The notes beneath the pieces were generated by a model. That model saw nothing but the letters and a program-made list of their open reading frames with translations, was not told where the DNA came from and did not search any database. The position numbers and the translations under genes are program-made. Below are positions 1-64,000 of a DNA stretch of 64,000 bases, piece after piece (position 1 is the stretch's first letter; each line of letters begins with the position of its first letter). The DNA lies in the IMG/VR virus record IMGVR_UViG_3300017991_000001, positions 1 through 64,000 of that record; one strand, written 5' to 3'.

Positions 1-794
1 ACCACTCCAACTGCCAGGCCATCATCAACTACATCAAGTCGCTCAACCCGAACACCAAGCTCTTCGGCTACGTGAGCACGAACCAGACCTACGCGAACTT
101 CACCTCCAAGACCGACGACTGGGACGACATGGGGGTGCACGGCATCTTCATGGACGAGAGCGGGTACGACTACGGCAAGAACCGCGGCGAGTTCAACGAC
201 CGGGTCGACTACGTGCATGGCAAGGGGCTGATCGCCTTCGCCAACGCCTGGAACACGGACCACATCCTGGGCACCGCCAACGACGCCAGCTACCCGAACA
301 GCACCTACAACTCGGGCGCCGTGGAGTCGAAGCTGAACACCAGCGACTGGATTCTGATGGAGAGCTTCCCCGTCAACACCACGGCCTACACGGACAGCAC
401 GCCGGACGGCTACGAGGCCAAGGCGGAGTGGGCGGCACGCGGATCGAAGCTCCTGTCCCTGCGAGCCACGTACGGCGTGAACTTCGCCGGCAGTTGCGTG
501 ATCGCCGACGGCGTGTCGGGCGAGCAGGACTTCTTCGACTTCGGGTTCATCTCGGCGCTCATGTGGAGTCTGGAGGCCTTCGGCAGCTCCGACACCAGTT
601 ACGGTTCCAGCTCGGCGAAGACCGCGTACCTGACGCGGCCGAACACCGAGGGCCTCAGAAGCTTGTGGAGCCTCAACCCGGCGATCCGCAACGACGTCAA
701 CGACAACGACATCTATCGCCGGTTCGTGGAGCACGCGCAGATGTACGTGGACTTCTCCACCAGCGCGCAGGCCTCGGGGCTGACGAAAGAGTAG
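1..794 (+). CDS. Partial (5'-truncated) glycoside-hydrolase-like / spherulin-4-like TIM-barrel protein
   Basis: Frame is open from the window start (HSNCQAIINYIKSLNPNTKLFGYV...). The GYV and GIFMDE motifs resemble spherulin-4/GH-like barrels. Followed by a terminator. Confidence 0.45.
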   Translation, partial: HSNCQAIINYIKSLNPNTKLFGYVSTNQTYANFTSKTDDWDDMGVHGIFMDESGYDYGKNRGEFNDRVDYVHGKGLIAFANAWNTDHILGTANDASYPNSTYNSGAVESKLNTSDWILMESFPVNTTAYTDSTPDGYEAKAEWAARGSKLLSLRATYGVNFAGSCVIADGVSGEQDFFDFGFISALMWSLEAFGSSDTSYGSSSAKTAYLTRPNTEGLRSLWSLNPAIRNDVNDNDIYRRFVEHAQMYVDFSTSAQASGLTKE

Positions 795-817
795 ACGGAC
801 ACCCTGTCCAAACACCG

Positions 818-842
818 GGGCGGCCTTCGGGCCGCCCTTTTT
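818..842 (+). terminator. Rho-independent terminator
   Basis: GGGCGGCC-TTCG-GGCCGCCC followed by TTTTT. Confidence 0.9.
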
Positions 843-955
843 CATGCCCTCGAGCAATGAATTTCAGCGTCTAAATTACGCCTCAAAGCGCGTTACAATA
901 TACTACGCGTGACTGGCTTTCAGTCAGTTACTCTCCTGAACTACAACCTTCGGTA

Positions 956-1057
956 AATTCGCGTCAGGCCTGCGAGATACCCACCGCGCGCACAGGCGCG
1001 TTGGCAGGATAAGTGGCCGCGAAGGCATTGCCGTTACGCCGGAGCAATCTCCTGTAC
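956..1057 (+). ncRNA. tracrRNA-like scaffold copy 1 with anti-repeat for array 1
   Basis: Homologous to the copies at 4237, 5541 and 6167. Ends in TCTCCTGTAC (1048-1057), complementary to GTACAGGAGG of the array-1 repeat with one G.U pair. Confidence 0.85.
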
Positions 1058-1102
1058 CTACTGAACGTTGTGTTCATTTTCTCAGTTGTCGCAAGACATA
1101 GG

Positions 1103-1253
1103 GGCGGCCCCACGCGTACAGGAGGGTTTGGAAACGGAGGCAGGACAGACATTGTGCCGATTCGGCGGCCCCACGCGTACAGGAGGGTTTGGTTCACCAC
1201 GGCCTGCCAGCCCGCGAAATGCGCGGCGGCCACACGCGTACAGGAGGCTTGTG
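1103..1253 (+). CRISPR. CRISPR array 1 (mini-array): 3 repeats, 2 spacers of 32 nt
   Basis: GGCGGCCCCACGCGTACAGGAGGGTTTGG at 1103 and 1164; degenerate third copy at 1225; 61-nt period. Confidence 0.9.
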
Positions 1254-1270
1254 GACTCCCGGTAGCCGTC

Positions 1271-1351
1271 AACCACGCGCGCAAGGAAGCTCGGAAACAC
1301 GTGTTTCCGGGCCGGACACGTCGAGTCCGTGTGTGCGTGGTTTTTCGTTTT
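1271..1351 (+). promoter_or_regulatory. Palindrome/terminator-like structure between array 1 and the effector gene
   Basis: Perfect 18-bp palindrome CGGAAACACGTGTTTCCG (1292-1309), enclosed by AACCACGCGC / GTGCGTGGTT and followed by T-runs. Confidence 0.5.
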
Positions 1352-1373
1352 ACCATTCTTACAGGAGAGGAAC

Positions 1374-3362
1374 ATGGACGAGAAAAGCGCGATGGAAGAA
1401 GTGGCCAGGTTGGCCGAGGCAAACGCGGTGCGCATGGAAAAAACGGCGCGTTCTCCGCGCATCCAAGTGATGGAGTTCCGGTTTCCGACGCCGGAGGACT
1501 GGGTGAAGGGCATGCGTTATTTCAAAGCCTATGGGGCCAATATGAAGTGGTTGTTCGCCCAGGCGTCGATGTGTCTCAACCTTGCCGGCATACCCGGGTT
1601 CACGCCCAAGAAGAACCTCAACGCAACGGTCGACATGGCCCTGGCCGACGCGTTCATGAAGTTGCTGGGCGGTGAGGTGGTGAACGGAGACGGAAACGGG
1701 GACGGTAAGAAACGCGGTGCGGCTCTGTATGCCTTGCGCAAGGCCTGGATGGACCGGCAGGACGAGCTAGAGAAGGCCGAGAACGTCGGCTTCCGTTTCC
1801 CTTCCTGCATATGGGACGAGGCACGGATCTTCGTGTGGGGCCACTTGAAAAGGAAGGACCCCCGCATGAAACGACGCCACTGCGACCTGTCGGCGGCGGG
1901 CGAGCGCAAGGACGTCAACTACAACACGGAACTGTCACGCATCGTACTGCAGGCGTACGAGTGCCAAACGACCAAACGTGTGAAGTTCGCTGAGGAAACC
2001 GATCCCGTCTCGGGCGAGAAGATGCTGGTAGCCTACCTGGGCATCGTGAAGGGCGTGAGCACGCGGGTCATCCTCGACGGTTGGTTCGAGCGGCTGGTCA
2101 GGAAGGAGGTGATCGAGAACGGCAAACGCGTGATGAAGGTCGTGCGCGAGCGGGACCGCTTTGAGATGGAGCCGCGAGCCAAGGGCGTCGTGGAGAATAT
2201 CCTCTCCGGTGAATACACGCTGCGTCGGGGCGAGTTCTACTTCCGCAAGCGCCGCAGCAAGGGCGGGCCCCGCAAGCTACGTCCCTTCCTGGATCTTTGT
2301 TACGACCCTCATGCCAAACGCACTGCCCGCCAGCTTAAGAAGGAGGAAGAGGAGGGCGAGACCACCAAGCGTGGCATGCGCTACGCGGCGCTGTTCTTCC
2401 ACAAGACGGACGGCGTGGGTAAGGACGAAGGGCTTGTTTATTTCCCCCACCTGTCAACCGACATCACGACAAGCAAGGAGAAGTTGGACAAGTACCGGTT
2501 CTATTCCCCGCCCGTGAACAACATGATGGGTGTACTGCACGATATCCGGGCGCGGCGCAACGCCGTCGTCCACCGCAAGCGTTCGGCGCTCGGGGTTCGC
2601 GAGTTCCGCACCGCCATCAAGAAGAAGGAGAAGTTGTACACGTTGCGGCGGGAGAAGTTCATCACGAAGAACATGAACATCATGGCGAACGACTTCGTGC
2701 GCTGCCTGCGAAGCTGGAACGTGGGCAACGTGATCATGCCGTGCGTGCCCAAGAACATCGAGGTGATGGGCGAGTCGTTCCCGTGGGCCGCGTTCGTCGA
2801 TATCATGCACACCAAGTGTGACGACGCGGACATCATCTTCCTGACCGGCGACGCGCACCTGGAAGCGCTGCAGGCTGCGGCCAACGAGGAGACCGCCGCC
2901 ATCAGGGCACGTGATGATCTGGAGGACGAGGAGAAGGAACGGGCCATCAAGGTCATCAAGGAACGCACCAAGGCCCACAAGGAAATGCTCTCCGGCAACA
3001 TCTCGGAGCGCGCGGACACGCTCATCGAAACCATTGAGAAGAAACTCGAGGAGCGGGGTATGCGCAAGGAGGAGGACGAGGAGTCCCTTCTCGAAGAGGA
3101 AAGCAAGAGCAAGAAGAAGAGGAAACCCCGCAAGCGCGTGAAGCCGGTGCGGAAGGTCATGGTCAAGACGAAGGACGATGACGGCAGGACTGTGAAAAAA
3201 GACGCCAGCAAACTCCGCACGAAGACGCGCAAGCGTGCGGACCCCAAGGCGAAGCACGAGAAGTGCTGGGCTCGCCACAGGGGAGGACAGCAGGGCGAAG
3301 TCGAAATGAAGGTTTTCGAGCAGGAAGAGGCTAAGAGGAAAGACAGGAAATCAGGAGGATAA
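1374..3362 (+). CDS. Nuclease-dead TnpB/Cas12f-like type V effector with C-terminal charged extension (662 aa)
   Basis: RBS AGGAGAGG before ATG 1374. Cas12f-like wedge segment ILSGEYTLRRGEFYF...FLDLCYD. The RuvC-I position reads MRYAALFFH (no D). Arg/Lys-rich bridge helix, then KNMNIMANDFVRCLRSWNVGNVIMPCV (RuvC-II, no E) and FPWAAFVDIMHTKCDDADIIF. No Zn finger or RuvC-III. Flanked by CRISPR arrays. Confidence 0.8.
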   Translation: MDEKSAMEEVARLAEANAVRMEKTARSPRIQVMEFRFPTPEDWVKGMRYFKAYGANMKWLFAQASMCLNLAGIPGFTPKKNLNATVDMALADAFMKLLGGEVVNGDGNGDGKKRGAALYALRKAWMDRQDELEKAENVGFRFPSCIWDEARIFVWGHLKRKDPRMKRRHCDLSAAGERKDVNYNTELSRIVLQAYECQTTKRVKFAEETDPVSGEKMLVAYLGIVKGVSTRVILDGWFERLVRKEVIENGKRVMKVVRERDRFEMEPRAKGVVENILSGEYTLRRGEFYFRKRRSKGGPRKLRPFLDLCYDPHAKRTARQLKKEEEEGETTKRGMRYAALFFHKTDGVGKDEGLVYFPHLSTDITTSKEKLDKYRFYSPPVNNMMGVLHDIRARRNAVVHRKRSALGVREFRTAIKKKEKLYTLRREKFITKNMNIMANDFVRCLRSWNVGNVIMPCVPKNIEVMGESFPWAAFVDIMHTKCDDADIIFLTGDAHLEALQAAANEETAAIRARDDLEDEEKERAIKVIKERTKAHKEMLSGNISERADTLIETIEKKLEERGMRKEEDEESLLEEESKSKKKRKPRKRVKPVRKVMVKTKDDDGRTVKKDASKLRTKTRKRADPKAKHEKCWARHRGGQQGEVEMKVFEQEEAKRKDRKSGG

Positions 3363-3364
3363 CT

Positions 3365-4207
3365 GTGAACAAAATCAGACCCGCTGTCGTTCCACCCCCC
3401 GCGATCATGTACACCCCGACGGGGGCGGGATTGCCGGACACGCAGTTTAAGAGCGTACTAGCAGCCGTAAGCTCTGCGATCTGCGGAAGCTACAAGCGAC
3501 ACAAGAAGTTGGTGAGAGACACACTACACAAGCATGGACCGCTATTGAGCTGCATGGACCAGGAGCAGCGAGACACGCTGATGGAGTCCATCGAAGGGCA
3601 GGGCGTTACGTACAGGGAAGTGGATCGCGTACTTTCCTGCTACAGCGTGGTGCCTCGTTACATAGGCTTGGCGCCGGCACTGGTGGACAACAGCGCGGTA
3701 AGCGTGTTGTGGTGGAACAACCTTCCAAAGCGCGTCAAGCAGGACGCGTTGGCTGACAAGCTGGTACGCGTGAAGCGTGCCAACAGTTGGGTGCAGAAGA
3801 AGTTTTCGGACCTCACCCCGAAAGACGTGCGGCAGGTGTTCGATGTGGGTGACGGAAGCAAAGGGTACCTGCCCGTACGCACGCAGCATACTGCGCCGCG
3901 TGCCCGCAAAAGCGTGTACATGCAACCCGCGGGGCCGGTGTCGGTCAACGAGGACGACCCCAACAAGTTCCTCATCGAGGTCACCAGCAAAGGCAAGCGA
4001 GAAGTGGTGGCCATGTCCGAGCACGAGATGAAGTACACGCTCGGACAGGCGCGCGTGCTGACGGGAAGGAACGCGGTGGATTGGGACGCGGTCGAGAAGG
4101 AGCTGCGCGATTTAATCGCGACGTGGCGCGCGTCCAGGTCCAAGCATAAGGCCGTGTTGGCGACCTGCGCCGACGAAGTCGAGAAAATATTGGACGGCAA
4201 CGTGTAG
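3365..4207 (+). CDS. Hypothetical protein, operonic partner of the dead Cas12f-like effector (280 aa)
   Basis: GTG start 2 nt after the effector stop, with AGGAGG RBS; no recognisable motif. Confidence 0.8.
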   Translation: MNKIRPAVVPPPAIMYTPTGAGLPDTQFKSVLAAVSSAICGSYKRHKKLVRDTLHKHGPLLSCMDQEQRDTLMESIEGQGVTYREVDRVLSCYSVVPRYIGLAPALVDNSAVSVLWWNNLPKRVKQDALADKLVRVKRANSWVQKKFSDLTPKDVRQVFDVGDGSKGYLPVRTQHTAPRARKSVYMQPAGPVSVNEDDPNKFLIEVTSKGKREVVAMSEHEMKYTLGQARVLTGRNAVDWDAVEKELRDLIATWRASRSKHKAVLATCADEVEKILDGNV

Positions 4208-4236
4208 CTGAACGAAGCAGCGGTACGATGTGCGGA

Positions 4237-4338
4237 AATTCGCGTCAGGCCTGCGAGATGTCCGCCGCGCACACTGAGTGCGTTGGCAGGGTAAGTGGCC
4301 GTGAAGGCGCTTCGGCGCCGGATACGTCTTCCCTACAC
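4237..4338 (+). ncRNA. tracrRNA-like scaffold copy 2 with anti-repeat for array 2
   Basis: Stems CCTGC/GCAGG, GCGCAC/GTGCGT and GGCGC-TTCG-GCGCC. Anti-repeat TCTTCCCTACAC (4327-4338) pairs with GTATAGGGAAGA of the repeat. Confidence 0.88.
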
Positions 4339-4384
4339 ATCCGCATGTCGTACCGCTACTCTGTTTCTAACCCTACATGTTGGT

Positions 4385-5474
4385 GTCGCACCCACGCGTA
4401 TAGGGAAGATTGGACCCAATTTTAGATACTCGCTGCAGCGCCGTCGTCGCACCCACGCGTATAGGGAAGATTGGAGAAACGATTTGACTAGGCATGCGGA
4501 GTCGTCGTCGCACCCACGCGTATAGGGAAGATTGGGCGCCCAGCGCGTCCGCCACGTGTTCGCGCTCGTCGCACCCACGCGTATAGGGAAGATTGGAAAG
4601 CTCCCTCGAAGGCGTCGCCCAACAGGCCGTCGCACCCACGCGTATAGGGAAGATTGGGCTTACGCCGGCAAGCTCGGCATTGAGGGCCTGTCGCACCCAC
4701 GCGTATAGGGAAGATTGGCAGCGGCTGGACCGGCGACTCGGTCTGCCCCAGTCGCACCCACGCGTATAGGGAAGATTGGCGTATCATGAACAGGTCGCAC
4801 CCACGCGTATAGGGAAGATTGGCGGCTCGAGGTGTTCGCTACAGGAGCGTCGCACCCGCGCGTATAGGGAAGATTGGGCACCCTTCCCGCGAGTCGCGTG
4901 CTGCAGCACGTCGCACCCACACGTATAGGGAAGATTGGTCCTCCCTCAGCGTTTCCTCCGCTTTGCAGTCGTTGCACCCACGCAGATAGGGAAGATTGGA
5001 AGGGCCAACCAAAGGCACTGCCGGTCGCCAAGTCGCACCCACGCGTATAGGGAAGATTGGTTTTGGAGGCGAGCAACGCGGCGACGGGCAGCGTCGCGCC
5101 CACGCGTATAGGGAAGATTGGCTAAAGGATGTTGATCTCCTGTCGCACCCACGCGTATAGGGAAGATTGGATCGATAGGCGTAATTCCGGTTCAGGTGCC
5201 GTGTCGCACCCACGCGTATAGGGAAGATTGGGCCCCCGATCCCGAAATCGAAAAGACGGACCCGTCGCACCCACGCGTATAGGGAAGATTGGGCTTCGAT
5301 GTTCTGTGTCGTAGCCTTGAGCGGGTCGCACCCGCGCGTATAGGGAAGATTGGGTCCTTTTCCCGGACCGCCACGGGTTCGGGCGGTCGCACCCACGCGT
5401 ATAAGGAAGATTGGCCGTCAAGAATCGCCCCAACACCGCGTGTGCGTCGCACCCACGCACACGAGGAGGGTTGG
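4385..5474 (+). CRISPR. CRISPR array 2: 19 repeats, 18 spacers
   Basis: Repeat GTCGCACCCACGCGTATAGGGAAGATTGG (29 nt). Spacers mostly 32 nt, also 14, 26, 20 and 31. A degenerate last repeat at 5446 indicates + orientation. Confidence 0.98.
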
Positions 5475-5540
5475 GTCCTGGGTTCGTTGTCGCGCTTACG
5501 TGCTGGGAATGCATACAGACTACAGCGGTGGACACATGTA

Positions 5541-5638
5541 AATTCGCGTCAGGCCTGCGAGATGTCCGCCGCGCACACTGAGTGCGTTGGCAGGGTAAGT
5601 GGCCGTGAAGGTGCTTGCACCGGATACGTCTTCCCTAC
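5541..5638 (+). ncRNA. tracrRNA-like scaffold copy 3 with anti-repeat for array 3
   Basis: Near-identical to copy 2, with a compensatory hairpin GGTGC-TT-GCACC; anti-repeat TCTTCCCTAC at 5629-5638. Confidence 0.88.
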
Positions 5639-5680
5639 CATGTGTCATGCCGTTGTTCTCTTTATGGTCCATATGTTGGT

Positions 5681-6133
5681 GTCGCGCCCACGCGTATGGG
5701 GAAGGTTGGGCTTATGCACGCATCAGGGAGATCAGCGCACCGTCGCGCCCACGCGTATGGGGAAGGTTGGTCGTGGAGACGAGCAAAGCCGCGACGGGCG
5801 CCGTCGCGCCCACGCGTATGGGGAAGGTTGGTACGCCGAGTGCCTCGGACAACTGCGGGACAAGCCGCGCCTGCGCTTATAGGGAAGATTGGCCATCCCG
5901 CCTGGGGACAAATGGAGATTGCGTCGCGCCCACGCGTGTAGGGAAGGCTGGAAACTGTATGACCGTGTGGCGATCGGCCATGTATCGCGCCTACGCGTGT
6001 AGGGAAAGCTGGCTGCATCTGGCGTCAGATTTCATGCTGCGTAGGTAGGACCCACGCGTGTAGGGAAGGCTGGGCGCAGCTCGCCGTTATCGGAGCACGA
6101 AACCTGTTGAACCCACCCGCGTAAGAAGGCTGG
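5681..6133 (+). CRISPR. CRISPR array 3: 8 repeats, 7 spacers
   Basis: GTCGCGCCCACGCGTATGGGGAAGGTTGG at 5681, 5742 and 5803; progressively degenerate copies at 5864, 5923, 5984, 6045 and 6106. Confidence 0.95.
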
Positions 6134-6166
6134 ATCACCGAATAAATAGCAGTGCGGTATGTGGAG

Positions 6167-6272
6167 AATCGCGTCAGGCCTGCGAGATGTCCGCCGCGCG
6201 CACAGGCGCGTTGGCAGGATAAGTGGCCGTGAAGGCGCTTCGGCGCCGGATACGCTCTCCTCACACATACGT
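6167..6272 (+). ncRNA. tracrRNA-like scaffold copy 4 with anti-repeat for array 4
   Basis: Homologous scaffold. Anti-repeat GCTCTCCTCACACATACGT (6254-6272) pairs with ACGTA(C/T)G(C/T)GAGGAGGGC of the array-4 repeats. Confidence 0.88.
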
Positions 6273-6316
6273 CCGCATGTCGTGCTGCTGGTTAATCCAT
6301 ACCTCTGTATCTTGGC

Positions 6317-6772
6317 GTCAAACCTACGTACGCGAGGAGGACTGGCTAACGCGCCCAGAATGAGAGAATACCATGATGTCAAACCCATGTACGCGAGGAG
6401 GACTGGACGTTCACCGTCGCTATCTAAAGCGCCTTGCGGTCAAACTCACGTACGCGAGGAGGGTTGGGCTACCCTCAGCTACCGGCGGACGAGGACACGG
6501 TCAAACCCACATACGCGAGGAGAGCTGGGCCCACCTAGGACGGGCGGGCGGATTGCAACCGTCAAACCCACGTACGCGAGGAGGGCTGGTGATAAGCGAG
6601 GAGAACTAAGACCGAGGCAAGGTCAAACCCACGTATGCGAGGAGGGCTGGGCTGGCGTGGATGATGGTCGTTACCAGGATACGTCAAACCCACGTATGTG
6701 AGGAGGGCTGGCCTCGGCATGAACTGCTGCCTGCGTACTCGGCGTCGAACCCACGTACGCGAGGAGGGTTGG
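6317..6772 (+). CRISPR. CRISPR array 4: 8 repeats, 7 spacers of 32 nt
   Basis: Consensus GTCAAACCCACGTACGCGAGGAGGGCTGG at 6317, 6378, 6439, 6500, 6561, 6622, 6683 and 6744; exact 61-nt period. Confidence 0.95.
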
Positions 6773-6832
6773 CGTCGCTTGATTTCTTTCAGCGGGACCA
6801 TGCAATCGAATTAACAAGCGAACCCGCAAGGG

Positions 6833-6857
6833 GAGGTGCCAGCGGCGCCTTCTTTTA
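6833..6857 (+). terminator. Probable terminator ending the CRISPR locus
   Basis: GAGGTGCC-AGC-GGCGCCTT followed by CTTTT, convergent with the minus-strand operon. Confidence 0.55.
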
Positions 6858-6858
6858 G

Positions 6859-7551
6859 CTATTCGGTCATGTAACCCGCGTCCAGCATCATCTCCCGATA
6901 CATCTTCAGCGTGTGAGCGATCTGCTCTTCGTCCAGCACGTCCTCCCAGGCGCCGGGCTCGCCCTTCGTCTCGGAGATGTGCTTGCCCCTGAGCTGGGTC
7001 TTCATGTCAGCGGTGTCCTCATGCAGCGAGTCGGTGAAGGCCTTCACCGTGACGGGGTCGACCTCGTGGGCGATGCGCTTCACGTCTTCCGGCATGGGAG
7101 GCAGCCCGAGGTACTCGCGGATGCGGTCCACCGCGGCGGGGAGGTCGTTGTAGACGTCCTCGTACTTGAGCATCAGGATGGCGGGGTGCTTCTTCATATA
7201 GAAGTACTCGGTGCTCATCTTCTTCGGGTAGCGCAGGCGCTTCTTGTAGGGCGTGCGTCCGAACTTGGGCAGGCGCTGCAGCGAGGCCATCACGTCCAGC
7301 GGGTTGCGGTAGGTGTAGATGATGAAGGCCCGGCGGACGATGTCGAAGGGCGGCTCGTAGTGGTGGACCTTGACAACCCGCCAGCGCGTGCTGTTGAGCT
7401 GCTGGCGAAGCTCCTCGTCGACCTGGGCGGCCGAGGTGCCGGCGTAGTCGTAGGGGTGGCCCCGGGCTTCCAGGAGCTTCTGGACCGTCATGTAGGACAG
7501 GGTTGATCCGGTTCGATACATTCCGTTGCAGATAACGAACTGCTTGTGCAC
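6859..7551 (-). CDS. Sulfotransferase (Sulfotransfer_1/3-like)
   Basis: 5'-PSB loop GMYRTGST, VVKVH, 3'-PB YRNPLDVMAS, LKYED; GTG start inferred. Confidence 0.85.
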   Translation of the reverse strand: MHKQFVICNGMYRTGSTLSYMTVQKLLEARGHPYDYAGTSAAQVDEELRQQLNSTRWRVVKVHHYEPPFDIVRRAFIIYTYRNPLDVMASLQRLPKFGRTPYKKRLRYPKKMSTEYFYMKKHPAILMLKYEDVYNDLPAAVDRIREYLGLPPMPEDVKRIAHEVDPVTVKAFTDSLHEDTADMKTQLRGKHISETKGEPGAWEDVLDEEQIAHTLKMYREMMLDAGYMTE

Positions 7552-8270
7552 GGTTCCACCTCTGGGATCTCGTACCCGGCGTGCTTCATCATCCGACCAC
7601 ACTGCGCCACGCATGCCCTTATGGTAGCGGCTGATAGGTGTTTACGCCAGGTGTCAGGTTTGCCCAAATCGTCGGAAATGTGGTGGTCGCGCACGTTTGT
7701 GATGTTCTTGATGGTGTCGTTGGGCATCGTGTCGGCGTGGGCCTTGACCACCTCAGCCGAGTGCCGGCGGGCGATCTCCCTGGCTTCGGGCAGCGTCACG
7801 TGCAGGTCCAGGAAGTTGGAGACCATGCAGACGACGCGGGGCACGTCCAGGATCATCTCCTCGTACTTGATCATCAGGCAGGGCTTCCAGTGCAGCTGGT
7901 CGAAGTAGTCATCCTCGTAACGGTCCCAGCCGTCGGGGATGTACTCGCCCCACTCGCCGGTCTGGGCCGTGCAGCGCTTCTGGGCGGAGGCGGCTATGTC
8001 CAGGGGGTTGCGGTAGGTGAACAGGAACCTGGCCTCCCTCATGACGTCGACCTGCCGGCCGCGCAGCACGTAGAAGTGCACCTTGGCCAGCATGGGAGGA
8101 GGCGTCGGGTAGGTGATCACGAAGCGGCCATAGCTGTCGCGGAGGCAGTACGGGGTGGACTCAATCAGCTCCACGTCGCCGAAGTTCAGCTCCAAGAGCT
8201 CACGTGCGATGTTGTAGACCAGCGTGGACCCCGAGCGGTACATCCCGTTGCAGACCACGAATCGACTCAC
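7488..8270 (-). CDS. Sulfotransferase, tandem paralogue
   Basis: GMYRSGST, LAKVH, YRNPLDIAAS, IKYEE; GTG start inferred. Confidence 0.85.
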   Translation of the reverse strand: MSRFVVCNGMYRSGSTLVYNIARELLELNFGDVELIESTPYCLRDSYGRFVITYPTPPPMLAKVHFYVLRGRQVDVMREARFLFTYRNPLDIAASAQKRCTAQTGEWGEYIPDGWDRYEDDYFDQLHWKPCLMIKYEEMILDVPRVVCMVSNFLDLHVTLPEAREIARRHSAEVVKAHADTMPNDTIKNITNVRDHHISDDLGKPDTWRKHLSAATIRACVAQCGRMMKHAGYEIPEVEPCTSSSLSATECIEPDQPCPT

Positions 8271-9073
8271 AGCGCCCCCCTCTCTGTTTTGCTCATCAAC
8301 TCCTTGGCCCGATCCGGTTCCATCTCGCCCATGGCGACCATGAGCAGGCGCGCGTAGTTCTTCTGCCGTTCGCTGGCGTTCTCGTAGGCCCTCTTGCCAA
8401 TATAGACGGTCACGCCGTAGACCAGCAAGCCCATGATCAGGATGACCCCGATCACCGTGATCACCGCCGACATGGGCCACATGTTGACGTCGCGCCCGGC
8501 GCGCATCTCGGTCTGGAGCGTGGTTTGCATCTTCGTGAGCTTGTTCGACAAGCCCACTTGCCCCGAGGCTGTGGCGTCTGCCTGTCCCGACATGTGGCCG
8601 ACCTTGGTGTTGATATCGGACAGCGCCTTCATCGTGTTGTCCAGCTTCGCCTCCATCTTGTTGGTGACGTTGACGTTGGCCTCGAACTTGGCGTTGATCG
8701 TGTTCTCCAGGCTCGCCATGGCTGTCATGGTATTGGTCAGCTTCGTGTCGATGTCGGCTTGCATCTTATTGTCGATCTTGGCCTCCAAGTTAATCAGGCC
8801 CTTTAGCGCCACCTCCATCTTCTGGAGCTGCGCCACGATGTGGCCGGAGAGCTGGTTGCTGTTGGAGGACATGTCGGCCCGCACGCGGGCGGCGGTGTCC
8901 TCCACGATCTTGTCCGTGTCCACCTTCTCCACCGCTATTTCCGGTGCCGGCATCGAAATCTCAGGTTTGTGGTCGATGATCGTCGGGGCCATCTTGGTCT
9001 TGTTGTCGGCGATGCAGCCGGTCAGCCATATCAACAAAATCAACAACGGCATCAATGACTTGAGCTTGGGCAT
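8267..9073 (-). CDS. Lipoprotein with coiled coil and C-terminal TM helix (unimolecular spanin-like)
   Basis: Signal peptide with lipobox LTGC, long heptad-like helix, TM segment AVITVIGVILIMGLLVYGVTVYI. Confidence 0.55.
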   Translation of the reverse strand: MPKLKSLMPLLILLIWLTGCIADNKTKMAPTIIDHKPEISMPAPEIAVEKVDTDKIVEDTAARVRADMSSNSNQLSGHIVAQLQKMEVALKGLINLEAKIDNKMQADIDTKLTNTMTAMASLENTINAKFEANVNVTNKMEAKLDNTMKALSDINTKVGHMSGQADATASGQVGLSNKLTKMQTTLQTEMRAGRDVNMWPMSAVITVIGVILIMGLLVYGVTVYIGKRAYENASERQKNYARLLMVAMGEMEPDRAKELMSKTERGAL

Positions 9074-9540
9074 GGGTACTCTCCCTGGTGGGTTCCGGTG
9101 TGAATGGCATTCTACCTCGTAGTTCCTCTCCGCATATCGAAAATCTTGGTGCTTCCCGACAGCTAAAACAAACGCCCCGGCGCGTTAGTATTTCCTAATG
9201 CCGATTGGCCCGTGGCCAGCCGGTAAAAGCGTAGAGAACGTGGTTAACCGTGGTTTTCGTGGAGGTGAACGTGGAGAAGAGACAGCGTCCCCTACCGATG
9301 AAGCGCCGGATGCAAATGCGCCGGAAGCTGTTTCGTGACATCGCTGAGTTCCTCAAGAAGCTTCGCTGAAGCTTGAGGGGCTTGCGGTGAGGGCACGCGG
9401 AAAGGAGGGCACTCGTTGAATCGTAGTTGCTCGAACCGGAGTCAGCCCGTCCCGGTTCGGGGCCGCAGACAAGGGCAAACCTGCCCCGCCGGGGCAGGTT
9501 ATACACTTTCTCGCTAACGAACGAACGGAAGGAGAAGGAG

Positions 9541-9888
9541 ATGAAAAAGGTGAAGAAAAAGAAGGGCAAGGAGTTCGAGCTGATCGTGTTGGCGCTCCTC
9601 GGACACTTGGGCGAGTTCATGAAGGGGTTTCTGTCCTTCCAGAAGAAGGAGGACAAGCGCGCTCAGGAACGCCACCAACTCGAGATGCAGAACTGCGCTC
9701 GGGACATCAGGCTCAAGGACCTCGAGATCGAGCGCCTTGAGGCGGAGGTCAGCAAGACCCGCAAGTCCGCGTCCGTGAAGGGCAAGAAGGAAAAGAAGTC
9801 CAAGAAGGACAAGAAGGCCAAGAACAACGGCAAAACGCCTGAGGATATCACCGTCCCCGAGCGGGGCGGCGTTGCCACCACGGAATGA
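9541..9888 (+). CDS. Hypothetical Lys-rich coiled-coil protein
   Basis: AAGGAG RBS before ATG 9541; 115 aa. Confidence 0.6.
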   Translation: MKKVKKKKGKEFELIVLALLGHLGEFMKGFLSFQKKEDKRAQERHQLEMQNCARDIRLKDLEIERLEAEVSKTRKSASVKGKKEKKSKKDKKAKNNGKTPEDITVPERGGVATTE

Positions 9889-9902
9889 TCCTCGGAGGCG
9901 AT

Positions 9903-9951
9903 TGGCCCCCGGCGCGACGACTCGCGCCGGGGCCATCGCGCGTTTTCCTTT
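9903..9951. terminator. Hairpin between convergent genes
   Basis: TGGCCCCCGGCGCGA / TCGCGCCGGGGCCA stem followed by a T-rich tract. Confidence 0.55.
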
Positions 9952-9955
9952 TCTA

Positions 9956-11779
9956 TCAGTAGGGGTCGCGGAACGCGTTGGGGGGTTCGGCCAGGTTGAG
10001 CTGCTCCTCGGTCAGCTTGATGCCCTGGACCTCGGACAGGTCGGGGTACCGCCGCGTGTAGTGCCAGATGGCGCAGGAGCCGTAGTTGAGCGCGTGGGCG
10101 AAGTCGTCCGGCATCTTGGGTCGCCGTATGATGGTGTAGACATCCTGGCGCCGGGCGACCTCCTTGCGCTCCTCGATGAGGTTGAGCAGGTCGGAGGTGA
10201 TGTTCTTGCTGGACTCGTACTCCGGGAGCAGGATCTTGCAGGCCTTGACACACACGGCCTGCAGGACCAGCGAGCGGGGTTTGTCCAGCTGGTAATAGCC
10301 CCTGAGCTCCCCTTCCGCCGGTTTCTTGTACACGACCACGTCCCGTGTGGGCAGGTACATGTACATGAAGGGCACGATCCGGTCGAGGGGCAGCCCGGCC
10401 TGTATCATCAGGGTTTCGCGCACGCCGCCGGCCCCGCCGTAGTCATGCGCGAAGAACATGCAGCCCGCTTCCCGATAGAGGTCCAGCAGGCGCCGGGCCT
10501 CCCAGTCGTGGGCCGCCGCCAGGGGGAAGCGCTCGCAGAAGTGGCATTCCAGCCCGCCGCCGATGGGGTTGAGACCGACAAGTGCAACGGACGTAAAGGA
10601 GGTGCCCTCCTCCTGACCGCCGCCGCCCCAGTCCACGCCCATGGCACGGATGGGGCAGCGGCGGAACTTGTCGATCATCCTGTCGAACTCGTTGGGCCCC
10701 AGGCGCGAGGCGCGCTTGATGTCGGTGACGGTGGTCAGGTTGACGCCCACGTCGGCCGACTCGCCGAGGACCTCGTTGAGGAACCTCGACTCGTTGTACC
10801 CGAACTTGCCGTCCCGCTTGGCGATCAGCTCGCCCCACTTCTCCTCGTCGCGGTAGTGCGAGGGGACGATGGGCTGCGGGACGTGGAAGCCCCAGAAGTC
10901 GGCGTGCTCGTCGGCGTCGGTGTGGTACCAGTGGCCGTTGGCGGCGTCGATGAGGTTCTTGCATTTGGCGCAGCACAGGCCCTTGCGCTCGATCATCTTC
11001 ATGAGGTCGGCCTGGAAGCAGGCCATGTTCCAGTAGCCGCAGTGGGTGCATTTGGTGACCCATTCGGCCTTGGAGGAGTCCTGCCACAGCGCCTCGATGG
11101 TGTTGTCGAGCGTCTTGGGCGTGCCGGAGTAGGAGGAGGCGCGGATCTTGGAATACGACATGCACTCCCGGATGATCGGGATGAAGTCGTAGTCCATGTC
11201 CTGGATCTCGTCGTGGTCGATGATGTCGCAGGCGATGCCGCGGATGCGGTCGCAGTCCAACAGCGCGAAGGAGAAGAACAGCATGCTCCCGTTCGCGAAG
11301 GACCGCTGCAGCACCGCGTTGGTGGCCGAGGTGTCGACCAGGAACCTGGAGATCGGGCTGTTCTTGATGAACGGCCGGACGTAGTTGTTGGAGAGGCGCC
11401 GGATCTGTTCGTATCGGGGGGTCACGAGCAGGGTCCGCAGGTAGGGGTGGCCGGCCGAACGCATGACGCAATTCGCCGAGAGCGTCGCGCTTTTGCCCAC
11501 CTGCCGCGCGCACTTGAGCAGCATGCGCCTGGGGATGCCCACCTTGAAGACCGGCTCCATGAAGAAGTGGTTCTCAAGGGTGTAGGGGCGCCCGTCCAGG
11601 GAGAGCAGGCCCAGCACGGGTACCAGCGTGTCGGGGTTGCGGTTACGCAGGATGTGCATCACCTGCATCACGTCGGCGAGCGAGACCTGCTCGCCGCTTT
11701 GGAAGGTATCGATGACGTTTTGTACGGACTCGGGCAGCTGGGTCTCTACCGACTCGGCAAGTGAGGAGGCTGTATCCAT
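9956..11779 (-). CDS. terL: Terminase large subunit (GpA-like)
   Basis: Walker A KCARQVGKS, Walker B DHDEIQD, GTP coupling motif, CxxC pairs, nuclease motifs MGVDWGG and PDDFAHALNY. Confidence 0.92.
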   Translation of the reverse strand: MDTASSLAESVETQLPESVQNVIDTFQSGEQVSLADVMQVMHILRNRNPDTLVPVLGLLSLDGRPYTLENHFFMEPVFKVGIPRRMLLKCARQVGKSATLSANCVMRSAGHPYLRTLLVTPRYEQIRRLSNNYVRPFIKNSPISRFLVDTSATNAVLQRSFANGSMLFFSFALLDCDRIRGIACDIIDHDEIQDMDYDFIPIIRECMSYSKIRASSYSGTPKTLDNTIEALWQDSSKAEWVTKCTHCGYWNMACFQADLMKMIERKGLCCAKCKNLIDAANGHWYHTDADEHADFWGFHVPQPIVPSHYRDEEKWGELIAKRDGKFGYNESRFLNEVLGESADVGVNLTTVTDIKRASRLGPNEFDRMIDKFRRCPIRAMGVDWGGGGQEEGTSFTSVALVGLNPIGGGLECHFCERFPLAAAHDWEARRLLDLYREAGCMFFAHDYGGAGGVRETLMIQAGLPLDRIVPFMYMYLPTRDVVVYKKPAEGELRGYYQLDKPRSLVLQAVCVKACKILLPEYESSKNITSDLLNLIEERKEVARRQDVYTIIRRPKMPDDFAHALNYGSCAIWHYTRRYPDLSEVQGIKLTEEQLNLAEPPNAFRDPY

Positions 11780-11931
11780 GAAGAAGTTGATCCAAGCGCT
11801 GGAATGGCTCGTTGACTCCCTGGTGTCGACCTTTGTCGACCTGATCGAGCTGCTTGGAAAGTCCCTCTGCAAGAAACTGATCAAGGAGCTGGGTCTGACC
11901 CTGCTCGTCTGATACGATGGTACCGTGCCGG

Positions 11932-11960
11932 TTGACAATCCGGCGTCGCGAAGTTATTGA
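11932..11960 (+). promoter_or_regulatory. Candidate sigma70-type promoter
   Basis: TTGACA-17 nt-TATTGA at the head of a long + strand operon. Confidence 0.45.
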
Positions 11961-11978
11961 GGAGTATGGGAGAATTCG

Positions 11979-12203
11979 ATGGCCACGTCAAGAAGCGGGA
12001 CCTACTATCTAGAGAGGAAGCGCATTCTGATGCCGCGGCGTCACCGGGCCAAGCACTGGTACGGCGCGTCGAGAAGCCATCGCAGGCCCATCTTCCACCT
12101 GCCCGAGTTGAAGGGCGACGATGGGCCGCAGGACCGTGTGTACACCGTGGCGGAAGAGGAGCGCATACCCTACGAGCGGGACTGTGAGGCATGCGAGGAC
12201 TAG
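11979..12203 (+). CDS. Hypothetical protein
   Basis: GGAG RBS; first ORF of an overlapping operon. Confidence 0.6.
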   Translation: MATSRSGTYYLERKRILMPRRHRAKHWYGASRSHRRPIFHLPELKGDDGPQDRVYTVAEEERIPYERDCEACED

Positions 12204-12613
12204 ACCTGCTGCTGTACACCGCCGTGTCCGCTTTGGCCTGCTGGCAGATCCTTGAGGTCTGGCGGCACGGCTCGATCTTTGATCGTCCGCGGGCGTGGCT
12301 GGAGGCCCACGAGGGTTTCTTCGTGGACCTGCTGATGTGCGTGTTCTGCCTCTCGAACTGGGTCGGCCCGCTGTGCGTGGCCGGCGTGTTCGCGCTGGCC
12401 TTCGGGCCGGACAACTTCGAGTGGCATTACCTGGCCGCGCTGCCCTTCCTGGGTTTCGCGGCCGCCAAGCTTGCCAATCTGTTCAACGACCTTTGCAGCG
12501 GATTCAGTCGCACACCGAACCGCGGCGATGGAGGGGTCGACGAGCTTCAACACATAGCGGGAGGGGTCGATGTCACAGAACCCCAAGGAGACGAGCCCGC
12601 CGCCCAGTTGTGA
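12191..12613 (+). CDS. Membrane protein (DUF1360-like)
   Basis: Three hydrophobic segments, SIFDRPRAW and LLMCVFCLSNW motifs. Confidence 0.6.
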   Translation: MRGLDLLLYTAVSALACWQILEVWRHGSIFDRPRAWLEAHEGFFVDLLMCVFCLSNWVGPLCVAGVFALAFGPDNFEWHYLAALPFLGFAAAKLANLFNDLCSGFSRTPNRGDGGVDELQHIAGGVDVTEPQGDEPAAQL

Positions 12614-12965
12614 CGAGAAAGCCCAACAACTGACCAGGCAGTTCATCGAGTCGCTCAAGGAGAGCGTGCCCGAGCTGGATGGCGTGGCGGTGGTCTATGA
12701 CTGGAAGTTCAAGTCGAAGGACCTGCCCATGGGCGGGGCCTACGGCATACCAGGACCGCTGGACGCGGACGGGATGCTCCGTCTGGCGCAGCGGATTTCA
12801 CTATTCAACGTACAGATCGTGGAGATCGTGAGGAGGGCGCTGGATGAAGGCACAAGACGTAGCGAAAATGACCAGAGTGTGGGAGCAGTCGGAAAGGTTC
12901 ACACTCGAGGAGGCGAAGGCGATACTGCGCAGTCAGATCATGCCGTGCAGAAGCGTGGACAATGA
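12570..12965 (+). CDS. Hypothetical protein
   Basis: Overlapping operon ORF with phage-like codon usage. Confidence 0.55.
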   Translation: MSQNPKETSPPPSCDEKAQQLTRQFIESLKESVPELDGVAVVYDWKFKSKDLPMGGAYGIPGPLDADGMLRLAQRISLFNVQIVEIVRRALDEGTRRSENDQSVGAVGKVHTRGGEGDTAQSDHAVQKRGQ

Positions 12966-14100
12966 GTCACGCGACGCGTGCAAGTGTGTGCTGTTGGTGG
13001 GGGAACACTCCTCGGGCAAAACGAGGATCGTGGAGCAGTCGTGTGAAGAGTCCGGTGCCGAGATGATCAAGTTTCATTTTGGCGCCACGGAACAGGAAGA
13101 CCACGCGGGTCGCCAGTACACGGAGGACGAGACGAAGCTGACTCGTCGCGCCGTGCCTGAACACCTGCCGTGTTTCTATCGGAAGCCCAACTCCAAGACG
13201 GGCGTCGGCGTCATGTTCTTCGACGAGACCATGTCCGGGTACTCCGGGCACCAGGTCATCCTGAGAATGATGATCGACCGGAAGCTGGTGGACATCGACA
13301 TTCAACCGGGTTGGATCTTCGTGGGCTCGACCAATCCGCCCACCATCAACTATGCCTCCATCCAGGAGGCCGAGGAGTCGTTGTCCGGCCGGTTCATATA
13401 CGTCCCGGTCGAGGGCAAGCCGGAGGAGTACCTGTCGTACTGGGCGAAGTACATGCCGCCCAAGGTGTACGAGTTCCTGCTCCTGACCCACACCAACGGC
13501 CAGGGGTTCGTGATGGAGGCCGGCGCCCGCGAGTGGTTCAACTTCGCGGACACCGCCGAGCGCGTCCTGAACACGCGCAACGCCAGCGGCGAGCGGTTCG
13601 TCAGCGACGCGCTGCTGGCCAAGCTGTGCAGGGTGAACCACTCGAAGGAGATCGGGGTCGAGTTCTTCAACTTCCTGAAACACGGAGGGGATCTCGACCA
13701 CTACCCGATCCGCTTCGGGGTCTTCCTCAACTCGGACGACAAGACGTGGAAGGAAGCCGTCGGCCGCGTCAAGCGCTGGATCGACGGCAACGAGGTGCCG
13801 CTGCTGGGCGCCACGAAGTGGGATCTCGTCAACTTCCTGAGGGATTCCGAGCAGGCGAAGAACGTGGAGAAGGGCGGCGTGAAGCTGGCCAAGCGCGTGG
13901 CGGAGTTCGCCATGGTGCTGTCCGACGGCAAGAAGGCGGACATCGTCGGCAGTCTCATCCAGGGGTGCAGGGACACCCCGATCATGCAGAAGCTGATGCC
14001 CGAGATCCGGGGCACGCGACTGGCGAAGCGCTTTGTGGAAATCTACAAGGCCGACCAGACCGCCCGCAAGGCGGCCTCTACAGCGGGGAAGCCCATTTAA
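12844..14100 (+). CDS. MoxR-like AAA+ ATPase
   Basis: Walker A GEHSSGKT, Walker B MFFDE, GSTNPP sensor, LSGRF arginine finger. Confidence 0.88.
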   Translation: MKAQDVAKMTRVWEQSERFTLEEAKAILRSQIMPCRSVDNESRDACKCVLLVGEHSSGKTRIVEQSCEESGAEMIKFHFGATEQEDHAGRQYTEDETKLTRRAVPEHLPCFYRKPNSKTGVGVMFFDETMSGYSGHQVILRMMIDRKLVDIDIQPGWIFVGSTNPPTINYASIQEAEESLSGRFIYVPVEGKPEEYLSYWAKYMPPKVYEFLLLTHTNGQGFVMEAGAREWFNFADTAERVLNTRNASGERFVSDALLAKLCRVNHSKEIGVEFFNFLKHGGDLDHYPIRFGVFLNSDDKTWKEAVGRVKRWIDGNEVPLLGATKWDLVNFLRDSEQAKNVEKGGVKLAKRVAEFAMVLSDGKKADIVGSLIQGCRDTPIMQKLMPEIRGTRLAKRFVEIYKADQTARKAASTAGKPI

Positions 14101-14101
14101 C

Positions 14102-15493
14102 ATGGCTGGACACGGCTTGGAGTTCAAACGGTGGATGGAGCAAGTCGGGTATCGCCTGATGTACGGCGAGCCCGGCGACCTCCACTACGCGCTCTTCATG
14201 CAGAACATCTACATGCAGGAGAGCGGCCAGTTCCCCTTCCCGGCGGCGATTGCCTGCACGGACGAGGGGAAGATCGTCATGATGTTCAACAGTGCCTTCG
14301 TGGAACAGCTTCCGCTGGAAGCCGGGGTGGAGCTCCTCAAGCACGAGGTGCTCCACCTGATCCACGGGCACATCGCCTCGTTCAGGCGGGACGCGCTCAA
14401 CCGGTTCGGCGACATGATCGTGGCCCTCGCCTGCGACATCGCCGTCAACCAGCACATCGACGTGGATGTGATGGAGCGCTGTGGCATGCACCCGGTCACC
14501 CACGAGAAGTTCGGGCTGCCGGAGGACAAGACCGTCGAGTGGTACTGCGACGCCCTCTCCAAGATGGTGCGCGAGGGCAAGAGCGACGGCGAGCAGAAGA
14601 AGTACATCGACGGCTACGCCATGGGCCAGAGCGGCGGCGAAGGTGACGAGGAAGGCGAAGGCAAAGGCAAGGGCAGCGGCGTGGGCCACGGCCCGTGGGA
14701 GAAGATCGTCGACGACAAGGACGTGCCTGCGGACGTGATCGAGGGCAAGCTCGTCGAGGTCATCGAGCGCACCAAGTCGGAGGCGCAGTCACAGCGTGAA
14801 GGTTCCAAGGCCAGGGGCTGGGACAGCCACGACGCCAAGGAGCTGATCGCGGCGACCAAGCGCAAGCCGACCGTGCCGTGGCATGCGTACCTGCGCAGGC
14901 TGGAGTCGCGCAAGCGCAGCGAGGAGAAGATCCCGACCATCCACAAGGTCTCGCGACGGGGGCCGACGCCCCCGTACATGGGCCGCGTGCGGAAGTTCGG
15001 GCTCAGCATCTGGTTCGCGATCGATACTTCGGGTTCAATGGGTGCGAACGAGCTGTGCCTGGTGGACGCGGAGTTGAAGGGGATCGTGCAGCGGGGGGCC
15101 GACATCATGATCGTGCATTGCGATGCCGGCATCTCCAAGATCGAGCCCTACCATCCGCGGCGGGGCCTGAGTCAGTTCCACGGACGCGGCGGCACGGACT
15201 TCTCGCCGCCGCTGATCGAGCTGTTCAAGCAGCCGCAACACCTGAAGCCGGCCATGATCGTCTACTACACCGACGGTTACGGCTGCGCCTCCGGGTACCA
15301 GAAGTTCCTGAGTGACAACGGGTTCGACTGGGCCTGGAGCAAGGCGAAGGGAAGCACCAAGACCCCGTGCGGGGTCGAGGCGCTGTGGCTGCTGCCCGAG
15401 GGCTCAACGAGCCCCAAGAACTTTCACGGTTCGGTGCCCTTCGGCCACGTCGAGGTGGTGCCCAAACCCAGAGGGAGGCGTAAAGCCGGTTGA
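14102..15493 (+). CDS. VWA-domain/metallopeptidase-like protein (DUF2201-type), MoxR partner
   Basis: HEVLH zincin motif, ACDIAVNQ, MIDAS IDTSGSM, GRGGTDF, YYTDG. Confidence 0.9.
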   Translation: MAGHGLEFKRWMEQVGYRLMYGEPGDLHYALFMQNIYMQESGQFPFPAAIACTDEGKIVMMFNSAFVEQLPLEAGVELLKHEVLHLIHGHIASFRRDALNRFGDMIVALACDIAVNQHIDVDVMERCGMHPVTHEKFGLPEDKTVEWYCDALSKMVREGKSDGEQKKYIDGYAMGQSGGEGDEEGEGKGKGSGVGHGPWEKIVDDKDVPADVIEGKLVEVIERTKSEAQSQREGSKARGWDSHDAKELIAATKRKPTVPWHAYLRRLESRKRSEEKIPTIHKVSRRGPTPPYMGRVRKFGLSIWFAIDTSGSMGANELCLVDAELKGIVQRGADIMIVHCDAGISKIEPYHPRRGLSQFHGRGGTDFSPPLIELFKQPQHLKPAMIVYYTDGYGCASGYQKFLSDNGFDWAWSKAKGSTKTPCGVEALWLLPEGSTSPKNFHGSVPFGHVEVVPKPRGRRKAG

Positions 15494-17169
15494 GCAACTT
15501 CTGGACGACCCTTGAAGTGCTGCACGAGTACTCCGACCTGTACCTGCCGACAATGGGCAGGAAGGAGTACAACAAGGCCACGTTCCGCGCCGCGCACACC
15601 TACAAGCCCTGGCAGACCGGGGCGAATTCGTATGTCTTTGCGAACGAGTGGGACCACGGCTTCAAGTACCTGCAGATGCTGAAGACGTTGCCGCGCGTGT
15701 TCGTGGTGGCGTCCAGCATCGCGCAGGAGACGTTCGACCTTTTCGGCGAGCGGCTGGTCAACTGCGTGGCCATCCCCGGCAACAAGATCCACAAGGGATC
15801 GCCGAACCACGCCTACTTCTTCCCGCTGCATTTCCATGCGGCCGTGTCCGACTGGATGTCTACCAGTACGGACAAGAAGTGGGCGAAGCTGCCCCGCCAC
15901 GGACACATGGCCTGGGTCGAGGGCAAGAAGTGGGAGCAGGAGAAGGTTTGCCTGGCGTGCGAGCACAACCTGGACATGGCCGCGGACCTGTGCCGCCCCA
16001 TGACCGGGACGTGCATGGGCCTGAAGGAACTGCCTTTCACGGTCCTGCCCGGACACACGGGCGAGGGGTTGGAGGAGGCCAGGGCGTGGTACATAGACCA
16101 CCCCATGAAGCTGGAGTATCTGGACTGCGGCGAGATCAACAGGCAGTTCACGTACATGGAGACGAAGAATGTCTCCACGCACGACGCGTTCGAGAAGCCG
16201 CACATGCTGAGCATAACGAACAACGAGGCGATGCTCAGGGAGCAACGCGACAACCGCTCCGTGCGGTCCGAGGCCGCGGCCCGGACGAAGAAGGTGAGGA
16301 CCTACCTGTGCGACGGCTGCATGCGCGCGGGGGAATACTGTTCCCACGCCGGAGGCGAGCGTTGCGACGGACCCTGGTACGGGGTCGACTACATCCCCGT
16401 TGCCGAGCAGTGCGAACCGTGGATGGTGTGGGCGCTGGAAGCGTCGGCCCACAACCCCGTCGACCTGCGCCACCGCGTGAGCAGGTGGAGCAACAGGCAC
16501 GGCAAGGAGTACACGTTCGCCGGCCCGCGCGGTGAGCACAAGATCGCCGCGGTCAGGCAGACGTCCCGCGAGACGGACATCGAATGCATACCCCTGAACA
16601 CGGCCTGCTTCGCGTTGGGGGTGCCCTGCTGCAATACCTGGAGGAACATCGAGCGGCACTCCGTTTATCTGAAGGACTACTACGGGTGGCCGCTGCCAGA
16701 CTGGGTGAAGGCGCTGGCCGTCACGCTGGTAGAGGGGCGGGGGCTGCACACCTACCGGCAGGCCATGTACCACGGCAGCATATCATATGACCTGTCGGGT
16801 CTGGATTTCAGCCACGCCAGCATCTACATGGAGTACTCCAAGGGTCGCTCTTGCGGGCCCTCGCACCGCGTCACCGGACTGGAGGACCTGTATGAGCTGC
16901 AGGCGCGCAAGGTCCACACGCGCGAGCGGGAGGAGCAGAACAAGAACCTCCATCAGCTGATCCTCGACCTGGGCGTGCGCATCACGGCGCGCTGCCATCA
17001 GTACGTCATTGAGAAGCATCCGCGGGCCTGGAAGAAGATGACCGCGGGACAATGGAAGCGCAGGGCCAACAAGGCGCTGCGTGACATTGGAGGGGCGAAG
17101 ATGATCCGCAAGCGCGGGACCTGGAGAGAGGACCTGCTTCGGGCGATGAAGGAGAATCCAAAGGTATGA
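15490..17169 (+). CDS. Hypothetical Cys-rich protein (559 aa)
   Basis: Long ORF with several CxxC clusters, coupled to both neighbours. Confidence 0.75.
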   Translation: MSNFWTTLEVLHEYSDLYLPTMGRKEYNKATFRAAHTYKPWQTGANSYVFANEWDHGFKYLQMLKTLPRVFVVASSIAQETFDLFGERLVNCVAIPGNKIHKGSPNHAYFFPLHFHAAVSDWMSTSTDKKWAKLPRHGHMAWVEGKKWEQEKVCLACEHNLDMAADLCRPMTGTCMGLKELPFTVLPGHTGEGLEEARAWYIDHPMKLEYLDCGEINRQFTYMETKNVSTHDAFEKPHMLSITNNEAMLREQRDNRSVRSEAAARTKKVRTYLCDGCMRAGEYCSHAGGERCDGPWYGVDYIPVAEQCEPWMVWALEASAHNPVDLRHRVSRWSNRHGKEYTFAGPRGEHKIAAVRQTSRETDIECIPLNTACFALGVPCCNTWRNIERHSVYLKDYYGWPLPDWVKALAVTLVEGRGLHTYRQAMYHGSISYDLSGLDFSHASIYMEYSKGRSCGPSHRVTGLEDLYELQARKVHTREREEQNKNLHQLILDLGVRITARCHQYVIEKHPRAWKKMTAGQWKRRANKALRDIGGAKMIRKRGTWREDLLRAMKENPKV

Positions 17170-17678
17170 ACGAGGCGATCGTGCTCCATTCAATCAGGGC
17201 CGTCAAGGCGTGGAGGAAGTTGATGGGCGCCACGCCGGTCATCTGGACCAACGGCTGCTTTGACCTTTTCCACCTGGGGCACGTATCGTTCCTCAACGAC
17301 GCCAAACAGGCTGACGAACACGGGGCGGGCGCGCTCATTGTCGGGGTCAACTCCGACGAGAGCGTGACCCGCCTGAAGGGGCCCGGCCGTCCCGTGCTGC
17401 CGCTGATCCATCGCGTGCACCTGGTGGCTTCCCACCGGGCCGTGGACGCGGTGGTGCCGTTCAGCGGGGACAAGCCGCTCAGCTACATCGAGGCGGCCGA
17501 GCCGGACTGGATCGTGAAGGACGAGTCCTACCGCGACAAGGTCGTGGTGGGCGGAGAGCTGGCACGCAAGGGCGTGCGGTACGCCCGGTTTCACAAGATA
17601 GCCGACATCGGCTCGACCACGGACATCGTCGAGCGCATCAGGGAGCTTGAGGGATGGAAGACGAAGACGCACCCGTAG
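17166..17678 (+). CDS. Cytidylyl/adenylyltransferase, HldE (RfaE) domain II-like
   Basis: TNGCFDLFHLGH (HxGH), LIVGVNSDESVTRLKGPGRP, STTDIVERI. Confidence 0.9.
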   Translation: MNEAIVLHSIRAVKAWRKLMGATPVIWTNGCFDLFHLGHVSFLNDAKQADEHGAGALIVGVNSDESVTRLKGPGRPVLPLIHRVHLVASHRAVDAVVPFSGDKPLSYIEAAEPDWIVKDESYRDKVVVGGELARKGVRYARFHKIADIGSTTDIVERIRELEGWKTKTHP

Positions 17679-18818
17679 TCACCCCGCAGACCTCCGAGCA
17701 GCTGCTCAACGACATCAGGGCGTTGCTCGACATCCTGAACCTGAACGTGCCGGACGAGGCCGGGCCGCTGATCACCAGCATGAGCGAGCGGATCGACAAG
17801 CACCTGGCCGTGCTGAAGGCCCGGCGCGAGGAGCGTGCGATATCAGAAGAGAAGCAAAGCGAGGCGATGGAGAAGATGAGGGCGCTGCTGCAGCAGGATC
17901 TCGTTTCCAAACAGACGGTCGCGGAGAAGTGGGCTACGCAGGGAACGATCTCGCGGGCCGAGGCCGAAGCCTCCAATATGCAGCCGCCCTCCAACGAGGA
18001 TGATGCCCGGATCGAAGCGCTGGCCGAAGCGTTGAACGAGGCCGGCGTGGACCCGGAGGAGCTCACGGAAGACCCTCTTGAAGACAACACAGCCAAAAAG
18101 GGGATAAGAAGCTTGGGAGACATACGCAGGGCGTTGGGAAGACTGATCACGTGAGCAGTAAACGTTGTGAGCTGTGCGTTGGACAGAGCTGGGTCATGGC
18201 CCTGATCGATGACGGACAGATTCGCATCGACGCCTGCTGGGACTGCAACCCCAACGGGAAGATCGACAGGGTGAAAGCCATGGAGAAGGTCAACATGATG
18301 ATCGACTTGTGGCCCCAGGTTATTGACACGCTGACGACCGCCCAGACGGCCTTCGAGGTGGCCGACATGAACATGGTCGAACCTGAAGTGGGTGAACTTC
18401 GCATCTGCGCGGAGCAGGCCGGCGTGCTTCGGGATCTTTTGAAGAAGATGCGGACGCTCGTACCGTGAGCGAGGACGTGTGCAAGTACTGCCACGGACGC
18501 CAGTGGCTGATCCGAACCATAGCCAGGGGGCAGTTGGTCGTGGAGAACTGCCGCACCTGCAACCCGGGTAGCGCTCCCAGCCTGGCCAAAGCCGTCATAG
18601 ACATCCAGGAGATGAGCCAAATCTGGCCCGACCTGGTCGCCTTCATGAAGGACATCGTGCGGGTGATGGAGATGGCGGACTACTGCCTGAAGCCCGACGT
18701 GGAGTTCACCTTCGACCACCACATCGACAAGGCGCACGCGCTGCTCAAGCGCATACGGATTGCGGACTATCGGACAGATCCAACATCCCGTACATCTGGA
18801 GGTAGCGGGTCGCCTTGA
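17654..18818 (+). CDS. Three small hypothetical ORFs (17654-18154, 18151-18468, 18465-18818); the last two are paralogous Zn-ribbon proteins
   Basis: Overlapping starts/stops; shared CxxCxGxxW...CxxCNP...WP pattern in the last two. Confidence 0.65.
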
Positions 18819-19704
18819 TGAACTTGCGCACCCCGTCGACGTGCTCATCGTAGATCCACGCCGGGAACGGATAGAACCTGCGCAGGGCTTCGGCCACGGG
18901 CAGGCTCTCGTGGCGCTCGAGCACAATGGGGCCGCTGATGCGGTCCAGGCCCCTCATCTGCAGCCTGGGCGGCGTGTAGCAGGGCCCCTGGTGGAAGTAG
19001 GACGCCTGTAGGCGAAGCTCTTCCCCTGAGCGTACGGGTGTGGTTACCCGGATTCCCTTGGAAAACTCTCTCAGGCGGCTCCCTGGCGTGACTACGGCCC
19101 CATTCTCGCGGGGGACGTGCCGGATCGCCTTGTTGAGGCGTTGGACGAAGTCAGCTCGGTGTGGACGGCTGACGGCCGCATCCTCGGTGGTGCACATGTA
19201 GCGGGTGACGCACACCTTCTCACCCAGTCCAAGACCTTTGCGCACACCGCGCAGCTTCGAGCGTGGCTTGACCTCTTCCTCGGAGGAGAGCAGCTGCATG
19301 ATGTCGTCGAAGCGTCTCATCCAGCACCACACGCAAATAGGCTGGCCACAATGGTTTCCGGTCGGGTTGTCGGCGTAGTAGGTCTTGCTCGTCCACTTGC
19401 CACCGGACGGCCTGCAGTTCTGAATAAGCCAAGCCTTGTCGTAGCCTGCCTTTCGGAGAGCGACGGCAAGCTCTATCTGTTCGCGGCCGAGGGCGAACAA
19501 GCGTCTGGCCGTGTGTGCCTGCCAACGCGTACCGTGGTCGCGGTCGCGGCGTGAGAAGCGTTGGAGCTGTCCTTTGTAGTATCGCCAGCCACACTTGTAA
19601 GCTCGACGGAGGAAGGGGTGGTCGGCGAAGAGTTGGTCGAGGGTGGAGAGGAGGTCGGCGTAGCGGGGGTAGATGTCCTTGAGTTCCCAGGCGATGGCGT
19701 CCAA
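18745..19704 (-). CDS. Opposite-strand hypothetical protein with CxxxxCxWC Zn motif (Rep/initiator-like?)
   Basis: AGGAGG RBS before TTG 19704; HCGQPICVWCWMRR; Arg-rich. Confidence 0.55.
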   Translation of the reverse strand: MDAIAWELKDIYPRYADLLSTLDQLFADHPFLRRAYKCGWRYYKGQLQRFSRRDRDHGTRWQAHTARRLFALGREQIELAVALRKAGYDKAWLIQNCRPSGGKWTSKTYYADNPTGNHCGQPICVWCWMRRFDDIMQLLSSEEEVKPRSKLRGVRKGLGLGEKVCVTRYMCTTEDAAVSRPHRADFVQRLNKAIRHVPRENGAVVTPGSRLREFSKGIRVTTPVRSGEELRLQASYFHQGPCYTPPRLQMRGLDRISGPIVLERHESLPVAEALRRFYPFPAWIYDEHVDGVRKFIKATRYLQMYGMLDLSDSPQSVCA

Positions 19705-22492
19705 GGTTTTTCCTCCTGAGGAAAGGGGGCGACGTTGCGCCCTTCCGGTAGGTGTTACTAGCATTATTATAAGACTAGTAATAGCTACCGTACGGAACCC
19801 CGCAAGGGGGTTTCCGCAACTTTTAGAGAAAAAACCTACTGCACCATGGTATGGGACTGAAAAGGGATCGAATCGGTACTGAAACGGAACCTGCGTGCAC
19901 TCGTGATTAACACTGTGGGGTACGCGCCACATAGGAACCTGGACAAGGAGGGTTGATGGCAGGGATCATCGACAAGTTGGTTGTGAAGGCCGAAGAGAAG
20001 AAGTTGCAGGAGAGCATCCTGTCCAAGCGGCAGGAGCGGCGACTCATTTACGCCGCGGAGATGTTGCAGCCGATCGGCGCGGCCTGGTTTGAGCGGCTGC
20101 GGGAAAGGCTGTCACCGCTAAATCCTTACAAGTGCGAGACCATCGAGGGTTTTGCCAGGCGGACTACCCTGGTGCTCGGCAGCATCCGCATCCACGCCCA
20201 GGAAAAGGATGACCCGTTTCCCATATCGTGGGGCGTCCTCTACAACAACGACGAACACGTGCTCAGTATGCACTACTACCACGGCCAGTGGGGCGACACG
20301 CACGACAGGAAGACCTTTCCGATCGAGCTGGCCGTCGTGGACGACGAGCGGTTTCACGCCTTCCTGGACGAGACGTGGGCGTTCATCGAGGCCAACCTGG
20401 AGGAGGCCTGCAAGAGCAAGGGTAACTGGGAGGGCGTGACGACGAAGGTCGGGGCCTACGCCATCTCCTACTGGGACCACTTCAAGTTTGAGCCCAAGGT
20501 CAGCCTGACAGCGGGGCTGGACCTGTGATCGCGATGGCTGCAAGCACCGTGGACCCGGTGGTCGAGCATGAGGTGATCGAGCGTTTGTGGCGTATGGGGC
20601 AGCACGAGCAGTGGGATTACATGCGCTGGATATCCAACCCCAAGTGCGAGAGCGGGGAGGGGGAGTACTGTCTGGACTGCGTCGTTATCCAGTGTTACGT
20701 GAACCGCAACAAGGACCGGAGGCGCAAGCGCAGGCACCGGGAACGGATGACCCGCGTCTGTGGCTACAACGACTACATGGAGATGAACCATACGCCCTAC
20801 TGCGAACGATGCGGCGTGTTGCTCTACTTCTCCCCGACGTCCTGTTGGATCGAGGAGGAGATCCGTTACCTGAAGGAGATAGACACGAAGGACGGATTGG
20901 ACGTCAGGGAGGCCGCGGTCATCCATAACATGATGACCTGCGGCGGCGAATACGACTACAAAAAGGAAAAGTGGTGGCCTCTGCTGGGGCCCGAGCTTGT
21001 CCGTTTACTGGGGGTGTGACACGTGAGCGAAGAGGCCGTCAAGGCCATTTCCGTCGTCGTAGGCATCCTGGCCGGCATACCGCTCGGCTTCTACCTGGCG
21101 ATGCTGCTGGTGTTCAAGGACTGGAACCCCAAGCGGGGTATCGAGCGCTGGATACACGAGGTCGTCCGCGAGGCGATCGAAAAAGTGAACAGGGATCTCA
21201 AGTGAAGGACCCCAAGCACCCGCTGGGCAAGATCCAGCGAGGCGTGCGGCCGGCGCAGGGCGTCAGGCCCAAGCACATCAGCGAGCTGGTCGTACCGGAC
21301 ATGTGGCATGTCGCCATGTACCTCAAGCGAAAGCCAAAGCCCATCAACGAGACGTGGGGCGACCTGGTCCTGGAATGCTGGCACATGTGCCACGACCTGT
21401 ACAACCATGTCAAGGACCACATGATCGACGATGACGCCCAGCTCAACCACGGGCGGAGGAGAAGGGAGAAATGGCAAGAACGGACAAGCTCGGCACGACG
21501 GCGACGACGGTCTACACCGAGGACGACTGGACGGTCGTCCGGTACCACCAGACGGATGTCGTGCGCTTCAGGGAAGGCGGACCGATCATCCTGAACACGG
21601 GCGGTTACCGCACGGTGACCACCAAGCTGCGCATGAACCAGGCGTCCAGCCAGTTCGGGCTGGGCTATCGTGTGTCCCAGAACAACTTCACGTGGTACGT
21701 GGACTTCGAGGACAAGTGCCACGTGTTCGCGGAGGACACGCTGGTGCTGGGCGAGGAAAAGATGCCCACTCAATTCAGCAGGAGGGAAAGGGAGAAACGT
21801 GACCGTAGATGAGATCATGAAGGTCGTGGACAGCGGGTACCCGGACGGCGCCGTTGGGTTGCACTACAAGGCGTTGCGTAAGGGGCACCAGCACGGTTCG
21901 CGACAGGCGGGGGACACGCTGGCGCTGGCGGTGGCCACGGAGTTGAAGGAGACGCAGGACGAGCTGGACAAGGATGCCGACGGTGGCGAGGTGTCCAGCG
22001 GCGAGCGGCTGTACGACGCCATCCAGAAGATGGAGGTGTTCGTGCAGGACATCGAGGGCGTGCTCAGGGCGCTGAGGACGAAGCTGACGGGCACGGGCGA
22101 GGCGATCACCTGCAAGCTGTGCGGCAACGAGGCGCTGTCCAAGACGGCGCACGCCCACCAGGGCGGCCACGTGGGGGAGTGTTGTTGGGACGAGAGGCTT
22201 AAGAACACGGAATGACGAACGTAACGAAACTGCTCGAGGCCCTCCACGCGGAGTGGCCGACGTTAGCCGGCGCCCACCACGGGATCACCATCCGTGACGA
22301 GGCGCTGCAGGGGATGAAGCTCAGGGAGCCGCTGGTGCTGACACTGGCGGTGGGCCCGAACCGTTCGCCGCGGACGTTCTTCATGTCCGACGAGGACCTG
22401 ACCCGTCCGCCGGGCGAGATCATCGAGACCTTCTACATGCTGCTCAAGGACGAGCCGCGCAAGCCCAAGAAACGGGGCAGGAGCAAGAGGAA

Positions 22493-23089
22493 ATGATTGA
22501 TAATCCTGGTGTTCCCATGGAGGTGATACGGGAGCAGAGGGGTCGTTACAGTTCGCGTTGGATGAAGGTGCTGCATGCTGCAGGTTTGCCTCTTTCTATC
22601 ATGTTTGCAGCGGACAAGTTGGGCATACCCAAGCGCACGCTTGTGAGCCGCCTCCGTCGCGGAGACACGGGGGAAGCTTTGCGGCGTCCGCTACAAGACA
22701 GGCCTTGGCACGCTTCGGACGAGCTTGCTGCTATAAAAGACAAGCTTTCCAGTCGTGCCAGGACGAGCACCGCCTTCAAGCGTTCGCAGAGTTATGCTCA
22801 TGTTTTGGAGCAGTTGGGACTACCGCCCAACATTCCTCAAGCTGCCCTGCAGTTGGGGGTTTCCGAGAATACGTTCAAGAAGCGACTGAACAGGTGCCAG
22901 GAGGCGTATGACGCCTCTTGGGCGTTGGAGAGTCTGGAGTTCGTACGGAAGAGGCACGACAACGGCAAATGCGACAAGGACGAGCTGTCCGAGTCAGAGC
23001 GTAAGGCTGTCAGGGCAATGAGGCGGCTTCGCCCGTGCGTGCCCAGGTTGCTGCGGCCGGCGAGGGCGTACAACACGGCGCCTACGTGA
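22493..23089 (+). CDS. HTH DNA-binding protein with two HTH-like repeats
   Basis: AADKLGIPKRTLVSRL and AALQLGVSENTFKKRL; more AT-rich than its neighbours. Confidence 0.65.
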   Translation: MIDNPGVPMEVIREQRGRYSSRWMKVLHAAGLPLSIMFAADKLGIPKRTLVSRLRRGDTGEALRRPLQDRPWHASDELAAIKDKLSSRARTSTAFKRSQSYAHVLEQLGLPPNIPQAALQLGVSENTFKKRLNRCQEAYDASWALESLEFVRKRHDNGKCDKDELSESERKAVRAMRRLRPCVPRLLRPARAYNTAPT

Positions 23090-23116
23090 AGCAGGGCCAA
23101 AAAGAAAAAAGAGATT

Positions 23117-23152
23117 AAAGGCCGGCGAGTTACCGCCGGCCTTTCTTGTTTT
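23117..23152 (+). terminator. Rho-independent terminator
   Basis: AAAGGCCGGCG-AGTTAC-CGCCGGCCTTT followed by a T-rich tail. Confidence 0.8.
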
Positions 23153-23176
23153 CCACCCAAGGATCGCGAGGAAGCC

Positions 23177-23884
23177 ATGCTTGGCGAACTACTGAAGGTG
23201 CTGCAAATGCCCGAGGTCGTGAAGATCACGCTCCAACAGCGCGACGAGACGACGGGCGAGGCGAGTTACTACTCCCTCTCAAAGGACGACCTACCCGAGG
23301 TTGCGGTGGACACGACGATGGACAAGTTCGTGGAGCCGATAAAGCCCGAGGAACTCGGAGCGCCGGAGTGTTCCGCGCCCAACAGCAACGAGGGCAACGG
23401 GGACGGCAAGATCAACTGGGTCGTTCGGGCAGATGGTACGCGGGTTATCCCCCGCGAGGTTCGTAATGACATTATAGCGCGTCGTCTGCAGGGCGAGATG
23501 CCGAGCGAAATCGCGAAGCATTACGGCCTGAGCAGGCGCAAGGTCGGCGACGTGTTGTACAAGGAGGCGCGTCACAACCCTGAGTTGAAAGCCCTCCACG
23601 AAGAGAGCACAAGACGTTTGAAGTTGCGCGGGAAGGCGTCCTCCGACTCTTCCAGCAACCGTTGCGGTCCGCTGAACATCGAATGGATCGTGCTGTCCAA
23701 CGGGAAGAGGGTCTTACCCCCGGCGGCGAAGCTGGACATCGTCGAGCGCCGCATCCGCGGCGAAAAGCCCGGAAAGATCGCCGAACTCTACGGCGTTCAA
23801 GCTTCACGCATTTCACAGCTGCTCTACCACGAGAGCAAGGACAACAAACGGCTCAAGACCGTGTTGAAAGGGAGGGCAAAGTAA
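23177..23884 (+). CDS. Protein with an internally duplicated HTH domain
   Basis: INWVV..DGTRVIP..RRLQGEMPSEIAKHYGLS and IEWIV..NGKRVLP..RRIRGEKPGKIAELYGVQ. Confidence 0.7.
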   Translation: MLGELLKVLQMPEVVKITLQQRDETTGEASYYSLSKDDLPEVAVDTTMDKFVEPIKPEELGAPECSAPNSNEGNGDGKINWVVRADGTRVIPREVRNDIIARRLQGEMPSEIAKHYGLSRRKVGDVLYKEARHNPELKALHEESTRRLKLRGKASSDSSSNRCGPLNIEWIVLSNGKRVLPPAAKLDIVERRIRGEKPGKIAELYGVQASRISQLLYHESKDNKRLKTVLKGRAK

Positions 23885-24946
23885 TGGCTAAGCGCCCCAG
23901 AAAGCTCGTTAATCCGAAAGGGTTTCCGGCGCAGTCGATTTTGCAGTATGCCAAAGGTAGCGCGGTCAAGAAGAAACTGAAGGCTGCGTTGGTGGCACGC
24001 AGGCAGGACATCGTTGACTATTTCCATGCCCGCCGCGCGCGCAATCCCAACCTTAGGGAGATGCATTTCGTTGTTTACGAGGACGCGAAGGGGGTAGGTC
24101 ATTACATGGCGCCTGGTGGTACGGTCTCCAGGAACGCTATTTTGGCCGTTGTGCGTGTTTCCCTCGTGTCTATGCCTCAGGTGATCATACCGGCGCACAC
24201 GCGGACGGTTGTGGAGACAAGGTTTGACATTACGGCTGCAACAATCGCCAATCTGAGGAAGGTGAGGTTCAACGTCTTATGATCGAATACGAGGAGATCC
24301 CGCAGCCGACCATCAAGCGGTGGAAGGTCGACACGAAGAACAAGATGATCTGGGCCGTGGCCAGGAAGGACAAGGCCGTAAGAAAGGCCGAGAAGGACCG
24401 ACGGATAGCGATAGCCAAGCTGAAGGACGAGCTCAAGGAGATCGTGGGCCCGCTGGGCCCGGAGGAGTTCTGGAAGGAGATGGAGCTCTTTCAGAAGCAC
24501 ATCAAGATGTTCCGGGACGAGCTGAAACGGAGCGACTGGTCCGAGGATGCGACCAACGAGTACTTCCGCGACAAGTGCGTGTTGGTGGGCCCGAATTCCG
24601 GTTTCATCGAGGGCGACAACGACAACGCGAACCAGTTCGGTGTCTGCGTGCAGTGCTGCCGGTTCGTGTGGCGGTACGACGAGATGGTCGCGTTGATCTC
24701 GAGCAAGGCGCGCGGGGCGGAGTGGTCCGACGGCTGCGGCCCGGACAGCTTCGGTGACATCTGCGACAGCTTCCTGCTGCGCGGTGAGGAGGCATACAAC
24801 AAGGCCTTGCTGCAAGGCAAGTGGCCGAAGGATGTTTTTGACGGGGAGAACGAGAACTACATCTCCTCGAACCTGGGCAAAGCGATGGACTTCTGGCTGG
24901 CCGTCTGCTGCCGGGACCTTTTAATACACGAACTTGGAGACGATGA

Positions 24947-25393
24947 GTGATGTTCGGTTTACCGGTACCTGAGTATCTTTGCACCAAGATGGACAATCCG
25001 GGGGACGTGCTGCGCGAGCTGCTCGCGAACGCGGAGATTGCCAAGTCCACACCGAAGGCGCTTGTGGGCTACGCGTTCGCCGTTGCCAGGGAGTACCGGA
25101 AGCAACGCGCCGTGTGGGAGAAGGAGAAGGAAGACGAGAGGTTCTTGAAGGTTGCCGTTGAAAGTGGCGCGCTCATGAAGAAGAGGCGCGTGGAGCGGAA
25201 GATGTCGATCGCGGACATGGCGGCTGCCGTGGAGTCCACGTCGATGGCGATTGCCCGGTACGAGAAGGGTAAGGTGATCCCGGCCAGCAAGACGGCGCAG
25301 AGTATCAGGACAAAGCTGCAGTTCAACGGCCTGTGGAGCGAGCTCTACTATCGCGATGAAGATCTTGTCGTGGAAGGAGCGAAACGAAAGTGA
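24947..25393 (+). CDS. XRE-family HTH protein
   Basis: KRRVERKMSIADMAAAVESTSMAIARYEKGKVIP. Confidence 0.75.
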   Translation: MMFGLPVPEYLCTKMDNPGDVLRELLANAEIAKSTPKALVGYAFAVAREYRKQRAVWEKEKEDERFLKVAVESGALMKKRRVERKMSIADMAAAVESTSMAIARYEKGKVIPASKTAQSIRTKLQFNGLWSELYYRDEDLVVEGAKRK

Positions 25394-28300
25394 GCGTACC
25401 CAACCGGACCGACCTTGCGATCGACAAACACGCGGTCAGCGTAACCGCATTCGGCAGGAAGTTTACGGTAAGCACCGTTTGCCCGTCGCTGGACGGCAAG
25501 ACGACCGAAGTGCTCGTGGCCTGCGCGGAGAAGGACGGGAAAAGGGAAAGGTTGGCCACTTCCAACTTGACGGAGGTGTCCCACTTCCTGCAGGCGTACG
25601 GGATACCCAAGCACACGGTCGACGACCTCATCAACGAGGCTCGGGGCATCGAATTCCAGATGCTGGACTTCGCCAACTGCAGCGCGTCACAGATGGTGGC
25701 GCGTTGCACCGACATGCTGGACCACATGGTCAAGCTGGTGACCATCCTGGAGCAACAGCGTTCCCTTATCGATTCGATGGACCTGCCTGAGAGGTGTCGC
25801 AAGAAGGTTGATCAGGACCGGTTGCTGGTGCGCCATGTCAGGAAGGTCTGGAAGATATAGGCGTGCCGCGTACGAGCCCCAAGAGCGTGCCGTGGGAGCT
25901 ATACCAGTGCCCGACCGAGCCTCGCTTCAAGGGCGATGTGCTCGGTTGCGGCTACGACGAGATCGTTGCCAGGGACGACACCAAGCGTTGTGAGTGTCCC
26001 GCCTGCGGGTTGACGTTCGACCCCATCGAGACGCCCGTGTCGGTGCGCAAGATCAAGGAGCCGGAGCTATACGACGTCACCTTGTACCTTACGGTGCGGG
26101 TGAAGCTGAAGGACATCTCGGCGCTCTCGCACATCAAGGCCATCGAGCGCGCGAACAAGGTCTTCGACCCGTGGTCGGACCTGCACCTGGACGTGACCAA
26201 GCCTCACAACCACGCCTCCTACGCCGAGTTTTCGGAGGAGTGGACCGGCGCGCTGGTGGATGAGGCGAAGGAGCGCGACGAGTTCCACCACTCCGACTCG
26301 TTCAGGCCCTCGGACCCATACATGACCGGGGGCACGAACTGGGCGCGGGACTACTACGTCTGCGCCGGCGTCAACTTCGGCCGGAGGGCCAGGGAGAAGA
26401 GGGATCGCGATGGCTAAGTTCAAATTGTGGTGCACGTGGCACTGCGGCACCTGGGTGGAGATCGAGGCGGACTCCTTCGACGAGGCTGTGAACACGGCGG
26501 TGAACGTGAACGACGTGCCGAAGGGGGAGTACATTGACCACACGTTCAGCGTGGACAGGTACGCGTCCCACAGCGGGGGCGAGCAGAAGTCGGTGTGGGA
26601 CGAGGACGCCGAGTACCCGATGAAGGATTGGCGTTACGAGGTGTCCAACGGGGACACCGTGCTGGGTTACCAGGACTGGGTGAAGCATCAACGCGAGGCC
26701 AACAGGGAATGAGCATATATCTGATGTGGACCATCGTGCTCGTGCTGGTCGGATACTGGGGCGCGCATCTGATGGGTTGGGCGTTTGCCCGTGAGATGAT
26801 CAAGGACGAGCTGACGGGCAGGCCGCAGGAGGAAGTCGACAAGGCGATGAAATGCATCTTCGGGCTGTTCGTCAAGAAGATGACGTTCGGGGTGCTCGAG
26901 CTCCCGGACCCGTACGGAGGAGAGGCCGACACCCATGGCGATCTATCTGGATAAGGAAAAGGGTGTCAACCCGCGGCTAACGTCCTGCCGGCGCTGCGGC
27001 GAGGCCGTGGGCGTGGCCCTGATGGGCAACAAGGGCTACAAGGAAATCTGTCAGGCGTGCGGCATGGTCTACTACGGCGGCCGTGACGTGGGCGTGCGCA
27101 GCTGCGTCGCCAAGCGCCTGAACGAGCACGACAAGGAGGTGGCCTGCGGCGGGACCTTATTCAACCGCGAGCCGCTCGAGGACATGGAGAGCATCCCGTG
27201 CGAGCTGTGCGACACGTGTGCGAAGGAGATCGAGGAGCACCGCAAGGTGGTTGAGGAAGGGGGCATCTACTGGCAGTGCAGTGACTGCCGCGCGAGCGGG
27301 GTGATCAAGTCCAACTCGCCCATTTGTGCAGCCGTGCGCAAGCAAACCGGCATTGAACCGCCGGGCCCCGTCGGGGTCGAGTTCCAGAAGGAACCGGTGG
27401 GCGGTTTGTCTTGTCCGGCGTGCGGACCTGATGCGGACGAACTCAAGGAGAGCGATGAGCAAAGCTGACGACGTAGGGAAGAAACCGGCGTTTCCGAAAG
27501 CGGGTGTGTATGAGCGAGAAGGGCTGACGAAGCTGGAGTTCATGGCGCTCGTCCTGACGGCCGCCAAGGCCAGCAGTGAACCCGGGCTGTCCGTGACGTT
27601 CTGCACGAAGATCGGCGCGGAGAGCGCTCGGGACCTGCTGAAGGAGCTGTATCCCGATGAATGATTCCGATGCCGGCACCGAAAAGTTTACGGAGTGGGT
27701 GACGGAACCGGTCCAGGCCGCCGTGGCGTGCCGCTACAGGCCTGACTGCGGAGACCTGGCGTGGTCTTACGACCTGCCCGTGTTGAAGTATCTGAAGCCC
27801 GCCCTGATCGACATCGTCACGGCGGGCGAGCTGTACAAGCCGTTGACGTTCGTCTCGGGCAACCCGTGGCGGGCGCTCAAGCACATGCGGATTCGTTTCG
27901 AGCATCTGCGACATCAACATGAGGACCCGGAGACGGACAGGAAGGAAGACGCGTGGATGCCCTGCGGCATCTTTTCGGCGGAGGGCTTCACGCGGTATTT
28001 GCCGGATGAGCCCAGGTGGCACATGGCCAGGGACGCCGGGTTTGTGGAGTGGACCTGCGAGCAGGACCGCGAGGAACACAGGCACAGGCGCAAGGAGCGG
28101 TACGCCCGTACGCATCAGGTGCGGATTAAGGACGAGTGGGATTTCTACCTGAGCGAAACCGGGAAGTTGCTGATGGGTTCGGGGTATTCCAAGATGTGCT
28201 ACCCGCACGACGGCAGCCGCGGGTTGGTGCTTTGCCAAATGGACCTGGCCAACGGCGATGAGCTGTTGGTCGCGATCTGGGAGTGGTACAACAAATGAGA

Positions 28301-30081
28301 ATACTGAGAGTGGGCAAGCGGGCCACGGCCAACATACTGGCGGCCCTGCGGTTCTGGCAGGAGGAACTGGTGCAGGACTGCGGCGCCTACGCGGCGCGCA
28401 GCCGGTTCCCCGATCACTTCCACGACGTGGAGCCGTACGACAGCGACGAGATCGACCAGCTGTGCGAGGCCATCAACGCGGCCGAAGACAAGCTGACGGC
28501 CTTCGTGGAGATGATCGCCCGCCTGAAGCTGACGCGGGAGATCGAGAACCCGAACCTCGAGAACGACGAGGCCATGAACAGGCTCATCACCGAGGCGCGC
28601 CAGCTGCTCACGGAAGTGAACAGCACGTGAAGGAAAGTTTGTAGTTGTGTATCGGGAAATTCGATATACATTTCACCCGTTGATACCCCTCCAAAGTGGC
28701 GCGGCTTGAAGGGGGTCATTGGGACCCCCTCCGCGCCCGGAGTACCCATGCTCATCTACGGCAAGGCCAGCGGCAACACGACGACGCCGCTCGAGGACCC
28801 GCAGCTCAATCGCGACGCGGAGGGACGGCGGGTCGTGCCGCTTTACCTGATGCTGTTGACGAAGCAGGAGGCGGTACCCTGGTGCGTGCACATGCATCTG
28901 TACAAGTACACGCTCAAGGGAAAAACGGGGGCGTACGAGAAGCTGTTCACGGTGTCCACGCCGGAGAGCGTTGCGCTGGACTTGCACGCTGATCTTGAGA
29001 AGCTGGACGCGCTGACGCTGCCGGACGATATCATCGACAGGAGCAACCTGTTCGCGTGACCTTTGACGAGAAGTGGGAGCGATTGGGCGAGGAGAACCCC
29101 GACGCCAAGCTGGCCGACGGGTTCGAGGACGCGTTCATAGGTGTAGCCAGACGGTTCCACACGTCCCTGGCGCTGTACAGTCGGCGCCAGTGCATCCAGA
29201 TACTCATGGATCGAGACGGTATGACGGAGGAGGAGGCCGAGGAGTTCTTCTCCTTCAACACGCAAGGCGCATGGGTGGGTGAAGACACGCCCGTGTTCGC
29301 GGATTTCTTTGAGGACTTTTATGGGGAAGCGTCAACGCAGTTCGGCAGGCGAGCAAGAGATCACGTGGGACGAAGTACAAAAAGCCATCCGCAAGCTGAA
29401 GCCTGAAGTCATTCTGGCGGCGGCGCGCATCTGCGACGGCCACACCATCTTCAACCAGAAGTGTTTTCTGGATGCCGGCCTCCCGCCGGCGGTCGTGTCG
29501 TTTTACACGGAACGCCAGGAGTCCGACCCGAGCGGGCACCCCAAGGGGCAGATCTTCAGCAACGAGGGTTACCACCTGGCCAGCCTCCGTGGCATCTACG
29601 GTTTGCGACTGATTCAGGGGCTGTGTCGGGCGTTGGGCGTTGAGTACGAAAGCAAACTCGGCCGCGGGTTCCAGGCGCAAGCCTGCATGTACGCGTTGGA
29701 GCAGCATTTCAAGGAGAACAAGGTTGCCGAATGAGCGACACGCCAGGCTCGCTGAGCTTGCAGGTAGTGCCAGGGAGGAATGCTACCGAGGGCTGGACAG
29801 ACAGTGGGATGCCTATAACGAGTATGTACATGTTCTGGCGGAGAAGGTGTTCCTGGAGGTTGTGAAGCCTTTCCTGCGTAGACGGGACTGGACGCTCGTA
29901 ACCGGCATGGGCGAGTGGACCATGCGCAACACCAGCGGCGACATCGTGATGGATCACCCCATCCAGGATGAGGAAGTCCGCCGTGTGATGGAACTGATGG
30001 AGCAAGGCGTGCCGGGGCTGCCTGCCAACGACTTGGGCTCGCTGATGCCAGACTATCCCCCATCGAGAAAGGAAGAGGGAA

Positions 30082-31158
30082 TTGCCAAAGAAAATCCTGT
30101 TCGCGAGTGACACGCATCTGCACCCCACCATCTGGGACGACCTGCCCCAGGTGTGGGGCGATGCGTACAGAGCGTTCGACCAGCTGTGCCTGCGGGCGGT
30201 GGAGGACGAGGACATCACTTCCGTCTTCCTGGGCGGCGACGTCTTCGACCGCCAGCCGGAGTCCTGCGCGATGGAGTGTTTCCTGCGCAACATGGACCGG
30301 CTGCAGGACGTGAACAAGCCCGTCTTCGCGATCCAGGGCCAGCACGGCAAGGTGCGCACCCGGGGACGCGACGACGTGGTGCCGTGGCCGTCGGTGCACG
30401 GCTGGGTGAAGCAGATGAGCCACAAGCCCTTCGGGTTGCTGCCCAAGGTCAAGGCGGTGGGCATCGATCACTGCGGGCCGGACGACCTGCAGAAGAAGCT
30501 CTCCCGCATCTCGAAGCAGGCCGCGGTGGTCTTCATGCACCAGATGATCAAGGGCGGCGTGCCCCTGATCAAGGACGTGCAGAACTGGGACTTCGATCCC
30601 GAGTGGCTGCCGGAAAGCGTGAAGCTGGTGCTGGCCGGCGACCTGCACGTGCCGGCCGAGTTCAACATCCCCGGCGGCAAGCTGGTCTACAACGGGGCCA
30701 CGGTGCTGCGGAGCATCGACGAGCCCGAGGAGAAGTACTTCACCGTGGTGAGCGAGGAGCTGACCTTCGAGCGGGTGCGCATCAACAGCCGCGTCTTCAA
30801 GCGCGCCTCGGTGTTCGCGGAGAAGGCGCTGCAGCAGGCCATGGAGGCCACGAGCAAGATGCCGCCCGAGTCCGTGTTGGAGGTGAAGTACGACCCGCGC
30901 ATCGACGGGGTGGAGCAGAAGCTGAGGGACGCCAATGAGGCCATCCACTTCCGGTTCGTGCCGGTGCCCACGGTGGGCGTGGTGGTGGGCGAGGGCGAGC
31001 TGGAGCTGCCCGACAACGTGAGTCCCGAAGGGTTCCTGGACGAGTTCGTGGACCGGGAACAGCGTCCCGTGCTGCATTCGTTCCTGTTTCAGATGATCAC
31101 GGCGCAGAACGAACGGGACGAGCTGGAACGTCAACGCATGGAGATCCTCGGGGAATGA
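30082..31158 (+). CDS. SbcD/Mre11-like metallophosphoesterase nuclease
   Basis: SDTHL, GGDVFD, GQHG, FMHQ and GDLH motifs. Confidence 0.9.
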   Translation: MPKKILFASDTHLHPTIWDDLPQVWGDAYRAFDQLCLRAVEDEDITSVFLGGDVFDRQPESCAMECFLRNMDRLQDVNKPVFAIQGQHGKVRTRGRDDVVPWPSVHGWVKQMSHKPFGLLPKVKAVGIDHCGPDDLQKKLSRISKQAAVVFMHQMIKGGVPLIKDVQNWDFDPEWLPESVKLVLAGDLHVPAEFNIPGGKLVYNGATVLRSIDEPEEKYFTVVSEELTFERVRINSRVFKRASVFAEKALQQAMEATSKMPPESVLEVKYDPRIDGVEQKLRDANEAIHFRFVPVPTVGVVVGEGELELPDNVSPEGFLDEFVDREQRPVLHSFLFQMITAQNERDELERQRMEILGE

Positions 31159-33263
31159 TCATTAACCGCGTAACAATGCAAAACTTCTGTCAGCACAAGG
31201 ACAGGAAGGAGGACCTCGGTCCCGGCATGATCGGGATCGTGGGCAAGAACGGCAACGGCAAGAGCAACCTGGTGAGGTCCATGCTGTTCGGCCTCAGCGG
31301 TGATTCGGGCGGGGCCGGCACGAAGGCGGACGACATCACCAACGGCGAGAAGGGCGGCCACGTGCGTGTCGACTTCACGGTGGGGGACGAGAGCGGCTTC
31401 ATCAAGCGCGACCTGAAGACGTCCCGCACGCAGCTGAAGTTCGGGGAGGAGGACCATCGCTCCGCCCGCGAGGCGGACAAGGTCATCTACAACCTGATGC
31501 AGATCAGCCCCAAGCTGTTGCGCGAGGTGGTCTTCGTGGGGCAGGGGCGGATCGAGAGCATGCTGTTCGAGAAGCCTGCCGAGCGGGGCAAGGCCTTCGC
31601 GGCGCTCTTTGGCACCGACCGCATGGAGCGCATCCGGGACCTGCTTCAGCAGGACCTGACGAAGGTGCAGGCCGTCTCCAACGCCGAGGCGATCGAGCTG
31701 GCCCGCAACGAGAAGCAGAGCCTGGAGAAGCAGCTGGCGGATCATCAGAGCACGCTGACGCTGCTGGGACACAAGACGCTCACCCTGGAGGAGGTCAGGC
31801 GGGCGGAGGGCCTGATCGACGTCTACAAGGAGCGCAACCGGGCACAGGCCACGCTGAACGAAGCCGAGCAGCAACTGGCCGGCCTGAAGCGTACGCGCGA
31901 GGAGTTGCAGAAGACTTCCGCGGCCAAGGCGGAGAAGCGCCGCAAGGGCGGCGAGGTGCTGCAGGAACTGCAGGGCGAGTACGACGCGGCCAAGGCGCGC
32001 ATCCAGAACGCGGACAAACTGCAATCGGTGCAAGAGCGGAGGGTCTTCCTGCAGCACGAGATCGACCGCTGCGTGAAGCGTCTCGAGGCGCCGCTGCCCA
32101 AGAAGTGGTCGGAGGAGGACGAAGAGAAGCTCAAGCAGCACAAGGCGGACATCGACAGACTGAACGAGCCGGTGGCCAACGCGCGCAAGGTGGTCGCTTC
32201 ACTGGACCAGGGCGCGGCCACGTGTCCGACCTGCACGCAGCCCGTGCCGCCGGACTTCGTCGAGCAGCAGATGGCCGTCCTGCAGCACGACGGCAACCTT
32301 CTGCAAAACGCCGAGCAGCTCCACGCCGCGCTGAACGACCGGAGGATCGAGCAGGACCAGGCGGTGATGGCCGACACCAGCGAGCGCACGGAGGCGAAGA
32401 TCAAGCTCGACGCCGCGCGCGGTGAGCTGGCGCAGCTGGGCGAGGCGTCGGAGCCGGCATCGTCGGAGACGGACAAGGCGGTGGTGGCCGAGTACGAGGC
32501 GCTGCGGAAGGAGACTTCCGGTCACGAGCTGGAACTGGCCACGACGATGGGACAGCTCAAGCAGCTCGACGACAACATCCGCAACGCCGGGCAGAACGTG
32601 GAAGCCATGCGCAAGGCCCTGTGGCAGATGGACGAGGTTTCCCAGCAGGCCGCCATGGACGCCGACACCAGGTTGAAGGACCACTACGACGCGCAGTTGA
32701 GCGTCTCCGACGTGCAAGGCCAGACCAAGACGTTGGAGGAGCGGCTGCAGTCCACCAGCGAACGGCTGGAGCGCATGGAAGGGGACGAGGCGAAGATCGC
32801 CAAGCGGCTGGAGTGGCGCAAGCTGTGCGAAGAGGCGCGGATGGTGCTGCACCGCAACCACCTGCCCAACCGCGTGGCCCAGGCCTACTTGGGTTCGATC
32901 AACGCCAAGATGAACGAGTATCTGGAGGTGTTCCAGGCCCGGTACACCTGCGCGATCAGGCCGGACTTGAGCGTCAAGTGCCATTTCGGCGAGTACGAGC
33001 TGCCGGCTGAGCGGTTGTCGGGCGGCCAGCGCGTCGAGCTGGGCCTGTCGTTCCGCTTCGCGCTGTACGATCTGTTCGTGGGCCATTTGGGCCTGCTCGT
33101 CATTGACGAGCCCACGGCCTGGCTGGATGATGACCACATCGAGGCGGTGGCGCGGGTGCTGGAGCGCGTGAAGGCGCACTCCAAGTCAAAGGGGATGCAG
33201 GTGATCGTGGTCACCCACGAGCCCAGGCTGATCCCCATCTTCGACAACTTCATACAGGTGTAG
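31155..33263 (+). CDS. SbcC/Rad50-like ABC ATPase
   Basis: GKNGNGKS, zinc hook CPTC, coiled coils, LSGGQ signature, IDEPT. Confidence 0.95.
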   Translation: MIINRVTMQNFCQHKDRKEDLGPGMIGIVGKNGNGKSNLVRSMLFGLSGDSGGAGTKADDITNGEKGGHVRVDFTVGDESGFIKRDLKTSRTQLKFGEEDHRSAREADKVIYNLMQISPKLLREVVFVGQGRIESMLFEKPAERGKAFAALFGTDRMERIRDLLQQDLTKVQAVSNAEAIELARNEKQSLEKQLADHQSTLTLLGHKTLTLEEVRRAEGLIDVYKERNRAQATLNEAEQQLAGLKRTREELQKTSAAKAEKRRKGGEVLQELQGEYDAAKARIQNADKLQSVQERRVFLQHEIDRCVKRLEAPLPKKWSEEDEEKLKQHKADIDRLNEPVANARKVVASLDQGAATCPTCTQPVPPDFVEQQMAVLQHDGNLLQNAEQLHAALNDRRIEQDQAVMADTSERTEAKIKLDAARGELAQLGEASEPASSETDKAVVAEYEALRKETSGHELELATTMGQLKQLDDNIRNAGQNVEAMRKALWQMDEVSQQAAMDADTRLKDHYDAQLSVSDVQGQTKTLEERLQSTSERLERMEGDEAKIAKRLEWRKLCEEARMVLHRNHLPNRVAQAYLGSINAKMNEYLEVFQARYTCAIRPDLSVKCHFGEYELPAERLSGGQRVELGLSFRFALYDLFVGHLGLLVIDEPTAWLDDDHIEAVARVLERVKAHSKSKGMQVIVVTHEPRLIPIFDNFIQV

Positions 33264-33264
33264 C

Positions 33265-34182
33265 ATGAACTACGTCTACGCGGTTGACGAGCACAAGTAC
33301 TTCCTGAGCGACGGGCCGGGCGACACGTGCAGGCTGATGGCCCACCCGTCGCAGTCGCCGTATATCGAGGCGCTGCGCAAGCAGACGCCGACCGAGGTCG
33401 TCTCCGTCAGCGCGGTTCATCCCGAGGACAAGGACGACCCGCAAGCCGTATTGCAGGCCATGCGCGAGGCGGAGGAGGTGCCGCCCGAGCGCGGTGGTTG
33501 GCGTCCCATCAAGGATGCCGAGCTGGCGGCGCTCACCTTCTCCCGGCTGGCCGTGGACTGTACGCCTCCGATGATCAGTATGGAGCTGCAGCAGGCGATG
33601 GACACCCACCCCGTGGTGCGGGGCGGATGGATGTACGCGACGGGCGGTTTGTTGACGATGCCGGCCATGGGCCTCCTGTCCGAGATCTACGACATCCGCC
33701 GGTTCGCCCGCAAGCGGGACCCGTGGAGGGTCGACAAGCTGCCGCCCAAGAGGCTGCTCAAGTTTCTGCGGCTGCACACGCCCGTCTACATTTCGATGTA
33801 CCTGTCCGGGCAGAAGCTGGAGGACAAGGACATGCGGGCGCGCGTATCGCACCAGGCCTGGCATATGGTGTGCAGCAGGTCGGACCGTCCCTGCGATTTC
33901 CTGATGCGCGAATGCGTCATGTTCGCGGGCAAGAAGGCCACCAAGGCCGTCTTCGGCAGTCCGAGCCCGGAGGAGTACCAGGAGGCCGCCGACGTGGCCT
34001 TCGCGGCGCACTGGATGGTCACCAAGCGGTATGTCGAGTTCATGCGCCGGCTGTGGATTGCCGGCGTCTCCGAGGAGACGGAATTCACGCCGGAGACCTT
34101 CTTCTATCAGGAAGAGGAGATCGAAGGTTATAGCAGGTACATTAAGGAACTCGATAAGAGTCTTGACAACTTACATCCCTGA
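33265..34182 (+). CDS. Hypothetical protein
   Basis: 305-aa ORF immediately after sbcC. Confidence 0.7.
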   Translation: MNYVYAVDEHKYFLSDGPGDTCRLMAHPSQSPYIEALRKQTPTEVVSVSAVHPEDKDDPQAVLQAMREAEEVPPERGGWRPIKDAELAALTFSRLAVDCTPPMISMELQQAMDTHPVVRGGWMYATGGLLTMPAMGLLSEIYDIRRFARKRDPWRVDKLPPKRLLKFLRLHTPVYISMYLSGQKLEDKDMRARVSHQAWHMVCSRSDRPCDFLMRECVMFAGKKATKAVFGSPSPEEYQEAADVAFAAHWMVTKRYVEFMRRLWIAGVSEETEFTPETFFYQEEEIEGYSRYIKELDKSLDNLHP

Positions 34183-34191
34183 AGCTAACTT
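34163..34191 (+). promoter_or_regulatory. Candidate sigma70-type promoter
   Basis: TTGACA-17 nt-TAACTT upstream of the lipoprotein/glycosylase/tRNA unit. Confidence 0.55.
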
Positions 34192-34217
34192 CCCCGTCAC
34201 AAACCAGGAGAGAACCG

Positions 34218-34535
34218 ATGAGGAAACTGAGCTGGTTGGTCCCGGTCGCACTGGTCCTGGTGTTCTCGGGGTGTGCGAAGGACGCGCGGATCAAGCGGGC
34301 CGCCTCGCTGTCGAACACCAAGATGAAGGTGGAGGCGGCGGAGTACTGGGCGGCGACCACGCCGGAGAAGAAGCTGGAGATCGCCGACCACCACTTCCGT
34401 ACGATGCCGAAGTTCACCCAGGTGGTGGACGACTACATGCACGGGCGGGAGCCCAGCGGGCCGACCCCCGACGAGGTGAAGGCGGAAGTGAAGAGGCGGA
34501 AGACCAAAGCCGAGCTGATACGGGTCAACGAATGA
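34218..34535 (+). CDS. Small lipoprotein
   Basis: Signal peptide with lipobox FSGC. Confidence 0.7.
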   Translation: MRKLSWLVPVALVLVFSGCAKDARIKRAASLSNTKMKVEAAEYWAATTPEKKLEIADHHFRTMPKFTQVVDDYMHGREPSGPTPDEVKAEVKRRKTKAELIRVNE

Positions 34536-35116
34536 TCAACTTCGAGCGGTGCTACGACCGTTCGGACGAGGACCTCCAGCGGTTCCTGATCTTCTGCATC
34601 TGCGTTGCCGGCAAGAACGCCAAGACCGTCGACGCGAAGGTGTGCGAGTTTCTGGAGCCGTGCGAACACCGCAGGGAGACACCCTTCGAGTTCCTGCGGT
34701 ACCTGGTCAACATCGAGCGCTTGGACTTCGCGCTCGCGAAGGTCAAGATGGGGAAGTACAGGCTGCTCGAGCGGTCGTTTACGTACCTGGTCGAGAAAGA
34801 GTTGGACCTCCGGTCTTGTACGGTCGATCAGCTGGAAATGGTGCCCGGCATCGGTCCCAAGACCGCGAGGTTCTTTCTGCTGTACACGCGGGAGTACTTC
34901 CGGGGGGCGGTACTCGACACGCACGTGCTCCAGCACCTGGTGGCTTGCGGATGCAAGAAGGTGCCGAAGCAGACACCGCAGGACCCGAAGGTGTACCGGA
35001 AGTGGGAGGCGGTCGTGCTGGAGCTGGCCGCGGCCAACGGAATGGACCCGGCCGAGTACGACAACGAGATCTGGAAGAGCCGGAGCCCCTCAGCGGAGTT
35101 GGGGGTGTCTCCGTAG
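34532..35116 (+). CDS. HhH-GPD DNA glycosylase-like protein (OGG-like)
   Basis: LEMVPGIGPKTARFFL HhH motif with catalytic Lys; AVLDTHVL. Confidence 0.85.
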   Translation: MINFERCYDRSDEDLQRFLIFCICVAGKNAKTVDAKVCEFLEPCEHRRETPFEFLRYLVNIERLDFALAKVKMGKYRLLERSFTYLVEKELDLRSCTVDQLEMVPGIGPKTARFFLLYTREYFRGAVLDTHVLQHLVACGCKKVPKQTPQDPKVYRKWEAVVLELAAANGMDPAEYDNEIWKSRSPSAELGVSP

Positions 35117-35179
35117 CTCAACAGGCAGAGCGACGCTCTCTAAAAGCGGTGGTTCCGGGTTCGAGTCCCGGCGGAGGCA
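35107..35179 (+). tRNA. Amber suppressor tRNA (anticodon CUA), CCA not encoded
   Basis: Acceptor GTCTCCG/CGGAGGC plus A73; D-arm GCTC/GAGC; anticodon loop CTCTAAA; T-arm CCGGG-TTCGAGT-CCCGG. Confidence 0.9.
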
Positions 35180-35308
35180 TTTATCGTCGATTATTGGTGT
35201 AGTCAGTGCGGAAAGCCGATTTACAGCGGCAGTCGATTAGTCTGTGATGATTGCAAAGATGCCAGGTACTTCGGGGATAAAACTCCGCAGGGGGAAGATC
35301 TCCAAACC

Positions 35309-35971
35309 ATGAAAGGAAGGGGCGACGTGAGCGATCCATTACCCTACGTTCGCATTGGCGACGAGAAGACGAGGAACGGGGTGGAAGTGACCGTGTTGGA
35401 GGCGAACGTGGGGGGCCTGTTCGCGCTCAAGCAGATCATCGACGAACACATTCGCCGCCGTAGCAAACTCAAGCAGGACGGGCACGACCCCGCGAAAATG
35501 CCCGTTCGGTACGCCACACCGATCGTCTCCAGGGGCGCTCGCGGCGCGCGGACGTTCGAGCTGGTGCTGGACAACGACGGCGATTTCCCGAAAGAGGAGG
35601 AAGCACGCGTGGTGGATCAGGAGAAGTTGACAGCCGAAGACGGCGTCGTGAAAGCGAACGCGGTGACGACGGGCAGGACGGATTGCAGCAGCGAGAACGA
35701 GGCCAACAAGCCCAAGACGCTGGTTCCTTTTGCCAGTCTGCCGATAGGCGGACAGCGCGAGGAGATGCACCGGAAAGTGGACAACTGGTTCATGCATCAC
35801 CCGCCCAAGAATGACCAGGAAGCACGCTACCAGAAGCTGCGCTGCAAGTTCCGGGCGCTGGCGCACGATATCGTCGATATGACGCCGCCGTGTGCCGACC
35901 AGACCGTCGCGCTCAGGAAGCTGCAGGCGGCCAACATGGCGGTCAACGTAACGATCGCCTGCAACGAATAA
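35309..35971 (+). CDS. Protein with a C-terminal Acb2/Tad1-like helical hairpin (nucleotide-signal sponge candidate)
   Basis: C-terminal NWFMHHPP..Q..RY..LR..F..LA..I..TP..DQTVALRKLQAANMAVNVTIACNE pattern. Confidence 0.6.
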   Translation: MKGRGDVSDPLPYVRIGDEKTRNGVEVTVLEANVGGLFALKQIIDEHIRRRSKLKQDGHDPAKMPVRYATPIVSRGARGARTFELVLDNDGDFPKEEEARVVDQEKLTAEDGVVKANAVTTGRTDCSSENEANKPKTLVPFASLPIGGQREEMHRKVDNWFMHHPPKNDQEARYQKLRCKFRALAHDIVDMTPPCADQTVALRKLQAANMAVNVTIACNE

Positions 35972-35974
35972 CGT

Positions 35975-36049
35975 CCGGGGGGTGGGGTTACGTGCCCCCA
36001 CCTTTTGCGCGCACGTAAGGGTGACAGGTCGTGCTGACCCCCCGGTCCA
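35975..36049 (+). ncRNA. Degenerate tRNA-like 75-nt RNA ending in CCA
   Basis: CCGGGG/CCCCGG closing stem plus T-CCA; three internal hairpins; no canonical TTCRA loop. Confidence 0.45.
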
Positions 36050-36064
36050 CTTTAGGAGGCAGAG

Positions 36065-36568
36065 ATGCCCGAAGAGACCAAACAGGACCAGGCTCCCGAG
36101 GTGGGAGCGGACAGCGATCCCGGCGATCCGCTGGCGCAGCTGAGACAGCACATGAACGCCGGCAAGGGCAAGGAGGCTTCGCCGCCGGCGCCCCTCTCGG
36201 CCGCCGCGGCATACGACCGGCTGGTGAGCGAGGGTGACCGTTCGGCGCCTCCGCCTGTCGAAGAGGCGCCGCCCGAACCGCCCGTGGCACAGCTATACGA
36301 CGCGGCCGTGGCGGCAGCGCCCAAGGGCAGTCCCCCGAGTTTCAAGGACTGGGCCGGCAACCTGGACGAGGCCGAGCTGTCGTCCATGGAGGGCAACGTC
36401 CAGGACTTCCTCCGCGTGGTGCGAGCGGACAACAAGTTCCCGGGGCAGCCCACCAAGCCCGGACCCATCGTCATGTACCTGCAGCAGGCGCGCGTGCAAC
36501 AGCGCGTGATCGACGTGGCGCTGGAGGCGTTCCAGGTTTACAAGCGCGACATGGATTTGAGGCAGTAA
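36065..36568 (+). CDS. Hypothetical protein
   Basis: AGGAGG RBS; 167 aa. Confidence 0.7.
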   Translation: MPEETKQDQAPEVGADSDPGDPLAQLRQHMNAGKGKEASPPAPLSAAAAYDRLVSEGDRSAPPPVEEAPPEPPVAQLYDAAVAAAPKGSPPSFKDWAGNLDEAELSSMEGNVQDFLRVVRADNKFPGQPTKPGPIVMYLQQARVQQRVIDVALEAFQVYKRDMDLRQ

Positions 36569-36570
36569 GC

Positions 36571-36826
36571 AGCCGGGGTGCCGCCGCGGGGGATCGTGGC
36601 CGCGGGAGGGGGAAGCGCCTACATGGGGCCTCCTCGGGCGTAAGGCCAGGACTTGTCAGACTGCAGACCGGATCGGCCGTACGGTCTGCACGAGATGGAG
36701 TCACCGCCGAAAGGGTTTCGCTCCAATGCGCAGGCGCTTAGGACCAACAGGCCCGAACGAGTCACTTAGCGTAAGTGCGGAGGTTTGGGTCGCCCACGAG
36801 TCGGGTCGGAAACCGACCCCCCGGTT
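36571..36826 (+). ncRNA. ~255-nt multibranch structured RNA
   Basis: Terminal AGCCGGGG/CCCCGGTT; AAGCGCCT/AGGCGCTT; TGCAGACCG/CGGTCTGCA; CACTTA/TAAGTG; GGGTCGG-AAA-CCGACCC. Confidence 0.6.
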
Positions 36827-36839
36827 TTAGGAGAGACCC

Positions 36840-37462
36840 ATGGCGAACATCGACTGGAAGCAGATCTGGGACTGGGCCGATGACACGGGCAAGGATGTCT
36901 TGAAGATCATCAAGCCCTACCTGCCGGCACTGGCCAAGCAGGGGCCCGAGATCTGGGAAGGCTTTATCAAGCACCTCAACGATAAGGACTTCACCAAGAT
37001 CGACCAGATGATGTACCAGAAGATGTCGCCTGACGAACGCGCCGAGCTCGAAGCACAGGTTTACGAGGGTGGCTACCAGGCGGCCATGGCGCGCTTCAAG
37101 CGCAAGGAACTGTACAAGGAGGTGGCGCAGAAGATTCTGCTGCGCATCCTGCTGAAACTCGCGACGGGAGGTTTGGGATGAAAACGGTCAAGCTTACGGA
37201 CGCCACGCACGGCACGCCGGTCCTTATCAACCAGGAACTCTTCGGCCACGCCGTGGTGGACCCATCTCCCAACCGGGACCCGGCCGCGCCTCCGCCGACC
37301 CTGATCCGCACCAAGACGGGCGGAACGTTCAAGGTCAGGGAAAACATCGATGACGTGGAACTTCGGTTCAACGCGCCTCCGGGCGTGGTTACGCTGAACG
37401 TGCCTGCCAACGCGGAGGCTCCTCCGGGCGGCAGCGAGGGTGTTGTCGGTCCGGGTGCGTAA
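36840..37462 (+). CDS. Two hypothetical ORFs (36840-37181, 37178-37462)
   Basis: RBS-led, overlapping ORFs. Confidence 0.7.
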
Positions 37463-37464
37463 CG

Positions 37465-37983
37465 ATGGAAGTGGTCGCAACGATACGGTTCACGACGCCC
37501 TGCCTCGGAAACATCCGCGGTGACGGGCCGAACCGGATGCTCCGAAACGCCGAGGGCAAGGTCATTCTTCTGCAGACCTGGTGGCGCTCGGGCTTGGGGT
37601 TTGCCGCCCAGGCACTGTGCCGATACCAGAAAGAGGTATCCGAGGTCCAGACCGACCCTGTCGTCGATGGCGAGCTGAGCGTTTACCGGCGGTATTGGGC
37701 ACCTGACAAGTACACGGAGCACGAGGCGTTCGACGCCGGCAGCGAGCTCCGGGTGCGTTTCATGCTGCCCCGCAAGATGGACGTGAAAGGATTCCAGGAG
37801 CTGCTCGAGATGTCGGGACGATACGTGGGAATATCGCCGCATGGTTATCGACAGGACTTCGGGCGTTTTTCCGTGGTGAGCGTGGATGTAACCAAAGCGA
37901 GGAGAGCGAGAGCGCGTGGCAGAAGAAAGGAACAACAAGGCCCTGATACGGAGGTGCGGATTCCACATCCAGGTCATCCCTGA
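37465..37983 (+). CDS. Solo minimal RAMP (Cas7-like fold) protein
   Basis: beta1 IRFTTPCLG, GKVILLQTWWRSGL helix, HEAFDAGSELRVRF, Gly-rich loop LLEMSGRYVGISPHGYRQDFGRFSV. Confidence 0.65.
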   Translation: MEVVATIRFTTPCLGNIRGDGPNRMLRNAEGKVILLQTWWRSGLGFAAQALCRYQKEVSEVQTDPVVDGELSVYRRYWAPDKYTEHEAFDAGSELRVRFMLPRKMDVKGFQELLEMSGRYVGISPHGYRQDFGRFSVVSVDVTKARRARARGRRKEQQGPDTEVRIPHPGHP

Positions 37984-39376
37984 CTATGCGATGTACCTGG
38001 CGGGGCCTTTGACATACAAGCGCAGGATCGTGAAGGGTGCTTCGTCAAAGAACGCGGAGTACCGCACGATCGAGTGCTTCAAGCTGCACACGGGGAGCAT
38101 GCTGGTGCCCGCGGGTCTGACCCAGCGGGTGGTCAAGGTGCTCCGCTCCAGCGGCCTTGAAGTTTCGTTCCAGGACCTGAGGTCACAGGTGCTCCCGGAG
38201 CCGGTCCTGGACACCCTGCCCCCGCTCAGGCCGGGGCAGGACGAGCTGCTGGCCAGCATCGTCGCTTCGGACCACGGCGTCATCGAGGGCCCCACCGGTA
38301 GCGGCAAAAGCTGGATCATCCGCCAGATATGCAGGATGTGGCCGACGGCCAACGTCATCATCTGCATTCCCGCCGCCGTGGGCGGGTCGCTGTTGGAGCA
38401 AACGTACAAGGACCTGTTGGAGGACCTTCCCGAAGACAAGGTCGGGATGGTTGGTCTGGCGCGTTGCGACAACAAGCAGGTCACGTGCGTGATGGACCGC
38501 TCGCTGCACAGAGCCAACCTGGAGCAGTGTCAGATATTCATATTTGACGAGGTCCATCACGCCGCGGCCCCGAAGACCGCCGAAGCGCTGGGCAAGGTTT
38601 GGGAGGCCAGGAGGTTTGGCTTCTCCGCTTCTCCCGTGGGGCGCAGCGACCTGGCCGACCTCGAGACCGAGGCCATGTTCGGCCCGGTGATCCACCGCAG
38701 CACCTACCAGGACATCCAGAAGACGGGCGCGATCGTGCCCATAGAGGTGCTGGTCTTCTCCATGTGCATGGCGCGCAAGACGGTGGCCAGCACCGACACG
38801 GCCAGGGAGCGCCACGGCATTTGGCGCAACCAGGACCGCAACGGCCTGATCGCGGCGGCCATCCAGTGGGTGCGCAGGACGTACGGGGTGGACATGCAGA
38901 TCCTGATCTCCGTGAAGACCGTGGAGCACGCCGTCTACCTCAACGCCCACCTGCCCGACTTCACCCTCGTCTACGGCGACATGCAGCCCAAGAAGCGCGA
39001 GCGCTGGGAGCGTGCGGGCTTGCTCATACCGGGCGAACACCCCATCACATCGGGGGAGCGGGCGACCCTGCAGGATGACTTTCGCGACGGCAAACTGAAG
39101 CGCGCCATCGCCACCCAGATATGGGGCACGGGCGTGGATTTCCCGGGCCTGGAAGTGCTTGTGCGCGCGGACGCGCAGTCCTCTTCCATACGCAATACGC
39201 AGCTTCCCGGAAGGGTGACAAGAAAGGCCGAGGGCAAGGATTTCGGGCTGGTCATCGACTTCGATGACTGCCATAATGAAGCGCTTCAGCGCCGTGCGCG
39301 GAAGCGTCTTTCCATCTACAGGAAGAAGGGATGGAAAATCACCCACGTAGATCTGATGAACCAGACAGCGCCTTGA
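37916..39376 (+). CDS. SF2 DEAD/DEAH helicase (UvsW-like)
   Basis: LRPGQ, GPTGSGKS, DEVHH, SAS, TGVDFP, QLPGRVTR. Confidence 0.92.
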   Translation: MAEERNNKALIRRCGFHIQVIPDYAMYLAGPLTYKRRIVKGASSKNAEYRTIECFKLHTGSMLVPAGLTQRVVKVLRSSGLEVSFQDLRSQVLPEPVLDTLPPLRPGQDELLASIVASDHGVIEGPTGSGKSWIIRQICRMWPTANVIICIPAAVGGSLLEQTYKDLLEDLPEDKVGMVGLARCDNKQVTCVMDRSLHRANLEQCQIFIFDEVHHAAAPKTAEALGKVWEARRFGFSASPVGRSDLADLETEAMFGPVIHRSTYQDIQKTGAIVPIEVLVFSMCMARKTVASTDTARERHGIWRNQDRNGLIAAAIQWVRRTYGVDMQILISVKTVEHAVYLNAHLPDFTLVYGDMQPKKRERWERAGLLIPGEHPITSGERATLQDDFRDGKLKRAIATQIWGTGVDFPGLEVLVRADAQSSSIRNTQLPGRVTRKAEGKDFGLVIDFDDCHNEALQRRARKRLSIYRKKGWKITHVDLMNQTAP

Positions 39377-39960
39377 TCGAGCAGCAGCTCGAGCATGTGC
39401 AGCGGGCCTACTTATGGCTGCGGCAGAAGATCAAGCCCAACATCAGGCGTGTCTCCGGCAACGAGACCGACTGGTACCGGCTGGCCGAGGCCCTGGCCCG
39501 GCAGCGATTAGACCCCTATGGCTACGTGCAGTTCTGCTACGACATGTTCGTCACCAAGTTCGACGACCTGTACCCCCACCTGGTCACGGACTTGAAGAAC
39601 GTGTATCGGTTCGCGTCGTCGTCCAACCGGACGGGCAGCGCGGACAGGCTGCGGGTGATCCTGCGGCTGCAGTTCCTCGAGCTGGAGCATCAGCTCGGGC
39701 GTGGCAGGGAACTGCCTGACGTGCTCATGGATGAGGACGTGTCCATGAGCGCCCTGTTCAGGTACGCGGTGTGCAAGCTCTTCGGACTGCGGCGCCTGGC
39801 CGTCGTGTTCGAGGAGGAGGCGCAGCGCATGCTTACATTCAAACCAGCTTACCGCGCCCTGTTGCGCGGGCTCTTGGAGGGGCACCATGGCTCAGGAGGG
39901 CAACCCGCACCGGATCACAAGGCATCAGTTGGACTTGCTTCTGGCACACCTCATACGTGA
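39331..39960 (+). CDS. Hypothetical protein in the replication module
   Basis: ORF between the two helicases; start uncertain. Confidence 0.6.
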   Translation: MENHPRRSDEPDSALIEQQLEHVQRAYLWLRQKIKPNIRRVSGNETDWYRLAEALARQRLDPYGYVQFCYDMFVTKFDDLYPHLVTDLKNVYRFASSSNRTGSADRLRVILRLQFLELEHQLGRGRELPDVLMDEDVSMSALFRYAVCKLFGLRRLAVVFEEEAQRMLTFKPAYRALLRGLLEGHHGSGGQPAPDHKASVGLASGTPHT

Positions 39961-41392
39961 ACCGCGTGTGCTGCTGCAGGGAAAGCAGCGCCTGCGTGAC
40001 GAGGACTTCGACGACGACTACGAACGGAGTCACCGGATCATCTGGCAGGTGACGCGCGCCTACCACGAGCGCCACAAGGAAATGATCCAGTGCGGACAGC
40101 TGTACGCCGAACTCGAGAAGCGCATGCTCGGCATGCCCGAGTTCGAGGACGTGCAGGTGCAGCAGGCGGTGTACAACCTGGCGCACGCGTGTTTCAAGAC
40201 CAAGGGTCTGATGCCGGAGCACGCGATCGAGATCCTGCAGGACTTCCTCAAGCAGCGGCGCGTGCGCACGCACCTGATGGAGGCCGCGGAGCGCGAGCGC
40301 CGTGACATGGACAAGGTGGTGGACGAGCTGGTGGACCGCCGGCGCGAGGCCACCATCACCATTGCCGAGCCGATCCAGCCGTTCAAGAAGGGCAACGCCT
40401 TCTTTGGCGTGCCCGAGCGCAAGCCGATCGGGGTGATGTTCGTCGACGCGCTGTTGGGGGGAGGGCCTCGCGCGGGTGAGGCCTACGGCTTTCTGGCGCC
40501 CACCGGGGGCGGCAAGACGACGCTCGTCAACCAGATGGGCACCGAGGCAGCACGCCGCAAGAACGTCTTCGTCATCTTCCACTACGAGCAGCGCCTGCAG
40601 GGCACGAAGGACGATCCGCACAATGAGTTCTGGATGGGCCCGTACGCCTACGCGCTGGGCATGACCAAGGAGCGGGTGGAGCAGATCCGCGACCCGAGGG
40701 ACTTCACGCCGGAGGAGATGGCGAAATACGAGAAGGTGACCGAGGAGATCGGCGACTACCTCTACTTCTACGACTTCTCGGGGGCCCGTGACACGGCCGG
40801 CGAGGGCGGCGTGGCGGAGGTGGATTCCTATCTGCTGGACCTGAAGAGCAGGGGCATCAAGGTGGCGGGCTTCGCCATCGACTGGTTCTGGCTGATGATG
40901 ATGCGCTCCATGCATCTGCACGAGTCGCAGCGGGATAACGCCGAGCGGCGTTACGCCCAGCAGCTGCTGGACCAGATCAAGAAGGTGGGCGAACGCCACG
41001 GCTGCTGGTGCTGGATCAACCACCAGTTGCAGGCGGCCAAGGGCGCCCAGTCACGCCAGCCCGTGAAGTGGAACGAGGCGGCCGAACTGAAGAGCTTCGC
41101 CTGGACGCTGGACTGTTGTTTCGGCCTCAACGGTTTCGACCACAAGGGCCGCGCGCGGCTGGAGATCTCCAAGGGCCGCAACCAGAAGTTGATGGGCGCG
41201 ACCGTGCAGTTGGACGGCGCCCGTGCCACGTTCAAGGGCCTTGAGGGCGATTGGGGGTGGGACGGAAGGAAGAAGGAATATACGCTCAAGGGCCAGGAAA
41301 ACGCGGTGCCTGTGGAACAACTGGGCGGCCCTGTCGCGAGGCAAGTTGAAAACTACTCGGGCGAAGGTGACATGCCCGTGGTTGACACCTAA
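39887..41392 (+). CDS. DnaB-like replicative helicase
   Basis: APTGGGKT Walker A, HYEQ, AIDW, NHQL, SKGRN; upstream of primase. Confidence 0.85.
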   Translation: MAQEGNPHRITRHQLDLLLAHLIREPRVLLQGKQRLRDEDFDDDYERSHRIIWQVTRAYHERHKEMIQCGQLYAELEKRMLGMPEFEDVQVQQAVYNLAHACFKTKGLMPEHAIEILQDFLKQRRVRTHLMEAAERERRDMDKVVDELVDRRREATITIAEPIQPFKKGNAFFGVPERKPIGVMFVDALLGGGPRAGEAYGFLAPTGGGKTTLVNQMGTEAARRKNVFVIFHYEQRLQGTKDDPHNEFWMGPYAYALGMTKERVEQIRDPRDFTPEEMAKYEKVTEEIGDYLYFYDFSGARDTAGEGGVAEVDSYLLDLKSRGIKVAGFAIDWFWLMMMRSMHLHESQRDNAERRYAQQLLDQIKKVGERHGCWCWINHQLQAAKGAQSRQPVKWNEAAELKSFAWTLDCCFGLNGFDHKGRARLEISKGRNQKLMGATVQLDGARATFKGLEGDWGWDGRKKEYTLKGQENAVPVEQLGGPVARQVENYSGEGDMPVVDT

Positions 41393-42451
41393 ATGCTGAA
41401 TCCACGACTTTTCAAGTCGTTGGCCGATCGCTTCGGGAAGGTGAGGATCGCCAACGAAGGGGAGCGCATGCTCGTCAAGGAGGTGCCCGACGCCAAGCGT
41501 GAGGGCAGGACGCGCGAGATCCCCGAGACGTCCGGTGAGTACTACCGGGTCAACTGCCCCTACTGTCAGGACACCAAGGGTCGGCTGTGGATCAACCACC
41601 GCTGGAACACAAAGACGGCCGACGGCCGTCCGTGGGGCTGGTGGCTGGCGGTGTGCTACAACGAGAACTGCAACCTGAGCAGGCTGCGGGACGAGCTGGA
41701 GCTGTACCTGGTGGACAAGCCCACGATCAAGCGGGCCCACAAGGAGGCGTTCCAGAAGACGGTGCGGTTCAAGGAGGTGGCGTTGCCGGGGCGGTGCGTG
41801 CCGGTCTCGGGGCTGGAACCGGGACATCCGGCGAGGGCCTACCTCGCCAGGCGCAACTTCGACCCCTACGAGCTGGTGAAGCTTTTTGCCGTCCATTATT
41901 GCGTGGACGTGCCGGAGGACCCCGACGGGTTCGTGCCCGACACCAAGTGGCACGCGCGCATGGTGCGGGGGCGGCTGGTCATACCCATCTACCGGCTGGG
42001 CAAGCTGGTGGGCTGGCAGACCCGGGCCATCGACGACGAGTCGCATCCGAAGTACTACACGATGCCGGGCCTGAAGAAGCAGCACCTCATCTACAACGGC
42101 GACATGTGCCGCACCTACGACTTCGGCGTGGTGGTCGAGGGCGCCACCGACGTGTGGCGCGTGGGACCGCGCGGCGGCGGGGTGCTGGGCAAGGAGATCA
42201 GCTACTACCAGCGCCAGCTCATCTCGGCGTACTGGGGGGACGGGGCCATGTGCCTGCTGTTGGACCCCGAGGCGCTCGAGGACATCGACAAGGTCAACAA
42301 GATGATCAACCTCCGCGACGGCTTCAAGTGGGGCGCGTTCGCGTTGAGGCTCGCGCCGGGCCAGGACCCCGGCGGTATGGATCGATCCGATTTGTGGAGA
42401 CTCATATCAAGCTATGCTCGCACCAGGGGCATCCAACTCCTCTCTGTGTGA
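41393..42451 (+). CDS. DNA primase
   Basis: CPYC...CYNENC Zn finger, GRLVIPI, GWQTR, TOPRIM VVEGATD, DPG. Confidence 0.88.
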   Translation: MLNPRLFKSLADRFGKVRIANEGERMLVKEVPDAKREGRTREIPETSGEYYRVNCPYCQDTKGRLWINHRWNTKTADGRPWGWWLAVCYNENCNLSRLRDELELYLVDKPTIKRAHKEAFQKTVRFKEVALPGRCVPVSGLEPGHPARAYLARRNFDPYELVKLFAVHYCVDVPEDPDGFVPDTKWHARMVRGRLVIPIYRLGKLVGWQTRAIDDESHPKYYTMPGLKKQHLIYNGDMCRTYDFGVVVEGATDVWRVGPRGGGVLGKEISYYQRQLISAYWGDGAMCLLLDPEALEDIDKVNKMINLRDGFKWGAFALRLAPGQDPGGMDRSDLWRLISSYARTRGIQLLSV

Positions 42452-45400
42452 TCTGGACCACGTGGCGCTTGACCGGTTTCCGCTGACGGAGACCTACGAG
42501 CGCGCGAAGACGGAGTGGGGCTGTTTGAAAGAGGAGGAGGTGGCACGCACGCTCTTGTGGGGCGGCGGGATGGCGTCGTGGCTCTCCGTGGCCGACGGCA
42601 AGGACCGCGTCTCGCCGGTGCGCTGGGTGACGGGCACCCACATCGGCAACGGCACGCCGGGGCCCTATCCCCATTACGACGTGATGGTGGTGGGCAAGAT
42701 GCCCGGCGCCGAGGAGATCATGAAGGGCCGGGTGCTGTGCGGCAAGTCGGGGCAGCTGTTGTTGAAGGCCGCCATGGCGCGGGGCTGCCACTACCTGATC
42801 AGCAACGCCTACGGCACCAACGTGTGCCGCTTCGCGCCGCCCGACGGGAGCAGCAACCTCAAGCCCGCCCATGTCAAGGACTGCATGCCCATGCTCGCCC
42901 AGGAGCTGGCGATCAACAATCCCAAGTACGTGTTGCTATTGGGTACCGACGCGGTGAAGGCCTTCTTCGGCAACAAGTTCAACCTGTCGAAGGTGCGCAG
43001 CCACTGTTTCGTGCTGCCCACCCCGTACGCGCTGGGCGAGGAGCCGACCGACGCCGACATCCTGACCAACGAGGCCTACGACGCCGGCGTCAAGATCTAC
43101 GCCACCATCCACCCCGCGGCCGTGCTGCGCGAGATCGGGTTGCAGGCGGGCCTGGAGCGGGACCTGGAGCGGTTCGCCGGCCTGGTGTCCGGCGCGTTCC
43201 GCGGCAACAGCACCATCCAGCAGGACACGTACTACCACTACGTCCACCAGCACGCGCCCCTGAAGCACATCATCGACCAGATCCTCGCCGCCGGCATACG
43301 CGAGATCGCGGTCGACTGCGAGTGGGGCGGCACCTTCCCCACGGGTTCCCTGCGCACCATCCAGTTCTGCTGGGCGCCGAGGGAGGTGTGCGTCGTGATC
43401 CTGCGGCGCCAGCACATGCACGACGCCCAGCAACCGGGCGAGCGGGCGAAGATGATGATGGAGCTCAAGCGGCTCTTCCACCATCCCGGTATGAAGATCG
43501 TGGGCCACAACATCCGCGCTGACGCCAAGTGGCTGGCGCTGGAGGACCTGCCGATCATGGATCGGGTCAGCTTCGATACGATGCTGGCCGACCACATCCT
43601 GAACGAGAACGCCGAGCACGGGTTGGAGGAGTGCGCGGTCCGCATGACGGACATGGGCCGGTACGACCTGCCGCTGAAGAAGTGGCTCTCGGCCAACCCG
43701 CAGCCCAAGCACGCCGGCTTCGCCGAGGTGCCGGACGACATCCTGCACCCCTACTGCGCCTGCGACCCCGACGCGACCTTCCGGCTGATCGAGCCGCTGC
43801 GCAAGCGCCTGGCCCAGCCCGACCTGTCGAGGGTGCGCCACTGCTACGAGAAGATCGTGCTGCCTTGCATGCAGCCCGTGCACGAGATCGAGATGAACGG
43901 GTTGGCCGTGGACCAGGACCGCATGGAGGGCCTGGTATGGACCTACGACACCAAGAAGCGCGAGCTGATCGATCACCTGCGCGACCTCATCGGCGACCCG
44001 TACTTCAACTTCCGCTCCTACCCCCAAGTCTCCCGCCTGCTGTTCGGTAAGATCCACGAGGGTGGGCTGGAGCTGGTCCCGTTGAAGACCACGGAGAAGC
44101 CGGCCCGCATGTGGGACGACGTGCGCCACGTGCCGGAGCACGAGCTGGAGCGCCTCAACCCGTCCACGGACTCCGAGACGCTGAAGCATCTTGCCGCCGA
44201 GTACCCGGACGTGCCCATCGTCACGGCGCTGGCGGACCTGCGGCTGGTGGACCAGGTGTCCAAGAGTTTCATGCGGACGCCCGAGGTCGATCCCTACACG
44301 GGCGACGAGATCTACGAGTCGGGCCTGGTCGGCCACGTCGACCCGGACGGGCGCGTGCGGACATCCATCAATCAGATGTCCGAGACGGGCAGGTGGAAGA
44401 GTTCAGACCCCAACCTACAGAATCTTCCGAACCGGCAGGACGCCGAGCTGAAGCGGGTGATGGGGGAGGGTGTCCACAAGATACGCAGTTGCTTCATCGC
44501 CGACGAGACGGTGGAGGCCGTCGAGCGGTTGGAGCAGGGCTGGGTGCTGGTGGAGGCCGACTTCTCGTCCGCCGAAATCTTCACGCTCGGTTACCTGTCC
44601 GACTGCCCGAAGCTGTTGATGGACGCGAAGAGCGACCTGCACGGTCGCGGCGCGGTGAACTACTTCGGGGCGCCCAGGTGGGACGGGTTCGAGCAGGGCA
44701 TCAAGCCCCCGGAGGAGTGGTTGAAGGAGCACAAGCACCTTAGGGTGGGCGCCAAGTCGGTGAACTTCGGCATCCCCTATCAGCGTGGCGCCAAGGCCGT
44801 GGCGCGCGAGGTCACCAAGGCCACCAACGGCAAGGTGTCCTGCGACACGATGCAGGCGCAGGGGTACATCAACGGGTTCTACGAGACGTACCCCGAAGTC
44901 GACAACTTCGTGGAGATGGCGAAGGCTTCCGTGATCTTCCCGGGCTATCTGGACCAGCCCTTCGGCAGACGCAGGCGCTTCTCCTCCTTCGCGGACGATT
45001 CCGCCATCGCGGCACAGCAGCGCGAGGCGGTGAACTTCCCCATTCAGAGCACGGTGGCGGACCTGCTCAACACCGCCGTCTACAACCTCTGGATGTGGCG
45101 CAACGCCTACCCGGGCGAGGCCGAGTACCGGATCGTGCTGTGCATCCATGACTCGGTCTTCCTGGAAGTGCGCGGGCCGCACGTGCCCGTGGTCGTCGAC
45201 ACCATACTCCCGGCCTGCATGCGGCACGGGGCCGTGGCTCCCATGTGGAAGCCCGAGTGTTACAAGCTGTCGAACCGTGGAAAACCGAAACGTGGAGAAC
45301 CGTTTTACACGAAACCGACGCGACCATTCTCGTTGGACATCGACGTGGAGTTGATGACGAGATGGGGATCGGAACCGGACCCGGACGAGCTGGTGCGCAG

Positions 45401-45452
45401 GGGCGTGCCGGTGAACTGGGTCGAGGCAAACGTGAAGAAAGGTGCACAGTAA
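42414..45452 (+). CDS. Family A DNA polymerase with N-terminal UDG-like and 3'-5' exonuclease domains
   Basis: UDG4-like MVVGKMPG..G.SG / TIHPAAVLR; exonuclease VDCE, GHNIRAD, YCACD; polymerase TGRWKSSDPNLQN, ADFSSAE, KSVNFGIPY, NFPIQS, IHDS. Start uncertain. Confidence 0.95.
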   Translation: MLAPGASNSSLCDLDHVALDRFPLTETYERAKTEWGCLKEEEVARTLLWGGGMASWLSVADGKDRVSPVRWVTGTHIGNGTPGPYPHYDVMVVGKMPGAEEIMKGRVLCGKSGQLLLKAAMARGCHYLISNAYGTNVCRFAPPDGSSNLKPAHVKDCMPMLAQELAINNPKYVLLLGTDAVKAFFGNKFNLSKVRSHCFVLPTPYALGEEPTDADILTNEAYDAGVKIYATIHPAAVLREIGLQAGLERDLERFAGLVSGAFRGNSTIQQDTYYHYVHQHAPLKHIIDQILAAGIREIAVDCEWGGTFPTGSLRTIQFCWAPREVCVVILRRQHMHDAQQPGERAKMMMELKRLFHHPGMKIVGHNIRADAKWLALEDLPIMDRVSFDTMLADHILNENAEHGLEECAVRMTDMGRYDLPLKKWLSANPQPKHAGFAEVPDDILHPYCACDPDATFRLIEPLRKRLAQPDLSRVRHCYEKIVLPCMQPVHEIEMNGLAVDQDRMEGLVWTYDTKKRELIDHLRDLIGDPYFNFRSYPQVSRLLFGKIHEGGLELVPLKTTEKPARMWDDVRHVPEHELERLNPSTDSETLKHLAAEYPDVPIVTALADLRLVDQVSKSFMRTPEVDPYTGDEIYESGLVGHVDPDGRVRTSINQMSETGRWKSSDPNLQNLPNRQDAELKRVMGEGVHKIRSCFIADETVEAVERLEQGWVLVEADFSSAEIFTLGYLSDCPKLLMDAKSDLHGRGAVNYFGAPRWDGFEQGIKPPEEWLKEHKHLRVGAKSVNFGIPYQRGAKAVAREVTKATNGKVSCDTMQAQGYINGFYETYPEVDNFVEMAKASVIFPGYLDQPFGRRRRFSSFADDSAIAAQQREAVNFPIQSTVADLLNTAVYNLWMWRNAYPGEAEYRIVLCIHDSVFLEVRGPHVPVVVDTILPACMRHGAVAPMWKPECYKLSNRGKPKRGEPFYTKPTRPFSLDIDVELMTRWGSEPDPDELVRRGVPVNWVEANVKKGAQ

Positions 45453-47081
45453 ATGGGTTACAACGACGAAGTGCCGTCCGGCCAGGGGCTGGATGGTCTG
45501 CCCGGCTTTTTCATCAAGAAGTCAGGCGCCCCGCACACGACGCAGTTCCTGAACTTCGGCAATCCGACCGTCTTCAGGATACTGCCGGAGATCAACGTCA
45601 ACGGGCATGAGGTGCCCTGGCGGCTGGGTCCGGGGCAGGGCGAGTTCTCGAACTGGATCAAGGGTTTGAGGGTCGCCACCAAGATGGGGGTGAACGGCAA
45701 GTTCACCTGCATCGCCAACGTGAAGGGCAAGCCCCCTCGGGAGCTTGGCCCCATCGACGTCTTTGCCAATGCCGTACACAAGGCCGTCGAGCGCAACAAG
45801 CGCGCCTTCCCGGAGGAGTGGGAGGACTGGGTGACGTATCTCCCCAAAACCGGCATCAAGCTGGGCATCCCGGACTATCACGCCGGCGTGCAGGGCCTCC
45901 TGTTCGAGCACGGAGGCAAGCAGTTCATGGACGAGAAGGGTAATCCGCAGCCCAGGCACCCGGTCATCCTGTTGATGAAGACCAGTGCCCGGTTCAAGCT
46001 GCAGGACATGTGCAACGTGGAGGTGCCGGGCTACTCGGGCGCCCCCGAGGATTACAACCGGCGCTATCCGATCGGGGACGCCTTCTCCCTCGGGGGTGGC
46101 CACCTGCTCAAGATCTTCCCGGTGCCGGACGACGGCTCCACGCGGGCCCACTACGACATCGAGGTGTTGCAGGAGGTGGTGCCCATTCCGAAGTCGGTGT
46201 CCATGGAATGGCGTCCTTGGGACGAGATCCTGGACTACCTGGACGAGGCCCAGCAGGTTAACCTCGTCGTCAACCACTTCCCGCCGGAGGTGGTGGACTT
46301 CGCGCTCAGCCAGGGACAGTACGGACATCTCGTGCCGCCCCACGTGAAGGGCGCGTTCGAGCAGATGCGTTTGCGGATGCAGGGTGGCGGCGGCGTGGCC
46401 GTGCAGCCGTACGGCACGCAGGGGTATCAGCAACCTCAGCAGCCCCAGCAGCCCCAGCAGCCCCAGCAGCCGCAGGGGCAGATCCAGGCGGCTCCGGTAC
46501 CCGCCGAGGTACCCGCCGTGGACTCCCCCGAGTTGAGGCAGAGCGTGGGCACGCAGGCAACTCAGCCGGCTGCCACGCCTCCCGCCACCGGACCCATCGT
46601 CAACTTCGGGGAGCAGAACTATACGCAGCCCTCGCCCACGGCGAGTCCTGCGCAGCCCGCCCAGCCCGCCCAGCCGGCGCAGCCCGCACAACCCGTGCAG
46701 CCTGCCCAACCGGCGCAACCGGCGCAGCCCGCTCAGCCCACCCAACCGGTCAGGGCTGTAAACTTCGGTGGTGCGGAGGCACAGACTCCGATGCCGGCAC
46801 CGGAATCTCAGGCCACTACGGCTGCACCACCGCCTCCGCAGCCGCCCAACGACCCGGACGTGCCGCCGCCTCCACAGGTGGCGCCCGCGCCCAACGCCGC
46901 ACCCGCGGCGGCAGCAGCCACGCCTGAGCAGTTCAACCAGCCTGTGGCCGGGGGTCAGGCTCCGCAGCAACCCATCGGCGATCCCGCGCAGACGCAGAAC
47001 GCGCAGGCCGATACGCTCGCCCGTCTCCGGGCGGCGCGTGAGCAGGTCGACGGACAGGCTCCGCAGCAACCGCAGCAGTAG
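45453..47081 (+). CDS. Probable ssDNA-binding/replication protein with a long Gln/Pro-rich tail
   Basis: Lies between polymerase and RecA; FRILP motif typical of phage SSBs; ~230-aa low-complexity tail. Confidence 0.5.
   Translation: MGYNDEVPSGQGLDGLPGFFIKKSGAPHTTQFLNFGNPTVFRILPEINVNGHEVPWRLGPGQGEFSNWIKGLRVATKMGVNGKFTCIANVKGKPPRELGPIDVFANAVHKAVERNKRAFPEEWEDWVTYLPKTGIKLGIPDYHAGVQGLLFEHGGKQFMDEKGNPQPRHPVILLMKTSARFKLQDMCNVEVPGYSGAPEDYNRRYPIGDAFSLGGGHLLKIFPVPDDGSTRAHYDIEVLQEVVPIPKSVSMEWRPWDEILDYLDEAQQVNLVVNHFPPEVVDFALSQGQYGHLVPPHVKGAFEQMRLRMQGGGGVAVQPYGTQGYQQPQQPQQPQQPQQPQGQIQAAPVPAEVPAVDSPELRQSVGTQATQPAATPPATGPIVNFGEQNYTQPSPTASPAQPAQPAQPAQPAQPVQPAQPAQPAQPAQPTQPVRAVNFGGAEAQTPMPAPESQATTAAPPPPQPPNDPDVPPPPQVAPAPNAAPAAAAATPEQFNQPVAGGQAPQQPIGDPAQTQNAQADTLARLRAAREQVDGQAPQQPQQ
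46428..46748 (+). repeat. Coding 9-bp tandem repeats (QQP and AQP units)
   Basis: CAGCAGCCC-type units at ~46428-46475 and GCNCARCCN-type units at ~46650-46748. Confidence 0.85.
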
Positions 47082-47091
47082 GAGGTGACCT

Positions 47092-48426
47092 TTGGCGAAA
47101 GCTAAGAAAAAGGCCGCCAAGAAGGGGGGAAAGGTGACCCAGCGTCACCTTTCCCCCACGATGCAGTCCCTGCTTGGTGAGGCCAAGACAAAGTTTCCCG
47201 ACGGCAGCTACATGGGCAAGAAGGCCGACGAGCAGTACTTCGGCGTGCCCATCCCGTGCCTGGCGCTGCAGTGGGTGATCAAGAACACCTGCCTGCCGCT
47301 GGGCAGCATGATCGGGTTGGCGGGGCCGTCGCAGTCCCATAAGAGCACCCTCGGGTTCGAGTTTGCCCGATGGGTGATGACCCACAACGGGTACACCCAC
47401 CTGATCGAGAACGAGGGCGGCAAGTACGACACCGTGCTCATCCGTTCCCTGCTGGGGGACGAGAACTTCGAGAACAGGTTCCTGATCTCGGAGGTGGAGA
47501 ACGCCACCGAGGCCCAGAAGAAGCTCACGGCCACGGCGAAGGCGATCAGGGAGAACAAGCAGCGCGACGAGATGTGGCTGATCGACCTGGACTCCATGGC
47601 CGGCTCCGAGACCGAGGACCAGACCAAGGAGATCGACAAGGACGGGTTCGCCGGCCGGGCGCACGCGGTCACGGCGCTGTCGTGGACGCGCTACCTCAAG
47701 CGCCTGGTGGCGCTGCTCAACACCTTCCCGGCGATCTTCCTGTCCGTGAACCACCTCAAGGAGAAGCCCAGCACCATGCCGGGCCGGCCGGCCAAGAAGA
47801 CCACGCCGGGCGGCGCGGCCCAGCGTTTCCACAGCGCGATCTACTTCTGGGTGACACGTGTCAGCGCCTCCGACCGAAAGGAGTGGGAGGTGGACGGAGA
47901 GACCATCGTGCGGCCGACCCTCGTGCGCACCATCCAGCTGGAGTGCGAGAAGTCCTCGATCGGGCCGGACAAGCGCCGCATCTACGTGGACCTGTGCTTC
48001 TACGACGGGCTGGACGGCAAGCCCCACGCCTACGTGGACTGGGACGCGGCCACGGCCGTCTTCCTGGCGGAGCAGCAGAAGGAGTACGGGGTCCTGCGGG
48101 AGGGCGACAAGGCCAGTTACGTGCGCCTGCGGGAGGTGCTGCACGTCGACGTGAACAGCAACCGCTACACCTGCCCGGCGCTGGACCTGGAGGGGGTGGA
48201 GGCCCAGACGCTGGGCCATGCGGTCCACACCGACCCCGCCCTGATGGACCGGCTGGTCCACTTCTTCGGCATCAAGCGCAACCTGGTCTGGGCGGGCGCG
48301 CTGCCCGTGCCGGAGTTCGAGCCGCCCGAACCCGACGAGAACGGGGACACGGAGAAGCCCGAGGGCAGCATCGACGAGGCGGAGCGCGGGGGCCTGATCA
48401 ACGAGGATGTGGCTTTAGAAGGTTGA
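47092..48426 (+). CDS. RecA/UvsX-like recombinase
   Basis: GPSQSHKST Walker A, IENE, DLDS, VNHLKE, TPGGAAQRFHS. Confidence 0.88.
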   Translation: MAKAKKKAAKKGGKVTQRHLSPTMQSLLGEAKTKFPDGSYMGKKADEQYFGVPIPCLALQWVIKNTCLPLGSMIGLAGPSQSHKSTLGFEFARWVMTHNGYTHLIENEGGKYDTVLIRSLLGDENFENRFLISEVENATEAQKKLTATAKAIRENKQRDEMWLIDLDSMAGSETEDQTKEIDKDGFAGRAHAVTALSWTRYLKRLVALLNTFPAIFLSVNHLKEKPSTMPGRPAKKTTPGGAAQRFHSAIYFWVTRVSASDRKEWEVDGETIVRPTLVRTIQLECEKSSIGPDKRRIYVDLCFYDGLDGKPHAYVDWDAATAVFLAEQQKEYGVLREGDKASYVRLREVLHVDVNSNRYTCPALDLEGVEAQTLGHAVHTDPALMDRLVHFFGIKRNLVWAGALPVPEFEPPEPDENGDTEKPEGSIDEAERGGLINEDVALEG

Positions 48427-48450
48427 CGTAGTTTGTTGGCGGGGTATGCT
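48423..48450 (+). promoter_or_regulatory. Candidate sigma70-type promoter
   Basis: TTGACG-16 nt-TATGCT. Confidence 0.45.
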
Positions 48451-48479
48451 CCGGTTTGATTGACCCGGAGAACTTTGCC

Positions 48480-49058
48480 ATGGCAAGAGTACTTGCGACA
48501 ACCGAGATACGCACCCGCAGGGGGATGCTCATCGCCCAGGTGGGCGAGGAGGGCAAGGCCGAACGCAACGTCCGGCCGGCTGACCACGACAACTACGGCA
48601 AGGTCTTCGTGCGGTGGAGGGGCCTGCGCCACGGCTACTGGGTGAGGCCCGACGACATCCGTTTCGCCGGGGCCGCCAGGCCCGAATCCTTCATCGCCGT
48701 GCGGGTCGCACACGCCAGGGCGGAGGACAACGGAGGGGAGCTCCCGGCGCTGCCGCGGGGCTCCTTCTCGTTTGATTACGACTTTGGCAGCAACCTCAAG
48801 CTGATACGCCGTGCCCGCTCCCTGTCACAAGGCGAGCTGGGTGCCCAGATGGGCAAGCACGGCCTGCCGCTGGCGCAGTCCACCATCTCCTATCGGGAGT
48901 CGTCTCCCGAGGCCCCGGGCCGCGAGTTCCTGCGAGCCGCCGCCCGCGCCCTGGAGGTACCGCCCTTCGTCTTCCTGTTTCCCCTCGCCAAGCTCGGGGA
49001 GTACGCGGCGGCGAAGCGCTTTCTGCTCAACATGTCGAGTGCCATGGCCGAGGCCTGA
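48480..49058 (+). CDS. XRE HTH protein with an N-terminal SH3/KOW-like segment
   Basis: NLKLIRRARSLSQGELG...QSTISYRE. Confidence 0.75.
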   Translation: MARVLATTEIRTRRGMLIAQVGEEGKAERNVRPADHDNYGKVFVRWRGLRHGYWVRPDDIRFAGAARPESFIAVRVAHARAEDNGGELPALPRGSFSFDYDFGSNLKLIRRARSLSQGELGAQMGKHGLPLAQSTISYRESSPEAPGREFLRAAARALEVPPFVFLFPLAKLGEYAAAKRFLLNMSSAMAEA

Positions 49059-49965
49059 TGGATTCAGCACTGGAACGCATGAAGGACAATCTGCGTGACG
49101 CGGAGGGCGAGAGCCGCAAGGCTTTCGAGGTCCGGGTCGCGAAGGTCCTTTGCAGGTACTACGAGATACGCGCCGCGCCCAAGCACCCGCTCTTCGGGCT
49201 GCAGTGGTTCAGGGATCATTGCGATTCGTTTCCCATGAACCTGGACGCCCAGCGCATCAACGTGAACATAGACAGCATGTTCCGCGCGATCACCAGGACC
49301 CCCGCGTGGAAGGCCTACATGCACATGCTGATCGAGTACGACTTCGAGCCCTGCGCCCTGGTGGTCACCTACAAGGGGCAGGGCCTTTACGTCTTGCACA
49401 ACAACTGGTCGCTGACGCCCATCGCCGGGCACACGCGGCTGGTCAGGCGGGCGAAGTCCTCCAACTACAAGGGGGCGATCTTCGAGCCGCTGGAAGCCTT
49501 TCTGACCGCCCTGACGGGAAGGAACCCCATATGAGCCAAATCCCGGACAGGGAGTTCGCTCGCTCATGGCCCACGCCGACGGAGGTGCAGGAGCTGCTGG
49601 ACGCCCTGCGCGCGCTGGGGGTGCGGGACGAGACGGTGCAGTTGTACAAGCGGCTGGGCGAGTATCCGCCCTCCGCGCGTCTCGCGGTCAACGTACGCAA
49701 CTTCCTGGGGCGCACCATCACCCGGGAGGTGAGCGACGTGCTGGCTCAGGGGCTGAAGCCCAATGAGATGACCGCGCTGGTCGACATACAACGGGTGGGA
49801 CTGAGCACCCACCTCCGCGAGATCGCACATGGGCTCCTGAACATCCACGAGCGGTGGATCGTGAAGCGGGCCCTCGCCAAGTCCTTCCGGCAGGCGAAGG
49901 AGTGCGAGCGCGGCTGGTACCAACCCAAGAAACCGCTCGACGACATACTCACAACAGAGGAATGA
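49058..49965 (+). CDS. Two hypothetical ORFs (49058-49534, 49531-49965)
   Basis: Overlapping start/stop codons. Confidence 0.65.
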
Positions 49966-49966
49966 A

Positions 49967-51256
49967 ATGGCCATCGAAGAACACGTGTTCGCCGGCATTG
50001 TCTTTCCGGGCCGGCATGAAGTGAAGAAGGTCGCGCAGGAGCTGCAGCGCCAGAAGCTGGCGCGCAAGGACGTCATCGTGCGTTCCGACCGCATGGAAGT
50101 GCGGGTGCTGGACAATCAGATGTTGCTGGAGGTCCCCTACAAGGGCGAGCAGCTGCTCGTCCCCATGACCAACAACAGCTGGAATCAGCTGCTGGGCTGG
50201 ATGGGACTCGAGAAGCGTTCCGGGTATTACAAGTGGCTGATGCACGGCCGCCGTTCGATCCCGAAGCGCGTGAGCGACCGCCGCAAGATCGACGTGCGCA
50301 AACACTGGGAAAACGCCAGGCTGGTCTTCAACGACTTCCTGAAGACGGAGAAGGCGCACCGGCTGGTGCGCATGATGGACACCAAGGAGGGGGATACTTA
50401 TGTCAGAGCTTTCCTCTCCGACAAGTTCCGCATCGTGCCCAATGATTCGTTCTTCGAGGCGATCGTGGACAGGTTGCTGGACGCGAAGGCCGAGATCTGG
50501 CACGCGCGCCTGAGCGAGGACCGCTTCATGGTCTACGCCGTGGCCCCGGGCCTGGCCGCGCAGATCAACACCGACCGCACCTTCGATCCCGGCGACGGGT
50601 TCAAGGCCAGGTGGTACGGCGAGAAGGGCGACAGCTACAACGCGGCCCTGACGGCATGGAACTCGGAGACGGGCTGCGGGGGCTACGGCATCTCGCAGGC
50701 CGTGGTGCGCAGGGCCGACGCCAGCTATCACATCTGGCGCGACATCGTGGCCAAGTCCCACGTGGGCAAGCGCCGCAAGGACGAGGAGCTGCTCTCCGAC
50801 GACACGATCAAGAAGGAGAACGAGGTGTTCTTCCTCAAGATCCGTGACTACGTGGAGAACACGTTCGATCCCGACGAGTTCCAGAAGATCATCGACGCGG
50901 TCAACGGGGCGACCCGTGACCCCGTGCCTCCCGAGAAGGCCGAGGAGGTGGCCAACGCCATGCAGGTGACCTACGAGTTGCCCGAGGACCGGGCGGCGCG
51001 CATCAAGCAGCTGTTCTACAGCAACGGCGACTACTCCCGTCACGGGCTGGCCGACGCGGTGGCACGCGCCGCCGTGGACGACAAGGTCAACCCCGACACG
51101 GGTTCGGACATGGAGCGCACGGCGGCTGAGATCATGCAGACGCCGGTGCTGTCGATCCTCGCCAAAGGCGAGAAGCTGAAGAAGGCCAGGGAGGCCAAGA
51201 AGGAGGCTGAGGCCTTCGCTGCTGCCACGGACCAGAGCGGGTTCTTCGAGGGATGA
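49967..51256 (+). CDS. DUF932-like phage protein
   Basis: VRAFLSDKFRIVPN and NSETGCG motifs. Confidence 0.65.
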   Translation: MAIEEHVFAGIVFPGRHEVKKVAQELQRQKLARKDVIVRSDRMEVRVLDNQMLLEVPYKGEQLLVPMTNNSWNQLLGWMGLEKRSGYYKWLMHGRRSIPKRVSDRRKIDVRKHWENARLVFNDFLKTEKAHRLVRMMDTKEGDTYVRAFLSDKFRIVPNDSFFEAIVDRLLDAKAEIWHARLSEDRFMVYAVAPGLAAQINTDRTFDPGDGFKARWYGEKGDSYNAALTAWNSETGCGGYGISQAVVRRADASYHIWRDIVAKSHVGKRRKDEELLSDDTIKKENEVFFLKIRDYVENTFDPDEFQKIIDAVNGATRDPVPPEKAEEVANAMQVTYELPEDRAARIKQLFYSNGDYSRHGLADAVARAAVDDKVNPDTGSDMERTAAEIMQTPVLSILAKGEKLKKAREAKKEAEAFAAATDQSGFFEG

Positions 51257-52796
51257 TCGGCAACGAACTGAGGGAGGACGAGCTTTTCCACCTCAACCTG
51301 GGCGACGCCTGGGTTGAGGTGAAGCTCCCTTGCAGGAAGTGCAGGGGCAAGGGGCACGTATCGGACACGCGGAAGGGGCTGGTGACTATGCGCCTGTCCA
51401 TTCCTGTCCACGGGGGCAAGAACATGGACGTGGTGGGCTGCGACGAGTGCGGCGGCAACGACACGAAGTTTGGCAAGGGTTACGTGATACGCCCGATTCG
51501 CTTGAGCCAGCTGAAGAGGGTTCTGACTTGAACGATCGAACGGTGGAGGAGCAGGTGAGTGACAATGAGAACAAGGCCGTGCAGCGCTTTCTGGCCCTGC
51601 AGACGTCGTTCAAGCGTTTCGGCATGACGATCGAGTTCTTGGCCGGCCGGAGTGGCAACTACATCATCAGGAGCAAGGAAGGCCGGGAGGTGCTGAAGTT
51701 CGACAGCATCGGCGAGCTGGAGCACGCGTTCAACGTGATGCTGGCGTTCGGCGCGGCGACCTCCGTGAAGATCGAAACGATGATGAGCATCGCCGAGGGG
51801 CTGGTCAACGCGGCGCTGGCAAGAGACAAGACGAAGACGGCCAGGGTGTCGTACGTGCAGGGCGTCTGCGAGCTGATGGCGGAGTGTTCGAGTTACCACA
51901 AGGCTACGGACGTGCCTTTGAAAGAGCGGGCCACCAACGTGGCCAAGCACATGGGGTTGGAGAACATTTACTAGGGAGGGCACATGGCCAAGAAGAAAAA
52001 GAAGAAGTCGGGTGGCAAGCGGGCCACCTTTGCGGGGGTCAAGCGGACCTCCAAGCCGGTGGTGGCACCGTCAGCGAACATGCTGCCGTCGCCCAAGGGC
52101 GCCATCACCAAGGCGGAGGACAAGCCCGAGGAGCTGACGCCGGAGGATCGCAAGGTGGCCAACAAGCTCTTCAAGGCGAAGGCCAAGGAGCTGATCGCGC
52201 GGGCAACGGAAAACAACAAGCACGACCTGCTGCTGAAGTACGACGTCGGCGAGTTCGCCGCAAAGGTGTTCACCACCAAGACCTACGGTGACCACTCGGC
52301 GGAGGAGATCGCCAAGGAGCTGGACGTGCATCAGGACACCGTGCGCATGTATCATCGCTTCTACTGTCGGTACAGCCGCGAGAAGGTGGAGAAGTTCGCG
52401 GAGCTGAAGATGTCCTGGTCGTTGATCTATCCCATGATCTCCGTCGAGGACGACGCCAAGCGCGCCGAGCTGGAAGATAAAGCCAGCAAGGGTATGACAC
52501 GCGACGAGATGCGCGAGGAGGCCAAAGCAGCCAACAAGGAAGCCAACGAGGCTGCCGACGCTGACGGCAAGAAGCGCGACAAGCGCGGCGGGCTGCAGGA
52601 TGCCCAGGCGTTCCGCAACTGCAAGAAGGCGGCGGATGACATGTGCAGCAAGATCGATCAGTATCTCGATGCCTGCACGAATTTGAAGAACATCACCAGC
52701 CCTGACAAGCTGGAGAACCTGGCCAACAAGCGCGAGGAGGTGCGCGAGGGGCTGGTCGAGCTGCGCAACCGTATCGATAAGGCCTTGGAGGCCTAG
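51253..52796 (+). CDS. Three hypothetical ORFs (51253-51531 Zn-ribbon, ~51528-51974, 51984-52796 basic HTH/coiled-coil)
   Basis: Contiguous ORFs; EEIAKELDVHQDTVR HTH-like segment in the last. Confidence 0.65.
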
Positions 52797-52856
52797 GGAT
52801 TGCATGCAGGCCGCGGGGGACACCCGGCGGCTTAACAAGCAGCGCCCCGATCATGT

Positions 52857-53065
52857 CGGGGAGGCGGTGGAGGTGGGGTCTTCACCACGCCTGTGCGGCA
52901 CTCGCCCGTCTTGGTAACCATTCCAGCGGGATCGGTCCAATGCCGGCACGAATGGCGTTGCTGCGGATGAGTCCCATGCGTGCATAGGGGGCGGGCCGGA
53001 GCAGGATGACGATTGGACCGGCCCTCGCGGGAGGGAGGCAATCACACCCCCTCCCGACCCCGCCA
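52857..53065 (+). ncRNA. ~210-nt structured intergenic RNA ending in CCA
   Basis: CGGGG/CCCCG-CCA ends, CGGTCCAAT/ATTGGACCG, CGGGAGGG/CCCTCCCG. Confidence 0.45.
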
Positions 53066-53085
53066 ACCTTTGACTGGAGTGCACG

Positions 53086-53385
53086 ATGGCAACAAACAGG
53101 AAGCGGGTACCGGATGAACCGAAGGACCGCCCGGCAGGCAGTGTGGGCACCAGGTTGGGTTCCATGAGCATGGCGATGGACAACCTGGAGAGGGCAGGCA
53201 GGGAGCTGCAAGGCCGCCTGGAGGTGGTGCTCAAGGGTAGCAGACCCAAGGCGGAGGAGGAGCCAGCCATCGACAAAGAGGATGATCACATCTGTGGTCT
53301 GAGCTCCGAGCTGGGTGTGATGGACAGGCGCTTGCGCAACGTGACGGAGCTGCTCGACGACATCGTCGATCGCATCGATTTGTGA
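53086..53385 (+). CDS. Hypothetical coiled-coil protein
   Basis: GGAG RBS; 99 aa. Confidence 0.65.
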   Translation: MATNRKRVPDEPKDRPAGSVGTRLGSMSMAMDNLERAGRELQGRLEVVLKGSRPKAEEEPAIDKEDDHICGLSSELGVMDRRLRNVTELLDDIVDRIDL

Positions 53386-53398
53386 GTAGTGATTGTGT

Positions 53399-53557
53399 GT
53401 CCCTGACCGTCCACGGGGGTCCTGGATAACCGTGGGGACGGGTTGATCACCCGTAGTTGCGGAAGGACGGCAGGTCTCTGGCTCTGTCTGCAGCCGTAGC
53501 GAGAGAGCGACAGTCTCCGATATCCGAGCGTGGTTCAAATCCATGACTGGGACACCA
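53399..53557 (+). ncRNA. 159-nt tRNA-like RNA with canonical T-arm and CCA end
   Basis: GTCCC/GGGAC-A-CCA acceptor; T-arm CGTGG-TTCAAAT-CCATG; expanded interior. Confidence 0.6.
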
Positions 53558-53569
53558 ACACAATGTTCA

Positions 53570-53796
53570 CTGCACACACGTGCAAACGCCGTAGGAGAAG
53601 CTGAAGGGGCATGTCGACGTATCGGGCCGACAGACAGGAGAACGGCTCACAGGCGGCAGGTACGCCTGCATGGCGGTCTCGTGAGAGGCAACGCCGAGGT
53701 TTCGTGAAGAACGACTGAACGTGGAGAAGGTGCACGTAGTAGATCGACCTGAAATCCATGACGAAAATGCCCTTTGAGGGGGTGTTGTGTGTGCAG
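53570..53796 (+). ncRNA. ~227-nt structured intergenic RNA
   Basis: 10-bp closing stem CTGCACACAC/GTGTGTGCAG, AAGGGGCAT/ATGCCCTTT, internal hairpins. Confidence 0.5.
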
Positions 53797-53993
53797 GGCG
53801 TGGTAAGTGCGTGGTCGATCTCTTGTGCACAGCGCGAACGAGGAGCACCAGATGTGGAGAACGTGGAGGCCGTGGATGACGGCTAATCTTGTAAACCTAG
53901 TAAACACGGAGGCGGATGGCGGGGGAGGACGCGTAAACAGGGCGTTCTGCCGGAAGCTTTAGAGACGAGTAAGCACGCAATCCGTTAAACGAC

Positions 53994-54914
53994 ATGAAAC
54001 TAGAAGACGTGAAGCTGATCAAGAAGGGCACACCTATTGTTGTGACTCAGTGGCGGCCACCCATCATTGGCTACTTCGTGGGCCGCGAGCGAGTCAGCAA
54101 GCAGAAGAAAGACGGCGACCTGGTGGTCTTCTCGAGGAAGCGCCTGATAGGTGCGATCCCGGGGGACGCCGAGCTGTGCACGACGCCGCGCCGAAGTGTG
54201 CGCTTGTGGGATGGAATCACAGGGAGTCATTCCGCGTGGCCGGGCAAGGTCTACAAGGACGACACTCGCAACCTGTCCCTCATACCCGGGCTGTGGCACG
54301 ACTTGCTGTATCGCCTGCAGCTCAACGGGGTCTACACGCTGAAGGACCTCAAAGCCAAGACGATCTACCAGGTGCAGCAGTTCGGCATGCCCTGGGTCGA
54401 TGCCCACTTCATCCGCATTTGGATCGAGGACACGGGCAACCGTCTGCGCATCGGCTCCAAGCAGGCACCGCCTCTGACCGGCAAGGATAAGGAAAAGCTT
54501 GCCAAGCGACTCGCCCACAGGAACAGGGACAGTTGCACGCGTTACGAGAAGCTCAATGGTGCGCCTGTCAGCGCTGGGCCCAAGGGCAGGACGCAGTCCG
54601 AGCGGGTCAGCGAGAAGCTGTCCAAGGACATGCAGGCGCTGGACGACTACGAAGCCAGGCGCCAGGCCGAGATCTCCAGTCGCATCGCCAAAGGGGACCT
54701 GCCCGTGTGGGACACACCCAGCGGGTTCAAGGACGACTCGTGCGACGACACTCTTCTGCTGATGGTCATGAAGAGCAACCGTACCGTGCTGCGGTATGAG
54801 CCAGGTAAACCTATCTCTTGTGACTTCAATGAGTTGACGAACGACCCGAAGTTCACGGAGAAGGTGCGCGCTCTTGTCGAGGACGCCTTGTCGAAGGTGC
54901 CTCAGTCTCTTTGA
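53994..54914 (+). CDS. Hypothetical protein with an RNAP alpha-CTD-like HhH segment
   Basis: IPGL...RLQLNGVYTLKDL. Confidence 0.55.
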   Translation: MKLEDVKLIKKGTPIVVTQWRPPIIGYFVGRERVSKQKKDGDLVVFSRKRLIGAIPGDAELCTTPRRSVRLWDGITGSHSAWPGKVYKDDTRNLSLIPGLWHDLLYRLQLNGVYTLKDLKAKTIYQVQQFGMPWVDAHFIRIWIEDTGNRLRIGSKQAPPLTGKDKEKLAKRLAHRNRDSCTRYEKLNGAPVSAGPKGRTQSERVSEKLSKDMQALDDYEARRQAEISSRIAKGDLPVWDTPSGFKDDSCDDTLLLMVMKSNRTVLRYEPGKPISCDFNELTNDPKFTEKVRALVEDALSKVPQSL

Positions 54915-54956
54915 TTCAGATGCCGGCATCGAAAACCGCCAAGCGAGGATCATCTA

Positions 54957-56051
54957 ATGGATTGCATCGAAGTAAGGACCCTCAAAGAGTTTGACACCGT
55001 GCTTGTGGATGGTCGGCTGCGATACTTCAGGGGAGTGAAGGAGGAGAAGGTGTCCGATCAAAATAAGATCACAGGTGTTTGTGTGTCCACTGGAGCCAAG
55101 AATAGCAACAAGGTCGTCGAACTCAGCGACGTGCATTGCCAGGCAGCTTATGCTTCGTTTCCCGGCAAGAAGGACAAGAACAAGAAGAGGAAGATGCGCA
55201 CCTGGCCAACGAGCACGCACAAGCACACTACTTCTCTGCGTGAAGTACCAGGCATCGAGCTTCAGTTGCTAAACAATCTCAAAGCGTTGGGTATAGAGAC
55301 TTTGGGCAAGCTGAGGAGCACCAACTTCGATGACCTGTGCAAACTGGATCGTACGAGTCTGTTGCTGTTGGTCACGTTGACGCTGGACGCCGGCATATCC
55401 CTGGGATTCAAGGGAGCCGAGACGTTCCTAGAGAAGGTGAAAGGGTATTGGCCTTTCGATAAGTCCGGTCATAAAGAGTGGTTTGTCAAAAACTTGCGTG
55501 CTCCGGCGTTCGAGGCGAAGAAGGCGCGGTTTGAGGGTAAGAATCTACAGGACCCTGACGTGCAGCTGATGAAGGCGCTGAAGAGGAGCCTTAACCATCC
55601 TCCCTACGAAGCGGATGTGGAACCAATCGTGGCAAACGGGGTGAAGGACGACAGCAAGCCCACCAAAGAAGAGCCCGAAGCACACGCTGACGACAAGCGA
55701 CACAAGGAAACCAAAACCACCAAAACCACTGAGGAGACAAGGCGTAAGAGCTCCGACGAGGTGGAGGTGATCTCGGAGGACGGCTCCACCGAAATAAAGG
55801 ACCCGTCCAGCTGTACTCGAGTGAACGGTTTTAAGCTGATTATGGTGGAGCGCCATCTGCGACTGGTGGCTTTGATCCACTCGCGGGGGTGTGAGTTGCC
55901 CGCGGCGATCAGGGAGAACTGGGGTGACGGCAGCATTCGCACATGGCCCAAGAACTTGGGCATTGTCAGGAGGTTGGGCTACGACAACGACAAGATACGG
56001 TGTTGGCTGCTCGCTGCTGCCGAAGCTGCTGCTCCGGAGGAGGAGTGGTGA
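54957..56051 (+). CDS. Hypothetical protein with an RNAP alpha-CTD-like HhH segment
   Basis: VPGI...NNLKALGIETLGKL..TNFDDLCKL. Confidence 0.55.
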   Translation: MDCIEVRTLKEFDTVLVDGRLRYFRGVKEEKVSDQNKITGVCVSTGAKNSNKVVELSDVHCQAAYASFPGKKDKNKKRKMRTWPTSTHKHTTSLREVPGIELQLLNNLKALGIETLGKLRSTNFDDLCKLDRTSLLLLVTLTLDAGISLGFKGAETFLEKVKGYWPFDKSGHKEWFVKNLRAPAFEAKKARFEGKNLQDPDVQLMKALKRSLNHPPYEADVEPIVANGVKDDSKPTKEEPEAHADDKRHKETKTTKTTEETRRKSSDEVEVISEDGSTEIKDPSSCTRVNGFKLIMVERHLRLVALIHSRGCELPAAIRENWGDGSIRTWPKNLGIVRRLGYDNDKIRCWLLAAAEAAAPEEEW

Positions 56052-56728
56052 AGAAGGTCATCTGCGAAGTCCACAGGAAGCTGCCTCCCTGCCCGCTGCA
56101 TGGTGCGGAGTTGCAACGCAGGGATGGAAGGTACGGCGAGTTCTGGGGTTGCGCGGAGTACCCGAAATGCGACGTTACGGCCTCGTACTCCAAGTTCGAT
56201 GAGCGCTACCACGTGTCCAACCAGATCGTGCGGGACTCGCGCAAGCTGGCGCATGCCCTGTTCGATCGGCTGTGGCAGGAGGGGCACGCGCCCAGAGGGG
56301 CAACCTATCGCTGGCTGGCCGAGAAGCTGAAGATCAGGGACTGGCAGCGCAACTGCCACATCCAGCACTTCGGCTTCGACACGTGCTGCGAGGTGGTGGG
56401 GCTGTGCGCCGACATGCTGATGCGCAGCCGCTGCAGGGCGGAGGAGTGGAAGCTGTCCATGGACCAGGCGCTGTACCTGAACCTGTGCCGGCGCCGGTAC
56501 CGGGAGTATGCCAAGAAGGGCAAGGTGAGCCTGGCGGTGGAGAAGGTGATCGAGGAGGTGTGGAGCCGCATGTCCGCGGGCGAGCACCAGGGACTGACCC
56601 ACATGTCCCATGAGGCTTACCAGGAGCCGATCAAGGAACTCATGCGTTTGCGGAGGAACGGTGATGGGAGACCAGCAGCAAAGCAACATGATGAAGCTCG
56701 TAAGGGAGAAGCACGCCAAGGCGGCTGA
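56048..56728 (+). CDS. Topoisomerase-type C4 zinc-ribbon protein (DUF3268-like)
   Basis: CPLHG..L.RR.GRYGEFWGCAEYPKC; RKLAHALFDRLW; Y.WLA; CHI..F. Confidence 0.7.
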   Translation: MKKVICEVHRKLPPCPLHGAELQRRDGRYGEFWGCAEYPKCDVTASYSKFDERYHVSNQIVRDSRKLAHALFDRLWQEGHAPRGATYRWLAEKLKIRDWQRNCHIQHFGFDTCCEVVGLCADMLMRSRCRAEEWKLSMDQALYLNLCRRRYREYAKKGKVSLAVEKVIEEVWSRMSAGEHQGLTHMSHEAYQEPIKELMRLRRNGDGRPAAKQHDEARKGEARQGG

Positions 56729-59700
56729 GCAGTCAAAGGCTGAGACGGCCATGATCGAGGGCCACAAGGAGGCCCTGATCAGTATCATGCGGTTGCTGGG
56801 CTACGGGCTCAAGGGTTGCCCAACCGACGGCGAGTACCACAAGCGGACGTACGCGGAGGCCTACGAGATCGCCAAGCAGGCGCTGGGTGCCGAAGATTCC
56901 GATGCCTGCATCGCTTTTCCGATGTGTACGGGCTATGAGGAGCTGCGCGAGCAGCTGAAGACGTTGCCGGACACCTGGTACCCGGATCTTCTGGCCGCTA
57001 TGGCCGAGGCGATCTGGAAGCGGCCGATCTTCAAGGAGCCGGATGGTTTGTTCGAGTTCCTGCAGGCGAAGAGAAAGGGGCTCGAGGTCACGGAGGACTT
57101 CCTGAAAGCGATGGAGAAGCGTGATGCCCCACAAACCGACTGACCCGATATCGTACAGGCTGGGCAGCAGGGCGCTGCGGGCGATCGTGAAGGTGATCGG
57201 AAGTGACAGGTTGAGGATGGCCAAGAAGCGCACCTTCGAGGAAGTGTGGCGGGTTGGTCTGGACAGGCTGACGCTGACCGACCTGGCGCTGCAGCGGGGC
57301 GTGGGCGGCAGGACCCTGTTCGACATCGACCGTGAGTTCTACATGCGCGACTACGTGATCCCGGTGGGCGACCACAAGGAACACAAGGACCACTTCAACC
57401 TGATTGAGCGCGTGGTGGAATCACGCCTGAACATGGACGCGGTGCCCGGCGACAAGGACCGCCAGATGACAGCGCATGTGATGGAGGAGATGAAGCGGCT
57501 GTGCCGCAGCGCGCACAGCCACCTCCACGACCTGGAGTCCATGAAGCGGGTGGTGGCCTCGATGATGAACGCCTGTGAGTCGGGCAACCTGGTCCACTTC
57601 AAGCGGGAACGCGCGCTGGGCGACGCGCTGCTGGACCTGTTCGAGGGGGTGCCGGCAAGCGTGATGTTGCGGGCCACGAACGTCTCCACGGAGCGCTTCG
57701 ACGAGATTTGCGACATGGTGATGGGCCTGCGGGAGGAGAGGGAGGCCGATGGCAAAGAAGGGGTTTGACGACGCCTGGGCCGAGTGCGAGGCCGACATCG
57801 TCCTCGAGTATACGGCGGGCAAGCCGGGCAATAAGCCCAATTACAACCACCATGTGGCCCTGAGCGTGCTGGTGGGGGCGGTGGTCGGGGGCGTGGAACT
57901 CCTGTCCGACCGCCTGCACCGCCTGTGCGGGTGGAGGTTTCGCCTGCGCGGGGAGGTGCTGTCCGACGACATCATGAACATCCTGCGCCTCCTGGTGGTG
58001 GACGAGGACAACCGCATCATCGACGAGGTGGCCAAGATCCACGTGGAGCCGGAGGGGCGCATCAGGCTGTTCAAGGTCGGCGATCCCGACGGGTATCACG
58101 TGGGGGAGGACGAGTTCAGGGACCGGCTCGCGCAGGCCACGATCGGCCCGAGCGGCGCGATCAAGGAGCTGGTCCTGTGGCGTCTCAACAGGATCAAGGA
58201 GATGCAGCAGGCACAGGAGGTCGCCGCGAAGGGGCATGGGCTGGCGGTGACCATGGACAGGACGCCCTGGCAAGACAATATCCAGATCATACCGAAGACA
58301 TGGTGAGGACAATGTCCAATAAAAAGAAAAAGAAGGCGAAACCCTACCGGGCGCTGGTCGCCCTGGAGACTGATACGGGCTGGACGGCCGCCATTTGCGA
58401 GTACGCGTCCCAGGAGGCGTTCGAGGCCAACCTGGGCGACTGCGAGCCGCTCAGGACGGTTGTCACGTGCGGGCACAACCACGAGGTCAACTCGGACCGC
58501 ATCAATCGCTGCCTGAAGCGGCTGGGGAACGACTCCAGGTTGCTGCGCGACTTCCAGGAGCACGCGCGGGCGTGTGCGTACAGGGAGCCGTGCGACTGTG
58601 GCATGGGCCACCTCTGCGAGCACGAGAAGGGCTGCGAAGTGTGCGACAAGAACGAGTGTCCCCTGTGGAAGGAGGTCGTGTAGTGCCCGACTTCGACGAG
58701 TGGAAGAGGCAGGTTGATGAGTGGTACCGGAAGATCTACGGCATCACGCTGGCCGACGCCGGCGACAGTGACGAGGACTTGCGGCGCCACTTCCCGGACA
58801 TGGAGCCCAAGGAGTATGTCCAGTGGATCGGCGACAAGCGCGATCTTGATCCGGTTGGCAAGTGGTCGGGCGGCTACTAAGCAAGGAGAGACTATGGGAT
58901 CTGAAGACACGATGAACCCGGCGTTGGAGGAGACGCTGGACAACTTCACGGACGCGCAGCTCAACAACGAGCTGGCGCGCAGACGCAAGGCGAGGCTGGA
59001 CGAGGAGAGGCAAGAGCGCCTCGAGTTGACTGCGCTGTGGGAGCGGAACCTGGACGCTTTGCTCCCGCTCACGCTTCACAAGGACGGGTGCAAGGGTACG
59101 GGCACACATCATCCCGGAGCAGACGATGATCCTCCGTGCGCGCGCTGTTTCCTGCTGCACTCGAAGGAAATGACGTGGTGGGACCCGGAATACCGCCTGA
59201 AGATCGGCGTGGAGCACGCGCCCATACCGGAGGAGTGATGGCTAGAGAACATAGTGACAGGCCACCGGCCGTCCCGATGTGTGAGAAGTTGGCCGCCCGC
59301 GACAGGGAGGTGGGCACGGTCATGGAGTTCCTGAACTTCCTGGAGGTGGGCGACCTTCACGTCTGTACAAGGCGGGAGGTGGATTCTATCGGTGGCGGGT
59401 GGGAGCAGTTCAAGCCCACGCTGAGGAAGCACCTCGAACTGGCCTACGCCTTCGTAGGCATCGACGCCAAGCAGCTGGAAGAGGAGCGCAGGGCGCTTCT
59501 CGAGTGGGAGCGCAGGAGGTTGAGCTCTGATGGACGGTTGTAAGCGCAGATGCCGCGGCTGCGGACGGGCGGACAACCTGGAACGCCAGCTGTGCGGGTT
59601 CTGGTTCTGCTTCTGGTGCCTGCCGCGTGCCCTCGAGAAGGGCGCAAGTTACTGGCGCCGTCTATACCACGCGCTGTACCCGTGGAGGTGACGATTGAAA

Positions 59701-62011
59701 ACGCTCGAAGAGCTTGACCGCCTGCGCAAGCGCATGGAGGCCTGGGAGAACGAGGTCCTGTGGCCTGCGATCAAGCGTACACTGGGCATGAAGGAGAAGG
59801 AGGAGGAAGAGCCCGGGGTCGAGAGCAAGCGACCCCTGTGCATCACGTGTCGCTTCTACGTGGCCGACAGCGCGCCCACGTTCAGCAAGTGCGGGCGCAC
59901 CATCGACCCTGTGGCCGGAGGTCCGAAGGAGTTCTGCGACAGGGAGCGGAGCGGTTCTGATCTGTATGACAGGTGCGGTCCAACGGGCAAGTACTGGGAA
60001 CCGAAGGAGAGCGATGGACGCTGAATTCAAGATGAAGATCACGGGCCGCTCCTACGCCGGCCATGCGGGTGGCAAGAACTCCGTGACGCTGGAAGGCACG
60101 GCGGATGAGATAAGCCTCTTGGAAGCAATGATGCGGGGGCTTTACTGGATCACGACCAAGGGCGGCAAGCTCGTGAAGTGGCGCCATTACCTGTCGGACA
60201 ACAAGCCGCCCTCGATGCCCGATCCGATCCTGGAGCGGTACTGGCCCGACGAGCGGATGGAGTACGCTCATCTGAAGGAAGGGGAGGGGCCCGACGGGCA
60301 TAGCGACCCGGCGATCTACGTGCACCACATCTACGGCTACGCCGGTCATGAGGAATACGAATACCGGGCCGAGCTACTGGAGCAGGTGGGCTTCGTCTGT
60401 CTGCGCTCACAGCGGATGGAGGACGGGCAGTACTGGGAGATCTGGTACCTGCCCGGGTGTTGGGTTGCCAAGCGGGAGCTGAAGAACAAGACGACGCAGG
60501 AGATCGTGGAGTGGCTGCGCAAGAACATCCGCCCAGGCAACATCGAGGTGGTGGGCGAGAAGTGGGACCTGTGTCACCCGGACTAGTTGAAAGCGGAGGA
60601 GGGCGCGTCATGCGACGCTTGTTCGTGCTGGCCGTGCTGGTTGTGGTGATGGTGTTCATGGGGGGCTGCTGCCAGTCCCCGAGGGAGCGCTTCGGCAACC
60701 TGCACAATTTCTAGGAGATATCATGCCTTTTGTGGAAGAGGAAGTGATCAGGTCGTATAGCCTGTGCAAGCCGGGCGCTCCGCTGTTCGTGGCGGAGGTC
60801 AACCACGTCACCGGAGGACCGCACGGCGAGGAGATCGTCGCTGAGTTTCTTCCAGTGGTAGCCATCAAATCTGTGATCAAGGACATCTACCAGCGCGCGT
60901 GCGGGGATGTGGAGGTCGTGCGCAGGCAAGTTCCCGCTTGTCCTTCCGCCGAGGTGCTGGAGAAGTTGGGTTTTTCACGAGTAAGGCGGCTCGACGATAT
61001 TTTTCCCGTGGTTGCCGATGAACATCTCCGCGACATAGGCGAAGGGTGCGACGGCGCGGAATACACGCTTTTCACGTCCTGGTGGGGGGATTCCCCGAAG
61101 GATCACATGAATCATATTGGGGAGCTGGTTTTCGGGATGGCGGACAGGGTGGCTGCCCAAACGATTAAAGGGGCTGACAAGTACCGTTTCAGGGCGGCAC
61201 TCGTGAACATGCTGTGTTCCAAGGACGATCTGATCGTAGAGCGGAGTATCGGGAAGGAGCAGACTGCCTCATGAGCCTGTGGCATCTCGTCTGGGCGATC
61301 CCGGTGGGCATCGGGCTTACGGTGTTCCTCGTCGGGCTCGCCATCGTTGGGCTGTGCCTGCTGAGCGGTACGTCGCTGTTGAAGTTCATTGACTACGGCG
61401 ACAAGAAGTTCATGGAGCCGCGTCGCAACGTCACGCTCAAGTGTAGCCGCTGCGGCGGACCGGCGATCACCGGCTTCGACGTGAAGGCGCCTTACATCTG
61501 TGCCAAGTGTTTGGCGGAATGGGAGAAGCAGAAGACATGAGCGAACCCATAAAGACGCAGGACCCGGTGGCGTCGCTGCTGTACGACCTGATGCGCGACC
61601 ACCTGCCGGTGGGTACGGTCTACGAGCTGGTGAGGGAGAACAAGGCCAGCAGGCTGGAGAACGGTGCGGTGTTCTGTAACACGCACCTGGGCGAGATGGC
61701 CATGAAGTTCGCGGACATCTTGCGGGACAAGACGCCCACGCTCGAGGAAGAGCGCGAGAACTGGGCCAAGTCGCACGGACCGAGTCCGGGGTGGTGAGAT
61801 GAAGATACTGTGTATGGTTGGTCTGCATCGTTGGAAAGAGCCCGTCGTGAAACTTCTAAGGCCAGTGGAGAAGTTCCAGTTGGGCTCGGTCTACGATGTT
61901 GAGAAGGTCAAGGAGTGCAGGCGTTGCGGCAAGAAGAGAGTCAGGTACGGGCGCGCCTTCATCGGTGTTGGCGAGGACGGCTCCGGCCACTACTCGCACT
62001 TCAACGTCTAG
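56610..62011 (+). other. Cluster of small co-oriented hypothetical ORFs
   Basis: e.g. ~56664-57143, 57121-57768, 57749-58306, ~58312-58683, ~58894-59238, 59695-60024, ~60014-60586, 60723-61274, 61799-62011. Confidence 0.7.
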
Positions 62012-62019
62012 GAGAAACA

Positions 62020-62598
62020 ATGATCGACAACTGGCTGATGATCTGCGTGCCCAGGACGGCGAGCACCTCGCTGTCCAAGATGCTGGGCCTGCGCGTGGAC
62101 GGAGGGGCCGGCGAGTATGCCGAGAACCGCTACTTCGGGCACATGCCCGCGTCCATGCTGCGGCCCCGCTTCGGTGAGAAGTGGGACGAGATGTTCACGT
62201 TCGGGTTTGTGCGCAACCCGTGGGACCGGCTGGTCAGCATCGCCGCGCGGGTCAACCCGCAGGCGCTGGCGAACAAGGACACGTTCTACGCGTGGATGAC
62301 CACGGGCTGCCAGGGGCAGGGCGGCGATACGCCGTTCGCCACCGGCGGCACGCCGATCACGCGGCCGTGCAGCGAGTTCCTGCTGCCGTGCAAGTACGTG
62401 GGGAAGTACGAGACGCTGGCCTATGACACGACGGTCATCTGCCGCGCGCTGGGGCTGGAGAAGGTGCCGCAGTGGCGCCACGACGAGCAGTGTGAGCATA
62501 AGCCCTATGTGGATTACTACCACCAGGACGCCCGTGAATGGGTGAGGTGGTACTACCACGCGGACATCGTGAACTTCGGGTACCGGTACGGAGGCTGA
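62020..62598 (+). CDS. Sulfotransferase family 2
   Basis: ICVPRTASTS, FGFVRNPWDRLVS, VGKYETL, DIVNFGY. Confidence 0.88.
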   Translation: MIDNWLMICVPRTASTSLSKMLGLRVDGGAGEYAENRYFGHMPASMLRPRFGEKWDEMFTFGFVRNPWDRLVSIAARVNPQALANKDTFYAWMTTGCQGQGGDTPFATGGTPITRPCSEFLLPCKYVGKYETLAYDTTVICRALGLEKVPQWRHDEQCEHKPYVDYYHQDAREWVRWYYHADIVNFGYRYGG

Positions 62599-62599
62599 A

Positions 62600-63504
62600 A
62601 TGGGGAAGAAGATCGAGCAAGCGACCTGTTGCGGGAGAACCGTTGAGTTCCGGTTTTGTCCCGTGTGCGGCAAGCTGCACAAGGATCAAGACCCTTTGGT
62701 GACACTGCACGCGCATTGCCTGAAGTCTTTGCGCGCTCTCGAGACCAGCAAAGAGACCAACCTTGAGACAATCGCGCGAATAGAGGCGCGCGAGAAGGAA
62801 GGAAAAGCGTACCCCCAAGATGGTGAAGAGTTGAAGTGGAGGCGAGAACACACGAAGGGCAGTGACCCCATGATAGCCAAGTGGAAGGGATGGGTTGACG
62901 CCCTTTCCGAGGTCATCGCGGTCCGTGAGAAGGAGAACGACTAATGGCGGGAGTCAAATACACGGTCACTGAGGAGTACGACATGCTCACCATCGAGGGT
63001 GAGCCATATTGCGGTAGGCGCAGGATCGTGGCCAACATCCACGAGCCGAACTCCGACAACCCCGTCGTCGAGCTGAAGCACGCGCTCGGGCTCGACGGGG
63101 TCAAGGAGATCCTCAAGCTCGCCCAGCAGCACAAGCACGGCGGCAAGTTCGAGACCCACATCCTGTGGGGCGACAAGATCAAGGGCGGCCCGAACAAGTA
63201 CGAGTTCAACACGCCCGAGGAGCGCGAGGCGTTCCTGGCGGCGATCTCCGAGGGGGACGGCTGGTTGTCCGGGGAGGAGGTCAACCCCGGCGACTACATC
63301 AACTGCGAGTGCGGCGAGGACAGCGAGCCCTTTCACCGTGAAGAGGGCCAGTGCGACCATTGCGGCCAGTTCTACTGCACGGAATGCGGCGCGAAGACGG
63401 AGATGGCCGGCGACGGCTGGGACGGACTGTGCGGCAACTGTGCGGACAGGGCCGATGACGAGGTGGCGGAGACGGACATATTGGAAGGGAGGGACGTGTC
63501 TTGA
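62600..63504 (+). CDS. Two hypothetical Zn-binding ORFs (62600-62944, 62944-63504)
   Basis: Multiple CxxC motifs. Confidence 0.65.
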
Positions 63505-64000
63505 GCGAACCCAGAGCCGACCTGGACGAGTCCCAGCGCCAGATCACGCTGCTGGCGCTGGCCCGGCTGAAGCGTGAGCGCCCGGGCTGGGCTTACGCCA
63601 TCGGCGAGATCGAAGAGAAGCTGGGCGGCCAGCTGAAGTGGCCGCCCTACGAGCCTCACGGGCTCGACACGCAGTCGCAGGTGTTCTTCTACGAGCAGGA
63701 GTTCTACCCCCTGTCGAACTTCTCGGCCTTCTCGGTCAAGTGGCGGGGTGTCCGGTTCGACACTTCCGAGGCCGCGTATCACTACGAGAAGTTCTGCGGA
63801 CCCGGGATGGGGAAGGCGGAGGTTGCCTTGCAGATCGAGGCGGCGTGTTCGGCGCATGAGGCGCTCAAGATCGCGCAGCACTACAAAGCGCGACGCCGTT
63901 CTGACTGGGACGAGGTCAAGGTCGACAAGATGCGCGCGATCCTGCGGGCCAAGTTAGAGCAGCACGAATATGTCCGTCGCAAGCTGCTTGAGACGGGCGA
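63501..64000 (+). CDS. NADAR (YbiA-like) family protein, 3'-truncated by the window
   Basis: Not in the ORF track; read by hand from TTG 63501: FYPLSNF, FDTSEAAYHYEKF, RRSDWDEVKVDKMRAILRAKLEQH..RRKLLETG. Confidence 0.88.
   Translation, partial: MSEPRADLDESQRQITLLALARLKRERPGWAYAIGEIEEKLGGQLKWPPYEPHGLDTQSQVFFYEQEFYPLSNFSAFSVKWRGVRFDTSEAAYHYEKFCGPGMGKAEVALQIEAACSAHEALKIAQHYKARRRSDWDEVKVDKMRAILRAKLEQHEYVRRKLLETG

What the first reader, a model, noticed from the sequence alone, without database searches (positions are those of the whole stretch)
35107..35179. Amber-suppressor tRNA in a genome region that still uses TAG as stop
A canonical cloverleaf with anticodon CUA and ordinary, not tRNA-Pyl-like, arm lengths. 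Many genes here end at TAG (794, 4207, 33263, 47081, 52796) and long genes are uninterrupted in code 11, so this region is not recoded. The tRNA also overlaps the TAG stop of the glycosylase gene. It suggests timed read-through or TAG recoding limited to late genes elsewhere, or a counter-defence role.
Basis: partly seen in the sequence, partly recalled or inferred. Interest (0 to 1): 0.7.

Follow-up and report, generated by a model that had tools for sequence, protein, structure and literature searches.

The report
Amber-suppressor tRNA in a standard-code jumbo phage
A complete 211-kb uncultured phage that uses the ordinary genetic code carries, as its only tRNA, a conserved tRNA that reads the stop codon UAG; such tRNAs are already known in phages, and what this one is for remains unknown.

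Summary
Positions 35107-35179 (+) encode a canonical tRNA with anticodon CUA (ARAGORN; Rfam 61 bits). Its bases 8-10 form the TAG stop of the upstream Ogg-like glycosylase gene.

The window is the first 64 kb of a complete 211,084-bp IMG/VR phage, and this is its only tRNA. Contigs from six independent metagenome runs match it exactly.

The whole genome uses the standard code:
- Coding density is best under code 11.
- TAG ends about 20% of genes, evenly along the genome.
- No gene has an in-frame TAG.
- No release factor, aminoacyl-tRNA synthetase or CCA-adding enzyme was found.

So hidden late-gene recoding is rejected, and no read-through target was found.

The tRNA has a tRNA-Trp-like body but A73 instead of G73. 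A distant relative (G001) carries an orthologue at the same hotspot, with compensatory stem changes and an adjacent Acb2/Tad1-hairpin gene. Closer relatives lack the whole island.

About 22 similar Trp-body CUA tRNAs occur in other IMG/VR phages. Six carriers besides this phage were tested and all fit the standard code best. The cultured Xanthomonas phage XacN1 is a published precedent.

Verdict: a real, selected, accessory amber suppressor. It is a new member of a known but unexplained kind, and its role is unresolved.

The parts
35107..35179 (+). tRNA gene with anticodon CUA (amber suppressor), 73 nt. Discriminator is A73 and no CCA is encoded (TTT follows). It is the only tRNA in the 211-kb genome.
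   Evidence: ARAGORN; Rfam tRNA 61.1 bits; identical in contigs of six runs; orthologue in G001 with compensatory changes.
35140..35142 (+). Anticodon CTA inside the loop C-U-CUA-A-A (35138-35144). The A36-A37-A38 run is kept in all 12 aligned phage CUA tRNAs.
   Evidence: Sequence; alignment A2.
34532..35116 (+). Ogg/HhH-type DNA glycosylase-like gene (194 aa from the most likely start). Its TAG stop (35114-35116) lies inside the tRNA gene. Part of the accessory island.
   Evidence: Pfam PF22175 Ogg-HhH, E 4e-7; phrog_11575, E 1.7e-43; absent from syntenic relatives L010 and L013.
35309..35971 (+). 220-aa protein with a C-terminal Acb2/Tad1 hairpin domain (family of phage sponges for defence signalling nucleotides). 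It is linked to the CUA tRNA in both carriers.
   Evidence: Pfam PF24729, 27.5 bits against cut-off 27; phrog_1454, E 2.7e-10; G001 counterpart scores 50.7 bits and shares 44% identity over 64 aa; P0011 has 68% identity and lies next to an Ogg-HhH gene.
34183..36064 (.). Variable accessory island (glycosylase, tRNA, Acb2-like gene) between conserved replication-module genes. The closer relatives L010-L013, G002 and G003 have no tRNA here.
   Evidence: tblastn synteny comparison; tRNA scans of relatives.
31155..33263 (+). SbcC/Rad50-like ATPase, a conserved flanking gene that ends in TAG. Orthologues have the same length (698-705 aa), so TAG is a true stop here.
   Evidence: Pfam SMC_N; homologues P0002-P0007; stop codon.
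33265..34182 (+). Conserved 305-aa gene of unknown function. It marks the left border of the island and has homologues in L010, L013 and G001.
36065..36568 (+). 167-aa gene that marks the right border of the island; homologue in L010.

Best explanation
This is a genuine amber-suppressor tRNA kept by selection. It is an accessory gene of a standard-code, probably virulent, jumbo phage and is not part of a genetic-code change.

Proposed mechanism, all inferred:
- The tRNA is transcribed with the neighbouring + strand genes.
- Host RNase P and a 3' nuclease cut it out, and the host CCA-adding enzyme completes it, because no CCA is encoded and the phage has no such enzyme.
- A host synthetase that relies on U35 charges it. 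Gln, Glu or Lys are the likeliest amino acids. Trp is less likely, because both main Trp determinants (C35 and G73) are gone.
- The A36-A37-A38 loop is the kind that is i6A-modified for reading U-starting codons.
- In the infected cell the tRNA competes with RF1 at UAG and causes partial read-through of UAG-terminated messages, in trans.

The phage's own genes neither need this nor show adaptation to it. The gene lies in a patchily distributed island with counter-defence-type genes. I therefore think the benefit is directed at the host or at competitors, or is protective: disturbing UAG termination of host or defence proteins, or buffering amber codons. It is probably not used to make a particular phage protein.

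Shown: the gene, its conservation, its context, and the standard code of the genome. Inferred: expression, charging, suppression and purpose.
For: Real tRNA:
- The gene is a full canonical tRNA with anticodon CUA.
- It is unchanged in contigs from six runs.
- It is the sole tRNA of a complete genome.

Selection:
- The relative G001 (GC 52%; Mre11-like protein 30% identical, SbcC N-terminal segment (residues 1-181) 46% identical) has a CUA tRNA at the same hotspot.
- That tRNA shares the acceptor 5' strand GUCUCCG (one 3'-strand change makes pair 2-71 U-A instead of U.G), the A73 discriminator and the CUA-A-A part of the loop.
- Pairs 30-40, 31-39 and 49-65 are changed on both sides and still pair.
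- Across 12 phage CUA tRNAs, 12 of 20 pairs show compensatory changes while the anticodon loop is fixed.

Not a plain tRNA-Trp:
- 26 tRNA-Trp(CCA) genes were compared: 21 from the genome scan plus five phage ones.
- All have G73. The CUA tRNAs mostly have A73, some C or U; the one exception seen is XacN1 Sup2, which has G73.

No code change.

Accessory status:
- The island is missing from the closer relatives L010-L012 (helicase and Mre11-like protein 71% identical) and from L013, G002 and G003.
- The Acb2/Tad1-hairpin gene sits beside the tRNA in both carriers.
- G001's island also holds MazG, a caspase-domain protein and RlaP.

Recurrence:
- About 22 Trp-body CUA tRNAs occur in IMG/VR contigs.
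- The six other carriers tested (G001, G006-G010) also fit code 11 best.
- XacN1 is a published standard-code jumbo phage with two CUA tRNAs and no identified target (PMC5852040).
Against: - There is no evidence of expression, processing, aminoacylation or suppression.
- No promoter-like site was found next to the tRNA.
- The anticodon stem has an A.G mismatch at 27-43.
- An efficient suppressor would lengthen about 20% of the phage's own proteins (median 26 extra codons), and nothing in the genome offsets that cost: TAG stops are neither depleted nor backed by nearby second stops.
- The purpose rests only on gene neighbourhood, which could simply reflect inheritance of one block.
- Only about 20% of G001's genome is available, so its late genes are untested.
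- The gene caller was home-made (codon log-odds with greedy choice).
Confidence: 0.6

Rival explanations
1. Code-change device. The tRNA serves, or prepares for, TAG-to-sense recoding of some phage genes, for example late or lysis genes, as in crAss-like, Lak and Agate phages.
For: CUA tRNAs are strongly linked to TAG recoding in phages, and a standard-code relative carrying a suppressor was proposed as a precursor state (bioRxiv 10.1101/2021.08.26.457843; PMC13037316).
Against: - The complete genome fits code 11 best in every 10-kb bin except the 1-kb end bin.
- No in-frame TAG has coding sequence on both sides, other than two ordinary gene junctions.
- TAG ends 54 of 269 genes and is not depleted.
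- GC is 62.7%, the opposite of the low-GC, TAG-poor precursor state.
- There is no RF2 or synthetase.
Confidence: 0.04
2. Programmed read-through. The tRNA makes a C-terminally extended form of one or a few TAG-terminated phage proteins, as the Q-beta A1 protein is made from UGA.
For: 54 genes end in TAG. Extensions of 50 codons or more exist for some of them. The glycosylase itself would gain 8 residues.
Against: - Only 2 of 54 extensions have coding-like composition, and both are the next gene with its own SD and ATG.
- TAA- and TGA-terminated genes show as many or more such cases, 7 and 5.
- Closer relatives manage without the tRNA.
- The same search in XacN1 found nothing.
Confidence: 0.1
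3. Neutral relic. It is a phage tRNA-Trp that picked up a C35-to-U change and has no selected role.
For: The body is closest to tRNA-Trp: 84% identity over 61 nt to the tRNA-Trp of Caulobacter jumbo phages, and 74-76% to mycobacteriophage and Chloroflexota tRNA-Trp. Distant relatives G011 and G012 carry tRNA-Trp(CCA) within tRNA arrays. One base separates CCA from CUA.
Against: - CUA is kept in the diverged orthologue G001 with compensatory stem changes.
- The discriminator is A73, not the G73 of all 26 tRNA-Trp genes compared.
- It is the only tRNA retained in the genome.
- It is identical across independent samples.
- The same design recurs in about 22 phage contigs.
Confidence: 0.08
4. Non-decoding role. 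The tRNA-shaped RNA acts as a decoy or inhibitor for a tRNA-targeting defence nuclease, as an RNA-processing signal that controls the overlapping glycosylase message, or as a recombination site.
For: - The 5' end overlaps the glycosylase stop, so RNase P cleavage would leave that message without a stop codon (sequence).
- The phage encodes its own tmRNA.
- The island holds counter-defence-type genes.
- The relative G002 has a tRNA-like gene with no anticodon loop.
Against: - The strict conservation of CUA plus A37-A38 across unrelated phages points to codon reading.
- In G001 the upstream gene ends in TGA just before the tRNA, with no overlap.
- There is no integrase and no RtcB.
- The tmRNA also occurs in relatives that lack the CUA tRNA.
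Confidence: 0.08

Closest known systems
The two tRNA-Sup(CUA) genes of Xanthomonas jumbo phage XacN1 (AP018399; Yoshikawa et al. 2018, PMC5852040)
   Same: A GC-rich, standard-code jumbo phage with CUA tRNAs and the identical anticodon loop CUCUAAA. In silico read-through of its amber stops found no target, as here.
   Different: The XacN1 suppressors sit among 26 ordinary tRNAs in the terminal repeats and have a different body (D loop AGCGGUCA, other stems). Here the suppressor is the only tRNA, has a Trp-type body, and lies in a replication-module island beside an Acb2/Tad1-hairpin gene.
Suppressor tRNAs of alternative-code (TAG-recoded, code 15) phages: crAss-like, Lak, Agate and recoded jumbo phages (Borges et al., 10.1101/2021.08.26.457843; PMC13037316)
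   Same: A phage-encoded CUA tRNA with no matching synthetase, presumed to be charged by a host enzyme.
   Different: Those genomes have in-frame TAG in late or lysis genes, low GC, few TAG stops and sometimes RF2. This genome has none of these features.
E. coli su+7 (supU), the tRNA-Trp-derived amber suppressor (own knowledge: Yaniv, Folk, Berg and Soll 1974)
   Same: A tRNA-Trp body with the single anticodon change CCA to CUA. In su+7 this change lets GlnRS charge the tRNA, so Gln is inserted at UAG. It is a model for how a Trp-type body can act as an amber suppressor.
   Different: su+7 keeps the Trp discriminator G73. The phage tRNA has A73 and a non-Trp acceptor helix, so its amino acid cannot be transferred from su+7.
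Trp-body CUA tRNAs in about 22 IMG/VR phage contigs found here (for example G001, G008, G010, L098, L105, L107)
   Same: The same D arm (GUAGCUCAA..GGCAGAGC), the same loop YUCUAAA, and mostly A73. The six carriers besides this phage that were tested are also standard-code.
   Different: Only G001 is a relative with the tRNA at the same hotspot and with the Acb2-like neighbour. The others are unrelated phages, some with large tRNA arrays.

Membership tests
Canonical elongator tRNA (Rfam RF00005) | Cloverleaf with 7/4/5/5-bp stems, a 7-nt anticodon loop with U33, a GTTCGA-type T loop, and a score above the gathering threshold | tested here: met
   61.1 bits against 29, full-length match, one non-standard pair at 27-43; found by ARAGORN.
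tRNA-Pyl | Unusual shape: 6-bp anticodon stem, 3-nt variable loop, small D loop, one base between acceptor and D stems | tested here: not met
   Standard arm and loop lengths. ARAGORN's 'Pyl' label follows from the anticodon alone. pylS and pylBCD were not searched for.
tRNA-Trp (bacterial or phage) | Anticodon CCA and discriminator G73, the main TrpRS determinants (own knowledge) | tested here: not met
   Anticodon is CUA and the discriminator is A73. All 21 genome tRNA-Trp genes with the same D arm, and five phage tRNA-Trp genes, have CCA and G73. Only the body is Trp-like.
Suppressor tRNA of an alternative-code (code 15) phage | In-frame TAG codons in phage genes, with better gene models when TAG is read as sense | tested here: not met
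   Density 0.86 (code 11) against 0.82 (TAG as sense). There are no TAG-specific in-frame continuations.
Suppressor tRNA of an alternative-code (code 15) phage | TAG rare as a stop codon, low GC, and often a phage RF2 or a synthetase ('code-change module') | tested here: not met
   TAG ends 54 of 269 genes and GC is 62.7%. PF00472, PF00579 and PF00749 are absent.
Amber-suppressor tRNA in a standard-code phage (XacN1 type) | CUA anticodon in an otherwise normal tRNA, a standard-code genome, and no identifiable read-through target | tested here: met
   precedent.
Functional nonsense suppressor (by activity) | The tRNA is expressed, matured, aminoacylated and inserts an amino acid at UAG | not testable with these tools
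   Only DNA contigs were available. The indirect support is conservation with compensatory changes.

The most novel reading that the evidence does not exclude
The CUA tRNA and the neighbouring Acb2/Tad1-hairpin gene form a mobile counter-defence or damage-tolerance module. The suppressor would phenotypically rescue amber codons produced in phage DNA or RNA by base damage or by host deaminase-type defences.

In this GC3-rich genome, 21% of sense codons are one substitution from TAG, against 5-6% for TAA or TGA. CAG and TGG become TAG through cytosine deamination. GAG, the commonest codon, becomes TAG through 8-oxoG-type G-to-T change, and the gene next door is an Ogg-like glycosylase.

Alternatively, the tRNA could blunt defences that act at UAG in the ribosomal A site, such as RelE-type toxins. 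Either reading would give suppressor tRNAs in standard-code phages a defined role.
Probability: 0.12. Interest if true: 0.8.

Novelty: new member of a known kind. Interest (0 to 1): 0.45.

Why it matters
Suppressor tRNAs in phages are usually read as signs of genetic-code change. This case is a clean counter-example: the genome is complete and high-GC, uses TAG as a stop in a fifth of its genes, and keeps a conserved amber suppressor as its only tRNA.

The other standard-code carriers found here, and XacN1, show that UAG-reading tRNAs have a recurrent use in phages that is independent of the code and still unexplained. A practical point follows: annotation pipelines should not switch a phage to code 15 only because a CUA tRNA is present.

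If the link to counter-defence or damage tolerance were confirmed, it would add a new type of phage accessory function. The tRNA could also be tried as a natural amber suppressor for GC-rich hosts.

Tried and rejected
- **Close relatives by single proteins.** The glycosylase and the Acb2-like protein found no relatives in IMG/VR.
- **Exact anticodon-arm scan of IMG/VR.** It gave only a chance hit that is not a tRNA.
- **Metagenome scan for D arm plus CUA loop.** It returned only the source contig Ga0180434_10000025.
- **'Relatives' search.** It is not available for a virus record, so the host stays unknown.
- **DNA polymerase tblastn against cultured phages.** At most 25% identity; there is no cultured relative.
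- **PHROGs on ten large proteins.** Mostly no match.
- **Read-through candidates at 51972 and at genome position 109563.** Rejected as TAG overlapping the next gene's Shine-Dalgarno sequence; their proteins have no informative family match.
- **In-frame TAG hits on the minus strand.** Rejected as antisense of long + strand genes.
- **attP or integration-site idea.** Rejected: no tyrosine integrase.
- **tRNA-repair arms race.** No RtcB.
- **tmRNA linked to the suppressor.** Rejected, because the tmRNA also occurs in relatives without a CUA tRNA.
- **ENA contig with P0011.** The gene order is visible but the DNA could not be fetched.
- **X9 relative.** It was seen only through read laying tables. 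No change is listed at the anticodon, but '2 more not shown' leaves a small doubt.
- **Promoter and terminator scan near the tRNA.** Nothing above chance.

Full report
**1. The observation**

ARAGORN finds exactly one tRNA in the window, at 35106-35180 (+), with anticodon cta. Rfam's tRNA model matches 35107-35179 over its full length at 61.1 bits against a gathering score of 29. The only non-standard pair is 27-43, A.G.

Read directly from the sequence, the gene is:
- acceptor GUCUCCG/CGGAGGC, with U2.G71
- D arm GCUC-AACAGGCA-GAGC
- anticodon arm ACGCU-CUCUAAA-AGCGG
- variable loop UGGUU
- T arm CCGGG-UUCGAGU-CCCGG
- discriminator A73, followed by TTT, so CCA is not encoded

These are ordinary arm lengths. 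ARAGORN's 'Pyl' label reflects only the anticodon. The upstream Ogg/HhH glycosylase-like ORF ends with TAG at 35114-35116, which is tRNA bases 8-10.

**2. Is the anticodon real?**

Contigs assembled independently by Logan from six public runs cover the tRNA without a single difference. The runs are X1, X3, X4, X5, X6 and X7: sediment from 2018 and seawater from 2021, from several studies. Some of these samples may be the source of the record, and contigs hide rare alleles. Even so, an assembly slip is excluded.

A run from another marine sediment (X9) holds a roughly 90%-identical relative. Its 831-nt contig carries the end of the glycosylase gene, the tRNA and the downstream gene. No change at the anticodon is listed.

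**3. What genome is this, and is it recoded?**

The window is the first 64 kb of an IMG/VR virus record. The record is 211,084 bp long, has direct terminal repeats, and is rated 100% complete by CheckV. GC is 62.7%.

The CUA tRNA is the only tRNA in the whole genome. There is also a tmRNA at 104426-104790.

I wrote a simple gene caller (codon log-odds, greedy choice of ORFs) and ran it under four stop-codon sets. The results argue for the standard code:
- Code 11 gives 269 genes and a coding density of 0.86. Reading TAG as sense gives 0.82.
- No 10-kb bin improves with TAG as sense, apart from the 1-kb end bin. A second training scheme gives the same ranking.
- Stops are TGA 159, TAA 56 and TAG 54.
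- The TAG share does not differ between genome regions (p = 0.64) and does not differ significantly by gene length (14% of genes of 300 aa or more, 22% of shorter ones).
- SbcC ends in TAG, and its orthologues have the same length.

Only two TAG stops are followed in frame by coding-like sequence. In both, the TAG belongs to the Shine-Dalgarno sequence of an ordinary next gene: TAGGGAGGGCACATG and TAGGAGCAGGTCATG. TAA and TGA stops show as many or more such junctions.

The genome has no RF-1-domain protein, CCA-adding enzyme, SmpB, class Ib or Ic synthetase, tyrosine integrase or RtcB.

So this is not a code-15 phage, nor one with a recoded late region, and no read-through target is visible.

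**4. What kind of tRNA is it?**

An unbiased BLAST against cultured phages gives tRNA-Trp genes as the best matches: Caulobacter jumbo phages at 84% over 61 nt, and mycobacteriophages.

A scan of one genome per prokaryote species for the same D arm followed by CUCYAAA gave 21 hits. All were tRNA-Trp(CCA) and none was CUA.

Two features are not Trp-like. Every one of these tRNA-Trp genes, and five phage tRNA-Trp genes, has discriminator G73. This tRNA has A73 and an unrelated acceptor helix. Both main TrpRS determinants (C35 and G73; own knowledge) are thus changed.

From established work on E. coli amber suppressors, U35 draws GlnRS, GluRS and LysRS, and su+7, a tRNA-Trp with CUA, inserts Gln. 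Gln, Glu or Lys is therefore more likely than Trp. This is inference only.

The A36-A37-A38 run is the motif of tRNAs that read U-starting codons and carry i6A37 (own knowledge). It fits an efficient UAG reader.

**5. Relatives**

SbcC homologues identify syntenic relatives.
- The closest (L010-L012; Mre11-like protein and helicase 71% identical, SbcC 51%) and a further one (L013) keep the gene order. They lack the glycosylase, the tRNA and the downstream gene.
- Among 52 IMG/VR loci found with an SbcC profile, one has a CUA tRNA: L048, which is record G001 (40.9 kb fragment, GC 52%). The tRNA lies about 4.6 kb downstream of the SbcC start, in the same hotspot between the p305 and p113 homologues.

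The G001 tRNA has the same acceptor 5' strand (GUCUCCG; pair 2-71 is U-A rather than U.G), A73 and CUA-A-A. Pairs 30-40 (C-G to G-C), 31-39 (U-A to A-U) and 49-65 are changed on both sides and still pair.

About 0.5 kb downstream of the G001 tRNA lies a protein with a strong Acb2/Tad1 hairpin domain (50.7 bits). It is homologous to the gene that follows the tRNA here, which scores 27.5 bits. An ENA contig encodes an Ogg-HhH protein, then a 132-nt gap, then a 68%-identical Acb2-like protein.

The tRNA is thus kept by selection. It travels with the Acb2-like gene as an accessory module with a patchy distribution.

G001's island also holds MazG, a caspase-domain protein, an HNH endonuclease and RlaP. 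The available part of G001 is standard-code.

More distant relatives (G011, G012) carry about 24 ordinary tRNAs, including Trp(CCA), plus a tmRNA, but no CUA tRNA.

**6. Is the phenomenon unique?**

No. A pattern scan of IMG/VR for the Trp-type D arm plus YUCUAAA found 24 contigs. About 22 carry such CUA tRNAs, with GC from 32 to 70% and many in genomes of 200-500 kb.

Twelve of them, aligned, show compensatory changes in 12 of 20 pairs with an invariant anticodon loop.

Six carriers other than this phage were tested. All six fit code 11 best, and most use TAG as a stop freely:

| Record | Status | TAG-ended genes |
|---|---|---|
| G008 | complete, 66 kb | 10 of 75 |
| G010 | complete, 205 kb | 7 of 247 |
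| G006 | fragment | 7 of 27 |
| G007 | fragment | 13 of 40 |
| G009 | fragment | 9 of 22 |
| G001 | fragment | 10 of 46 |

In the literature, Xanthomonas jumbo phage XacN1 has two CUA tRNAs with no identifiable target (PMC5852040). Borges et al. report suppressor tRNAs mainly in recoded phages, and occasionally in standard-code relatives as a proposed precursor state in low-GC, TAG-poor genomes. That scenario does not fit this genome.

**7. Most likely mechanism and rivals**

I conclude that this is a functional, selected amber suppressor carried as an accessory gene. It would be matured and charged by host enzymes and would compete with RF1 at UAG, giving partial read-through in trans.

The phage's own genes neither need it nor are adapted to it, and closer relatives do without it. 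Its neighbours are counter-defence-type genes. The benefit is therefore most plausibly directed at the host or at competitors, or is protective.

One quantitative point bears on a protective role. 21.2% of the phage's sense codons are one substitution from TAG, against 5.8% for TAA and 4.6% for TGA. Cytosine deamination of CAG and TGG, or G-to-T change of GAG, gives TAG. This is a lead, not evidence.

The rivals each have specific evidence against them:
- Code change: see section 3.
- Programmed read-through of a phage gene: no candidate extension was found.
- Neutral mutant tRNA-Trp: contradicted by the conserved orthologue and by A73.
- Non-decoding decoy or processing signal: contradicted by the invariant anticodon loop.

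**8. Verdict**

The feature is a new member of a known but functionally unexplained kind. It is notable as an unusually clean case: a complete genome, a sole tRNA, a conserved orthologue, and linkage to an Acb2/Tad1-type gene. Expression, charging and purpose remain untested.

Noticed in passing
Outside the window: genome 104426-104790 (L004:426-790): The phage encodes a tmRNA (Rfam 93.6 bits; tag AKTKVVAGDFGASRVALAA) but no SmpB. Distant relatives G003, G011 and G012 also carry tmRNAs, with other tags, so it is a lineage trait independent of the CUA tRNA.
   Followed up: partly
window 35100-35120: RNase P cleavage at 35106/35107 would remove the last three codons and the TAG of the glycosylase ORF, leaving a message with no stop codon. 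tRNA maturation and glycosylase translation would then exclude each other on one transcript. In G001 the upstream gene stops (TGA) just before the tRNA, so the overlap is not conserved.
   Followed up: no
window 35309-35971: A 220-aa protein with a C-terminal Acb2/Tad1 hairpin domain and an unknown 150-aa N-terminal part. It may be a sponge for defence signalling nucleotides. A 68%-identical homologue (P0011) lies on an ENA contig in the same gene order.
   Followed up: partly
window 42414-45452: A family A DNA polymerase with a uracil-DNA-glycosylase domain fused at its N terminus (UDG, 3'-5' exonuclease, polymerase). The same fusion occurs in relatives L010-L013. G001 has a 1338-aa version.
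   Followed up: no
L092:1500-1574 (record G002, a 185-kb relative): A tRNA-like gene (Rfam tRNA 46.8 bits) whose anticodon arm is replaced by a longer hairpin capped by UUCG, so it has no 7-nt anticodon loop. It is the only tRNA-like gene in that record.
   Followed up: no
L048:13014-19636 (record G001): The accessory island around the orthologous CUA tRNA holds MazG, a caspase-domain (Peptidase_C14) protein, an Acb2/Tad1-hairpin protein, a NUMOD4/HNH endonuclease and an RlaP nucleotidyltransferase.
   Followed up: partly
L107:4924-4996 (IMGVR_UViG_3300035701_000015, GC 38%): An unrelated low-GC phage contig has a CUA tRNA with exactly the acceptor helix of G001 (GUCUCCG/CGGAGAC). This suggests horizontal spread of the tRNA or a shared identity set.
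   Followed up: no
window 1-10000: Coding density is low in my gene calls (0.55), and this stretch has several of the few minus-strand genes. It is not improved by any stop-codon reassignment.
   Followed up: no
window 35113-35170, in runs X1, X4 and X5: Contigs of about 1.8 kb from another organism in the same samples carry tandem tRNA genes. One of them, a tRNA-Thr(UGU), shares the 20-nt D-arm segment exactly. This could be a lead to the host or to a co-occurring phage.
   Followed up: no

What the first reader, a model, noticed from the sequence alone, without database searches (positions are those of the whole stretch)
37465..37983. Solo minimal RAMP/Cas7-like gene embedded in the DNA replication module
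All four RAMP hallmarks appear in order within ~140 aa: TP-x2-G strand, helix 1, E-x3-G strand, and the terminal Gly-rich loop ending FGRF. The gene has no cas neighbours and overlaps an SF2 helicase. It could form RNA-guided filaments with a non-CRISPR RNA, act as an anti-CRISPR Cas7 mimic, or process the I-E-like arrays 31 kb away. It is potentially a second RNA-guided system in this window.
Basis: partly seen in the sequence, partly recalled or inferred. Interest (0 to 1): 0.75.

Follow-up and report, generated by a model that had tools for sequence, protein, structure and literature searches.

The report
Guide-less Vipr-like RAMP beside phage helicase
A 211-kb uncultured phage encodes a very small protein with the fold of the CRISPR "RAMP/Cas7" RNA-binding subunits; its closest known relatives are the recently described phage "Vipr" proteins, but it has none of their guide RNAs and is instead a highly conserved gene sitting between the DNA-end nuclease SbcCD and a helicase in the phage's replication genes.

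The parts
37465..37983 (+). Minimal RAMP gene (172 aa). The conserved core is residues 1-145 (37465-37899); the variable tail overlaps the helicase gene.
   Evidence: ORF. Family of 27 close homologues and 335 clusters. AF2 model with pLDDT 88 and order beta-alpha-beta-beta-beta-alpha-beta. RAMP matches in PDB, AFDB and Atlas. A Vipr profile searched over the whole genome hits only 37774-37878.
37916..39376 (+). XPB/RAD25-like SF2 helicase (486 aa), translationally coupled to the RAMP gene.
   Evidence: ResIII + Helicase_C, phrog_16 'DNA helicase' at 2.6e-46. Best solved relatives are archaeal XPB/RAD25. It lies directly downstream of the RAMP in every locus that extends past the RAMP gene. 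The start is fixed by the conserved N-terminus.
36840..37181 (+). Conserved 113-aa all-helical protein that precedes the RAMP in most relatives; role unknown.
   Evidence: Homologue just upstream of the RAMP in about 20 loci; absent in L008-L010 and L049. Alignment A5. Helical model with pLDDT 74 and no significant fold match.
37178..37462 (+). 94-aa ORF between the helical protein and the RAMP. It is specific to this genome and not part of the conserved unit.
   Evidence: No homologue in any related locus. No family hit.
30082..31158 (+). SbcD/Mre11-like nuclease subunit, the conserved upstream neighbour of the unit.
   Evidence: phrog_100. Metallophos gene before SbcC in L056. Homologues in relatives.
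31155..33263 (+). SbcC/Rad50-like ATPase, the conserved upstream neighbour. In some relatives it lies directly before the RAMP.
   Evidence: phrog_77 at 4.1e-51. Found upstream of the RAMP in almost every locus with enough flank, including the distant members L033, L055 and L056.
39331..39960 (+). Conserved 209-aa protein between the helicase and the DnaB-like helicase (context; possibly a loader).
   Evidence: Homologue at the same position in all loci long enough to show it. No family hit.
39887..45452 (+). DnaB-like helicase (39887-41392), DnaG-like primase (41393-42451) and UDG-fused family A DNA polymerase (42414-45452): the replisome genes downstream (context).
   Evidence: phrog_19, phrog_47, phrog_17. 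Pfam families in relatives. Synteny.

Best explanation
The gene encodes a stripped-down RAMP: one RRM domain with the Gly-rich loop, about 145 aa, basic. It belongs to the same deep lineage as the phage Vipr proteins but is not a canonical VIPR effector. I propose that it binds single-stranded or branched nucleic acid through helix 1 and the G-loop, as all RAMPs do, without a pentanucleotide-repeat guide. I propose that it works as the co-expressed partner of the XPB-like SF2 helicase encoded immediately downstream, within the SbcCD-linked recombination/replication machinery of this clade of large phages. For example, it could hold the displaced strand, an RNA primer or an R-loop while the helicase remodels the junction.

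Shown: the gene is real and conserved, it has the RAMP fold, it is specifically similar to Vipr, vrRNA repeats are absent, it is independent of CRISPR arrays, the SbcCD-RAMP-helicase order is invariant with start/stop coupling, and it is very strongly conserved.

Inferred: nucleic-acid binding, partnership with the helicase, and the role in replication or recombination.
For: Fold:
- AF2 model, pLDDT 88.
- All top 50 Foldseek PDB hits are Cas7-type RAMPs, E down to 2e-6.
- Atlas TM 0.73 to a PF03787 cluster.

Vipr link:
- AFDB ranks 1, 3, 4, 5 and 7 are X1U2U4, A0A1F4YLN4, A0A2D6XG06, A0A661D0E2 and A0A0F9A1L0. These are the five founding Vipr hits named in bioRxiv 10.64898/2026.04.26.720920.
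- HHalign of the family against the SUSP1-type Vipr alignment gives 93.5%, E 2.2e-7. Against single SUSP1 Vipr it gives 77.7%. Against single Csm3, Cmr4 or Cmr6 it gives 0.1-0.2%.
- The Vipr HMM hits only this ORF in the whole genome.

Not guide-programmed like VIPR:
- YNNGG, NNNGG, YNNNG and period-5 G scans and TRF find nothing above shuffles in G000, G001 and G002 or in 29 loci.
- The same scans recover all four SUSP1 vrRNAs.
- SUSP1 contacts H17, D177 and R179 align to a variable residue, an invariant Pro and a Gly.

Core-gene behaviour:
- The RAMP lies directly before the helicase in every locus that extends past the RAMP gene, including members at 24-30% identity, with SbcC upstream.
- The RAMP stop and the helicase start overlap, abut, or lie at most about 90 nt apart.
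- RAMP identity to the window is about 29-67% (44-67% in the closer loci), generally at or above that of the helicase (about 29-55%; 36-55% in the closer loci), primase (36-50%), DnaB-like (27-37%) and SbcC (26-51%, mostly about 29-36%).
- Core pI median is 9.4, net charge +5.
- The family is almost exclusively viral and absent from 185,579 species genomes.
Against: - No direct evidence of nucleic-acid binding or of contact with the helicase exists. The complex prediction gave no answer.
- All loci come from one broad phage clade, so conserved order may partly reflect descent rather than function.
- All characterised Vipr relatives are RNA-guided, and the VIPR preprint says some types carry helicase accessory genes. 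A guide that is short, degenerate, non-periodic or supplied in trans would escape my scans.
- The near-invariant H86-E87-R76 cluster could be catalytic rather than a binding site.
- The sequence similarity to Vipr covers only 42 columns, the generic RAMP G-loop region.
Confidence: 0.42

Rival explanations
1. It is a bona fide VIPR system of a helicase-accessory type. The RAMP polymerises on a phage-encoded guide RNA that does not have the canonical YNNGG periodicity, or is too degenerate to see. It finds a DNA target, and the downstream SF2 helicase is its Vap effector.
For: - The closest structural and sequence relatives are Vipr proteins.
- Layout is the same: RAMP first, accessory gene overlapping downstream, as for vipr-vap1 in SUSP1.
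- The preprint states that types III-V carry nucleases or helicases and that some loci have only NNNNG-type repeats found by a language model.
Against: - No period-5 signal above chance in three genomes and 29 loci, with a working positive control.
- The nearest intergenic region (36569-36839) is neither conserved nor unusually structured, z = -0.4.
- The gaps upstream of the RAMP share no element.
- GGY-contact residues are not kept, and the helical bundle that pockets the skipped target base is absent.
- The gene is fixed in the replisome cluster and evolves slowly, unlike a conflict system.
Confidence: 0.25
2. It is a RAMP ribonuclease of the Cas6/Cas5d kind. It uses the near-invariant His86/Glu87 (with Arg76) to cut RNA, for instance primers, R-loop RNA or a phage transcript, in support of replication.
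For: - H86 and E87 are 98% conserved and R76 95% across 111 diverse members.
- From prior knowledge, not tested here: several RAMPs (Cas6, Cas5d, Csm3, Cmr4) are metal-independent or Asp-dependent RNases, and XPB-type helicases pair with a nuclease (Bax1) in archaea.
Against: - The geometry of the putative site could not be inspected.
- No RNA substrate was identified.
Confidence: 0.13
3. It is an anti-CRISPR decoy: a Cas7 mimic that enters host type I/III/IV effector complexes or soaks up crRNA.
For: It has a Cas7-like fold in a lytic-type phage with no cas genes. The same window carries other counter-defence genes, for example an Acb2/Tad1-hairpin protein.
Against: - It has a fixed position inside the core replication/recombination cluster and the highest conservation of the module across phages that share only about 30% identity in SbcC and DnaB.
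- It lacks the elaborations (fingers, second interfaces) that Cas7 subunits use to polymerise with Cas5, Cas8 or Cas11.
- It is closer to Vipr than to CRISPR RAMPs.
Confidence: 0.05
4. It serves the phage's own cas-less CRISPR arrays (4385-6775), as a Cas6-like processor or Cas7-like backbone.
For: The two occur in the same genome.
Against: - G002 (complete, 201 kb) and G001 (180 of 185 kb scanned) carry the RAMP but no CRISPR-like array or the window's repeat.
- The gene lies 31 kb from the arrays in a different module.
- A single 145-aa RAMP cannot replace a Cascade.
Confidence: 0.03

Closest known systems
Vipr, the RAMP of VIPR systems (Escherichia phage SUSP1 type; bioRxiv 10.64898/2026.04.26.720920 and 10.64898/2026.04.26.720927)
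   Same: Both are phage-encoded, stand-alone, single-RRM RAMPs with a G-loop ending ..FGRFSV. Both have no cas genes and an accessory gene overlapping downstream. Vipr proteins are the best AFDB structural matches and the only family with a significant profile match.
   Different: - About 145 aa against about 190 aa, with no alpha-helical bundle.
- No YNNGG/GGY-NN vrRNA anywhere in the genome.
- GGY-contact residues are replaced: D177 by an invariant Pro and R179 by Gly.
- It sits in a fixed place in the SbcCD-helicase-replisome cluster, not in a small accessory locus flanked by long intergenic DNA.
- The family is absent from GenBank phages and from the species-representative genome collection searched, and its one NCBI member carries no nr label. 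It therefore probably falls outside the 667 systems catalogued from NR.
Cas7-type CRISPR RAMPs (Csm3, Cmr4, type VII Cas7, Csf2, Cas7-11 domains)
   Different: There is no sequence-level signal: PF03787 does not hit, and HHalign gives 0.1-0.2%. There are no cas partners and no link to arrays. The protein is much smaller and lacks the insertions.
Type IV-A CRISPR (Csf2 Cas7 + DinG helicase) and Cascade-Cas3
   Same: All combine a RAMP with an SF2 helicase. Csf2 chains are among the structural matches.
   Different: The helicase here is XPB/RAD25-like, not DinG or Cas3. There is no Cas5, Cas6, Cas8 or crRNA. The context is replication and recombination.
Archaeal XPB-Bax1 and phage T4 UvsW / gp46-gp47 modules
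   Same: An SF2 DNA-remodelling helicase is encoded beside a small partner and next to an Mre11/Rad50-type nuclease in a replication/recombination cluster that also holds DnaB-like, primase, polymerase and UvsX-like genes. The comparison with T4 and with Bax1 rests on my own knowledge.
   Different: The partner here is a RAMP. As far as I know, that fold has not been described in those modules.

Membership tests
RAMP superfamily (fold level) | Ferredoxin/RRM-like beta-alpha-beta-beta-alpha-beta core | tested here: met
   AF2 model with pLDDT 88: strand 2-9, helix 37-51, strands 72-79/82-89/94-100, helix 107-120, strand 135-144. RAMPs are the top matches in PDB, AFDB, VIA and Atlas.
RAMP superfamily (fold level) | Glycine-rich loop between helix 2 and the last strand | tested here: met
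   G118, G122, G127 and G133 followed by R-F; G122 and G133 are invariant in 111 members. HHalign aligns it to the Vipr G-loop.
RAMP superfamily (fold level) | Sequence match to Pfam RAMPs (PF03787) or another Cas RAMP model | tested here: not met
   No hit for the protein, for 111 family members at E<=10, or for the six-frame genome.
VIPR system / Vipr | Vipr-type RAMP protein (structural and sequence kinship to the founding members) | tested here: met
   The five founding AFDB entries are ranks 1, 3, 4, 5 and 7. HHalign 93.5% to the SUSP1-type alignment, but over 42 columns only. The Vipr HMM hits only this ORF in the genome, E 0.005.
VIPR system / Vipr | vrRNA genes: tandem pentanucleotide (YNNGG or related) repeats, 9-16 units, near the vipr gene | tested here: not met
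   None above shuffled controls in G000, G002 (both complete), G001 or 29 loci. TRF finds no period-5 repeat. The positive control, SUSP1, gives all 4 vrRNAs. Language-model (Evo2-type) detection was not available.
VIPR system / Vipr | Residues that hold the GGY motif (SUSP1 H17, D177, W178, R179, R138) | tested here: not met
   In the HHalign alignment, D177 aligns to invariant P125, R179 to G127, and W178 to Y/H126 (aromatic kept). By my own manual N-terminal alignment (no tool), H17 aligns to variable N16. R138 could not be placed.
VIPR system / Vipr | Alpha-helical bundle that, with the thumb, pockets the skipped target base | tested here: not met
   The model has only the two RRM helices. 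Residues 10-36 form a short loop or hairpin (the feature is described).
VIPR system / Vipr | Compact vipr-vap operon | tested here: inconclusive
   The RAMP and the downstream helicase are coupled in every locus that extends past the RAMP gene, and the preprint mentions helicase vaps. But the pair is part of a long replisome operon, and the preprint's type tables are not available.
CRISPR-Cas effector subunit (Cas7/Cas5/Cas6) | Encoded with other cas genes | tested here: not met
   No cas hit among neighbours or array-flanking ORFs. No PF03787 hit in the genome.
CRISPR-Cas effector subunit (Cas7/Cas5/Cas6) | Co-occurrence with a CRISPR array | tested here: not met
   Relatives G001 and G002 carry the gene and no array.
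Cas6-like endoribonuclease | Catalytic His-containing site and a cognate RNA hairpin substrate | tested here: inconclusive
Anti-CRISPR protein | Accessory, patchily distributed, fast-evolving gene outside core modules | tested here: not met
   Fixed position and the highest conservation in the module.

The most novel reading that the evidence does not exclude
This family is a guide-independent RAMP that is a core component of phage DNA recombination/replication, working with an XPB-like helicase next to SbcCD. As the smallest RAMP known (RRM + G-loop only), it may represent a state older than both Vipr and CRISPR RAMPs. On that reading, the RNA-guided effectors of VIPR and class 1 CRISPR would descend from a viral replication accessory protein.
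Probability: 0.18. Interest if true: 0.88.

Novelty: new variant of a known kind. Interest (0 to 1): 0.64.

Why it matters
RAMPs have so far been known in CRISPR-Cas and, since 2026, in VIPR. In both they polymerise on a guide RNA. This report describes a large, almost purely viral RAMP family (335 clusters at 50% identity). It has no Pfam, PHROG, NCBIfam or PADLOC model and no member in cultured phages. It lacks any recognisable guide and behaves as a core replication/recombination gene.

If it is guide-less, it widens what the RAMP fold is used for and bears on the current proposal that CRISPR effectors descend from phage proteins. If it does carry a cryptic guide, it is a new VIPR type with a helicase effector and a new RNA code. 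Either outcome can be tested directly with a 145-aa protein and a 3.4-kb locus.

Tried and rejected
- **Family libraries.** Pfam, PHROGs, NCBIfam and PADLOC scans of the protein gave nothing. Pfam at E<=10 on 111 members gave only scattered chance hits.
- **Profile against PDB sequences.** Only bS6 at E 0.07, not significant.
- **GenBank phages (tblastn).** No member of the family.
- **GTDB species genomes.** No member.
- **BFVD.** Only three other viral RAMP-like models; the family itself is not there.
- **Tie to the CRISPR arrays.** Rejected because array-less relatives keep the gene.
- **vrRNA search.** Strict and degenerate period-5 scans and TRF were all negative, with a positive control. 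The few period-5 runs found (for example G002 5797-5886) lack any GGY pattern and match chance counts.
- **Conserved ncRNA near the gene.** Intergenic 36569-36839 is not conserved and not unusually structured. The gaps upstream of the RAMP share only hairpins and promoter-like boxes. Rfam finds only a tRNA.
- **RAMP-helicase complex prediction.** No answer, so it is not evidence either way.
- **Upstream 113-aa helical protein as a Cas11-like small subunit.** No significant fold match.
- **Frameshift or readthrough fusion of RAMP and helicase.** Frames and stop codons differ between loci, and no fused proteins appear among the 150 listed profile hits.
- **Helicase homologues in cultured phages (Bacillus phage G, Twort-like).** No RAMP-sized upstream gene.
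- **RAMP as the missing SSB.** PF00436 and PF10991 are absent from three genomes. But other SSB families and the 542-aa Q/P-rich protein were not excluded, so this stays a side idea.
- **RNA-seq evidence.** Only DNA metagenome runs hold the locus, so no reads were laid.

Full report
**What is there.** The window is the first 64 kb of a 211,084-bp virus record with direct terminal repeats, rated complete. Its G+C content is 62.7%. It recurs in several sediment and seawater DNA metagenomes from 2018 and 2021. ORF 37465-37983 (+) encodes 172 aa.

It has no Pfam, PHROG, NCBIfam or PADLOC match. It is still a real, conserved gene. A word-indexed search finds 27 homologues at 48-75% identity. A profile search of 1.84 billion representatives finds 335 clusters at E<=1e-3, of which 194 are at E<=1e-10. 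Almost all are stand-alone proteins of 140-200 aa. ESM-Atlas clusters of the family are 94-100% viral. Conservation ends near residue 145; the tail varies in length and sequence and overlaps the next gene.

**Fold.** With the 27-sequence alignment, AlphaFold2 gives a confident model (pLDDT 88, pTM 0.77). The order of elements is:
- strand 2-9
- an irregular segment, 10-36
- helix 37-51
- strands 72-79, 82-89 and 94-100
- helix 107-120
- a 14-residue loop
- strand 135-144

This is an RRM-type core with the Gly-rich loop exactly where RAMPs have it. The structural searches agree:
- All 50 listed Foldseek matches in the PDB are Cas7-type RAMPs: type VII Cas7, Csm3, Cmr4, Cas7-11 domains and Csf2. 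E-values go down to 2e-6 and TM is about 0.5.
- The Atlas structure search gives TM 0.73 to a bacterial cluster in which 98% of members carry PF03787.

**Closest known relatives.** The top AlphaFold-DB cluster hits are X1U2U4 (rank 1, E 8e-8), A0A1F4YLN4 (rank 3), A0A2D6XG06 (rank 4), A0A661D0E2 (rank 5) and A0A0F9A1L0 (rank 7). A literature search found bioRxiv 10.64898/2026.04.26.720920. Its methods name exactly these five entries as the founding hits of the VIPR family.

The preprints describe VIPR systems as follows:
- They are mostly phage-encoded.
- Each consists of a minimal RAMP (Vipr, about 20 kDa), usually one accessory gene (vap), and vrRNAs made of 9-16 YNNGG repeats plus a structured tail. 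The vap encodes a DNA binder, a nuclease or a helicase.
- Vipr polymerises one protomer per repeat, hides each GGY, and presents the NN dinucleotides to read dsDNA with a one-nucleotide skip.

I fetched phage SUSP1 (KT454805; identity checked from the record's description). I located its two-gene locus flanked by repeats and built an alignment of 43 SUSP1-type Viprs. Profile-profile comparison with 111 members of the focal family gives 93.5% probability and E 2.2e-7 over 42 columns, covering helix 2, the G-loop and the last strand. A single SUSP1 Vipr sequence gives 77.7%. The same test against single Thermus thermophilus Csm3, Cmr4 and Cmr6 sequences, taken from plasmid pTT27, gives 0.1-0.2%. 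In the other direction, the Vipr HMM searched through all six frames of the 211-kb genome hits one place only, 37774-37878, inside the focal ORF (E 0.005).

So the family is closer to Vipr than to CRISPR RAMPs. The detectable similarity is limited to the most generic RAMP element.

**Why it is not a canonical VIPR.**

First, no guide was found. A strict (YNNGG)>=4 scan, degenerate 10-unit scans for NNNGG, YNNGG and YNNNG, a base-periodicity scan for NNNNG, and Tandem Repeats Finder all gave nothing beyond shuffled controls. They were run on the complete genome G000, on a complete 201-kb relative (G002), on 180 of the 185 kb of another relative (G001), and on 29 loci of family members totalling about 250 kb. 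The same scans recover all four SUSP1 vrRNAs, one upstream and three downstream, as published. The few period-5 runs seen show no GGY pattern.

Second, no other conserved RNA candidate appears:
- The nearest sizeable intergenic region (36569-36839) has no counterpart in relatives and folds no better than shuffles, z = -0.4.
- The gaps upstream of the gene in relatives share only hairpins and promoter-like boxes.
- Rfam finds only a tRNA.

Third, the SUSP1 residues that grip GGY are not kept. D177, which is essential, aligns to an invariant proline, and R179 aligns to a glycine. By my own manual alignment of the N-termini, H17 aligns to a variable position. Only the aromatic W178 position is retained (contacts).

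Fourth, the alpha-helical bundle that forms the pocket for the skipped target base is absent from the 145-aa core.

**Genomic behaviour.** In every locus that extends past the RAMP gene, the gene is followed at once by the same SF2 helicase. The two genes overlap by up to 95 nt, abut, or lie at most about 90 nt apart. SbcC, usually with SbcD, lies upstream. This holds for members at only 24-30% identity, where the genes further downstream differ (L034, L055, L056).

The helicase carries ResIII + Helicase_C and matches phrog_16. Its best solved relatives are archaeal XPB/RAD25. Further downstream come a conserved 209-aa protein, a DnaB-like helicase, a primase, a UDG-fused family A polymerase, a 542-aa Q/P-rich protein and a UvsX-like recombinase.

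| Protein | Identity between the window and relatives |
|---|---|
| RAMP | 44-67% in the closer loci (29-37% in L033 and L034) |
| SF2 helicase | 36-55% in the closer loci (29% in L034) |
| Primase | 36-50% |
| DnaB-like helicase | 27-37% |
| SbcC | 26-51%, mostly about 29-36% |

The RAMP is thus generally the most constrained protein of the module. Its core is basic, with median pI 9.4. No member occurs in 185,579 species-representative prokaryotic genomes or in GenBank phages. The family therefore belongs to uncultured, apparently non-integrating phages.

**The window's CRISPR-like arrays.** Three arrays with 29-nt repeats and 32-nt spacers lie at 4385-6775. Each follows a repeated leader-like block, and no cas gene flanks them. 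Relatives G001 and G002 keep the RAMP but have no array and no copy of the repeat. The RAMP is therefore not an accessory of the arrays.

**Interpretation.** The secure statements are:
1. The gene is real.
2. It encodes a minimal RAMP.
3. Its nearest known kin are Vipr proteins.
4. It lacks the guide, the guide-reading residues and the bundle that define VIPR.
5. It is locked to an XPB-like helicase and SbcCD inside a core replication/recombination cluster and evolves slowly.

From these I infer that it most likely acts as a nucleic-acid-binding partner of the helicase in recombination-dependent replication or end processing, and not as a programmable weapon (confidence about 0.4). The main rival is a VIPR variant with a cryptic guide and the helicase as effector (0.25). 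That rival is plausible because all characterised relatives are guided and the preprint reports helicase-type accessory genes. A third possibility is a Cas6-like RNase built on the near-invariant His86/Glu87/Arg76 (0.13).

The one attempt to test RAMP-helicase contact in silico returned no answer and is not used as evidence. The conserved upstream 113-aa helical protein gave no informative fold match.

**Novelty.** The kind, a phage-encoded stand-alone RAMP, has been known since the 2026 VIPR preprints. This family appears to be an undescribed branch with different anatomy and context, so I rate it a new variant of a known kind. If it is guide-less, it would be the first RAMP assigned to replication or recombination, and a candidate for a pre-Vipr state of the fold.

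Noticed in passing
window 4219-6775: Three CRISPR-like arrays with 29-nt repeats and 32-nt spacers (period 61). They lie at about 4385-5430 (about 18 repeats), 5681-6090 and 6310-6775 (diverged repeat). Each is preceded by a repeated leader-like block of about 120 nt (4219-4343, 5523-5638, 6148-6271). No cas genes flank them, and no RAMP Pfam hit occurs in the whole phage genome. This looks like a phage carrying cas-less arrays that would need host Cas proteins.
   Followed up: partly
window 35106-35180 (+): A tRNA with anticodon CTA, which reads the amber codon UAG. ARAGORN calls it tRNA-Pyl and Rfam scores it 61 bits as a tRNA. It is a suppressor-type tRNA inside the replication region and may indicate stop-codon reassignment in part of the genome.
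   Followed up: no
window 35309-35971 (+): A 220-aa protein whose C-terminus matches the Acb2/Tad1 hairpin domain (PF24729, E 3.7e-6, 27.5 bits against a cut-off of 27; also phrog_1454). It is a candidate cyclic-nucleotide sponge against CBASS or Thoeris.
   Followed up: no
window 6859-8480 (-): Two adjacent genes with sulfotransferase domains (PF00685, PF13469), right next to the arrays.
   Followed up: no
window 45453-47081 (+): A 542-aa ORF with Q/P-rich 9-nt coding repeats (46428-46749), between the polymerase and the UvsX-like recombinase. It has no PHROG hit. No PF00436 or PF10991 SSB was found in this phage or two relatives, so this ORF might be the single-strand binding protein.
   Followed up: partly
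G000 124.96-125.31 kb and 207.2-209.85 kb (outside the window): Long coding repeats with 9-, 18- and 27-nt periods (GGCGTGACC...), typical of collagen-like Gly-X-Y proteins, probably fibres. My first crude array finder picked them up, and they are not CRISPR arrays.
   Followed up: partly
window 36840-37181 (+): A conserved 113-aa all-helical protein with a hydrophobic C-terminus that usually sits just upstream of the RAMP in relatives. The model has pLDDT 74 and no significant structural match.
   Followed up: yes
L008:7837-8003, L009, L010, L056:4885-5003: In several relatives a strong G/C hairpin follows SbcC, and a TTGACA-like box precedes the RAMP. This suggests that the RAMP is the first gene of the helicase/replisome transcription unit.
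   Followed up: no
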